Notes under the pieces: generated by a model
The model's input: only the letters and a program-made list of their open reading frames with translations
The model's database searches: none
Told to the model about the DNA's origin: nothing
In this document: positions 1 through 64,000 of the stretch, piece by piece
How positions within the stretch are numbered: position 1 is the stretch's first letter
How the letters are laid out: each line of letters starts with the position of its first letter
Made by a program: the position numbers and the translations under genes
Assembly: GCA_043228905.1 (NCBI GenBank)
Contig: JBHGNT010000004.1
Span: forward strand, 8,184,001 to 8,248,000
Source: Azolla caroliniana
Taxonomy: Eukaryota; Plantae; Polypodiophyta
DNA: 64,000 nt
Direction: 5' to 3'

Positions 1-99
1 ACTAGGCCAATAGGCGACCCGGTTACGGAGAGAGCCCAAAGACTTGCTGAACGGAGACGGCGGCGAGAGGCTTTTCAGCAAGCAGTGGAAGAAATACAA

Positions 100-2000
100 A
101 CGGATTGATCATTTTCCAAAGTGATCTGGAAAGTGGCGGAGGAGTCGCTTCATCTGCAACAAAACGCCTACCCGGACGAAGGAAGCAGCTTAAGCAGCCT
201 CTGGGAAGCGGAAACCCTTCTCTAGGCCTTGGCCAGAAGAGAAGGTGAATCCGAAGCATTTTCAGCACTGGAATCGGATTCGGAAGGGGGTTACAGCGCG
301 CATACGAATTATCGCAGCAGTAACGACACCCCAGGAGGACTGGAGGACGAGGAGTCAGATACCTTACTGACACCGGAACCAGAGTTGGTAGACCAAGAAC
401 CTCCGGCACTCGTCGTGGAGCAACCTCCGGAGACGGAAGTGCACTGGCAAAAACTTCCAACACCGGAAGCCGAGCCGGCAACACCAAAGGAAGACCGGCA
501 AAGACCTCAGACGCCGGCGGAACAACAGGAAAGACCACCGGCACCGCCTGGCTGCATACCGACACCGGACGACGATATGCCGTTCCAGTACTCCAAGTAT
601 CGGGATGACCCGGACGCGGAGGCTCATGTTCACGCGTTTGAACAAACATGGGAAGCGAACCATGTGTCACAACGGCTAACCGCGGCAGAAGAGGAACGAT
701 CCAAGATAGCCGAATTCGGTGTAACATTAGAAGGACCGGCCGCCAGATGGCACCGGACGCAGGATCGCAGCACCATTACCACCTTTGCGGACCTAAAAGA
801 CAAATTCTTGCACTTCTTCCAGAAGGAGGTGGATCAACAAGAAATGGTGGGCTTATTTTATACAATTCGGCAGGATCCCGGGGAGAGCATCCCGCAGTTT
901 GTAATCCGGTTTCAACGGATGCACAGCTAGCTTACTCGCGCACCTCCGAAGGAAGAAACGCGGGCTATATTTTTAGCCGCGCTCCGGGAACCTCTACGAA
1001 CGGTATGCACGGTCATTGACTTTCGCACAAGCACCGTCAACCAGGTCATCAACCGGGTTAGGGAAATGGAAAAAACGAGCTCTTGGCTAACAATGGGAGC
1101 CCTCCAACGAGCATTACCAACCGATGAGGATCTCCATTTCCGGCAAGCAATCCAATGCACGACCTGCTTGAATTCCGGACACTCGTCACTGGAGTGCACC
1201 ATGCGGACGCACTGCTTACTCTGCCAATCTACGAGCCACACGATGGACCGGTGCGAATATAACTTATTGAATCGGCAAGCTCCACCAGTCCGGCAAATCG
1301 AGCCACGTAGCAGTCGAGACGAAGAAGACGAACGCTGGCAATGAGAGGAGTGATATCGACCGGCACAAGATGTCCGATACGACAATCGGCGAGACAACTA
1401 CGACCGGTACAAGAGATACGACATGTACCGAGATTACAAAGGACGGTACGAGCATCACAACCGGGATCACTCCCCCGGGTATCACCAATGACGGGAAGAT
1501 TACGGGAGGTATGACGACCAACCCCGGCAAGGGTACCGCAACAAAAAGAACTTTAATAAAAAACGGCATTTCAAAAACGGGAGCCACCCACGTGAACCGG
1601 AAAAAGGCGCCTCAAGCAGCCAACCAGACTAGAGCCCCGCGGTTACCACAAGTCCTCCACCGGGTGCAGGAAACAATGCTGAATCCAGCAACACCCGGAA
1701 AGCATATTGCTATTACTGCTGGCAAGAAGGACATTATAGTAATCAATGTCTGGCAAAAATCTATGATAAGAGACCGACAGTAAATATGGTAGTCGCCGAA
1801 GTCGCAGACCTCCAGCAGGTCACCACAAGGTCGAAGGGGAAGACTACAAAATGGGAGACACAAGAGGCCATCCGGAAACAGGCAACGGAATGGGTGAAAA
1901 AGGCAAATGAGCGAAACGTAGCAGAACTCGCACAACAGAAGGAGAACACCGAAGAGCTCGCCGGCGGCAGTCAGTCCGAAAACGGGACGTGGCAGGTATT
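100..2000 (+). pseudogene. gag: gag of Gypsy A (disrupted)
   Basis: Retrotrans-gag-like core (LEGPAARW...DLKDKFLHFF, IRQDPGESIPQFVIRF) and zinc knuckles (CTTCLNSGHSSLEC, CLLCQSTSHTMDRC, CYYCWQEGHYSNQC); stops at ~928 and ~1342. Confidence 0.85.
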
Positions 2001-2160
2001 GCAGGAATGCCAGATCACGCTGCCGTTAGGACGACTCTTGCAGCTAGTACCAAGATTCACAGAAGGACTCAAGTCCGGCATGACGACAGGCGGAACACCA
2101 CCGGCTCTGGCATTCTTCTCAAATCCGGAAGAAGGACCGGTCGTGGTGGACACCAACAGT

Positions 2161-5100
2161 CCGGCAATTACGGCCATTGTGAAAGGGAAAGAACTCCCCG
2201 GCATGATAATAGACGGAGGCTCCGGCGTTAATGTAATCAGCCTCCGGACATGCGATGCTCTTGGAATCTGAGAGTGGGAGCCATGTCCGTTCTGGCTTCG
2301 AATGGCTGACACAAGCTCGGTACGACCGACAGGATTAATACGGAACTTGGAAGTAACCATCGGGGGCCACACATTCTGAATCTCAACCGTAGTTCTCCAG
2401 TTGCAGGCTCAAGGAGCGTACCCATTATTGTTGGGATGCCCTTGGTTAAAAACGGCACATATCAAGCAGAACTGGAGGAGGAATATGATTACGTTCCGGC
2501 GGGGAAAAGCGAAGGTACGGGTACCAACACAACAAAGGAAGGGCACCGGCAAGGATCTGACACCGTTATATGCGGAGTGTGTCAATATGCTGGAGGGATT
2601 AACAGACGTAGAAGAAGAGCAGTACTTGCTGGAGAACCCGAAGATTGTACCCCTATTCGAAATTGACGTCGCGGAAGCGGTATCACCCTACTTACTGCAA
2701 CCGGACGAAACCGAAGCGGAACCAGATAAAGAAGCAATCCGGGAGTTACGACATGCGTAGGAGGTGTTGGAAAGGGAAATGGCCGTATCCCAGCACGTAA
2801 AAGCGTCCCAATTAGAAGAGGTAAATCTAGGAACGGCGGAGGAGGCAAAACCGGTGCACATCGCCAAAGAAATGAATACAAAGAACAAAACGGCGATAAT
2901 TACACTCCTCAACGAGTTTCGCGACGTCTTTGCCTGGTCGTACGAGGATATGAGAGGCCTGGATCCTCATTTGTATCAGCACCAGATACATCTAAGCAAA
3001 GTCGCCAAGCCGGTGGCACAACGTCGGTACCGGATGAACCCAAACTACGCCGCCAAAGTCAAGGAGGAGATCGACAAATTATTGAGGGTCGGCTTTATCC
3101 GTCCCGTAAAGAAATCTACATGGCTGAGCCCGATTGTAGTCGTACCAAAAAAGAACGGCAAAATTAGAGTTTGTGTCGACTACCGGAAGTTCAATGCGTC
3201 AACGGTAACGGATGCATTTCCACTTCCGTTTACAGATGGAGTTTTGGATGCCGTCGCCGGCCATGAAGTCTACAGTTTCTTAGACAAATTCAGCGGGTAT
3301 AATCAGATCCGGATGCACCCTGAGGATCAAGAGAAAACGGCTTTCGTCACCAAATGGGGAGTGTTTGTTGCGGTGGTGATGATGTTCGGGCTGAAAATGG
3401 CACCAACAACATTCCAACGGATCATCATGGAGATCTTTGGCGAATACATACCGGCTTTTATGCAGGTGTTCCTTGACGACTTCGCCATCTGTAGTCGAGA
3501 AGAAGATCATTTGCAGCATCTCAGACTATGTCTAGAGAAGTGTAGGGCGTACCGGCTAAGCCTGAATCTAGCGAAGTGTGTATTTGGAGTGTTCAACGGA
3601 ACACTACTAGGGCATATAGTAAGCAAGGAAGGCATTGTCGTAGATCCGGACAAAGTGAAAGCAATCCGGGAAGCACTGGCACCGGCAACGGCAAAGGCAT
3701 TGAGCCGTTTCCTAGGACAAATCCGCTAGCATAGCCTTATGCTATGATATTTGGCAGACTTGGCTACACCTCTGCATACGGCAGGCAGTACATCGAACAC
3801 CGTTCCAATGGACCGACATCGAAGACAAGGCGTACTGGGGACTAAAGGTGTTATTGTCACAAGCACTGGTAGTGCAGCCTCCGGATTGGAGTAAAGAGTT
3901 TCATGTGTTCGTGGACGCTTCTGATATCGCAATCGGTAGCGCGCTCATGCAACTTACCGAGCCAAGGTGGTACCGGCCAATATACTATGCCAGCCGGAAG
4001 CTATCCCAAGCGGAACGAAATTATTCTACCACGGAAAGGGAGGCTTTAGGAATGATCTACAGTGTAACGAAATTCAAGCATTATCTATTGGGAAGAAAGT
4101 TCTCCTTCCATGTAGATCATTCGGTACTCCTCTACCTAGTATCCAAAGTGTCACTTACCGGTAAGCTAGTCGGTGGACTTTGTTGTTGCAAGAGTTCGAA
4201 TTCAAGATATTCCACCGACTCGGCATATAGCACGCAGTCGCAGATTATCTAAGCCGGTTAGATTCTGGGGAGACAGGTGACGGAGTACCGGACGAGTTTC
4301 TGGATGCAGAGCTTTTTCGAGTCACCACGGAAACGGCAACAGATGAAACGGTGGCACAAGAAGATAAGTGGCTAACTAATATGCACCAGTTTCAAAGTAC
4401 CGGATTGCCTCCGGAGGAGATGAACCGGGACGAGAGAAAACGCCTGGCGGTACAGAGCCGGTACTTCTGTTTATTACAGCACACGCTATACCACAAAGGT
4501 GTGGACGGTATCTGGCGACGAGCGGTGCGTAGCGACGAGAAGGAGGTAATACTACGGGAGGCACACTGCGGAGTCACCGGAGGCCATTATGCTGGAGATG
4601 CGACGGCAAGGAAAGTATGGCAAAGTGGCCTATGGTGGCCAACCACATTGAAAGATGCAGTCCGGTATGCGAAGGAGTGTGATCTATGCCAACGAATGGG
4701 TCAGCCAACGGAACAAGCTCGGATGCCACACCAACCAATCCTACCACTAGAACCATTCCAGAAATGGGGGTTGGATTTTGTCGGGCCATTTTAACCACCG
4801 GCAATGAGAACCGGCAACCGGTACGTGATCGTCGCGACGGATTACTGCACTAAGTGGGTGGAAGCGAAAGCCCTACGAGACAACACCACGGTGTCAACGA
4901 CGAAATTCTTATACGAATGCATTTGATGCCAGTACGGATGCCCCATAGAGCTGATAAGCGACCAAGGAGGGCACTTTCTTGGACAGGTGGTAGAAAGTTT
5001 GACGACGTTCTATGCGGTAGTACATAAACGAAGCACACCGTACTATCCGCAAGCAAATGGGTTAGCTGAGTCGACGAACAAAACGCTCTAGAATATCCTT

Positions 5101-5640
5101 CGGAAGATCGTCAATGAAAATCGGACAAATTGGGACACAAAGCTGCACAGTGCGCTCTGGGCTTACCGGACAGCGTACAAAACAAGCATCTAGACAACAC
5201 CGTTCCGGTTAGCATTCGGATTGGAGGCAGTCATGCCAGTCGAGTTCCAGGTACCAAGCTTACGGATTCAGATTCGAGAACGATTGAACGAAAAGGAATC
5301 GGAGGCAATTCAGTTAAAGGCTCTGTGCGAACTGGAAGAACACTGACTGGCGAGCATTATGCACCTGGAATTGGAACAACGGAGACGGAAAGCATTTGTA
5401 GATCGGCACCGGAAGGGAAACGAAAAAATGTTCGGGACCGGCAAGCTGGTACTCGTTTTCCAGACCCGGATGGGAAAAATGCCAGGTAAACTACGGTTTA
5501 GATGGACCGGACCGTACTGGATCACACGTGAGTTCAATGGGTCCTACCAGTTGGGTACACTTGCCAGAGAAGTGTTGGGCAAATGGGTCAACGGATTTAG
5601 ACTAAAACCATACAAAGGACCTATGCCTAAGAACCCATTT
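2161..5640 (+). pseudogene. pol: pol of Gypsy A (PR-RT-RH-INT), disrupted
   Basis: ORFs 1786..2271, 2401..2760, 2764..3729 (RT), 3848..4252 (RH), 4351..4794 (INT Zn finger/core), 5359..5835 (INT C-terminus, WTGPY). Confidence 0.93.
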
Positions 5641-6155
5641 GAACGAAAGGCCGCCACCGAATCAGACGCCGGCAGGCCAACCATAACGGCAACCGATGAA
5701 GACGACGACTGCCACCAAGCCAATAAGGAGGAGCATGAGCCGGCAACCGAGGAGAGTAGAACGAAGGCAAACCGTCAAGAGGCCGGCAAGTTGTACGCTT
5801 CGGGCAAGGGTCCGACAGGACCGGAGAAAAACTAACCACACAAGTAAGTTAAAAAAAAAAGAAAGAAAGAAAGAAAGAAAAGAGAATAAAGGAGTGAATC
5901 AAATAAATCATGGAAAGGAGTGGTGGACATTAAAGAGGCACGTCGAAAAGGTACGAGTAAAGAGGCATGTCGAAAAGGTACGAGGAGCTATGAATAGGAC
6001 ATTAAACCACCGCCACATGGCACGCAATGCTATTATAGTACACGACATTAAATCGTAGAGAGCTCCCACACAGAGAACCCCCTCCCTCAGAACTTTCTCT
6101 CTCACACTCTCCCCACCATCAAACCTCGCCAACGCTCTCCAACCTCGACGCAGAG

Positions 6156-7801
6156 ATGGACTGCCAAACACTGTCTGAAGCCACCAAGAAATGGTTACGG
6201 CAGCACGGTCTGGAGGGTTTCTTAACAATCATGGAGGTAGCGCCACACGGAGGCCGAGAAGATTATAAAAGAAATCAACACGGAGGTGATCACGGAGGAG
6301 GCGATCTGTGCGTTAATAGGCCTTCCGGAGGGAGGTATCTACACGATCGACAATCCTACTCCCGAGCAACTCATCAAATATTTCGGTGAGTACTCTCTAG
6401 CCAGCAAGGGCTATAGGACACAGGGCGACGAAGATATGCTATTCCGTGAAATTGCCCGTGTGCTCCACGAGTTCAGCCACGTGTACCCTCGACCCCCCAT
6501 CATGCCTCAGAGGAAAGGACGGCGATTGATATAGTAAGAGGAAAGGACGACAAGGCCGGAAAATATGGCATGCGGTGACACAATGGCTCACCCTGTTGGC
6601 GCCACCAGTCGAGCCCGTCCAAACCAAGAAGCGGGGAAGAGCAACGGACGGCACCCCGAAACCTGCTTCGAAACGGCAACAACTGTTGGCCTCCAAGGCC
6701 ACTAAGGGGAAGACTGCCGAAGCAGAGAAGGCGGCGAAGGAGTGCGCCAGCTGGAAGCGACCGACGGACACGCACGAGGAGACATCGGCACGGCCCTTGA
6801 AGAGCCCACTCCACCGACCGGGGCAGCAGGAAATGGACACCTTGGCGGCAAGAATGAATGTCGGGACTCAAGCGGAAGAAATGGAGGAAGAACCCACGCA
6901 ACACCTCCAGTGGAGGCCGGTGAAGAGCACCGCTGAATCAGCCGGGAAGCGTTCGGACCCACAGAAGGATGGAACGCCTGCAACTCACGCTGAGCAACCC
7001 ACACCAAGGGAGGCACCGGAACCGGTTCAGATGGAACCGGTCACAGAAGTCCCGGCACAACAGGCACCACCGGGAAGCCCCGTCACCCAAGAGCCGGAGA
7101 TACAAAGGCTAACCGTCCCAGCCGGCCAAGAACAAGCAAACAAGGGGCGACTAACCGAAACACCCTCAGAGCCGGAACGGCAAAGTGGTCAGCTGGCAGA
7201 ACCAGAAGCGTAGCTTGACGCAGAACGACGGAACTCCATTTGCTTAGGGCGGACTTGAAAACCGGCAAAAGGAGGGCGACGACTGCTATATGCTAACCTC
7301 GGAGGACTTCACCACCATCAGGGATGAGCTGGCGGAAGATTTCACAGCCCTGGCGGATGAACAATTGGTGCAGGTCCGGCAGCTCGTAGCTCAACTGGAC
7401 GATGATCGGCTGGAGGCTCAAATCCAATTCGAAAGCTATGAGCGGTCCCGGCTTCGGGAAGAAAAAGCGCGAAAGGCGGCAACGGTCAACCTTAGTGATG
7501 AGGAATCGTTGCCGGGGCAAAGACCGGAGGGGGAATAGGCCGGGGTCAGTCAGCCATAGACAACTCCGACGGAGGAACCAACGACAGAAACGGAGGTGCC
7601 ACAACCACAAACGGAGCAGCAGCCACAACCACAAATGGAACAACAGCAGCAACAACAGATTCCCGACGAGCCATTGGAAATTTTTGAGCAAAGCATTCTG
7701 GATATTTTGGACGAAGCGTAAAAGGGCCGGATAGTGGGTTCGATGTACAAGGTACTGTCCCACGAGCATGCCATGTGTTACCGGCTAGCGAAGAAGGCTT
7801 A
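6156..7801 (+). pseudogene. extra ORF (eORF) downstream of pol in Gypsy A
   Basis: Collinear sense ORF pieces 6156..6389, 6286..6534, 6575..7213, 7290..7538 and beyond, broken by frameshifts and CAG>TAG-type stops. N-terminus has ITEEAICALIGLP (resembles plant mobile domain/transposon eORF motifs), followed by P/E/Q-rich and coiled-coil-like parts. Confidence 0.65.
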
Positions 7802-8238
7802 AGGAGGTCCAAACTAGAGTGTGAAAGGAATAGTTATTCAGGAACTGTTGTAATTAGTAGTCTTAATATATACATATTATTATATAAGAAGATGTGGATG
7901 GACGGACCGGAATCGGTATGCCGATCCGGATCCGGAACGATTCTGTAAAGGTGTCGTTTGGCACCGTTTTGTATTTCGCACCGGAGGCCTATATAAAGGC
8001 CCGGATACAATGTAATCAAGAGCGGATAATTAATAAAGCGTATTGTCTTAATCTTCAAGTGTTGATTACCGTTCTATATTTATTGTTATATCTTACACGT
8101 GTTAATTACGGATGGCTAAGTAATCGATTAAGGTCTAATTAAGCGTTGTGTCGTAAGTCATTTTGCCGTACCACCCTTTGGTGACGTGTCTTAAGTGGAC
8201 ACCCTGTGTTAGGCTGTTGTCCGGCCCTAGCAATAACA
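7776..8238 (+). repeat. 3' LTR of Gypsy A (~463 bp)
   Basis: TGTTA...TAACA ends, TATA box (CCTATATAAAGG ~7988), homology to LTRs at 15920..16383(-) and 50752..51283(-). Boundaries uncertain by about 2 bp. Confidence 0.75.
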
Positions 8239-9786
8239 CAAATGTCTCTCTAATTGCGTCCACATGAAATATGGTAGACTTGGAGCCCATACTACTGATG
8301 CATGCATGAGGGAAGGGATCACTAATGAGTTGAAGAGCCATCCCTTAGTCCGTGGCTCTTGAAAGTGTGCCTGGTGGCATTGTCTCTCTAAGAGTGGGAG
8401 GTATGCATACCCTCTCGTTAGCCTATCTTTGGCTGCATGAGTCATCGAGAATTTACCTGAGCGAGCACTAAAAGTGACTCCCAAGTATACATATGATCCA
8501 ACTACCTCAACTAGTTTATGAGAGCGAATTAGGTGACATTTACTCCTAACTCGGGACGATGTATGAAAGATAAGGAATTTAGTTTTCTCTAGATTCACTA
8601 CCAGTCCTTGTTGTGTACAAAAGTTATCTAGGGCATTAAGATGCTTTTGTAGGTCGTGTTCCGACTCCGAGAGCAAGACAATATCGTCTGCGTAGAGTAA
8701 GAGACTAACTTGCGTATTCCCAATAGCTACTCCCTTGCCTCCCTTACGAGCAATAAAATTAGTGATCTCCTCAATGTAGATCCCAAAAAGAGTTGGTGAT
8801 AGGGGGCAACCCTGTTTTACACCAATGGTGCTAGTGAAACAATCGAAGGCCACTTGGGCATCTTACGCACCCAGAGACTTGCTCATATAGGGCATAAATG
8901 GCCCAGATAATGTTATTTGGTATCTCCAAGCTCTTAAGTCTATCAAACAACTTCTCCCTAGGAACAATGTCAAAGGCTTTGCAAAAGTTCACAAAGCAAC
9001 AATATAGTTTCTTCTTATGAGCCTTTGTTTAGTCAATTAAGCACCTAAGTGTGAAGATATGGTCAATAGTGGAGAAGGCTCGTCTAAAGCCAGCATGCTC
9101 AGGTGCTCGAAGAGGAAAGACTTAATGTTTCCGTATAAACGTTGAGCTCCGCTTCCATTACCGCACCATATGGTTTAGCTTCCATTACGACGTGTCATCT
9201 TGCACATCTCTTTTAAAGCCTGTACTGAGGAAATAGTACCACTAAGTCGCGATACTTTAAGTTTTCTATACAACTCTCTACAATCCTCGTCATACCATTT
9301 GTTCTGTGGCATAGGCCCTATTCTACTATGATTGGAGTGTTTTGTGTATGGGAAGCTACTAATTGCTCATGAGTGAAGGATGTGTGCGAGTTCTGTAATG
9401 AGGTTCTCTCAAGGCAAGGAAGAATCAAAAGAGGAGAGATGAGCTTGAACATGTCGTGAGTAGATGTCAACGAGCTCATTCATGAAATGTATTATGGTGT
9501 GATGGTTTAGTTGACTAGAGCTAGTGGTGTGGGAGGTGTCGCATTTTAGCTCAAAGTATAGGAAGCTATGGTCTGCACCAATGGGGCATGGGGCCACCCG
9601 AAAGGAGTTAACCATGTGGGTAGCTTCAGGGCTTCCTATTAGGTAATCAATTGTGCTTTCCCCTCCTCCATGTGGGAAACATGTGAGCGCTTTCGTGCCC
9701 AACCACTTGGCTAAGCCATTATATATGATCATCTGGTGTCAGCTTCCAAGTTCAAGCAGATGATGGCCAAAGCTTGTGGTGTCCGT
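8239..9786 (-). mobile_element. LINE ORF2 fragment (end of endonuclease + RT), RTE-X/L2/CR1-like
   Basis: GVKQGCPLSPTLFGIYIE, LLYADDIVLL, VNLEKTK, YVYLGV; endonuclease end STIDYLI...GADH. Cut at its 3' side by Gypsy A. Confidence 0.9.
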
Positions 9787-10547
9787 TGTCGCGAAGTTTC
9801 GCGGGTACGTGTAGAAGTCCAGGCGGGACCACGGGGGTCTTGGACTAGGGAATGACGGAGCGTAGGAAGTCGTGCTTCACCATTTCTGGGGCATCCCAGA
9901 AGCACACCGGAAGCAATCGAAGGGAGAGAGAGAGAGAGAGAACAAGCACGCAACATTGACTCTCACACACGCGCACACACCAACAGAGACACGAATATGC
10001 ACAACCAAATGTATATGTATTTACAAGACAACGAGATTCAACACCGACTTTGAGCCGGACCTAGGTAGCATAGTATACAACTGTTGTCTATTGCCAAGCC
10101 GCCGGTCGGGGAGCTCTCGGGCTTGTCGCGCCGAGCGGGGTCTTGCACAGAGAACAGGGTAGAAAACAGAAACACTAGATGCCAAGGCTCGACACATAAA
10201 ACGACGAAGAAGAAGCAGAGGAGAACAAGAAGAAACCCTACAACCAGAGAAAAGAAAGAGGAAGAGGGAACGTTTCTTCCTCTAACGGTATACCCTACTA
10301 CCAAAAATGGGCAACCCCTTCACCAAGGGCGCTCCCTTCCTTTTATAGAACAAGGAGAGGGATCCGTAGCATCGTGGGATAAATCCCTTATTACATGGGA
10401 TTCTTGTCCCGACTTGATTATTCTTTGGCGCCATAAAGGCACCCTCGTTATTCACACTAAATGTACAAGGGTGAGCGCACATGTTGCACCCCGCCGATGT
10501 AGCCAATATTTCCCGGTTTCCGCCTCTGGCCGAAATTCTTCACGACA
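9787..10547 (-). repeat. 3' LTR of element B
   Basis: Near-identical to 14395..15143; preceded on the minus strand by purine-rich GGTGGGGGCGGA (PPT, ~10548..10561). Confidence 0.95.
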
Positions 10548-10919
10548 TCCGCCCCCACCAAAGCGCACGTCCACTGGTACCTGCCAAATCCGGTGAAGGG
10601 TGAGAGATTTCAGCCGGTGAGAAACCGGTCTTCCATAATCCGCATCCTGGCTTGCTGCCTGTTTGAATCGTCGGCTTCAGTTCTTCCTTCGCGCTTATCG
10701 CCCCGTAGGCTCGTTCGACCCGTCAATTGGTTCTTCGTCGCGATCTCCGTAGTACGCGTACTTCCGCTGGCCCTTGTTCGGCCGTATGCACGCTCGGCTC
10801 TCCGCCATATGCCCGATGTCCTCCGCTTGAGGAACGCCCGTAGTGGCCCGCCTGGCCTCCGTCGATCGTTCGTGTGGTCCTGATTGTGATCCTGCATTGT
10901 TTCCCGCTGCCTTCGTCCC

Positions 10920-13010
10920 CTCGCCGCCACCTTCCTTCTCCTTGGTCTTACGTCGCCACGTCGGCTCGGACCGCCAAGGTCTTCGGAACGGTGTGGAGGA
11001 TCATTCTCCGGTCTTCTACGCGCGACCACCGAACCATGCAACCCATTCTTCGCGCTCGCCTTTCTGCTTCGACACCTCCGTGTGCCGCGTTCCGCTTTCT
11101 TTGTTCGGCACCGCCCGTGCCGAACACCGTCCTGTAGTCACGCTTCGATCCGGCCCGCGATGGCCACTTGCGAGACTCTTGTTCCGTCCCAGGTGTGCCT
11201 TTCTAGCCCGACACACCTCCTCGTGTTTGCCCCTATCGGCTCCTTCCGAAACCGTAACCGGCCGGTAAGGGTTTTGCACTTCGTCCGCCCCCGTGATACA
11301 GACTCCCGATCCGTTATCTCGTGTCGTCGGGTCCCGTTCCCTACCACCACCGTCCTTCTCCCTAGGTCTCACGCCGACTCCCGTTAGCCGGCCGCCGGAG
11401 TCTCCAGATCGATGTGAGGGTCCCATAGGACCGGACTCCGTTTCTCTGCTTGCCGAAATTTGGGTGTCTTTTGTCGGAGTCCTTCGTGACTCTCCTCGTG
11501 TCTTCCGCGTGGCCGCGTTCCAGCTTCGTGTTGCCAGGTCCCGTTTCCCGCTGCCACCAACCTTCTCTCTCGGTCTCATGTTGCCACGTTGGCCGAACTA
11601 CCGGAGTCTCTGGTTCGGTGTGGGGATCCCATAGGAACGGACTTCCTTATGCCCACTGACCTTGCCGGAAGATCTGAGATGGTCTGTAGCTGCCTCACCG
11701 GCCTCATACCTCCTTGCCGTTCATTGCTTCCTGTCGTCCGATCACGTTCTCATGCCACCATCGTCCATCTCCCTAGGTCTCACATCGGCTCTCGCTAGAC
11801 TACCACCGGAGTCTCCGGATCGGTGTGAGTGTCTTCGTGGGACTTTCTCTTTCACCGTTTTCCGCCCTTGTCCCCTCGCTGCCACCATCAGTATCTTCGT
11901 CTTACGTCGACCGCGTTGCCGACTGCCGAAGTCTCTAGATCCGATGTGAAGGATCCTCCTTGGGCCTCCGATTTGTCTTCCCGACCCTATCCTGGGTCGT
12001 CCTTCTCCGCATGGCGAGAGGGCGGTTTGCTCTACACCCTCTCCCGTGGTACCGACGTACCGATTTCCTTCCTTCGGATTGGTTATCCGGAAACACATCC
12101 TCCCTGTTATCGTCCAAGTCTGTTCGCATTGGCCGTTCTCGTTTCCTGCCGCCACCGTCCTTCTCTCTAGGTCTCACGTTGGCCAAATTGCCGGAGTCTC
12201 TGGATCGGTGTGAGGATCCCGTAGGATTGGTTGCTTTCATCCTCACTCACCTGTGCTTCTTTTGAACTCTTCGCCCTCCTTCTCGCGTACCCGCCTCCAT
12301 CTCCCATCTCTCCAAGTCTCACGTCGGCGCTGAGCTGCCGGAGTCTCCGAATAAGACGTGGTGTTTCCGTCCCGTAATGATTTGCGGACGCTCGTTCGGG
12401 GTACCGCTCCCCAAGCACGTTCGGTGAGAAGCATCTGGACTTCGATCGATCAAGTGCCGCTTGCACTTGATTCTCCAATGTCCGGAGTTTCGGGCAGCGG
12501 TCTCAGAAACCTGCCAGTCTCTCTTCGCAACCTCGATCTCTAGCTTCCCGATTTGCGGCCTTCGCCTAGCCGGCTTGTGTCCTCATGTAAAAGAGGGAGA
12601 TTTGTTTTGCACCCTCTTCCGTGCCGGCACTATTGTACCGAACCGAGCCCTACCGATCGGGCTGTATAGCCCGTCCTTGGTCGTTCGCGCCTTGGGCCGG
12701 TTTCGGTCAAGTCATACACATCCGGATCACGCTCCATCCGAATCGAAAAGCCGATCTTTCCGTGCTACCTCTGTCCTTGGCCTCCTCGCAGGCCATTTCC
12801 CATCCCTCTTCGCTGGCATCGTGCCAGGACTCCTGGTCGGCGCCTTCCTTCTCTCCGATCTCATGTCGGCAAACGGGCTCGACCATCAGAGTCTCCGGAA
12901 TCCGCGTGGACGGCTCTTCTCTACACCCGACCTTGTCCTCGGTCAGCAATTCTCCGCAAGTGGAGAGGGCATCTTGCTCATCACCCTCTCCCGTGGTACC
13001 GTCGTACCCT
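10920..13010 (-). repeat. degenerate repeat array inside element B (about 8 copies of an ~80-bp core)
   Basis: Recurrent CCACCGTCCTTCTCCCTAGGTCTCACGTCGG...CCGGAGTCTCCGGATCGGTGTGAG-like units at ~10923, 11344, 11553, 11753, 11881, 12148, 12291 and 12840. Confidence 0.75.
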
Positions 13011-14357
13011 CCCTTGGCCTCTGCCTGGGCCTTGTCCACCTCGTCCGGAAGGCCGACTAGCCCTGGGTCTCCGGAATCCGAGTGCGTGCCGGATCTTTCT
13101 TCTTCTTCGACCATCACCTTTAGAGCCTTGTACACTTCCCGGACTAGGGTCTCGACATCAAGCTTCCCCGATTCTTCTCGTCGCGTGCCCACTTCCTACT
13201 ATGATGAAGTGCCGTCGCGCGTCATCTTCCCCTTTCCGCTCGCGGACTGCTCCTCGTCCAACCGCTGGCACACTCGTTCAACTTCCAACCAGTCCTCGGT
13301 AAGGCCATTCGCTCCGTCGTCATCCTCGAGCTCAATTTCGATGGCCTCCCGTTCCGCTCGGTCGATCAACCTAACGAAGAACAGGACCTTTGTTCCCGCT
13401 CTGGGAGCCAAGTGAAGTGTCGCTCGAACTCCTTGAACGCCTTCATCGCGCCCCACTGAGTCTTTGCCGACGATATCCATTGGTCGAAGTCACGCTGTCG
13501 CGTTGTTACGTGCGTGCATGTAGAAGGGGCGGGACCACGGGGGTCTCGGACTAGGGAGTAGAGGAGAAAGAATAAGATATGTTTGGAAGCTTAGGTCAAG
13601 AGGAGAAGAAGAAAGAATAAGATCACCACATAGAAGGAGAGATCGACAGAGGTAAGATACTCAACAAGATATATTAAAACAAACGAATGATTACAACAAT
13701 GGTGGCCGCATGGGCCGCACCAAACGACTATGAGAAAACCCTAACCGAAGACGAATAAGGAAACCCTAAACGAAACCCTAACCCTAAAATAGTAAGAACT
13801 CTAGACTAAGTGGTATACCTCTCATACGCAAAATAGGCAACCCTTCATAAGTGACCCCTCCCTTCCTTTTATAGCCCAAGGAGGGAGGGACCTTACAATG
13901 TGGGACAAAATTTCCCCTCTTCTTTCTACACACCATTTCCTAGTATACATGTGCACATGTTGCACACCACCGATTTGCCCATTCCACCCCGGTTTCACAC
14001 TATTGCCGGAAATCTTCCCCGGCCTTTCGGCCGCCCTCCATATGCCTTCAGGAGCGCCTCTTTAAAGGCCTCCCACGAACTATGAGCTTCACGGAGCTCC
14101 TTTACTACCGCATGCATCCGGACAGGTACGACCCGACAAAAGAACTCCAGCCTCAACGCCTCGTCTACGCCACGCACTTCCATTTTCGCGTTGTAGGCTT
14201 CCAAGTAAAATGGGACCTTGTCCCCATTGAAACGGCCGACTCTTTCGACCACTCGCTCAATAGATTGTTGTGTTGCTTCTCGCCTCATCACCACTTGTGC
14301 AGACTCCAACACCATTTCAGCCACCATCTCCGCGAGGTCATCATCTTCCGACTCCAT
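12707..14357 (-). pseudogene. gag: gag-like ORF of element B, interrupted by a solo LTR
   Basis: MESEDDDLAEMV...GRFNGDKVPFYLEAYNA...KEALLKAYG starts just after the PBS and continues in 13199..13495 and 12707..13192. Confidence 0.7.
13496..14017 (-). repeat. solo LTR of a B-related family inserted in the gag of element B
   Basis: Begins TGTCGCG, shares GGGACCACGGGGGTCT.GGACTAGGGA and CCCTTCCTTTTATAG with the B LTRs; terminal ACGACA missing at the right end. Confidence 0.8.
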
Positions 14358-14372
14358 CCTCCCTTGCCGCCT

Positions 14373-14390
14373 TTCACGTCGAGTTCACCA
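14373..14390 (-). promoter_or_regulatory. primer-binding site of element B, complementary to tRNA-Trp
   Basis: Plus strand reads TTCACGTCGAGTTCACCA, 4 nt from the LTR; matches the plant tRNA-Trp 3' end as I recall it (TTCACGTCGGGTTCACCA) with one mismatch. Confidence 0.8.
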
Positions 14391-14394
14391 AAGA

Positions 14395-15143
14395 TGTCGC
14401 GAAGTTTCGCGGGTACGTCTAGAATTCCAGGTGGGACCACGGGGGTCTTGGACTAGGGAGTGACAGAGCGTAGGAAGTCGTGCTTCACCATTTCCGGGGC
14501 ATCCCAAAAGTACACCGGAAGCAACCGAAGGGAGAGAGAGAGAGAGAGAACAAGCACACAACATTGACTCTCACACACATCAACAGAGACACGAATATGC
14601 ACAACCAAATGTATATGTATTTACAAGACAACGAGATTCAACACCGACTTCGAGCCGGACCTAGGTAGCATAGTATACAACTATTGTCTATTGCCAAGCC
14701 GCCGGTTGGGGAGCTCTCGGGCTTGTCGCGCCGAGCGGGGTCTTGCACAGAGAACAGGGCAGAAAACAGAAACACTAGATGCCAAGGCTCGACACATAAA
14801 ACAATGAAGAAGAAGCAGAGGAAAACAAGAAGAAACCCTACAACCAGAGAAAAGAAAGAGGAAGAGGGAACGTTTCTTCCTCTAACGGTATACCCTACTA
14901 CCAAAAATGGGCAACCCCTTCACCAAGGGCGCTCCCTTCCTTTTATAGAACTAGGAGAGGGATCCGTAGCATCGTGGGATAAATCCCTTATTACATGGGA
15001 TTCTTGTCTCGACTTGATTACTCTTCGGCGCTATAAAGGCGCCCTCGTTATTCACACTAAATGTACAAGGGTGCACATGCTGCACCCCGCCGATGTAGCC
15101 AATATTTCCCGGTTTTCGCCTCTGGCCGAAATTCTTCACGACA
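14395..15143 (-). repeat. 5' LTR of element B
   Basis: Direct repeat of 9787..10547, followed on the minus strand by the PBS and gag. Confidence 0.95.
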
Positions 15144-15147
15144 CCGT

Positions 15148-15546
15148 ACCTTGATCCTTTGACGTACGCGTTATATCTAAGTCTAAAGGGTCGACATTCA
15201 CCATTTCTAGGTTTCTATCCATCTGAAATATTGTGTATTAGCGGGATTGGGTTCGCGCATTGAAATCTCCTACAAGGAAGACTTCCCCTTGAGAAGAATA
15301 TCGGATTATGTCATTCGATAAAGGTTCGTATGGAGAAGGCCCATGCGGCGTACCTTCATCAACTATACTCGCCTCTCCAGCCATATTATACTGGGATCCT
15401 TTCGGGGGGAAGTAACACACGACGATAAATATTGCCTGATCCTTGCTAGTGACGACTTTCACCCACATAAAACAGGCTTCTAGGGCTTTCTTTAGTATTT
15501 CTATCCTATTATGTATCTTTCTCCGAAATAGTATCGCAACCCCTCC
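15148..15546 (-). mobile_element. 5' part of the same LINE (APE endonuclease), 5'-truncated
   Basis: GGVAILFRRK...IVVCYFPP...VFLVGDFNART endonuclease motifs; contiguous with 8239..9786 once B is removed. Confidence 0.88.
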
Positions 15547-16383
15547 GGGGTGTCGTGACTAGATCAGCAATTGGAGTGGATGCTCCATTTGTTGTCCGAC
15601 TACGACTCGAATGCTGAGACCACTTCTGAATCTGGTGTTTGTTGCTATCGTCTACAATAGTGACTCGGCTTCGAGTAAACTAGTAAGGTTGTTTTCTCAT
15701 CGGATTTTCGTTGGTTTTTTACCCAGACTATTTCCTCTGCGACCTGCCATAGCACTCTGGGAAAAGATCGATCCTACCGAATCTCTTCAATCGCGCTCTT
15801 CCTGCCTCCGTAGTTGTTCGGCTTATCTTCTCGCTCGCTCGGCCACTAGGTCGTTCGTCTACGTAGACATCCATTCCCTGTTGTTCACTTCTCTATGCAG
15901 GAATCGTGGTCGCCAAAATTGTGGTTATCCTTGGCTGGATTTGGCCACAAACACAAGGTGTCCTTCTGGAACACTTCTCCGAAGGGTGGTTAGGGTATGA
16001 ATGTCATCCGGTGTCTATCCTATTCTGATTCCGATCCGGATTGCTAATACACAACTGATTTCGTATAACACGCGTAAGATTTAAGCGCAGAACGGCAAGT
16101 ACACCAAGACACAATCGAATTAAGAAAAAAGGTTAGTCTTGTATTACTTCTATTAATCATTTACATTGATTCTGGATCTTTTTATAGCCATCCAATAGGG
16201 ATTACAAAATGGTGCCTTACCGGCTACCGGCTTTCAATCGGTGCGGATCCGGATCAGTACAACTATTTGGATCTGTTCAGTCCTATTCTATTACTTACTA
16301 ATAATTATGCTGCAAATTACATTGTGCTGCTCCGACTCGTCCCCGTCCACATTACTCCCTCAGGACATACATTGGGGCCAACA
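15542..16383 (-). mobile_element. 5' end of Gypsy A' (A lineage): 5' LTR 15920..16383, tRNA-Arg-type PBS, start of gag
   Basis: LTR TGTTGG...CCACA homologous to 7776..8238; PBS TGGCGACCAC (~15906..15915); 15542..15800 aligns to positions ~100..340 of element A. Confidence 0.85.
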
Positions 16384-18062
16384 TCGCCATGTACTCATTA
16401 TATCCATACCGGTTTACAAGGTTCTTCTGTCGGGTCGATCGACGTAATTTCTCATTTTCTGATTTCAAAGTCAACTTGGTCGACTTGGACTTCGTTCCCG
16501 AAGGTCTGTCTTCATTTTTACTGCAATCAAATTCGCTCTGATCTGACTCTTCCCTGCCAGTGTTGTATTCCGGCATCTTCATATTCCCCCTCTCTTTGCA
16601 AGTGAATCATCTCCTTGGTTCCTTGCGTAGGGAAAGCACTGCCAAGTCTCCATTACTCGCCAGCTCTTCGTCTGACTAGTCCATTTGACTTCGTCGCTCG
16701 TTTAGCTTGCTTAACCGAAATGAGATCGGACTCTCATTGACAGTACAGAACTCGACTTTCTCTTTTGTTTGAATTATTTCGGGCTCATTGACCCCATCCT
16801 CCAGAATCGGGTCAAAGTTGGGGGTTAGAATCAGTAGAGAGTACCAGGATGCCGACTCGTCAAATTCAACATCTCGGCTTACTCGTACTTTCTTAGTCTG
16901 GGGGTTGTAGCACTTGTACCCCTTCTGCTCATGAGAATAGCTGACCAATATGCACTTCTTCGACTTCGGGTCCAACTTCCTCCTCTTCTCATCTATAGCA
17001 CATGCACATTGGTAATGCTACTGAATATCCTAAGGTGCCTTAAATTCAGCTTCCATCTGAAATACAGCTCGTGTGCTGACACCTTATCCTCGATTCGGTT
17101 TTGGATGTAGACAGCCGCTGGGACCACTTTGGCCCAATAGAACTTGGGCATGCTCTTCCCTTCCAGCATCACTCGTGCCACTTCCATAATTGATCGATTC
17201 TTCTGCTCGGCTACACCGTTTGTTCCCTCGTATATCTGCAACTGAATTCTCTCCAAATTCCCTTCTATTGAAGATAAATGTTGACTTGGCCAGAAAAATA
17301 CTCTTTTCCGCCATCCGACCATAGGCACTTGATCTTTCTTTCCGTTTCCCATTCAACTAAACTCTGTAAGTTCCGAAAACAGTCGAAAACTTCACTCTTC
17401 TTTTCGATTACATAGATCCACGTGTGCCGACTGTAGTCGTCGCTGAAGGAGACAAAATATCAGCTCCTACCAAGACTAATGTTTTGTGTGGGTCCCCATA
17501 CATACAAATGTATCAAGTCAAGCTTGTTACGGTCTCTGCTTTCATTCCGTGGGAAACGAGCTGGCAAGCTTCACAAATTTGGGCCTTCCGGCCACTGAAT
17601 CTCGGCAATCCAAATACAACCTATTTCTTCTGTAGGTCTTGAAGCCTTTGATAATTGACGTGGCCAATCCTTTTGTTCCACAGGTTGATATCCAACTCGA
17701 CCTTTTGTCCTTTTGTGAATAGAGTGGTGCCGACGTCATTGGTGTCGAGGATAAACATACTCGCATCCTGGCACCCTTGCGCGATGATCTGGCCCTCCTC
17801 CTTGAGATGCGTAAATCGCACTTGCATCCCCTAGTCGACGATCTATCTGACCGACACCAGGTTCTTCGTAATTGTCGGAACATGCAACACGTTCATGAGC
17901 TTCCCTCTCTAACCAACATGGCTGAGGGGAATTTCTCCGACATGCTCAATCGGGTGAGGAGTGTCGTCTCTGGTTTCAACAACTTCTGATTGCTCCGGCT
18001 TTTCCAGATAAGAGAGCCACTCTTCGTGGCACGTCATGTGGTTTGATGCTCCATAGTCAACC
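16384..18062 (-). mobile_element. Ty1/Copia element C, PR-INT portion
   Basis: DYGASNHMT, GAG-pre-integrase LWNKRIGHVN, NGVAEQKNRS, KSKKCILVSYS...RDVEFDES; homologous to Copia F. Confidence 0.88.
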
Positions 18063-18640
18063 TGTTGGGAATATGTACCTCCAGTGGGAGGAGGAACTGA
18101 CTGTCCAGAAGTTACTGACAATCGATGACTACGAGGAGTCAACTGCTCGGACCAATGAGAGCCGACAGTCGAAGAGTCGAAAAACAGTGAGTCAATTGTT
18201 TGATAGTTCGACTATTATTATTATTATAGCAATAATAATAATGATACGTAGCAGAGGCTACATTTGTAAATAGCCCATACATTGTATAAGTATAAATACA
18301 CTTAGGGCAAAATGAGCGGGTGTGTGTAGAACAGAAGTAGCGTTAGAGCGTGAGGAGTGTGTAGAGAGATAGAGAGAGAGTGTGGTGCCATAGCTGCGTG
18401 CTTAACAGCAGACGCCAAGAGCCCTATGTGGTTGATACACTCGAAAGAGTGTTGTAAGATACCCTCTGTTGTATATCCACCTTATAGTGAAGTTTTGTTC
18501 TCCGTGCTTTTCTCCCGTTTTAGGGTTTCCACGTAAATCTCTATGTACTATTGTTTATCTTTTCTCTCTCTTGCATTCTGGTGTGATTTGTATTTCAGCA
18601 CAGTTCGTTTATTGTGATTCGACTGAACGATTTCTCAACA
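18063..18640 (+). repeat. 5' LTR of Copia D
   Basis: TGTTGGG...CTCAACA, direct repeat of 29071..29641. Confidence 0.95.
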
Positions 18641-20707
18641 ATCTGGTATGAGAGCTTGAGGTGCAAGCATGGAAGGAGGTGTGAGCGGTTTCCCAGGTAT
18701 GATAGTTCTCAACTCACTGAACTATGCAGACCGGAGATCAAGATGGAAGACCTTCTTATAGTTAATGACATGTACGAGCCAATTGACAGAGCAGAAATAC
18801 CCAGGGGGGTATTGGAGTCGGACTGGAAGCTTATGAATAGAAAGGTGGTGGCCACTATCCGACAATGCGTCGATGTAAGTGTCCTTCAGCATGTGGCAAA
18901 CGACACAAATGCCCATGAAATGTTGCAGAAGCTGTCAGGTCTGTATGAGAGGAAGAACATGCTCAATAAAATCTCGTTGGTGAGAAACATCATACGGCTG
19001 AAATACAGATACAATGAGAGCATCGTCGAACACATCAGCACATTCATGGGGTATGTAAATCAACTTGTTGCGACCAAGTTTCCCTTAGATGATGCAATGC
19101 AGGCCATCCTGCTGATGTGCACACTGCCGAATAATTGGGAAAACCTGGTGGTTACTCTCAGCACCTCATGTCAAGAAGAGAACTTGTCTTTGTAGACGGT
19201 GAAGACAAGCATTCTAAATGAGGAGGCAAGGAGGAAAGACAAAGGATTCCTGTCACAATCGGAGTCGAATCTGACTCAACATATGGACAGAGGAAGAGAC
19301 CGACGAAGAAGAAGTCCACAACGAACGGAAAAATCCCACGCCAGATCAAAGTCCAGAGGTAAGCCCGTGTGCTTTTATTGTGGAAAGCCTGGACACTTCC
19401 ATAAGGACTGTCGATACTTAAAGAAAGATAAGCGTGTCGGAAATAATGTCGAACCCAGGAAGATTCCTGATGAGAAGAACACTTCGGCCATTGCAACGAG
19501 CAATGAAGAACTCCTGTTCATTTGTGAACAGATGAGTGCAAATCTTGCAAGTGAAGATTGCACGTGGGTGATTGATTTCGGGGCATCGTTCCACATCACT
19601 CCGTCTAGAGAGTATTTCTTGACTTACATAGTCGGGGATCATGGCTATGTAAAGATGGGTGACAGTGGAGAGTGCAAGGTAACCGGAGTCGGAAGTGTTG
19701 GCTTAATGACGTCGACAAGGTGTCGACTAACGTTGAAGGATGTTCGACACGTCCCCGATATCAGATTGAATCTGATATTGACCAGAAGGTTAGATGACAA
19801 AGGCTATAGTGGTAGCTTTCGAAATGGCAAGTGGAAGTTCTGCCGAGGGAATCTTATAGTGGCCTGAGTACAGAAAGAAGGCACATTATATATGATGCAT
19901 GCCCGACTGTGCAAATCGGAAGTAAATGTGGTAGCCGACTCGGTAGGTTAGATATGGCATAAGAGGCTAGGCCACATGAGTGAGAAGGGAATGCACCTAT
20001 TAGCTGACCAAAAACTTCTACCAAAACTCAAGGGAGTGCACCTGGAGAATTGTATCGACTGCTTAGCCGGAAAGCAGAATAGGACAGCATTCCACGCAAG
20101 ACCACCAAGAAGAAGAGAGGTTGCACTGGAACTAGTACACACGGACGTGTGCTATGTTGATGCTCCATCGCATCGAGGTGGAGAGTACTTTGTGACATTC
20201 ATTGACGACCATAGTCGGAAGACATGGGCCTTTGTACTGAAGACAAAGGATCAAGTACTATCGGTTTTCAAGGAATTCCAGGCAAGAGCCGAAATAGAGT
20301 CGGGTCGGAAGTTGAAGGTTGTCTGAACTGACAACGGTGGTGAGTACAGAGGGTAGTTCGAGGAATAGTACTAGTGCCAAGGTATTCGGATCGAATACAC
20401 AATGCCAAAGACCCCAGAGTTGAATGGGCTTGCAGAGAGGATGAATCAGGCGATCATGGAGAGAGTAAGGAGCATGCTCTCTCATGCAAAACTGCCGAAA
20501 TCCTATTGGGCTGAGGCGATGTACACAATTGTTTATTTGATCAACAGGTTTCCCTCAGTACCATTGAAGGGTGATGTCCCACAAAGGGTGTGCACAGGGA
20601 AGGATGTCTCCTACCAGCATCTGAGGGTGTTCGGATGTCTAGCATACATGCATGTACCAAAAGATCAGAGGTCAAAGCTCTACAACAAGTCGAAAGCATG
20701 CATATTC

Positions 20708-20985
20708 TAACAGGAACACACGCTCCCGATGAACAACACTCGGCCACAACCGAGCTTAGAATCAAAACACAGAAAAACGGGGAATGGATGCACGACACAA
20801 AAAAAGGAGAGAAGAGTACACAGGATGTTTAACGTGGAAAACCCTGAGAGGGAAAAACCACGGGAGTCCACAGACTCCAAACTATCACTATATCACAATG
20901 ATTACAACAGTCAGCTCACGGAGGCAACGACCTCGTGCTCACGATCTTCGCCACAGGCAGCGGTTACAACAGAGGCAACGACCTC

Positions 20986-21029
<44 letters not shown>

Positions 21030-21427
21030 CACTGTTACGCGCTCTCTAGTCTTGCGCCAACAAGAATGACAACAACATTACACTAAGTTTGCCCTAAGTC
21101 ATATTTATACTAATATGACTTTTCGGCTATTTACAAATATAGCCCCGATGGACTCTCAGGAAACATATTTATAAATATGTCCCTTCATCCGGTGAGCACT
21201 TCTCACCGGGCCTTCACCATCCGGCTCTTGCCGGGTACTCCTCATTCGGTTCTCACCGGGTCTTCCGTAGCCGGGTACTCTTCATCCGGTTCTCACCGGG
21301 TCTTCCGTAGCCGGGTACTCTTCATCCGGCGCTTGCCAGGTACACCACATCTGGTTTCGGCCTCGACCGAGATTCTCATCAGCACTGTTCTTCTCACTTC
21401 CCATCCGGAGGGACCTGTTTCCTAACA
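20708..21427 (-). repeat. Copia solo LTR inserted in the integrase region of D
   Basis: 5-bp TSD TATTC (20703..20707, 21428..21432); removal restores KACIFMGYS; homologous to LTR 61343..61873; contains (TC)n and a short internal tandem repeat. Confidence 0.9.
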
Positions 21428-21555
21428 TATTCATGGGATACTCGGAAGATGAATTCATCTACAGGCTATGGGACCTAGTCGACAAGAAGGTAGTGAGAAG
21501 TTGGGATGTAGTCTTTCTAGAAGACAAGACAATTGAAGACAGGAAGCAATAGAAG

Positions 21556-22764
21556 TTGGAATCGACTCCCCAATCAACCCCGACTACCATCGACTTAAGG
21601 CCAAGTGAGTCGTCACCGACAGATGTAAGGAGACAACTGGCCAACAGAGCCGAATCTGACTCGGTCGACTCGAGACCAACTGACTATGAGTTAGAGTCGG
21701 CAGAGTTGCAAGGGTCAATTGATGAATATGAGTTGGAATTACCCAACCTAGAGAGGCCGATTGACGAGCAGAATCCCGAGCAGAGTGAAGAGTTGGAAGA
21801 GACATCGGAAAGTAAGCCAACAACGAGTGGAAGAAGATACCCACTTAGAGAAAGGAAAGCATCGACTACATACGCCAATCAATACATCCTCTTGACTGAT
21901 GAAGGTGAACCGGAGTGCTACGAAGAAGCCATTGCTGATGAGCACAGAGAGAAATGGCTAAGCGTGATGCAAGATGAGATGGAACCCTTGCACGAGAACT
22001 ACACCTATGACCTAGTAGAGTTGTTGAAAGGTAAAAGAGCCCTCAGGAATAAGTGGGTCTACAAGGTGAAGACTGGAGAAGCCGACAATGAGCCCAGGTA
22101 TAAAGCCCGCATAGTGGTGAAAGGTTTCCAACAGAAGAAGGGCGTCGACTTTGACGAAATATTCGCACCAGTCGTTAAGATGACATCCATCCGAACTGTT
22201 CTGAGCATAGCGGCCAACATGGACCTGGAGATCGAACAGTTGGATGTTAAAACCACATTTCTACACGGGGAGCTTGAAGAAGAAATCTATATGCAGCAAC
22301 CCGAAGGCTTTGAGAAGAAAGGGAAAGAGAATCTGGTGTGTCGACTAAAGAAAAGCTTGTACGGTCTAAAACAAGCTCCACGCCAATGGTACAAGAAGTT
22401 TGAGTCCTTCATGATGGAACACCGGTTCCAAAAAACACAGGCCGATCACTATGTGTTCGTCAAAAGGTACGAAGAAGGAGACTTCTTGATTCTCTTGCTA
22501 TATGTCGACAACATGTTGATAGTCGGTCAAGATACAAGGAAGATTGGAAGCTTGAAGAAAGCTCTCGGCAAATCATTTGCCATGAAAGACCTTGGACCGG
22601 CGAAACAGATCCTAGGAATGCATATAGTTCGAGACAGAACTCAAAAGGTGCTATGGTTGTCACAACAGAAGTATGTGACGAAGATCCTAGAGAGATTTAA
22701 CATGTCAGATGCAAAGCCGGTCGGCTCAGCGTTGCCGACAAATTGCAGATTGAATGCGAAGTAG
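21556..22764 (+). pseudogene. pol: reverse transcriptase of Copia D
   Basis: KARIVVKGFQQ, QLDVKTTFLHG, LYGLKQAPRQW, LLYVDNML, MKDLG. Confidence 0.92.
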
Positions 22765-23132
22765 TGCCCAAAAGGGGAGAAGGAAAAGGCCAAGATGAGG
22801 AAGGTACCATATGCCTCAGCCGTTAGCAATCTAATGTATGCTATGGTCTGTACGAGACCAGAAATAGCATTTGTTGTAGGAGCAGTAAGCTGATATTTGA
22901 GTAATTCAAGGAGAGAACACTAGGCAGCGCTGAAGTGGATACTCAAGTACTTAAAGGGCACCTTGGGGTTGTGCCTAAGGTATGGTGTCGAAAAACCTGT
23001 GCTAGAAAGTTTTACCGATTTGGACATGTCGGGAGATGTCGACTCGAGCCGATCCACGTTAGGGTAAGTGATGACCTATGCAGGGGGAGCAGTGTCATGA
23101 CAGTCACAACTGCAAAAGTGTTTAGCCTTGTC

Positions 23133-23231
23133 TGTAGGGAATGAACAAGGCCGTCAGTGCGGAAGAGATCACACAGTATGAATCTGTGAGGAAGAAACAC
23201 CTTCGTATGAGAGAGGCAAGAACAAAATACG

Positions 23232-23275
<44 letters not shown>

Positions 23276-23473
23276 CACAAAGAATATATCTATATTCATA
23301 AAGGGGCAACCGTTACAACAATGAACAACCAACCTTTAGAAAAGGTTACAAAGTCACTTTATATAGTGACTCACTTAGGGCAACTGCCCTTTATGTTATT
23401 TACAGAAATAGCCCGAACTTGGGCTCTTTAAGAGGATAGTGTAAATACGTCCATTATACATTTGTATTCAACA
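23133..23473 (-). repeat. 3' LTR of Copia E
   Basis: Differs from 28387..28709 by only a handful of substitutions and (GA)n length. Confidence 0.95.
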
Positions 23474-26400
23474 CTCCCCGGTAATGGGCGTATACATGGG
23501 TTATCTAAAAAATACAGGTATCGGCATAGGTTCTCGGACAGGTCGGTTTTGTTCGAATCTGCATGATCCGTAGACAGAAGACCGAACTGGTCGGGTCGGA
23601 AAAGCTGAAGCCGATCGTCAGTGAACCGATGTCTGTTGTCCGAAACCATCCTGCACTATGTCCGGCTTCAACCGGACCGATATGTTGTTACGCCCATCTG
23701 TTGCCGAAGAGACCGGAACCGGTCTGCCGAAAGACACTTTGTCATTCCATCTGCGACATTATCGGTTGTGGATATCTTCTCTAAACCGATTTTCCTGGAA
23801 ATGACGCAGTCCCGAACGAAGTGATATCGAACTTCGATATGCTTGGAGGCGTTGTGATGAACCAGATTTTTCGACAAAGCAACAGCAATCTGACTATCGT
23901 TGCAGACAACTGGAGCCGAGTCGGAGTCGACTTGCCGAAACATGTGCGCCAGCCGACCGAGCCATAAAGCTTCTTTCGCTGCGTCGGAGGCAGCTACATA
24001 TTCTGCTTCGGTCGTTGAGGTGGTTGTGCACTCCTGAAGTTTCGACTTCCACGAGATTGCTCCATTGCCGAATTTAAAGCAATATCTGGTTGTTGACTTG
24101 CGACTGTCCACACAGCCGGCGAAGTCTGAGTCGGTGTAACCGGCTACGCCTGAAGTTCAGTTCGGACCGAAAAGGATGTCGTGGTCTTTTGTGCCAACTA
24201 AATATCTGAAGACATGCTTGACTGTGTTCCAGTGAGATCGGTCGGGATTGTGCATAAATCTGCTGATGCCTCCTACGGCGTGAGAAATATCAGGCCGTGT
24301 CGCGACCATCGCGTACATCAGAGAGCCTACTGCCAGTGCATACGGTACCGACTTCATGTCTTCCCCCTCCGTACCGGATGTCGGGCAGTCTCGCTGAGAA
24401 AGCCGAAGATGCGAGGTCGAAGCAGACTTGGCCGATTGCATGTTGAAGCGTTCCAAGACACGTCCGATGTAGTCGGTTTGAGACAGAAAAAGTTGTCTTT
24501 TGGCGCGATTCCGACTAATCTTCATTCCGAGTATGTGTCTTGCCGGACCGAGGTCCTTCATGGCAAACTTCAATCGCAGTTTCCGAACGAGTTCGGTGAG
24601 CTCTCTGGTATGCCGACCAGAGAGTAGCATGTCGTCCACGTAGATGATGAGGAAGACGGGAGAACCGTCTTGAGTTGTTTTGGTGAAGAGGCAGTGGTCC
24701 TCATCGCTCTTGGAGAAGCCGACCAACTGGATGAAATCGTCGAACTTCTTGTACCACTGTCGGGGTGCCTGTTTCAGACCGTAAAGACTCTTCCTGAGTC
24801 GGCAGACTAGATGTTCCTGACCGGTGGCCACAAAGCCTTTCGGCTGCTCCATGTAGATTTCCTCCTTTAGATCACCGTGGAGGAATGTCGTTTTCACATC
24901 TAGCTGAATCAGCTCCAAATTGTCGACGGCCACAACACCGAGCATGAAACAAAGGGTTGTCATTTTCACCACTGGTGAAAAGATTTTGTCGAAGTCGACG
25001 CCATATTCCTGTCGAAATCCCTTCGCAACTAATCTGACCTTGTACTTTGGGGTGGTTGAGTCAGACGTCTCCTTTAGTCTATAGACCCACTTGCAAGGAA
25101 GAGCACGTCGATTCTTCAGTAAGTCGACCAGATCCCAAGTCTTGTTGGCGCGGATGGAGTGCATTTCCGACTCCATTGCCAGATCCCAAGTCTTGTTGGC
25201 ACTGAATTGGCAGTTGCCGATGCTTCTTCGTAGGACGTCGGTTCGCCGGCGTCGGTGAAGAAAATTCCGGGAGAGTACCTCTCCAGAGGTTGCGACAATC
25301 TCTCAGATCTTCGAGGTATGACTGGACTGGTCGCACCGGGTGTCGATGTCGGATGGTCGAAAGCCGAGCCATTCGGTTGTGCCGAATCTGTGGATTCGGT
25401 GCGAGAGAAGTCGGTTACCCGTGAAACCGGTCTCGTGTTGTGTGTTGGGCCGTCATGAAGGGTTGGCACTTCGGAAAATATTACCCTTCGGACTTCAATA
25501 GGCCTTTCGGCCGTTTTGTGCATAGTCGACTCGTTGAACATGACGTCCGAACTTCGGACGATTTGCCTGTGCTCGGGGTCCCAGAGTCGGTATCCGATCT
25601 CGCTGTCGGGTCCGTACCCGAGGAAAACGCATTTCCTTGATCTCGGTTCGAGCTTTCGGCAGTCGTCTTTCGGTATGAGGGCGTATGCCTCGCAACCGAA
25701 AATCCTCAGCTTATCATAATTCGGCTTTCTGCCAGTCCATATTTCCTGAGGTATCTTAAGTCCTAGAGGTCTACTTGGCGACATATTGATTATGTGTACT
25801 GCCGTGAGTAGAGCCTCTGCCCAGAAGCCATCCAACAATCCAGAGTGTTGGAGCATGGATACAACGCGTTCTTGAATCGTCCGATTCATGCGTTCTGCGA
25901 TTCTGTTCTACTCCGGACTATATGGTGCCATATATTGACGTCTAATGTCGCGTTCTCGGCAAAATTTGACGAATTCATCATATTTGAACTCACCTCCATT
26001 GTCGGTTCGGAGACACTTCAGTTTCCGACCGGTCTGGTTTTCGACCATTGCGAGCCAATCTGAGAAGATCGAGAACACCCTATCTTTGGTTCTGATGGGG
26101 TAAGCCCACACCTTCCGAGTCGAGTCGTCAATGAAACTGACGAAGTACGAGGCACCACCAAGTGACTAATGTGGCATCGGGCCACAGACGTCCGAGTGGA
26201 CCAAATCGAGCGGGCTCGACTCTCTTGGTGCTGATGTCGGGTGTGATGCTACCTGTTTGCCGTACAGGCAATGCTCGCAAAACTGATGGTCCGAGAAGGA
26301 GAGTTTCGGGATGTATCCGGCTCTGGATAGGTGCGTGATGCCGGCCTTGTTGAAGTGTCCAAGTCGTCCATGCCATAAGGATGACACAGGGATATCTACC

Positions 26401-28386
26401 AGAAATAAGTCACCCTTTCTGAGTGTGACATACAAAGGGTACAATGAGTGTACCTTTGGTCCTCTAGCAAGCAGGAGGTTCCCTTTGTGGAGTGTCCACC
26501 CTCCTGATGAGAAACCAGCACGGATGCCAGCTTCATCAAGTTTTCCGACTAAGATCAAGGGTCGTGAGAGCTCAGGAACGCGTCGGACGTTGTGTAGTAT
26601 GAGTGTAGAGCCACCCGGAAGGTTGAGCTCTACGGTGCCGATTCCGATGATAGCACAGTGCTATGAATTTCCGACTCGAACTGAGTCAGAGTGCTGGTTC
26701 GAATATTGCCGAAACTGTGATCGGTGAGGTGTCACGTGATACGACGCGCCCGAGTCCAGAAGCCATGTGCTCGATTCCTCAGTCGTAAGCAGAACTTCTT
26801 ATTCGACTGGATTCTCTATGGACAATATGTTCGGGTCGGTCGTCAATATCTCGGCTGAAGAGCCGACGTAGTTGACTTCCTCATGCCAGTTACTCCTCTG
26901 ATCAGCTCTCTGAGCTTTGTCTGTCTTTGACTTGAGTACCCGACAGTCGGCCCTGATGTGTCCCGGTTTCTTGCAGTAGTTGCAGATTCGGGTTTCCCGG
27001 GACTTGCTACGGCTTCACTGATTTTTCGGCGGTCGGGAAGACCTTCTTCCCTGGTTGTTCGATCGGTCGGTCGAACCTTGTACTACATAGGCTTCTTCTA
27101 CCGAGTCTTTGGTGAAAGACTTTCTCCGAGCTGCTTCAGTCAGGATTGCACTTGTGACTTCGGAGTAGTTGATGGCAGTAGTAGAAGCGTTGCACACAGT
27201 TGTAACGAAGGTTTCCCAAGAGGAGGGGAGACTGCTCATGAGTATCATTGCTCTGAGTTCATCCTCGATTGTCGTCCCCTGTGACGAAATGTGGGAGCTC
27301 AAACTTTCGTACTCGTTAAGGTGTGCCTGAACCGAATCGGAGTCTTTCATCCGCAAGTTGTAGAGGCGCCGGATCAAATACATCTTCGTTGAGGCGACCT
27401 TCTTTTCGTAGGTTTCCGACAGCTTCTTCCAAAGTTCGAAGGTTGTCGTGCACGATTGCACTGTGAAGTACACTGACTCCGACAGGTGCATCCGAATCGT
27501 GGCACGGACGATTCTGTCCAACTTCTGCCACTCATTTGCCTTGTATATTTCTGGAGCAGTTTCATTCTCAATCGGATCGATCTGACCCTTGACTATAAGA
27601 TAGTCTTGCATTTGCTCCTTCCAAAAATTGAAGTTCGAACCGTCGAACCTCCTTAGACTCATTTCCGATGAGCCGGATGTTGATGCCATTAGATTCGGTT
27701 TCGGTTGACGAAGCTCGGTTCGGAGTTGACTACGAACTTTGTTGGAGTGCAGCCGGTCGGCTCACCCGATATCATTCTTGTCGGATTTGAACCCGAGTCG
27801 GTTCGGTTTTGGATGTATGTATTGTTGAACTTGCTCGAATTGACTCCGGTAACTTGAGGGACAGAACCGACTAGTCTTCCCGAATGTTGCCGAGTCGGAG
27901 TGAGCCCGGTTCGCTTCCGAATATATATGCCAAATACCGATTATTGAAACCGATTGTCTGGACCGATTCTGCTTCGGGTGGCTGCAACGACGAGAGAGAT
28001 GGATCCAATTGATCCTCCCGAATGGATGAAGCACGAATTGGGGTTGTTGTCTTGAGACCGATCTGCACCGAGTGGTTACGGGCGGCGAGCAGCGTTCGGT
28101 GACCTGTTCGGATGCCGTTTAACCGAGTGGAGCACGATCGTGTCAATGTTGCACAAGGGGATTTCACCTCGAGTGGTTACAATCACGAGGAACAGAGTAC
28201 AGTTGGCTGGCTTACTCCAAGCGAAGATGATCTAACGTGATGAGATGCAAGCCTCGTTTTTTTCTTCTTCTTCTCTCTCTTCTCTGTTTCTTCAAATACA
28301 AAACAGAAAAAAACTGAACGTTGTGATCCAAAGATTCGAATGGCGGCCGACAACGGGATGAAGGACATCCAAGCTCTAATACCAAA

Positions 28387-28709
28387 TGTAGGGAATGAAC
28401 AAGGCCGTCAGTGCGGAAGAGATCACACAGTATGAATCTGTGAGGAAGAAACACCTTCATATGAGAGAGGCAAGAACAAAATACGTACACAGAGAGAGAG
28501 AGAGAGAGAGGCACAAAGAATATATCTATATTCATAAAGGGGCAACCGTTACAACAATGAACAACCAACCTTTAGAAAAGGTTACAAAGTCACTTTATAT
28601 AGTGACTCACTTAGGGCAACTGCCCTTTATGTTATTTACAGAAATAGCCCGAACTTGGGCTCTCTAAGAGGATAGTGTGAATACGTCCATTATACATTTG
28701 TATTCGACA
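28387..28709 (-). repeat. 5' LTR of Copia E
   Basis: Direct repeat of 23133..23473, adjacent to the iMet-type PBS. Confidence 0.95.
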
Positions 28710-29070
28710 TTGTTGACTACAAAGGCAGAGTATATGGCAGCGGTAGAGGCCGGCAAAGAGCTAATTTGGATGAGAAATTTTCTCAACAAATTAGGGATGA
28801 AGCAAAAGGAGTTCTTGTTTCACTATGATAGCCAAAGCGCCATACACCTTGCCAAGAATGTTGCATACCACTCCCGGACCAAGCACATACAGAGAAGGTA
28901 TCATTGGTTACAAGAGAGAGTCGAAGAAGAAGAGTTTTCTCTTGTGAAGATCCATACTGACGACAATGGATCTGACATGCTGACGAAGAACCTACCTATG
29001 GATAGACTCAGAGTCTTTCGACAGAAGACAGGACTGACTGACTTCCTCCCACAAGAGTGAAGGGGGAGTT

Positions 29071-29641
29071 TGTTGGGAATATGTCCCTCCAGTGGGAGGA
29101 GGAACCAATTGTCCAGAAGTTGCTAACAGTCGATGAATACGAGGAGCCGACTGATCGAACCAAGGAGAGCCGATAGTCGAAGAGTTGAAAAACAGTGAGT
29201 CAATTGTTTGATAGTTTGACTATTATTATTATTATAGCAATAATAATAATGATACGTAGCAGAGGCTACATTTGTAAATAGCCCATATATTGTATAAGTA
29301 TAAATACACTTAGGGCAAAATGAGCGGGTGTGTGTAGAACAGAAGTAGCGTTAAAGCGTGAGTGTGTAGAGAGATAGAGAGAGAGTGTAGCGCCATAGTT
29401 GTGTGCGTAACAGCAGACGCCAAGATATGTGGTTGATACACTCGAAAGAGTGTTGTAACATACCCTCTGTTGTATATCCACTGTATAGTGAAGTTCTGTT
29501 CTCCGTAGTTTTCTCCCGTTTTAGGGTTTCCACGTAAATCTTTGTGTACTATTGTTTATCTTTTCTCTCTCTAGCATACTAGTGTGATTTGTATTTCAAC
29601 ATAGATCATTTATTGTGATTCGACTGAACGATTTCTCAACA
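29071..29641 (+). repeat. 3' LTR of Copia D
   Basis: Follows the PPT; repeat of 18063..18640. Confidence 0.95.
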
Positions 29642-31340
29642 CAACATACCACACTTCCTCCAATCTGGAAGTGGTTTTCTTCATTGAGTTTGCCTTGTGT
29701 TTCATCACAAAGGCTGGCCCTTTTCCTATCTTTCCGATCCCGGATCCTTTTGATCTTTCGGCATAGTGTGAGCTTTGTCGGCTCCCTTGTCCGGCCTTGC
29801 CGGATCCGGATTTATCCGAATCGGCGCACTTCTTCCAGCATTCTCTCTCCCGGTGACCTTTCTTGCCACAATACCAACATTTCGTGTTCGCCTTTCCTTG
29901 CTGGTTTATGGCGCCACTTTGACTCCCCCTGCTTGTGGAGGGTTTGGAACTATTATCTGCACTATCTTTGTGCCCCCAATTTTGTTATTACCGGTCGCCG
30001 CTATTGCGTGCCAACCCACCTCATCCTCCACACCCACAGAACCGATCCGCCTTTGTGTACAACATCCGGGTGTCCGGTTGAGTGGTCCTTGACCCACGCA
30101 CATGGTTTTCTTTGACCATCAACATCGACTATAGGTAGAAGAAGGACGGTGGCTTCTCCCAGGTGCAAATCATTGTTCGGATTGGCCCGTACCATTGTCC
30201 TAAACCACCAAGGCAGAAACAAATACCACTCTGTCACTTATGGCATAGGAGAACCCCCATACGAAAAGCTGGGAACCATCCAACAATTGCGTTGGACCAT
30301 CTCTTCTTCGTCCATCATCCTGTTGATGGAACCCAATACGTCGCAGATCTCCTTGATCTTGGTGGTGTAGTTGGTAACCGACATGTCCCTTTGTAGAATG
30401 TTATTGAGCTCTTGTTGGAGCTGCAACTTCCGGCATGTGGTGTTGGCGACAAAAATCTTCTTCATATTTTCCCAAGCTTCTTTCAGCATTTTTGCATCCT
30501 TGATATAGTTGAGCATCTAGTCATGCACACAGGACACGAGGCAATACAACACTCTGCTCACTCCTTGCTCCCATGCCAGCTCTAGCGCTACTTCGTTTGC
30601 TTCTTCGACATAACTCCAGTACCCGTGTCCCAGTAGGTACTAGTACATCCCTTTGTCCATTCTTTCTTTTGTTTGTTCTTTTTCCGGAAGTTATGGTTCG
30701 TCTATGAAAATCTCTTGTCAGTAGTGGAGGTTCTCAACCCTCGCGCTCTGATACTATGTAAAGAATTACGTGGGGAAGCTTATAAACAAAACCAGCTTCA
30801 CCAGATAGCAACAGAAAATATACACAGGTTTAATGGAAGCTTCACAAAACACACAGAGTCTATGCGGGAGAGATAGAGAGATTGAACTCAAATTCAAAAT
30901 ATTACTCTATACATACAATGTGCTCAGTGAGCACTTTTATACAAGTCCATAAAGGACGGACAAAATTACTAACAAGTACTCAATGCTCCTACGAACAATT
31001 GACAGTAACTCCAAGAAATATGCCTACATACTAGGTTAAGACCGTAGGCCTCTAATGGCTTACCAATTACAATCTGATCCCTCTCTGGTCCAGCTCTTGG
31101 TTTTGGATACCGATCCAAATACCTATCTGGTTCTCCGTTCCGCATCTACTATCGACTCCCCCAATCGACTCTCCATGTTAAGTCTCTCTCAATCAACTCT
31201 CCTTGTCTTCGTTTGCCAGCACTCAGCCTGACCAGACGGCTCTTTGTCTTCGACTGTCGGCTCTTACTCAGCCAAACAATCGGCTCCTCCTTGTCTTCAA
31301 TTGTCGGCTCCTACTCAGCTGAGCAGTCGGCTCCTCCCAG
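29642..31340 (-). mobile_element. 5' part of Copia C: 5' LTR (30757..~31340), PBS, gag
   Basis: PBS TAGTATCAGAGC (~30745..30756); gag KEAWENMKKIF...RKLQLQQEL; zinc knuckle; EVWYV joins DYGASNH across insertion D; LTR resembles 60413..60852. Outer LTR boundary uncertain. Confidence 0.85.
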
Positions 31341-31343
31341 AGG

Positions 31344-32140
31344 ATGGACATATTCCTAATAGAGAAGACTAGGACCAAGACATGGGTGGATGTGGTCAAG
31401 GGCCTGAAGGAGGATGAATCGGAGACAACCGATTCAGACAAGAGCTGGAAAGAATCGGAACCAGTCGATTGGATTGAGCAAGGTGATTCGGGTGAGCCGA
31501 ATCATACAAAGGCCAAGCAGACGAGAAGGCAGCCGAAGTCGATGCCGAGGTGGAGTCGACTTGTCGAGGGGCGCCAAAGTCGTGTTTACAAATTTTTGAG
31601 AAGGGCCAAGGCAGCAGACAAGCCGACCATAGAGGTCGAGGTGCACGGCACCAGATGAGTCGAGGGGCGCCAGACCGAAGGGGTTGTGGGACGCTAGGAG
31701 AGGAGGTTGGAGTGACAAACCAACCAGAGCTGAGATGGTGGGACCTCAAGTTGAGCCTGACGGGGAGTGTGGAGAGACAAGCTCAACATGGGCCGAATTG
31801 GCTAAAGAAACCGAGAGCCGAATTGGTTGAAGACTAATCGACTAGGTCCAAATCCGCTAAAGAAGTCGAGAGCTTAATCGAATAGAGTTCGATTCGGACT
31901 AGCCGAGTCGGATGGATTCCGAAAGGCCATTGAGGGCCTATGTTCCTATTTTAGTAAATAGGAATATTGTAGGTTGTTAGTGTCAGGCTCATTTATGAGT
32001 ATTCAAGTACTAACGGTACTTGTGTTAGCCGACTCGTCAAGGCTTTGTATATAAAGTGCACTCTAAGCACTATTGTATATACACAGAGAACATTTTGTAA
32101 TAGAATGTTGTTGTCTACTCTCTCTCTCTCTCTCTCTCCA
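31344..32140 (+). mobile_element. 3' fragment of an F-family Copia: pol-downstream extension, PPT, partial LTR from 31768
   Basis: ACCTCAAGTTGAGCCTGACGGGGAG|TGTGGAGAGACAAGCTCAACA matches the PPT/LTR junction of F at ~56996..57041. Confidence 0.8.
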
Positions 32141-32590
32141 TAGAAATCATTCACCTTTCATCGACACACACCACGATTCGAACTCCCTCGCTCTCTTGCG
32201 TTCTTGCTACCGCCACCGCTTGCTGGTGCTATGGGTGTCGTTGTCGTGTTGTCGTTGTCTGTTACCGCCTGCTGTTGCTGCTATTGTTGTTGTTGTCTGC
32301 CGCTGCCACCGTCTGTTGCCGACACTATCGTATTGTCGTTGTGTTGTTGTCGCCATTTCTCTGACTCTAACTTTTTGTTGGGCTGTCATTTGCTGGTGCG
32401 GCAGTCCGTTGTCATTGCGGTAGTGTGTCGTCATTGTTTGCCATTGTGCAGTCACTACCTACTGTCGTGTTGGTGTGTGCGTGTTTGTTGAGTGTTGCAT
32501 GCAAACAGACAAAATGCCAATGTGAATGTGACGTCCGCACAGGCTCGACTAAGTCTTTCATCCATTACTTTTATCTTTTTTTATACTAAA

Positions 32591-33297
32591 ATGACGTCTA
32601 AACGAAAAGAACGTAAGGAGACACAAGATGAGGCTATAATAAAGAAGACTTTTTAGATATGTTTAATCACTTAACAAAAATAGAGAATGATATGCGAAAA
32701 TGGGCGAAAGAGGCTGAAACCTAAAAGACAAAAGATAGATAGGAAAAAGACACACTTAAGGCCAAAATAGAGAAACTTAAAGTAGAAAACGCCAACTTTA
32801 AGAAACAACTTAATGACCTTGAGGTATCTCTAAGAGAAGACGGTGAAATATCCTCCATAGAGGATATAAAGGAAGAGATTAAAAAAGTTAATGAAGAAGT
32901 TAAAAATGACATGGAGTTAGCTAAAACGGGTTGAGTGGACGTAGTAAAACGAAACATTAAGAAGGAAATAAAAGATGAAAATATTGTTAACACTACCCTT
33001 GAAGAAGAGAAAACGTGTCAGGCCCGACGCTTAAATGTATGTGTCACTGGACACGAGGAAGGTGCATCCCCCCACGAAGCTGCACAAACACTTGAGAAAA
33101 TGTTAGGGTACACAGAGGCCTACCAATCACCAAAACCTGGAGGGTCGAACGTAACACAACTAGGAAGAGAGCCTTAGTCCTTCAGTTTAAAGACTTTGAA
33201 TCTAGAATCATATTTTTTAAGAAGAGACCAATTCTTCGAGGATTAGGTGGGGACCCTATCTATCTAGATGAACACCTCCCTAAGATGCAAATTGAAA
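32591..33297 (+). pseudogene. degraded LINE ORF1 (coiled coil + RRM-like)
   Basis: K/E-rich coiled coil, then ARRLNVCVTG, RALVLQFKD and PIYLDEHL motifs typical of LINE ORF1; stops and frameshifts present. Confidence 0.6.
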
Positions 33298-36200
33298 CCA
33301 TGGTTCACCACTCATTGAACCCTACTGCTCCAAGGCAAAAACACATTAGCCACCCCATTATTGGTTGATGATCAATGCTCTACAACCCACATTGTGGGGC
33401 ACACTCCTTCGTACACGTACTTTCAAGACTCCACATGATCCACCTCAAGCCCCACTATTCGAATACATCTCGCCATATAAAGAGGAGGTATAAATACATA
33501 TAGCGAAAGAGTTGGCTTTGTTTTCTTTTATTTTACACTCTCTGCCTTTGCCTTTTGTCCTTTTTGCTCGCTACCCAGTAAGCTCCTCTGCACAGGTCAC
33601 TCTCCTCTCCATTGCTCCCCTGCATCATCCATCACTCTCCAATCCCTGCTTCATCCTCTCCGATTTTTTGGGTTATCCACAAAAGAAGCAGCCTTGGTAT
33701 ATACCATAAACTAGTAAAAGTAACCCTTATGTACCCACATCTTTATGTATATTACTAAATCGATTGTTTGTCTAACCAAGGTTTTCGCTACCTTTTTTCC
33801 CATACTAATTCATCTCTTATCTCTTTTTTTCTCCCTTCTTTATTTATGTTTTATTTCGTTTCTTTTATTCACCAACTTACACTCTAGGTACACAAGGGGC
33901 GGGAATTTTTATGTATGTAGTTTGTAGAGAGAGCGAGGTGATTGACATATTCAAGTCGGTGGAAAGTGGTAAAGATCAATTAAATTTAGTGTTGTCCCTT
34001 GAGGTCAAATATGAGAAAAGAGAGATGGAGTTCCAATAGTAGTGTTAGAATTATTATTATTATTTGGTTTTCCATGTTCTTTTGGCTCATTATGAAGCTC
34101 GATTAGAGAGCTTTTTAATGCATATTCACATGTTGCATCTCGTGTTCACTATGAAAAGTTACAAAGAGATTTGTTGCCATGTCAACATTGATTTCAATCC
34201 ATGCTATGATGACTAATGCGACAACATGAAGTGGTTTGATGCTTGTCGATAACAACAATAGTGATGACGATCATAAAAAATTTAAACAGAAAAAAATGCA
34301 TTCTTTCCATGGATCATGAGAAGACATCATATGTTAGAAGTGTTGGTTGTTATGATGTAGTTTGGGATGATTATGATGTTGACAGACATTGTGATTTTGT
34401 TTTTGCTTGGCAAGAATTTCACAGATGAGGATGTTATGGAGGTGATGATAAAGATTGACTAAGTCCATCTTGGTAACAACTTATAGGTTTTATGACGAGG
34501 TGTTATTTGGTAAACTTCCTTTGGTATATAATGGATTAAGCAATGATTGAATTCATTTATATGCCTATTCTTGTTGAGCATGCATGTGTGGGTCCAAGAG
34601 GACATTATATACGTGTAGTCACTAGAGTTTTGCAAATTATGTGAAGGGGAAGTAGGGAGTGAGGAACAATTCATATGCAAGTGTTGATGTTGAAAGCATG
34701 CCATTAAAAAGTACATCATAATCTTTGACATCACCACCATTCATAGATGATGGAAAAGGCTAAGCCATATCACTCTACTCAATGCTTGCACAAGCATCAA
34801 ACATAGAGAGTATCAACCCTTATATTAGCACACGGGATGCATCTACAATTGCACATCACCGGCTTGTCCATAGGCCCGTACCTCCACTACTAAAGTATTG
34901 AGTCACCATTGAGCAAGTGGAGGAATGCAAACAACAATAAAGGCCATGAGTATTAGAATACTAATGCCAAATCAAGAGAATCATTGTTCACCATGTCCAA
35001 TTAACCCAAGGACGCTCAAAGACCCTTAGCTAGCTTCAGCATCACCTCGCTCAACCACACCAACCAATATCAATATCGCATCTTCTCATCATTATTGATC
35101 CCACATATTAGTTATGCACTTGATGCTTGTAAAACCTTCCCAAGAGTCATCACCAATTATCTTGCACTAAGCACATTATCGTGAATCATTAGGAAATTTG
35201 GAACATTTATTTTTGTTACGCTGAATAGCTCAAAAATTCACCCATATTTGTAATTGTGATTTTGTCTCATTGGTTGATTTCAAAGACCTCTCTATCTTGG
35301 ATTAGTCCATATTAGGGATCACTCAAAGGCAAAGACGTTGAGTGCATCTAAACTCAAAAAGCTAAGTGATTTAACCATCTAGATTTTTGGATGCCTTCGG
35401 CAATTGTACTAGTTTAGCTATATTTATTTTCATTTGTTCTCAAACATGACAGCATTTCAAGATGTACTCGCTTAACCAATCCAATAGCCCCTTCACAAGT
35501 GTCAACTATCAACAATATGCGAGCATGTTAAATGAAAGCAATATCTACACATTCACAATAATATGAAAAACTGACCACAAATATTATTATCATTGCAAAA
35601 TTCGCATTCATTGGAGGAGTTTCAGAACACCAAAAGTTACGTCCATTAGAGTTCATAATTGTTTCAAGAATGTAGAAAACCAGCATTGTAGTAGAAGAGC
35701 TTGATCATGCAACAGTAGCATTTCGCATACAACTAAATGAATAAATCAATGATTTTCACATGTAATGTATTAACAGATGTTCTGAAAGTCATAGACCATG
35801 TCATTAGAAAGCAATAAAAAATATTACGCAACCAACAAAGTTCCCGACCAGAAGCATTTTTGTTAATGGTCAATAAGTGATACTCTATACTCCAACTTTT
35901 TGAAAGATGATTCTTTACACAGCAAGGGAAGTTATCCTCCCAAGTAAACAAAATCCAGTACATCACCAATGTGAGTGGAGAACCAACAAGTTGGAACTGC
36001 ATAAAACTTTGGCCACAGAAGTGGTAAAATGTATGTACAAAGATTGTAGAGGAAACATTTTGTACGCTCCCTTACAAAGAATGTTTGAGAGCAAACCCTC
36101 CTTTACATGTAATCTGCAAAATGAGGGAGCCTCAAATTTGTCGGGTATTCAAAGATGTATGAAGTGTGAATAAATAATTGATTCCATCCACTTCAGATGA

Positions 36201-36340
36201 ATTACAACATCAGACTCATTGGATGGTTTGTAGAGGGGGATGAAAAGAAATATGAATTTCACTACTGGTGCAATATACAGTAGCTACCATGGACAGTACC
36301 TTGCTTGTAGGCAAATAAACAGTACCTTACAAGTAATCCA

Positions 36341-37269
36341 CTACCTCCCATGGACAATGTCTTCAAAAGCATCAACTAGCTGCCCCGCTAAACTTATTGG
36401 GTCATCTCCAAGAGTACCAATAAAGACACTAACTACTCTTTTCTCGTGTTTAGTGGCCCTTAGCGTATACCATGTCAAGAATTTCATTCGGAACTCTTCC
36501 TTCAGATGGCCTTCACATTCCAACCAACGGATAACCTTTACAGAGAATTCAAAAGTTTTAAATTCAGCTTCGGCATCATAAGTCAACATATTTTGCACAT
36601 TGCTATATGTGAGTCCTTCAAACACCTCACGTTGGCGCTTTTTGCTATGAATCTGCATAGCCCAACCTTGTGGTGCTTGATTACAATCAATAATATCTTT
36701 TGTAGAATCATCATCATCTATGTGAGAATATGAACCATTAACACCACCATTACGAAAAATACTTGAAACAAAATGGGTCCTTGCATCTGAGACAGAGAAA
36801 AATCCATTGGAATAATCTGCATCTTGGGATTTCGACCCATTCTCTAGTTCATCTATCCTATAGTTCATGTCAAATGTTCTATTCACCTGTCTTGAAGTTC
36901 CCTCATTCGTTGTATTGATAACGACAACATCCATTGCTGAGTAAATCTTGAACGGTGGTTTCATTTCTTCCATACCCTTAGTAGAGCATCTGGCTTCACT
37001 ATGCACCAAATCACCTTCAGCTGTGAATAGAACCACTTTGAAAGTATATTCTGTTAGAGGAAGCAAGTTTGAAATCTTAAAGGTTGCTTTCATATCACAT
37101 ACAGTTCCTGTTGGAGTGCATGCATAAGAAGGGTCACTTGTCCTTCGATGCCAAAGTTTGTAGCCAAGCAAGGCTGCCTTTACGTTTACTGCATCATCAT
37201 TCACAGAAATAACTATCGAAGTTGAGCTCACATTTTCGAAGTGTACTATGCAAGGTGCTGATTTATATC
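36341..37269 (-). CDS. VIL: VIN3-like protein, exon 3 (FNIII domain + C-terminal VEL/VID domain)
   Basis: Acceptor TTTTCCAG|GA; FNIII (VHFENVSSTSIV, GYKLWHR, ISNLLPLTEYTFKVV); C-terminus FEFSVKVIRWLECEGHLKEEFRMKFLTWY...DDPISLAGQLVDAF; stop at 36341..36343. Confidence 0.95.
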
Positions 37270-37357
37270 CTGGAAAATAACCAAAAATTAATCTCAAGCT
37301 ATATAACAATAGTACAAGAAGAGACAATCACCGATCAGAAATACACAAAAGGAAAAC

Positions 37358-37665
37358 CTGAAAGGTTTCCATCCTCTCTGCTATCCAACTTGGACGCTTC
37401 TGCCTTCTGTATTGCCAGATCAATGAGTTTCTGAACTTCAGCAATGCATGAAAGACGATTCACGATGCATCGGGATAAAGTGTTTGAACCTGCTCCCATC
37501 TTACTCACTTCAGTTTCCAACTTGCTAACAGCCTCATCAATCAGACTGTGGTAGTCTTTATGTTGCTTGGTGCCTCTAAATAATCGATGGCTTAAAAGGA
37601 GACGATCTCGGAATATGTCTACCCTTCGAGCATCTTTTGCAATTCTAAGTTGTTTTTTCCAGGAA
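37358..37665 (-). CDS. VIL: VIN3-like protein, exon 2 (helical bundle)
   Basis: SWKKQLRIAKDARRVD...KLETEV...RCIVNRLS; AG/GT boundaries with phases compatible with exons 1 and 3. Confidence 0.95.
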
Positions 37666-38099
37666 CTAGAAATCCAAGAAAAGCAGATGAGCACTTCTAT
37701 TGATGCAAACATCTGTACAATTTTTCACATCGAAATAAAAAACTACCATACATATAAAATATATAAGGTTTATATGTTTTAAATTAAATTGAATACAAGA
37801 TAGAAAGATATAAAACTCACTGATCAACAAGTCATCATGCAAAGATCTCATTTAGCTAAAGACTATGACGCAAATAAAATACAAGTTTCACAAGCTAGCA
37901 TACATATAAAATCCTTACAGTATAAATAGTTCCAACTTAACGTGAATACAAGATAGGAAGATATTAAACTGGCCAATCAATTAATCATTAGCCAAAGTTT
38001 ATCCTTTAAGTGAAGACTAGGACCTGGATTGAACCTCTATAGGAGTTAAGAGGCATAGATACCTGTCCATTGAGACCATCTCTCCACATCACTTAGGTT

Positions 38100-38400
38100 G
38101 GACTTATAGAATGCTCTGGATATATCTATATCTACCTATCTCATACGTCGAGATGTCCCACATCATGGATTCGGGTATACCCAGAGAGAGGATATGTCAG
38201 CGAAGCCATACAGAGCCAGAGTCTGAGCACTACATACAACCCTGCAACATTTACTAGTTACATTCGAGGACACTTCAATTGCATCTTATATACATACATA
38301 TTATGTCTAATACACAGCAAGGCTTCAGTACCACATGTCATTCCTAGATCAGAGCTTGGTGGCTCACTACATTACTCATGCTAATCGCAGCCTTCTTCTG
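38100..38400 (+). mobile_element. degraded LINE 3' fragment in VIL intron 1
   Basis: Reads IP.ERICQ...EPESEHYI..C...Y.IR, the C-terminal Cys/His motif of LINE ORF2. Confidence 0.45.
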
Positions 38401-38949
38401 AACTGTGTGAGGTCTCTAGGCAGCATGTGGAATCAGACAAGAGTGGGGGTCATGGGTCATGGGTCATGGTAATTGCAAGCAAGAGAAGCAAATGAGCTAG
38501 ATACGGAAAGCGTATATGATACAAAATTCACCCTTCATCTGCCTCTCACATTTTGAGAGAAATAGAGTTTTCAGACATGACTTCCAGCAGCTCTATGTAA
38601 GAGAGACTTAGATCGCACAGAGAGCCCCTTCACCTTAGGATGTAATACAATCAAGACCACTCCATCGCAACTCTAACAAATGGGTTCCTTCAGCAACCTC
38701 CATACATGGACGTTGAATATATATTGCTCTTTGAGAACAAACCAAAATAAATAAAACAAGATTAGTAAAACTTCCTAAGATATTAGATGAGCACATTAGC
38801 TAAGCAAGCACTTGACATTCTGAGATTAGATGGATATAAATTTTGTCTTCAAATCCCAGATAGAGACTTCCCAAAGCAGGGAAGAGCCTTCGGTGTCAGG
38901 TGATTATGGCCTTGGTGATTGAAATGTGGTCCAGATGGACATGACTTAC

Positions 38950-39650
38950 AATCGCAAAAAAAATCTATTGTAACTCTTTCCAAATGGTGTAGCTGAAACC
39001 CTACTTCTGTAGCGTTGGATTGAAATGAAGCATAAGGGGTGATGGTCCTAAAGAAAGTTGTGATGGTTCTTTGTTGATGAAGTTTTGTGGTTGCATTAAT
39101 TGTTGTCCTTCAGCAACTTCTCTCTGTGTCTCTTGATCTCTAACATGAACAATTCCAGGAACCATTGGTCTTCTTATTCCATTACCTTGCAAGTGGTCCA
39201 AAACCTTGTTTAGGCAATGGTATCTTCCCCTTATTTCATAAATAACAGTACAATAGCAAATATAGGGTTGTTCTGATTCCATACCTTGATGGACCAACTG
39301 GCAGATCCATTCTTCTATAGATTTGGGTCTCTGGATGCATGTATACTTGTCCCAATATCTAATTAAAGCTAAAACGTGATCAACTTCTCTATTACACTAC
39401 CAAGTGCATGAGATAGATGTGTATCCATATAAAAGGGCATGATGGTAAATCCCTCTTACCAACAGCATAAATAGACATGCTATAGTGGGCCATTTTCATA
39501 CCAAGAGGTTTTGGGGGGCTGATCCACATTCTTTCAGAATACGTTTTAATGATCTTGGTTCAAATCACTTTATCTTTTCCCACTTTCATCAGGTCCAAGC
39601 GTGGACAATCCAAGCAATATTGGAATGGGGTAGTATATTTATATTTATGT
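38950..39650 (-). mobile_element. degraded LINE 3' fragment in VIL intron 1
   Basis: EEWICQLVHQGMESEQPYICYCTVIYEIRGRYHCL, LINE ORF2 C-terminal motif. Confidence 0.6.
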
Positions 39651-39890
39651 CATGTTGATTGGTGAGTGAGGAACATTTCATTTGAAGATGTAAGCACATG
39701 CAGACATCAAAATGCAGATTCAAGGATTCACTCACAGGAGAGCCCAACCTTTTGACTTATCACGGAGTTCAGAGATCTGTGTCAGTTTGATCACTTCTTG
39801 CTCAAGCTCTGGAGTCATAGAGATGCATGGACACATACCAAACTCATACCAAAAGGGAGGAGATACCAATGTCTCACAGATTTCTTTGAG

Positions 39891-40016
39891 AGGGCTGAAC
39901 CTCCACCGCCAGTTATATGTGGAGAAGTCACCTTATGGCAGGTGCAGGTGACAAGTTTTGGGGCTGAGCCTCCACCATCAGTGATATGTGCAAGAGTTGC
40001 CTTATGGCAGGTGCAA
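39891..40016. repeat. ~69-bp tandem duplication
   Basis: GGGCTGA.CCTCCACC.CAGT.ATATGTG...CCTTATGGCAGGTGCA occurs twice. Confidence 0.8.
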
Positions 40017-40401
40017 GCCCAAGAACATAGGTCTCCCAGGACCCACACTACAGTTCAGAAGAACAAGGACATCAGATGCAAATACTCCCATGTTGCCCAC
40101 AAGAGGATAGCTCAAAGCTGCAGACCTGGCACTCGTGCCCACCAATGTACTTCATTTTACACCCTCTATCACATGTTGAGCAAGCCTGCATTTCATTATT
40201 ATAATGCATTTTATCATTGTACTACTCTGTTCATATAAGCAAGCTAGATTTGGGAGCGAAGCAGGGGGAGCTGCTACATCTCAAGATTACATTTTCCACC
40301 TACACCTGATTTATCAAACGAATTTCTCACGATATATCTTTTGGCACTATTGTTAGGATATATCTTTTGGCACTAACGATATCTCTTATTCACATTGGCT
40401 T

Positions 40402-40451
<50 letters not shown>

Positions 40452-40642
40452 TCCACATCTCTTCGACCAAGCCCAATCCTTGCATGAATTTCTCTCACAA
40501 CCACAATGTGCACTCTTGATTGCAACATTCATTGGTAAAGTTCTTGAACATCGAGAGTCACTACTCACTTTCACACGTATCACGTGAAATGTAATATTTT
40601 TGGTCTCATAGGTCATATTTGACCTCCAAAGACGATAATATA

Positions 40643-40675
<33 letters not shown>

Positions 40676-41800
40676 ATGACACGGAAATACTTGTCGTTGC
40701 CATCAAGAAGATGGCAGACATGAAATCATAAACCAGCAGAAAAGCCGACATTGATCGTTGAGATCACTACGAAAGCAACAAATGTTGCAAATGATGAACT
40801 CTATGAGTGTCACATCCAAGAGAAAAATGCCATCAAGCTATCCATCCAAGAGCGCCACACGATTGCACAAACACCTCACCGTGAGCACAACCCAAACCAT
40901 CCAACCCATCATCTCTCTCCACAACAAAGAAAACCAATTGAAAATTTTACACCACTCCCCCCTCCTGGAAAAGACCAACTGATGGATACCTGAGGATTTC
41001 ACCCCAAACCAACCTACAAAGGTGATCAGCTCAAGGAGATACATCACGCCTGCAAGGAGGAAAAAATGGGTGATTCTCAATGGAAGCCAAATGACCAATC
41101 AAGAGTTCCAACCTCCCAAACAGTTAGCCCTCCAAACACCACCAGCCTCTAGGATTTAACTATGGTTTTTGTTTTAGTTATTACTTTATTTATATCCCCT
41201 ATCATATGGGGGTACAATAATTCTGTCCCATTTGCTTTGGTCTCACAGTCATATTTTTGGCATCCTACTGACTGTTTCTATTCTTTTTTTGGTCCTGAAG
41301 GTCATATTTAACCTCCGTGGATTATAAGTTTATCTATGCATCTCACCATATTAGAATTGTATCCTAGTGCTTAGCAAAAAATTTATTAACCCATGTACAA
41401 ATCTCACTCATTCCATTAATTTACTGGGTGACACTGCAAAATGTAGGTGTTGAACATATGACCTTCCTGTCTTTGCCAAACAACCTTACCAGTTGAGTTG
41501 TCCATCTAAAACCTCTTTTTGTTCTTCTAATATGATATTAAACCAACAAAAAATACTTGTTATCCCTACTACAATAGTGAGGATCTTATGGCAAGATAAA
41601 GCCCACAAGGTCCGGTCAGACTAGTGACATACAGGCAACCCCTCCAAGGGCAAGGGATTGGCAGAGCCTAGTAGCAAAAACTGTCAAGTCCATTTTCGTT
41701 TCAGTCTATGTACCTGTTGTGGTACACCATGGAGACCATCAAACAAGAATTCATTTCTCATACTCTCTCTTTATCTCTCTAGATAAGATGAAGAATGTAC

Positions 41801-42939
41801 CCAATCAAAGGTGTAACCATTCCACAAAATTGGCAGAAAAAGCTTCCATCCAGAGGTGGGATCTTCTTATTTACTCGCCCTACTCCAGCAACATCATGCT
41901 CCAAAGCACATTCAATATGACATGAGAGGCCACAACCTCCAATCTCAGTGTTACAAAGGATCCAAAGACTAGGATCCTTGTTGTCATCAAACTTCTCGCA
42001 GATAGAGCATGAACAGCGACGACAAAATGCATCCTCTGATGAAATCTTGGCTTTACAGGCTAAATTCTTACACACCTTAGTGGACTTCACATGTGATGGC
42101 CTCTTCTCTACGAAGTTGGAATTGGGCTTCTTCGACACAGCATCACAAATAGCATTGTCTCCATTTGATTGCAGTGGCATTTCATTCTTCATGCAATAAT
42201 CATAGAAATCAGTTCTTTCATTTGGTTTTGGTAGCATTCCTTTACCATAATAATCATTTGGTCCATTTGGATGTGGTAAAATTCCATTCTTCATTCCATT
42301 ATCATAATTCAAAGCATTTTTGCCATTGGCACAAGACACCATTTCATTCTTATAAAATGAGTTGTTTTCATTTGGTTCTGGTAACAATCCATTACCACAA
42401 AAAGAATGTGTTCTATTAAGTTTTCCACTCTTCATTCTATCACCATGCAAAGCATTTGTTCTATTTGTTCGTGGTAGCATATGATTCTTCAAAGCATTTT
42501 TCCCATTGGTATGTTGTACCGTTCCATCCTTCTCTTCTTCTTCTTCTTCTTCTTCTTCTTCTTCTTCTCCTTCTTCTTCTTCTTCTTCTTTCTCTTCTTC
42601 ACCTTCTTGTTTCTCTCTGGTACACACTTGATCAGACCTATTTTCGCACGGAAGTGGCGGTGGCAGCAGGACCCGAGAAGGTTTGGTCGCTTTCCTTTGC
42701 CTTTTGGAGGAGACAAAAGCAGAGCTTCTGTTAGGGTTTGCAGGGGCTTCCGAAACTGCATCAGAGACTTCTAGGAGCCTCAAGAAAGGGTCTGAAGAGG
42801 TGGTCTTAAATCCTCCACCATTAGAAATCCTTCCCTTGGCTGGTTTTGGGGGGCAGAGGAGTCGCAACAAATCCTGGAATGTGTTGATTTCAATATCGCC
42901 CAAATCGCCTGTGCTGTCGTCGGTGTGACCCTGCATCAT
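41801..42939 (-). CDS. VIL: VIN3-like protein, exon 1 (N-terminus, poly-Glu, Asn-rich repeats, PHD finger)
   Basis: CKNLACKA...FCRRCSCSICEKFDDNKDPSLWILC...CGLSCHIECAL...LDGSFFCQFCG is the VIN3/Oberon-type PHD; donor GG|GTAC at 41800. Start codon assumed at 42939; an upstream exon is not excluded. Confidence 0.92.
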
Positions 42940-42957
42940 CTCTCCTGCTTCTTTTCT

Positions 42958-42992
42958 TCCTGCCCCCTGCCCCCTGCCCCCTGCCCCCTGCC

Positions 42993-43023
<31 letters not shown>

Positions 43024-43139
43024 TATTCTGCGCCCTGGACGCTTCGATTTGACATAAAAGCTTTAGAAGACTAAAAACTGTTATGGTTCCAGTGTGTTTA
43101 GGTGGGTGGGGATCGAGCATGTGTCGCTACACACACACA

Positions 43140-43184
<45 letters not shown>
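42958..43184. repeat. microsatellites upstream of VIL ATG: (CCCCTG)n/(CTCCTG)n and (GA)n
   Basis: Directly visible; reads as a (TC)n tract on the gene strand, common in plant 5' UTRs. Confidence 0.85.
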
Positions 43185-43190
<6 letters not shown>

Positions 43191-43313
43191 GCAAAAAGGC
43201 ATTCTCTTTCTGCAGATCGGGGCTCCAAAAGTCTATACAATTGACATTGCTTCTTCTCCATGCACCACGTCATGTTAAGATTGAAGAAGTCTATATTAGG
43301 GTTATAAAAGGTA

Positions 43314-43347
<34 letters not shown>

Positions 43348-43685
43348 GTTGTCGGACTCAAAGAGTCTCCCTGGACGCCCCCCCCCCCCATACCTCTCGT
43401 GTCTATTGCCTCTCACTCACTTCTTTGGACACTTCCTCGCGACGTGCCGGCTCATCCTTGTGCATCCACAGTTTCCACCCAATATCTTTCTATAATCTCC
43501 ACCCAACACCATTCACATATTGGAACCTAGAGACATTCTACTTGCAAGCCAAAACTCTGCAACAATGCTCATTATATCTGTCTCTTTCTCTTTTATCGTA
43601 AGTACCTTTTCCTCGAGTGGTAAGTTGTTACACTACAATCACTATGTCTTGGGTTCGAAACCTAATTATTTCACCTCTCTATTAC

Positions 43686-43900
43686 ATACTTCATACATAT
43701 CTCTTTTAATTCACTAAACACCAATGTGGAATGTTAGAGGTAAGAAACAAACGTCATACACCCACCTAACTTCTTGAGATGACATCACTTCCAATACTTC
43801 ATACATATCTCTCTTAATTCACTAGATACCAATGTGGAATGTCGGGGTAAGAAACAAACGTCATTCACCCACCTACTTCTTGAGACAAGATCACTTCCAA
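43686..43900. repeat. ~108-bp tandem duplication upstream of VIL
   Basis: ATACTTCATACATATCTCT...CCAATGTGGAATGT...GTAAGAAACAAACGTCAT...ATCACTTCCAA occurs twice. Confidence 0.8.
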
Positions 43901-46900
43901 TTGAGATCTTGGCCATGGAAAGGGTTGTCGACATTGACTTCCCAAAATAGCATAGGGGCAAGCAAAAAAAGATCCAAATTTTGTGTTCTGATTGGATGCA
44001 AGACATTTGAAAAATGGTTTCGAAGATGGGATGCAACATACTTGCTATTATGATGCACCTCTAGATTCCTCTACAAATGAGACCTTTTACAACGCTAATG
44101 TATCATGACATGGGAGAAATGTGGAGACTCACGCTTCACACATTATACTATGTATGTTGCACCTAACTACAAAACCATATTCTTCGATGAAAAGGGAAAC
44201 TGTACACATCAATAAATGTTAGAGTTCATCCCATTATCGGCCATCCGAACATGTATTACGTGAAAATGTAATATTTTGGGTCTCATACATCATATTTGAC
44301 CTCCAAAAATGATAATACATATTACAATCTATCTATCTACCATCCATAAATAATGTCTTTCATTACAAAAGAAAACACCACCATGAGTAACTTACAATAG
44401 ACTTTAGAACTCTAGGGATCTAGGGATCTAAATACCATGAAGTCAATCCCACCCTACTCACAAATTCAGATAACAAATATGATGGATTGTCACCTTGCAC
44501 TATTTTTTCATGGTTGAGATTTTGTGACTTCTTTAACAATTGTCAATTGCCACAAAAAAAGCCTTGAACTTTGCAACATCTCTCTCTCTCTCTCATTGTT
44601 GGAAAATAAAACATCTTTTCCATTCTATTCTATTCTCTCTCTCAATTAGTTCGATCTAAGATTAAAAAGCATGTCTTTAATTATCTTGTATTATTGTTCT
44701 TATATCATTGACTCTTGTGCAAATATATCACATGGTTATCACTTTGATTTTACCATATCAAATCTATGGCTTGTATGTGTGTGAACCTATGTAGGATAAT
44801 TTGTGAAATATGGGAGATGTGTAAGGTTTATTGCATTATGTATAGACGTTATGTTGTGCTCGAGTATGTAATGTCTAATATAAGTGTATTAGTTGATTGG
44901 ATCATGCTTCTCCATGCTAGTTTGGAGTTGTGATAGTAAATAACCAATGACCATTACACGAGGTTACGAAAAGCTAAAGTGAAATGAGGTTGCCCACTTA
45001 TGAGGGCACTTGTAATGGGGAACAAAATGTGTTCCCTTATTGCTGCCCAACCATTCAACAAATCGTCCACCTCATGGCTCTTAATTCTTACTTTTTGTCA
45101 TATTAGTTGTCAATTTAACCCTTCACGTTGACCTATGTATTGCGCCATATTACGTACACTTGAGCCCAAACCAATACTTAGGTTATTATGTATGTAGAGT
45201 CAGCAACTCCAATTAGTCCATCCATGCAAGTGAGTAATGCCTTTTGCTTGGGATATGAAACTAGTTCCCATAATTATCGAGTTGTGGAAAGTGAAGTTAT
45301 ACAAGTCACCCATGCCTATTCATCTATGGAAATGACTAATGTCTCTTGTTTGGGATTCGATACATGTTCCAACACCCTCGGGGGTGTGGAAAGTAGATTT
45401 GCAAAGTCACTTTTAGAGCAATTTGTTAATGCACATGATCTCAAACTAGAAATATGATCAACTATTGTTTCAACCCATAGTTAGGATGTGAAAAGTGAAT
45501 TTCGAAAGCCATGTTTTAGGAACGAATTGTTACTATTATGCACGATCATATGAATAATTATTAAATAAGCACAACATCATATTCATTGCATTAGACTTGA
45601 ATCTATCTTAGTAAGGTAAGGTTGAGAACCTATAAAGGTTTGGGTTGAATTCGGGAACAACTAAAGCCTCTTATACAATATACTGAAGTAATGCTTTCAT
45701 GTTGTGCTTTAGCACTTCTTCATCTCATGATGTTCTATTGAAAAATAAAAATTGATAGTGCTTGATATGATCATTACTCTTGATTAATTTCAACCTTGGA
45801 AAATGTGTTTATTGTTCTCGTATTAGTGAAGTAAAAAAACTATTCATTAGGGATCTTATTTTAGTTCTTAGCATTTCGATACTAAGGATAGTAAGATTGG
45901 ATAGTACTATGTCAAATGATACATTGACACCACATTCTTTACTTTGGCATTGACAAAGAAATATCTCAACATATAGTATAATTTATTGGTAGTATTAATC
46001 AAACAATTGTTAATGTAGTGTCCTCGATTATTTGAGTTTTAATAGGGAGTAGTGATCATCAACTCACTACAGAAACACATTGTGACATTTTGACACTATT
46101 GAGGTGTCACTTACAACTTCAAGTAATGATAGTTAGAGGTTGCCAATCGACTTTGAATTAGTGTATTTTTGTTGACGTGCAATAACTATAGATTGTGATG
46201 GTTTTACTTTTCTTTGATTTAATTTTGTGAATGGATCTATCGTTAATCATTTCAAAACTTTCTCCATGATCAAGTCATCATTGGAAAAGTCCAAATTAAG
46301 GAGGTAGCACAATAGGCTATTATAATCAAATGTCTTCATCATGTTCACGTTCTTCCAAAGTTTTTGAAGCTCCCAAACTATATTATTTGTTAAAAATATT
46401 ATCAACATTCATTTGGTTAGCATACATGCTTATGTGGAACATGAAATTATTTTTCTAGGTAGAACTCAAGAAACATTCCTACAATACCATACGTCAACTT
46501 GACCACTGTTTAGTTGGAATTGAAGAAACATTGCAAGAATCACAAAGGTTGAGAATGTAAATCAAACTAGATTACGTTTTGGGAGATCATGAATGATCCT
46601 ACTTAGGTATACATAGTAGTATCTTTTATTTCATTATTTGATAAACTAATTATACTCATGATCTCAGTGTCTTGTCAAAAGGTTCCTCATGGACAAACAA
46701 CATTGATTTTACTTTGAGACTTGATAAAATCACGTTTTGCAACCCAATAATACATTTTCTAATCTCAAAATGAAGAAATGGGTATGTTTTGCATTCAAAC
46801 AAATTTGTTAAATAATTCATTGTTTTGGTGGGTGCATTTAAACAACTTTCGTAAGAGTGTCAAATGATTGAGTTAACATGATTTTCGCTAAATATACTCA

Positions 46901-48197
46901 TTGGAAACAAATAAGGCAAATTCTCACTATAACTCGTTCTCGAAGTTTTTTTCTTCCAAAAAAGGCGCTACTTTCCCATTAGTTAGGAGAGACTTTTATA
47001 GGAAGACTATACAAGTATATACGTCAGGGAATCACCCTCGGCCGAGTTCAAGAATATGAGACTATGTACATATCTTCTATTATTTTCTACTTAATGTAAG
47101 TAGGTATCTAGAGCTATAAACTAGTGACAATCATTGCCAACCAGCACAAAGCCCGATCCTCTAGCCTTTAACGGAAGGAAGTGGAAGGCGAGTAGGAAAC
47201 AACCAACATGGGGGCTGGTAGTTCCACCTCGGGCCGTTTCCTCCTTGCATCACCATCAATGTGTTCCTCCATTTCTATCAAAAGTGTAAGCAGGCAGTGA
47301 CCACACCATCAGAGTGGTTGCAAAACTCGTCTAATTCTCGAAGTTTCTTTCAAATAGAGATTAGCACCTTAATAGGAATACATGCATGCAAATGTTTCTA
47401 AAATGTTAGCTTTAGGTGCACGAGGTTCAAATTTCATATAAATATAAAGTTTCTAGATTGGGAATAATCCAAACTTTAGGATCTTATTTGACTTGATTAT
47501 GGAGACCTATGCGTCAAATGCACAATTATATGCTAACATAGAGGTCAAGGTATATTGCATGAGACTTCAATTGTTGACAAACTTGAAATCGTGTATTCCA
47601 CAAGAGAAGCATGCACATGAAAAAGATATGAGGAATAGGGGAGAAGACATGTTGTGGTCACACAATGGTGTACTTCTTCAATTATAATAATGTCCCTTTA
47701 ATACTTTTACCCTTTTTAAAAAAGATATTAGTTAAAAACAGGTTTTAGTTACATACATGTTGATGCACACCATGTGGCATGGACCATATAAGAGACTTTT
47801 CGATGTTTCCACATGACATTGTTGTTATTATTCATAATTTGAAAAGTTTAATCATGAAAACCTAAAAGTTAGGTGTACACATGATGATGTAGTCATACAA
47901 CTAATTCATTGAAACGTTTTCAAGTTGTGGGTTCAAAACTCGATGCTGAAGACTACGGTTTCATTGCATATCAAAAGCCAATGCTAATAAATATTGATAT
48001 TGTTTACATTTGAATACATACATACATGATACATACATACATAGATAGATAGGTTCGTATATACATGCATACATACATACGTACATATACACATACATAA
48101 ACGTCCACATAAGACCATTACAATATGTATAAGGGATGGGTTATATCACATGCTTATAAAACTTAGGTTCTATCAATTTCATAACAAGGTAGATAGG

Positions 48198-48235
<38 letters not shown>

Positions 48236-49701
48236 TACAATACATTATTAGTGCATTATAATTTATAGATGATATAGGGATAGGACCAATCTTGTGGCTA
48301 GGATCAAAGATGTCTTCTCTTACTTTTACGAAGAAATAGAGAAATAAAAAAACATACATTATTAACATCCAAGGTCGAGTCCATGACAAGGATCAAGCTT
48401 TTACCTTTCCATTTTTGGGGTAAGGGGGGTGGGGAGGGGTTTGGGTTTAGAGATTTTGTTAGCCTTCAAAGGTTAGATATGACCTATTAGAAGAAAAACA
48501 TAATGGTATCATGGGAATTGCGAGAACGGTGTGAAAGATGTGAGTGGGACCACTAGGGACCTGAAGCACATAAGATGACTTGACAACATTGTCTATGAAG
48601 GGTTGGGGAATTTTAATGGCATGTCCTCATGCTCTTGGTGTTTTTCGCTTCGTGGATTGGATAGGTGTACTTGTAAGTATGCACTCTATGTGCGGGTTAT
48701 TAATGTGATGTCATAGGTCAAAGTGCATGCCCCTCTATGAGCAATATGATATGGTGGATGATTATGCATGTCAGAATGTGTAAATGTTTATGTGGAAATA
48801 TATGTGTTAAACTTATTCCTTGTGTAAGTGCAACATATGCTTGTGTGCATGCTCATGTGTTTGTATTAAACCCATGTGTGCACACATAAGTATGTGAATA
48901 TGTGCCCATATTCAACAAATTTATATGTCAGAATGTTTACATAGGTGTGAAAATGTTGTGCAAGTATATGTGTGTGCATGCATCATTGTACTTACAATTT
49001 ATAATCATTGTGTGTGTGTATTTATGTTTGTATGTGTCTTTTCTAATCAGGGGAAGTTGGATTTTTTGAGTTAATATATGCATATCTTATTGATAAGTCG
49101 GTAGAATTTTGGGAATTGAATGTTGCCTCTCCCTCTTTGATAGTTGGGTGTTTAAGAGGGATTGTGGCCAAAGGGGAAGGATGGAAAAGATTATTTTTTT
49201 AGTGTGCATCCTAATCTTAACACCGAGCCTAGGGTCTTGAGGAGGTTTGAGTGATGTGAAGGTATGATGTTGGCCTCCTTGTTTGTTGTGACAACTGATG
49301 GCTTGTGTAGCTTCAATCTCCACTAGTAGTGGAGGTATTGCAACATTGCTCGGTTTCCCATCGTGCGTTGTCGCGGCGTGGCTCGCTTAGAAGCGTAGTG
49401 TTGTTCGGATAGAAGATAATGTGAAATTGAGGAAGGAATCGCTAGGATTTTGGATAGAAGAGATGAAAAGAGTAGAGTAGTAAAGAGAGATCAACGAGAT
49501 ATGACAAATTAAGATGTAAAATGATATTTGAGGGAATGTAAGAAATTTATAATTTATAATTTATATATTTTTCCAAAAAAACTCCTTCCATTAGTTATAA
49601 AATTGTATAGATGAGAATGTTATATACAAATCTTAGTAGGGATGCGATAGTTCCATCTTATATGGAGGCCCAATGACTCAAGAAAGGGAGAGGACGACCA
49701 T

Positions 49702-50254
49702 TGTTAGATGAAGGCTAATCATTGTTTATCGACTCCATCGGATCCGACGTGAGGCCATCGTATTGACTCTTTAGAGTGGCCACAACTTCACTCCATATCT
49801 GAAACGAGATATGTGCGGAACTGTTATGTGAAACACAGAGTACATAGTCGGTTATCCGGAAACAAACAGTTAGGTAAATGTCGAATATGGGTACATAATG
49901 GACGTACTCACACTGTCCCATTTGGACACACTAGGTCTAGGCTATTATATGTAAATAGTGCAAAGGGTAGTTGCCCTAAGTCAATTGGTATTTCAATTGA
50001 TTCTTTGTAACCTAGTTAGTGGTTGTTGATATTGTTTTGCCTCAATTGTAACTTTAGATAAATAATATAGTTACATCTTGTTTGTGCCCACTTCGGTGTA
50101 CTTCTTCTCTCCATCTTTCTTGTTGATATTGTCTTATGATTAAATTGTCTTGTGTTCATAATCTAATTCTTTGTAGTCTTTGAAGATCTTCATCTCAAAG
50201 AGTGCCGAGTTTGTTCCGCACCTGATGACCGCTTCCAACATATGGTATCGGAGC
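49702..50254 (+). repeat. orphan LTR with iMet-type PBS
   Basis: TGTTAG...CCAACA (49702..50240) followed by TGGTATCGGAGC; internal region lost. Confidence 0.7.
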
Positions 50255-51720
50255 TGATGACCTTCTTCTTGTCTTCATCAACATCCCTTTTTGGCAACCC
50301 CTGAAGGTCTTCTGGCTATCCTTGCTTGATAGAATAGATTCGAGATTTGAGTCCGATTGAAATTCTTTAGCCAGCAACTCCCTACAAGATCACCTTCTAC
50401 GAAGAGAAACACATGAAAAGTCTGCACTCCACTTTTCTAAATCACTGTTAAAAGAACCCAACCAACTACACCTTGCTTTCTATGATTGTAGCCTCTCGGA
50501 GTGAGACTCTTTCATTGAACCAACCATACTTGTGCTTCATCCGGTTAGGCGATAATTGAATAGGTCATTCGATGTTGTCCATCCGTTCGTCGTAACCACT
50601 CGAAGCAAAGTCTGCCCAAGGATCAACCCCCATCCGTGCCTCACTTGACTAGATGATATTTGGGAAGACCAGTTGGATTTGCCCCTCCCGTCGTTGTAGT
50701 CATCCGAAGCAGGATTGACCTAGAAAAAGACAAATAATATGTGGTCGCCACTGTTATTGGCTTGGATAACACGGTGTCGAATATCTGGTCCTTTGTCTAT
50801 TTGATTCAAGGTCTTGTGTTCGGGGGAAAGGAGCCAATATCGTTTGGAATTTTTCGGGAACTCCGAATTGTATGGACTTAAGTGTGAATCGAATAGAGAA
50901 TGAATGTGTGATTGTGGAGATGGCCAAGTGGCTACAACTGACTAGTTATGTGACATTACACAGAACGTGGAAGACTCAACACAAAGAAGATACGACACAG
51001 TTTCTTACTTAGAGTATTAGGGCAAAACAGAAATTCTATTACAAGCGCAATGATACATTAATTTCAATTAACCTTTTACAAGCTTCCCATGGCCCTTTTA
51101 TAGAGCTCATGGACGATTATGACTGCGTGTGAACCGTTATTGCGTATTCAATACTTTACTATTTTTCTACTCACTATTTTCTACTCTCGTTTCTTTATTC
51201 TTTCGCTCAGTCCTACTCACTACTAATTAGACTCGTAGCCATTTTCCGCCCCTTCCACAGTTGGTCATCCAAACCAGCCAACACATGGCATGCATGTGGG
51301 ACAGTGCATGCATGGTGCAAATGCCTCCAGAATCTGCGCTATCTCTGCGGAGTGACGTGCCATGAGTGCCCTATAGTCCTTCGTGAGATTTTCCTGAATT
51401 GTGTTGATGCTTTCTTCGTCGAGTTTGTTGAACCCGCGACGTTCTTTCCTTGGATTTTCCTGGTTCGCCTGAAATATCTGGAGTTCGGTAGCTTGTGTGG
51501 ACCAGTCGTCCCAACCTCGTTGTAGTCTGTCTGATATCATTTGGAGGGCACTTTCTTTTCATGTTTCGAGCAACATTCGGATCCTCTCCTCCGACATTTT
51601 TGTCTTCCCTCGCATGTGCTCGATGGTCGCTTCGAGTTGCGTTATTTTGCTTGTAGCGCGTCCCGATTGTAATGCGTACCGGTCTTGGATGAGGCAGAGA
51701 GCAAAGCAACAAATATTCAT
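50255..51720 (-). mobile_element. A-lineage Gypsy fragment: eORF end, LTR (50752..51283), PBS, 5' internal
   Basis: LTR TGTTGG...CAATAACA, PBS TGGCGACCACA (50740..50750), pre-LTR motif shared with element A, coiled-coil-like ORF 51265..51540. Confidence 0.75.
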
Positions 51721-52139
51721 GTACTATGTGTGGTGATGGAGATGCTGAGTTAATTGAATGCCTTCATCAAAAACTCGTTGTGCTTAATTGCTTTTCTATA
51801 TGATATCTTTGTATTGAAGGATATGGAGCTTTTGATACTTGAGACTAAGCTTCACATCTAAGTAGTTTTTATATTGGTGTTTAGTTATGCTGACAATGCA
51901 CCATCAAGGCTCTCATACCATGAGTTTCTTTTGGGGTTGGCTGGTTATCAAGGGAGGTCGAAGCATGCATTTCTTCCTATGATTGTCTTTTGTTCTATCA
52001 GTATGGCTGGTCTTCATCCCTCCCATGACTTTTTGGATCTAGCGGTTGGCATTTATTAGAAACATTTTTGAAGCCAAGTGGGAGTTTATTCATCGAATCA
52101 CACCCACTTTACTTTTCACTGACTTTGTCCTTGGATTTT

Positions 52140-55100
52140 TGTTGAGAGACAAGCTCAACATTTGTGCGTATTACGATGCGTAACCAATGCGTAGACTGGG
52201 TGCATAAAACCGGTACGCAGACCGGTGCGTAGAAAGGCCGTATCGGTGCGTAGACTGAAAGGCCGTTAGAAAGATATTCCTCGTAAGGAATAGTTTTGGG
52301 AGTAAGTGTCGAGGCTCATTTATGAGCAATCAAGTACTGCCAGTACTTGTGTCAGCCCATTGTCAGGGCTTGTATAAAAGTGCTTACTGAGCACATCCAA
52401 TGTAGAGATTGAGTATTATTTTTCGAATTTAAGTTCTCGAATTTTTGTATAAAAGTGCTTACTGAGCACATCCTATGTTCGGGATGCAAAAATGCTGAAG
52501 GGTGCATGGGAAAATCTGAAGAAGATTTTCGCCGCGAGCACCATAGCCAGGAAGCTTCAGCTTCGACAGGAGTTGAGCAACCTACGACAATGCGATTTGT
52601 CGGTGGCTGACTACACCTCGAAGATTAAGGACATATGCGACTCCTTAGCTTCCATCAAGGAAAGCGAGATGGTCTAGGTCTGTCTCGGGGGTTTGGCGTC
52701 GAAGTTCGGGGCATTCCGAACTGCAGTGTGTACCCAGGAGAATACGCCGTCCTTTTTTGACTTACAGTCGATGCTCCTGGTAGAGGAGAACCACGCGGGT
52801 GCGTCGACGAGCATGCACACTGACAACAAGATGTTGTACACGGAGGGAGAAAGGCCCCGTGGTCGTGGCGGACGAGGCGAGTCGGTACGCAATGGAGGCG
52901 GCCGACGGGATCAAGGAAGAAGGCACTGAAGTGATGCGAACAACAATTCCGGACCCTCCAGAAACAGGGGGAGTCGAGGCGACGAGAACTAGAAAGGGAA
53001 ATCTGCCGCGGAATGCTGGTACTGTGGCAAGAAAGGCCATAGGGAGAGCGAGTGCTGGAAGAAGCACGCCGAGTCGGAGAGGTCTGGTTCCGGATTTGGT
53101 TCCAAACATATCGACAAAGGAAACCGGCAACGATCGCACTACGCCGAAGGATCCGAAAAAGCCGGAAAAGGGTCAGTCTTCGTGACGAGACACGAAGCAA
53201 ACTCAATGAAGCAGTCCGCCCCGAAATCAGACGAGGTGTGGTATGTCGACTCCGGCTCGTCAAACTACATGACATGCCAAAAGGAGTGGTTCTCATACCT
53301 TGAGAAACCGACGCAACTAGGAGTAGTCACAACTGGAGACGACACTCCGCATCCGATCGCGAATGTCGGTGAAGTTCCCTTGAGCCATGTCGGGCAGAAA
53401 GGGAAACTTATGAACGTGTTACACGTCCCGACCATCACGAAGAATCTGGTGTCGACCGGGCAGATCGTCGACCAGGGGATGCATGTTCGGTTTATGCATC
53501 TTGGGTGCTTCATTGAGGAAGAAGGCCATATTATTGCGCAAGGGCGTAGAGATGGGAGGATGTTTATCCTCGACTCTACTGACGGTGGCACTGCAATGTT
53601 CGCGAAGGGACAAAAAGTCGAGTCGGACATCGACTTATGGCACAAACGGATAGGCCACGTCAACTACCAGCGGCTTCAATACCTGCAATCGAAACAAGTG
53701 GTGTCTGGATTGCCCAAATTTAGTGGCCGGAAGACACAAATTTGTGAAGCCTACCAGCTTGGGAAGCAACACCGACTTCCTTTTCCAAACGAGCGTAACC
53801 GGAGCCGGAACAAGCTAGACTTGATACACTATGATGTGTGGGGGCCGGCACAAAACATTAGTCTTGGCGGGAGCCAATATTTTGTCTCCTTCATCGACGA
53901 CTACACACGGCACACGTGGATCTACCTCATTGAGAGGAAAAGCGAAGTCTTCGACTGTTTCCGGGACCTCAAAGGGTTCGTGGAAATGGAAACAGGATGA
54001 AAGATCAAGTGCCTTCGGTTGGATGGCGGAAAAGAATACTTTTCCGGTCAATTCAACAGTTATCTACAACAGATGGGAATTCGGTGCGAATTCAGTTGTA
54101 GATACATGCCGGAGCAAAACGGCGTGGCCAAGAGGAAAAATCGGTCGGTTGTGGAAGCTGCACGCGCAATGCTGGAGGAGAAGAGCTTGCCTAAGTTCTA
54201 TTGGGCCGAGGCGGTAAGAACTGCGGTATACATCCAGAACCGGATCGGAGAAAAAGTATCGGTGCACGAGCTATACTTTGGAACAAAGCCGAACTTGCGA
54301 CACTTACGAGTTTTCAGTAGCATTGCGTATGTGCATGTGCCGAAGGAGAAAAGGAGGAAGTTGGACGCAAAAGCTGAGAAGTGTATCTTGGTCGCCTATT
54401 CGGACGAGCAGAAGGGTTATAAGTGCTATAACCCGAGTACCAAACAACCGCGTGTGAGCCGCGACGTTGTGTTTGATGAGTCCGCATCCTGGTACTTGCC
54501 TCTGACACCGGACCTCACCTCCAATCCAAGTTCTGACGATGAGGACAGCGAGGCCGAGGTGCCTCCGACTGAGCCTGAAATCGGGACCCACGAAGAGAGT
54601 CTGATTTTGTTTCCGTTAAGTGGACCGAATGGACGACTGAGTCGGTATGACTAGTCCAATGAAGAGCCGGCGAGTAGTGGAGACTCGGCCGTGCATTCCC
54701 CGCGTAGGAAGCCGAGGAGACGACTTACACACAAAGAGAAAGGGAAGAAGAAGGTGTCAGATTCTGGCACGGATAGGAACGAGTCAGACGGACGCGAGTC
54801 CGACTCCGAGGGAAGCGGCGATGGGCCTTCAGGAATGAGTCCGCATCGGCCGAGAAGACCTCGACATCGGCTAATGACCGATTACGCCGATCTACCCGCC
54901 AAAAGAACCCAGTTGTGCGGTTCGGATACAACGAGTATATGGCGCATCACTATGCGTACATGACCCGTCTAGCGGAAGTGCGTGAGCCGGAGAGCTACGC
55001 AGAAGCGGCAAAGGACGCGAATTGGCGTGCCGCGATGGAGGAAGAGATGCTCACATTGGCGGAAAACGAGACCTAGGACCTGGTTGACGCACCGAAGGGT

Positions 55101-57436
55101 GTGAAGCTGATCGGATGTAGGTGGGTGTACAAAGTCAAGTACAACACCGACGGCTCGGTCAACCGATACAAGGCCCGGTTAGTGGCAAAAGGCTACGCGC
55201 AGAAACACGACATCGACTACGATGAGACGTTTGCGCCGGTCGCAAAGATGACGACCGTTTGTGTTTTGCTTGCGGTAGCCGTGGCCAAGGGGTGGCACCT
55301 ACATCAGATGGATGTAAAGAATGCATTCCTGCAAGGTGAGCTTGAGGACCAAGTGTACATTGTACAACCCCCCGGATTTCACTCCGGAACGAACATGTCG
55401 ACAGTATGCCGATTGAAGAAGTCCCTTTACGGACTGAAGCAAGCCCCGCGTGCCTGGAATGCGAAAATCACGCATCGGCTGCGTTGGATGGGCTTTGCGA
55501 CGTCAAAATCGGACTTCTCGTTGTTCATTCGGAAAGGTCGACTCGGGCCGGTCAGTATTTTACTCTATGTTGATGACTTGGTCATCACCGGCGCCGACCT
55601 AGGTGAAATCAACTGTGTGAAGCTCCAGCTTGCGGCATCATTCGACATGAAGGATCTTGGGGACCTTCATTACTTCCTCGGGATCGAAGTGATCCGCACC
55701 CTCGAAGGCATACTAATTAGCCAACGTCATTAGGCGCTGAATATTGTCTTCAAATTTGGGATGGTAGACTGTAAGTCCGTCTCGACTCCTCTGGATAGAA
55801 CTGTCAAGCTTCGCCCCAATTCTGGCAAGGTTTGCGATCCGACAAGGTTCCGACAAGTTGTCGAAAGCCTTATCTACTTGACAATCACCCGACCCGATCT
55901 CAGTTATCCGGTTGGGGTGATTAGTCAGTTCGTGGCGCGACCTACCGAGGAGCACCTTCAGTGTGCACAACGCGTACTGCGGTACGTAAGCGGCATTAAG
56001 GACCGGGGACTGCTATATTGGATCGATACAACCCCGTAGTTGGTCGGCTACATCGATGCCGACTGGGCCGACAATGTCGCCGATCGCTAATCCACGTCCG
56101 GATATGCGTTCTCTCTTGGGAGTGCCGCGATAGCGTGGAGTAGCAAGAAGCAGCCGACAGTTGCACTGTCAAGTACCGAAGCCGAGTATAGAGGAGCGGC
56201 TGTCGCAACATGCGAAGCCATATGGTTGAAGCGGCTACTTAAGGATCTGCAGGTGGAGGTGTCCGATCCAACGACGATCTACTGCGACAACCTCGGCAGC
56301 ATCCAACTCACGAAGAACCCCGTCTTCCACGCACGGACCAAGCACATTGAGGTGCACTACCATTTTGTCCGTGAGCGTGTCCTTTTTGGTGAAGTCGAAC
56401 TTCAATATGTTCCGACGGATCGGCAGACCGCCGACATCTTCACCAAGTCTATTGGTCTGGACAAGTTGCGACAATTTTCGGGTGTGCTTGGGTTGCGTCA
56501 CCTCGACGTGCCGAACTTGAGGGGGAGAAACATCCCAGATAACCATGAAAGGGAGCAGGAAAGGAGCGAAAAAAACCTCGGATTGGCTGAAGAAGCCGAG
56601 AGCGGATCTGCGGAAGGGTCCGAAAGCGGACACAAGGGGAGTAGCCGAAAGAAAGAGCCAAAGCCAACCAGGCATGGGGGAGATGACGCCGTCAAGGGCG
56701 AGAAGACTGGAGACGAGTTGGAGACAGCCAACTCGGACGAGAGCGAAAACCGATCGGAGGTAGCCGAGTCAGTTCGGATGTTTGATTCAGATACATTGAA
56801 TCAACTGAGGGCCAAGCGGAAAAGAAGGCAACAGGAGAAGCACCAACACCGCGACAGCAAGGGACCTGTGAAGGGCCGTGGGAGCAGACAAGCCAACCAG
56901 AAGGGTCGAAGCGCACAGAGTCGAACAGGCCAAGGAGCGTGAGAGAGGCGTGGAGCTAGGAGAAGTCGGAGCGTAGGTTTGGCAGAGCAGGTGGAACCTC
57001 AAGTTGAGCTTGAGGGGGAGTGTTGAGAGACAAGCTCAACATTTGTGCGTATTACGATGTGTAACCAGTGCGTAGACTGGGTGCATAAAACCGGTACGCA
57101 GACCGGTGCGTAGAAAGGCCGTATCGGTGCGTAGACCGAAAGGCCGTTAGAAAGATATTCCTTGTAAGGAATAGTTTTGGGAGTAAGTGTCAAGGCTCAT
57201 TTATGAGCAGTCAAGTACTGCCAGTACTTGTGTCAACCCATTGTCAGGGCTTGTATAAAAGTGCTCACTGAGCACATCCTATGTAGAGATTGAGTATTAT
57301 TTTTCGAATTTAAGTTCTTGAGTTACTCTCTCTCTTAGTCTCTTCTGTGCGTACTATGCAAACCTAAGCTTTCCATTAAACCTGCGTTTTCTGTTGTTTG
57401 GTTTTCCTATATTGCTTCCGCACGCCATTCTTTTCA
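52140..57436 (+). mobile_element. Ty1/Copia element F, near full-length, with a deletion of U5/PBS/gag start
   Basis: TSD ATTTT (52135..52139, 57437..57441); LTRs 52140..~52440 (truncated) and 57021..57436; CWYCGKKGHRESEC, VWYVDSGSS, INT, RT (LLYVDDLV), RH (TKHIEVHYHFVRE); PPT TTGAGGGGGAG. Confidence 0.95.
57021..57436 (+). repeat. 3' LTR of Copia F
   Basis: TGTTGAG...TTTTCA; first ~300 bp near-identical to 52140..52440. Confidence 0.95.
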
Positions 57437-57719
57437 ATTTTTATTATCAATTGACATTGTATTCATCTTTTTTGGTGCTACGTCATTACGAGAATGCAAG
57501 GTTCTGATTTCTACTTGTAAAAGGAGGAGATTGATAAATAAATAATTGTATGTGTTGTAATATAGAACTGTTTCCATTAATTTCCTCTTGTATAATGAAT
57601 TATTGTTTGTTTGAAACATTATTTGAACCTTTGGTGTTTCATTATTATAGCAAATTGGTTTTGCATGTGTTTGTTTGTTGTGAACTATATAATCTAAAGA
57701 AAAGGTGTACTAGAAAGAG

Positions 57720-57815
57720 ATGTTGTATTGCCAATAGTCTGATTGATATGTATGTCAAATTAGGCTTGACCCATGTAGCACATATATTGCTTGATAAGCT
57801 TCGCATATTAAATCA
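57720..57815 (+). pseudogene. isolated PPR-motif remnant
   Basis: IANSLIDMYVKLGLTHVAHILLDKL resembles the PLS-class PPR consensus (NSLIDMYAKCG....A..VFD.L); single motif only. Confidence 0.4.
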
Positions 57816-58029
57816 GTCACATATTAATCTCTTCCTTGTTAAATAATGTTGTGATGTGAGAAATTATTGAGTATTTGAAGGAATTTCTTGTAGTGATGGA
57901 GTATTCATGATGATTGTTGATGAAATTTCATAAAAATTAAATAGAGAATAGCTATCAAACCAAATAATGAAATCTTCAGTCTTTATTTGCAAAATGATAT
58001 TTATGATTTAGGTGTAAATAGACATGAGC

Positions 58030-58031
58030 CA

Positions 58032-58074
<43 letters not shown>

Positions 58075-58143
58075 CCATACAACGAAGATATACAACACAT
58101 ACAATATAATACATACATACATGCAATGCAATACATACATATG

Positions 58144-58184
<41 letters not shown>

Positions 58185-58493
58185 CCCATACATAAAATAT
58201 ATACAACATATGCAATACAATATAATACATACATACATACACACATGTATAAAATATGTAAGGGCATTTAAAATGAGTTGTTTTCAAAATATATATTGGT
58301 GCTAAGGGGTATTTATTAGTCATTTTTTTATGAAAGGGTATCTAAAATAGTAAAAAACATACGTATAAGGGGTTTATACACACATGTATAAAATATGTAA
58401 GGGCATTTAAAATGAGTTGTTTTCAAAATATTAGTCGTTTCTTTATGAAAGGGTATCTAAAATAGTAAAAAACATACGTATAAGGAGTTTATA
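58030..58493. repeat. (CA)n microsatellites with local tandem duplications
   Basis: Two (CA)n-led ~110-bp units, then an ~140/115-bp duplication ACACATGTATAAAATATGTAAGGG...CATACGTATAAGG. Confidence 0.85.
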
Positions 58494-58519
58494 AAAGATG
58501 TTGTGAACACACGTGATAC

Positions 58520-59087
58520 AACCACTTTATATATAGTGGAGCCCTTGACCCGAGTCTAGAAGCCAATATCCGAAGTCGAAAATAGAGAAGGATGAGATGA
58601 ACAAGGTTCCCTATGCCTCATCAATCAGAGCTTGATGTATGCGATGGTCTACACTAGGTCGGCCATCGGATATGCGGTCAGAGTCGTTTGCGGTATATGA
58701 GCGGTCCTGGTAGAGAGCATTGGGCTATAGTAAAGTGGATACTCATGTATCTGAGAGGCACCTCGAGCGTGTGCTTCCGATTCGACTCAGGTAGCCATAT
58801 GTATCTAGAGATGTATCTGGAAGAGGCTACATATGTAAATATGTTTTGGTGCGCCAAGGATAGGCCATATTTGTAAATAGCCCATAGTGTATATTAGTAT
58901 AAATACACCTAGGGCAATTCATTTATGTGTGATGATAGGAGAAGTTACAGATTGTAACTAGTGCATAAGTGTGTGTAACTAGAGAGTAGGAGAGGGGAGT
59001 GTGTGTGTGTAGCAACTCTGTTGTACCCGTCGCCAGACAAAGAGGAGCTCAAGGTTGTTGCCTTAAAATCTCCCGTGTATTTTTCTT
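58520..59087 (+). mobile_element. Tork-like Copia remnant (RT/RH linker + LTR piece)
   Basis: YMSGPGREHWAIVKWILMYLRGT, then sequence resembling the D LTR (TTTGTAAATAGCCCATA...AGTATAAATACAC.TAGGGCAA). Confidence 0.7.
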
Positions 59088-59935
59088 TTAGGCATGAGCC
59101 ACAATTAGGTTTCCCTTGCAGAATTTCCACATGCCATTTTGAAAACTACCACTATAGCCTTCGTCGTCTAGCCATCCGACTGATATCAGATTAAGCATGA
59201 TATCTGAGACATGGCGTACATCTTTACGCAACATTTTGCAACTCGTAGAAGTTAGCAACAATACATTGCATGCATTGTCATTTCCCATCTTTACATATTC
59301 GTAGTCCCTGGCTGTGTAGGATGAGAATCACTGGCGAGGTTTACACAGCTTTGTTCACTGACGAACATCAACTCCTCTTCACTTGTAGTGAGGTTTGAGG
59401 TGTTCAGGTTGTTTGAAATCTTCTTTGGCTCAACACCCTCAACTCCTCTTTTGTCCTTTCTATAGTTCTTACTGTTCTTTTGGAAATGCCCTGACTTCCC
59501 ACAGTAGAAGCACGTGAGCCTTCCTCTAGACTTAGATCTGGATTTGGACTTACCCCATTTTTGAGGACCTCTCTGCCTGCCCCTTCCTCTATGAGAGTCA
59601 CCTTTTTGAATAGGGACTTATAGTCAAAGTTGGATGGACTCTTTGTCCTTCCGTCGAGCCTCTTCATTGACCAAAGTAGACTTCAACATGTCTAGTGTCA
59701 GTTGTTTACCTTCTGGTGCATAGTTACCCAAAGTCACCACAAGTGTTTCCCAGTTGTTTGGGAGAGAACCTAGCAATAACAAGGGTAATACCTCATCAAC
59801 TCTAAGAGGAAATTCTAGGGAAGTGGATTGATTGATGAGCCCTTGAAAAGCATTTAGGTGCTTAGCCATGCTTGAGCCATCTTGATATCTCAGCCTCACT
59901 ATCTTCCTAAAAATAGAGACTCTATGAAACAACTT
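59088..59935 (-). mobile_element. Tork-like Copia gag/PR remnant
   Basis: LLLGSLPNNWETLVVTL, LVNEEARRKDK, KDVRHVSDIMLNLISVG; homologous to Copia D. Confidence 0.8.
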
Positions 59936-59959
59936 GCTACACACACACACACATACACA

Positions 59960-60412
59960 TCTCAACCCTTTTGATCGGCTTGTCTGCTCATAAGGCCCTT
60001 GTAAGCTCCCTCGCTATCGCGACTTCGGCGCTCATCGACCCGATGATTCCTTCGTTTTAGTGTTGGTTTCAGTTGCCTTTTCGTTCACTTGCCCTTCAAC
60101 TGATTCGGCTCTTCCGAATCAAACGTTTCGAACGAATCAGCTGTCTCTGATTCATCTTCAATTCCAGGCCCTTCACCACATCAGACCATGTCTGGGTCTT
60201 GGCCTTCCTGCCCTTCTTGGCTTTACCCCCCCTTTGTTTGATCGGCTTTGGCTTTGTCTCGTTCCTTTGGTCTCTCCCCCTATATCTATCCTCGTCTTCT
60301 TTAGCCATCCTGAAGTCAAATTCTTCACCCGATTCGGCTTTCCAGACTTCTTCTTCATCTTCTCTTCCAGTCCTTCTCCCCCTCTCGGCATGTCGAGGTG
60401 TTGCAAACCAAG
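59960..60412 (-). mobile_element. 3' fragment of an F-family Copia (end of RH + extension)
   Basis: LGLQHLDMP.RG matches F (LGLRHLDVPNLRG); KTQTWSDVVKG motif. Confidence 0.7.
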
Positions 60413-61342
60413 TATTGAGCGAAAAAGCTCAACCGGATCTAGATCGGCTGAATAAGCCAGAGCCGGATCAGTATCCGGATTGAAGAACCGAATCGGTGAC
60501 CGGAACCAGGAGCCAGATCGGAGAGCCGGATCGTAATCCAGATCGGATTGTAACCGGTAGGCCGTTAGAGGTCTACGAATCTAGCCTAGTACGTGGGCAT
60601 ATTTTTTAAGAGTCAGTGTCAGTTGCTCATATGAGCATTGAAGTACTTGTCAATTCATTTAAGGACTTGTATAAAAAGTGTTATGTAGGTCATTGTACAC
60701 ATACAGAGTGTTATTGTTTTGAATTTGAGTTTTATGTTGTTTTGCTCTAACTCTGTCTCTCCCGTGTAAGGTTTCCATTAAACCTGTGTTTGTATCCTGT
60801 TGCTATCCGGTTGAGCTGGTTTTGTCTTAGCTTCTGCATATTTACTTTTACATGGTATCAGAGCGTGAGGGTTGAGAACCTCTATAGTCGACAAGAGTTT
60901 TTCTGATGACAAACCCTAACAATTGGTAAGAACAGACAAAGAAGGATATGGACCGAGGAATGGCTAGCTTGTTCCTGATGGAGAAGCTCGACAGATCCAA
61001 GTACGCATCTTGGTTGTACAAGATGCACCAGTACCTGCTCGGGCATGGATACTAGAGTTATGTCGACGAAGCTAACGATATGGCGCCTAATGCAACACAT
61101 AGGAACTTCCCGACTTGGGAACAAGCGGCCAACAGAGTTATGTATTGCGTTGCGTCTAGTGTCGGCAATCAACTGCTGAGCCATATCCAGGATGCCAAGA
61201 CGCTGAAGGAAGCTTGGGGAAACCTGAAGAAGGTCTTCCCTGCAAGCACCATGGCTCGGAAGCTGCAACTCCAACAGGAGTTGAGAAATGTGCAACAGAA
61301 GGACATGTCGGTGGCCGACTATATGGCCCGGATCAAAGACAT
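60413..61342 (+). mobile_element. Copia G: 5' LTR (60413..60852), iMet PBS, gag start
   Basis: LTR end TTTTACA followed by perfect TGGTATCAGAGC; gag EKLDRSKYASW...KEAWGNLKKVF; interrupted at 61343. Confidence 0.88.
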
Positions 61343-62689
61343 TGTGAAGAATAGAACGGAATTAGCTCGGCCACAACCGAGTCTTGAACACTTCCAATGA
61401 GAATCAAACACAGAAATGGGAAGAAGGGAGTGAACGCACGTACACACATGAGTCAATAGAGAGGACACAAGATGTTTACGTGGAAAACTCTAATAGGGAA
61501 AAACCACGGGAGCCCACAAACTCCGAACTAACACTATATGAGAAAGGTACAATCAGAGACTCAGAGGCAACGAGCTCTGTTTCTTCGCCAAGCGGTAGTT
61601 ACAACAGAGTATATCGCTCTATATCTCCTCTCATACTCTCTCTGTTTTCTCTATACAACAGTTATACACATACAACAATATGACAACCACTCCTCAAAGT
61701 GATTGCCCTAAGTCATATTTATACTTATATGAACTTAGGGCTATTAACCAATATAGCCTCAATAGGCTTACTCAAAAAACATATTTACAAAGATATCTTC
61801 TCATCCGGTTCTCACCGGGTCTATCTGATCCGGTTCTCATCGGATCCCATCCGGAGGGACCGATTTCCCAACAATCTCCCCCTTCACTCCGGCATGAGAT
61901 TTCTCGTCAGCCAGATCCGCTTTCGGCACGCATCCAACTTGTCGATTTTCAGCACCTTGGTCAGCATATCCGACCCGTTCTCCTTCGTATGGATCTTTGT
62001 TAGCACGAACTCTTGATCTTCTACTCTCTCCTGGATCTAGTGGTACCTCCGCTGGATATGTTTCGTTCGAGAATGGTAGGCCGTGTTCTTTGCAAGGTGG
62101 ATGGCACTTTGACTATCGCAGTAAAGCCGATATTCCTCCTATTGGATCCCTAGCTCTTTGATGAAGTCCTTCATCCAGATTATCTCCTTGTCGGCTTCCA
62201 CAACTGCCATGTACTCCGCCTCTGTGGTTGTCAACGCAACCATCTTCTGCAGCCTCGATTGCCATGATACAACTCCCCTTGCCTAAGTCATGACATATCC
62301 GGATGTAGACCAGTTGGTATCCGCATAAGCCGACATATCCAAATCCGTGAATCCGTCAAGTTGGGGATTACCAGAGCCGAACCAGAGGCACATACTCACA
62401 GTGCCTTTCAAGTACCGGAGTATCCACTTGACCGTGTTCCAGTGCTCTTTGCCAGGATTGCTCATGAACCGGCTCACCACTCCGACTCCGTATCCGATAT
62501 CCGGCCGGGTACATACCATTGCGTACATCAAGCTCCCGATGGTAGAGGCATATGGTATCTTCATCATATCCTTCTTCTCTGCCTTTGTCCTCGGGCTTTG
62601 TTTTCCGGATAGCTTGCAGTTTGCCGGAAGTGTCGATCCGACTGACTTTGCCTCCGACACGTTGAACCGTTGAAGCACCTTTGTCACGT
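61343..62689 (-). mobile_element. Copia H (Tork-like): RT/RH end, PPT, 3' LTR (61343..61873)
   Basis: YASTIGSLMYAMVCTRPDI, HWNTVKWILRYLKGT, RH end; PPT GGAGTGAAGGGGGAG; LTR TGTTGGG...TTCACA on minus strand. Confidence 0.9.
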
Positions 62690-64000
62690 TGTCACGGTAT
62701 TCCGCGCAGATGCGTAGAAATGGGGCAGGACCACGGGGGTCTTGAACCAAGGAATCATGAAGTGAGGGGAAGGAGTCCGCATTTCACGTGAACACAGAGA
62801 TCGTGGGTAGACAGAGAAGAGTAGCGGAGAGAGAATCGTGTGTTTCCGGCCTGACACAACACGACAAGACAAAGACACAGTGAGCAACTCATATTAACGA
62901 GGTAAGTTATATTAAAGAGAATGGGCGCATAGTGCAGTAAGCGTTTACAACCGTATCCGAGCCGGTGACAGAGTCTCGAGTAGAATACCAACGTAAAACG
63001 ATGCAGTAGATTAACGCGAGTAGGTAGAACGTGCGCGTGAAGCGCAGGGAAAACAACCGGTATGGTCCGGTAACCGAGCTTCGAGCTCTAGAGCAGACAC
63101 ACACAGTAAGGTGAACCTCTGGTCGGGAGCACATGGGCATCTGACGCGAGCCAAGGGTCCACCTTCCGAGATTCAGTTGTAGAGCTTTAGCCGAGTGCAA
63201 GCGAAAGAGAGAGAGAGCCCCTGTCTCTAGTTCAGCAACATCTTCTTCTCCTCTAGATCGTCCCCCTTAAACAGTTTGAGGTCGCCCCTTTTATAGCACA
63301 AGGAGTGACTGTTACATCGGCTTTAATGATCTGTCGTTATCCATCCCTAGATTCTCTCCTTGATTTGCTCTCCTCGTTACTCTCCGACATAAGTTAATTC
63401 AAAAGGGTAGTGTACTCGTGTACACCCGTGTTCCCGCGTTTTCGACAACGTTTCCTCTTGTGGCTTGGAATCTTCACGACATCCGCCCCCACTAAACCGC
63501 ACATCCTCTGGTATGTGCCGGGTAGCGAATTTAGTGAGGGATTTCGAGGTCAACCGTTACTCGTCCTCCTGGTTTCAATCGCCGCTTTTGATCCCCACCT
63601 CTAGGTCTGGTTCCCCCTCGTTCCGCCTCTTGAAGGCCTTTATCCGCTTCCTGGCCACCAATGTCGTTATTCAGGTCTCGTCGAGCTCCATGAGATGATA
63701 TGTCGCATTGTCGTTAGTGCTGATTACCACGTACGACCCAAACCACCGTTTTGCGAACTTACGTGTAGACTGATGATGGTTGTCGAGATTGCTGTCGTAG
63801 ACCAACACCCAACCGCCTTCTTCGATCTTCTTTGGCCGGAGTCGGTGCGTTCGGTCGAACCTGGCCTTGTTTTGGTTTCTCGCTTTCTTCACCCTCGCGG
63901 TTGCCTGTTCCACATCTTCCGGCCTTCGCTCGGGTTGTCGGATGCGTGCTACCAACAACTCCTCTTGGCTCATTTCGTCGGCCCAATCGATTGCCATCCA
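62690..64000 (-). mobile_element. Gypsy I (B family, pol-bearing): integrase C-terminus, PPT, 3' LTR (62690..63481)
   Basis: KFAKRWFGSYVV...NATYHLMELD integrase tail; PPT region ATCCGCCCCCAC shared with B; LTR shares GGACCACGGGGGTCTTG and TCTTCACGACA with B. Confidence 0.9.

Follow-up and report, generated by a model that had tools for sequence, protein, structure and literature searches.

A tRNA-Arg(UCU) copy in place of the polypurine tract suggests tRNA priming of both DNA strands in a Ty3/gypsy lineage

Retroviruses and LTR retrotransposons are generally taken to prime their first DNA strand with a tRNA and their second strand with a polypurine tract (PPT). Here we describe a Ty3/gypsy lineage of Azolla caroliniana that has no PPT and carries in its place a copy of the 3' end of tRNA-Arg(UCU); host tRNA-Arg(UCU) probably anneals at this position to the newly made minus strand and serves as primer for plus-strand synthesis. 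The genomic evidence makes it likely that a successful clade of LTR elements in a non-seed plant has dropped the PPT, that host tRNAs prime both strands, the second from an antisense primer-binding site (PBS) with a three-way junction at tRNA position 58, and that second primers left unremoved have been fossilised. The motif itself is a real, high-copy feature, and the proposed mechanism of LTR-retrotransposon replication is well supported at the genomic level.

The window, that is, the whole 64,000-nucleotide stretch analysed, begins within element A (Table 1), which has the paired LTRs, target-site duplication, Gag-PR-RT-RH-IN order and tRNA-type PBS of a Ty3/gypsy element. The two LTRs (463 bp each) differ at 17 positions, of which 13 are C-to-T or G-to-A changes; the 5' LTR is followed by a 7-nt spacer and a 13-nt PBS matching tRNA-Arg(UCG), both located before the window. 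The paired LTRs and the CAAAT at both ends fix the start of the 3' LTR at 7776, and gag-pol lies on the same strand as the LTRs and the motif. At this confirmed boundary the PPT is missing, as the initial annotation had stated. The motif that occupies its place has the same sense as the tRNA and consists of tRNA nt 49-58, a hairpin insert and tRNA nt 59-76 with one C missing; a spacer of 2 nt separates it from the LTR. The minus strand of 7757..7773 is predicted to be a second PBS, and the TG spacer is predicted to be the overhang at the linear cDNA's left end.

Table 1. Positions of element A, element B and control elements (window coordinates, except for the 5' LTR of element A).
Feature	Position	Strand	Remarks
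5' LTR, element A	C4:8183480-8183942		shortly before window start; LTR pairing
gag-pol (Gag, PR, RT, RNase H, integrase), element A	1..5835	+	several stops and one frameshift
ORF2, element A, degenerate extra 3' sense ORF	6141..7721	+	stop 7719-7721
tRNA-Arg(UCU) nt 49-58 copy (T-stem 5' strand plus T loop)	7734..7743	+	
13-nt insert between tRNA positions 58 and 59	7744..7756	+	compensatory stem variants
4-bp hairpin within insert, GTAC-AAG-GTAC	7745-7755	+	
tRNA-Arg(UCU) nt 59-76 copy including CCA	7757..7773	+	one C fewer, two G-to-A changes
2-nt TG spacer	7774..7775	+	in three of three left-end tRNA fossils
3' LTR, element A	7776..8238	+	463 bp; paired LTR and target duplication
Target-site duplication CAAAT, element A	8239..8243	+	flanks element at both ends
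LTR, element B	50752..51283	-	motif upstream, PBS-like sequence downstream
tRNA-3'-end motif, element B	51286..51302	-	nt 49-58 part missing
PBS-like TGGCGACCAC after element B LTR	50750-50741	-	
Control LTR elements with canonical PPT	9787-15143, 18063-29641, 23133-28709, 52140-57324		

The sequences quoted for the two elements proved accurate: positions 7754-7779 and the complement of 51280-51305 are identical at 24 of 26 positions, and the LTR bodies of A and B can barely be aligned (BLAST gives nothing better than E=0.1). The tRNA-Arg(UCU) 3' end given in the initial annotation was also correct: host tRNA-Arg(UCU) genes end GTGGGTTCGAGTCCCACCGGGCGTG, and tRNA-Arg(UCU) is the best match to the motif, with an alignment score of 15 vs. 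9 (53 tRNA ends of 15 types, an incomplete host set). The placement of CCA 2 nt before the LTR holds for most junctions rather than for all: the spacer is TG in 205 of 217 junctions, AG in 5, TATTG in 3 and of another kind in 4. The claim that two upstream ORFs read the motif in different frames stands for element B, where an ORF2 remnant enters the motif, and falls for element A, where the 'VLSHEHAMC' frame lies 3' of the ORF2 stop (7719-7721); because the stop precedes it, the motif of element A is non-coding, and a peptide constraint is rejected.

The motif is abundant. The form present in the window has 105 exact genomic matches, and a form with G at tRNA position 71, GCGTGCCA, has 1,341, with none in either case for the reversed control. 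The G form is thus about 13 times commoner, which makes the window copies likely decayed versions, and their G-to-A differences look like post-insertion CpG decay; a reading of these differences as proof of wobble pairing is rejected, because CpG/CHG decay yields identical changes. In a sample chosen without reference to the motif (the first 30 of 497 matches to the ORF2 end), the motif was found at the LTR in 27 loci, and the remaining three break off within it. None of the 27 complete junctions has a PPT, whereas all four control elements of the window have one; these four LTR pairs have G-rich PPTs, with purine runs of 5-10 nt within the last 20 nt. In a second sample, chosen by reverse-transcriptase (RT) similarity (20 loci out of 122 RT matches, 10 kb each), the motif occurred within the 10 kb at 15 loci. 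It is common to 15 LTR clusters among 60 loci and is present also in sister families with an Arg(UCU) PBS, one of which has the AG spacer; of a set of 36 fetched 10-kb stretches, 7 reached the 5' LTR. The motif also occurs in metagenome contigs, in at least 122 stretches; among the 80 listed, the LTRs of many resemble the LTR set used here at only 70-85%. The motif pattern had no match in viral contigs, and a search of sequencing runs listed no RNA dataset. In short, intact copies yielded no PPT, conservation did not trace to a common-frame peptide, and a host tRNA matches the motif better than chance. Three related elements with short LTRs and no coding match to the lineage between them (L117, L137, L141) have retained an Arg(UCU) PBS together with the 3' motif, as would be expected if both are needed in cis. 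One further candidate bearer (L128, RT 36%) was set aside, its RT sitting between two pieces of ORF2 and being taken as a nested element.

The RT-RNase H region aligns to the Ty3 RT (PDB 4ol8, E 8.5e-72). An unbroken relative encodes a single gag-pol of 1,955 aa followed by a 3' ORF2 of 993 aa; a Pfam scan of the two found a single RNase H region, no chromodomain, and no second or archaeal-type RNase H of the kind that marks Tat elements. The 993-aa ORF2 following gag-pol also sets the lineage apart from Phygy/Selgy elements, which are short and have a polyprotein filling almost the whole internal region. ORF2 matches no Pfam family, and its N-terminal part gives only weak Atlas leads (ATHILA ORF-1, plant transposon domains); the ATHILA ORF-1 domain itself (PF03078, present in 16% of Athila) has no Pfam match and a weak Atlas lead at 0.85. 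The C-terminal half of the 993-aa ORF2 at L106:477-3458 (-) is charged and repetitive. An RT tree with 62 rows groups all 38 rows of the lineage in a single clade (support 100/99, bootstrap not fully settled) among proteins of the fern Adiantum and the liverwort Riccia, relatives that point to a non-seed land plant as the likely host; the motif lies downstream in 30 of the 38 and is absent from the fetched DNA of the other 8. The anatomy of the elements is Athila-like, a likeness of features rather than of REXdb placement. As described in two accounts (Neumann et al. 2019, PMC6317226; ATHILAfinder, 10.64898/2026.03.20.713144), the non-chromovirus Athila/OTA elements share the lack of a chromodomain and second RNase H (Pfam), the 3' sense ORF, the 5-bp target duplication, and a non-Met tRNA PBS, with a short AT-rich spacer between it and the LTR. 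According to the same accounts, Brassicaceae Athila differ in having a conserved PPT-3' LTR junction (97%), a tRNA-Asn/Asp PBS and LTRs of 1-2 kb, where the lineage described here has an Arg PBS, LTRs of 0.33-0.53 kb and a tRNA copy for the PPT.

Folding predicts that tRNA nt 49-76 pair with the minus strand of the motif as a three-way duplex in which one C forms a bulge and the insert is extruded as a loop at position 58, the site of the methylated A58 of tRNAs. The predicted duplex is stronger for Arg(UCU) than for any other tRNA of the incomplete set used (-37 vs. -21.6 kcal/mol, RNA-RNA parameters). In 143 of 217 junctions every pair of the insert hairpin is Watson-Crick, six types of stem being represented, and the stem covaries: 82% of cells are paired vs. 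69% after shuffling, and double changes number 22 vs. 8.7, values reached in none of 500 shuffles (42 rows picked for variety, kinship ignored; a +3 slide gives 67% paired). Position 59 of the tRNA is G, T or A across subfamilies, indicating that pairing there is not strict. The T-arm-like cis pairing proposed in the initial annotation is not borne out, in that the T stem is not maintained: G53 is changed to A in 66 of 174 junction variants, and one subfamily (L018) keeps three of five pairs.

The observations that bear most directly on the identity of the primer are tRNA fossils at the left ends of LTRs. Three independent loci have tRNA-type sequence, CCA, TG and a forward LTR in succession, and two of the three adjoin 5' LTRs whose own PBS matches another tRNA, Arg(UCG). 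The fossils include the extra C that is missing from the element motifs, and CCA is encoded in none of 13 tRNA-Arg(UCU) gene loci. With tRNA-type sequence and a CCA that the genes do not encode, it is the mature tRNA itself that is joined to the LTR left end. The fossil at C2:12.01 Mb comprises about 56 nt of tRNA plus CCA and TG, followed by the 5' LTR, an Arg(UCG) PBS and gag, and is one event present as three local copies; no bridging piece was found for its junction among the contig pieces listed from four runs (short contigs, 868 further pieces). The fossil at C9:12739701 has about 65 nt of tRNA before a forward LTR, with relatives that bear the motif and a mostly Arg(UCG)-type PBS, and a 130-nt contig from an independent sequencing run spans its LTR-TG-CCA-tRNA junction. 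The fossil at C20:881279 corresponds exactly to nt 59-76, followed by the 5' LTR, PBS and gag, and differs from the 3' motif of the same element by the extra C and at a single base, where it agrees with a variant of the host gene. A pattern for any tRNA at CCA-TG-LTR junctions gave seven matches, five Arg(UCU) and two non-tRNA, and no other tRNA. The TG spacer is missing before 5' LTRs that bear a target duplication.

Several candidates were not counted among the three. A fourth locus (C13) gave no clear orientation; two loci with tRNA, CCA, TG and TGT in succession (L148, L193) proved to be right-end/PBS junctions of a reverse-oriented LTR; and TGG-CCA-TG between two LTRs (L413) could also have arisen by deletion at a 2-nt microhomology.

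Right-end fossils serve as a positive control, being remains of the first-strand primer. Of 12 genomic matches to Arg(UCU) plus CCA, nine are at LTR right ends and three at a left end (one event, locally triplicated); the six matches to Arg(UCG) comprise three genes and three right-end fossils. Among the matches listed, all CCA-bearing tRNA copies but two adjoin an identifiable LTR end, the exceptions being L192, which has no relative among the fetched loci, and L196, which ends at a contig edge. Where the family was checked, the right-end tRNA is the one that the PBS predicts: Arg(UCG) on A-type elements (L154, L157, L412) and Arg(UCU) on L103. At no fewer than 12 LTR right ends (L093, L094, L098-L104, L154, L155, L157) a mature tRNA has been copied past position 58, two of them at full length; in this lineage, failure to remove the primer appears to be frequent enough for fossils to form. 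Extra full or partial LTRs lie head to tail before 5' LTRs at L412 (C20:5156348), L413 (C489:21430), L194 and L103, with PBS or tRNA remnants at the joint, and look like captured strong-stop DNA. Primer-to-LTR spacers (L409 +4463, L405 -5541 and PBS junctions of several families) measure 2-5 nt on the left and about 1-11 nt on the right. At either end they mostly begin CA or CT after the LTR terminal AACA, suggesting that integrase trims overhangs of varied length.

According to the hypothesis that tRNAs prime both strands, the minus strand would start at the ordinary PBS from tRNA-Arg(UCG), or from Arg(UCU) in sister families, as the PBS matches and right-end fossils indicate. After strand transfer, as in the standard model, RT would copy U3, spacer and motif, and RNase H would clear the RNA. 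tRNA nt 59-76, and probably nt 49-58 as well, would then pair with the exposed DNA, with the C bulged and the hairpin looped at A58, as folding predicts; RT would extend the CCA of the tRNA into spacer-U3-R-U5, RNase H would take off the tRNA, and integrase would trim the spacer. Where removal failed, the minus strand would copy the tRNA, leaving it as DNA at the LTR left end, as in the fossils. Of 38 RNase H segments, 33, 34 and 37 have the acidic motifs D, E and D, respectively. Copies of primers that were not removed are likewise reported at cDNA (2-LTR) junctions of HIV-1 (PMC5618025). Counted against tRNA priming are the wholly genomic nature of the evidence and the number of left-end events, three vs. 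about 1,450 motif copies. Similar fossils could also arise, with no routine priming, if homology drove a template switch onto free tRNA; with random end-jumps onto free tRNA, Arg(UCG) would be expected at left ends, where none was seen among these small numbers.

The best surviving alternative, which we nevertheless consider unlikely, is that the element's own RNA is the primer: a GC-rich, tRNA-derived segment ending in CCA would survive RNase H as a non-purine 'PPT', possibly as a folded tRNA mimic, and the left-end fossils would be template switches onto the homologous tRNA. Such a primer would need no new step except an altered RNase H specificity, and would accord with the covariation of the insert hairpin; the retention of only CCA-TG before the 5' LTR at L413 is compatible with either primer. 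However, it leaves unexplained why the motif has stayed identical to a single tRNA in subfamilies whose LTRs cannot be aligned, the T stem that would form in cis is often broken, and the fossils before 5' LTRs are tRNA-type, that at C20 ending exactly at nt 59. The initial annotation had offered dual-tRNA priming and a tRNA-mimic primer side by side; left-end fossils that are tRNA-type, with extra C and CCA, favour the former over the mimic.

It is very unlikely that the motif has another role, such as an RNA panhandle with the PBS, a packaging or dimer signal, or a target of tRNA fragments, with the plus strand started from a purine patch elsewhere. The motif is complementary to the PBS in the Arg(UCU)-PBS families, and short purine runs occur 40-70 nt upstream; however, the A-type PBS is Arg(UCG), with only about 4 bp complementary to the motif, and the upstream runs vary, from 3 to 14 nt with one of 29. 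A start at such a run would place the cDNA end at least about 45 nt outside the LTR, yet 5' LTRs start TGTT right after the target duplication, and tRNA fossils ending CCA-TG would not be predicted. An artefact or coding constraint, whether through a misplaced LTR boundary, the PBS of an element on the opposite strand or conservation of a peptide, has a negligible chance of being correct: the minus-strand reading does resemble an ordinary LTR-PBS junction, and some matches are true PBSs (L193, L148), but the orientation is fixed by the LTR pair, the target duplication and a gag-pol on the same strand, and the motif lies 3' of the ORF2 stop; the LTR pair, the target duplication and the stop position refute it.

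Known systems resemble tRNA priming of both strands in part. In canonical replication, as covered by reports on Ty3 and HIV-1 (PMC5371799, PMC5618025), the minus strand is tRNA-primed, the primer-LTR spacer is short, and unremoved primers can be copied into cDNA ends; the plus strand, in contrast, starts from an element-encoded PPT, where the present lineage has none and likely uses a second tRNA acting in trans. The bipartite PBS of Ty3 (PMC5371799) likewise places a tRNA-related segment close to the element 3' end; that segment, however, is found within U3, where the RNA is the complement of the tRNA, and serves minus-strand priming, whereas the motif here has the sense of the tRNA, is located beyond the LTR, and often corresponds to a tRNA other than that of the PBS. 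Helenus and Cassandra TRIMs, as portrayed in PMC10886601, also carry small-RNA-derived sequence (tRNA or 5S), but inside the LTR as a promoter and with the PPT retained. A full-text literature search, outside whose scope most subscription papers fall, returned no report of tRNA-primed plus strands.

If plus strands are tRNA-primed, a natural lineage of more than 1,400 copies relying on tRNA for either end would make it clear that the PPT is replaceable, and questions of RNase H primer selection and removal would become testable with short oligonucleotides. Both strands would be tied to host tRNA supply and to tRNA-fragment silencing, and annotation tools based on the PPT could overlook or mis-orient such elements; left-end tRNA fossils offer a purely genomic signature to seek in other species.

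ARAGORN found no tRNA in the 64-kb window; elsewhere in the genome tandem tRNA gene arrays (L033-L041, L050-L052, L070-L075, L081-L089) contain Lys, Ile, Leu and Arg(UCU) genes, with many degenerate Arg(UCU) copies. At 51283-50741 (-), the site of the element B LTR, and at L010, an LTR stands between the 3' motif and a PBS, an arrangement like that of tandem elements with a shared LTR. A third member of the lineage, at window positions 15800-16290 (-), is truncated and comprises an LTR, a PBS of Arg(UCG) type (at 15915) and the beginning of gag. A LINE-type RT fragment (8227-8862, -) adjoins the target duplication of element A, which appears to have inserted inside it.
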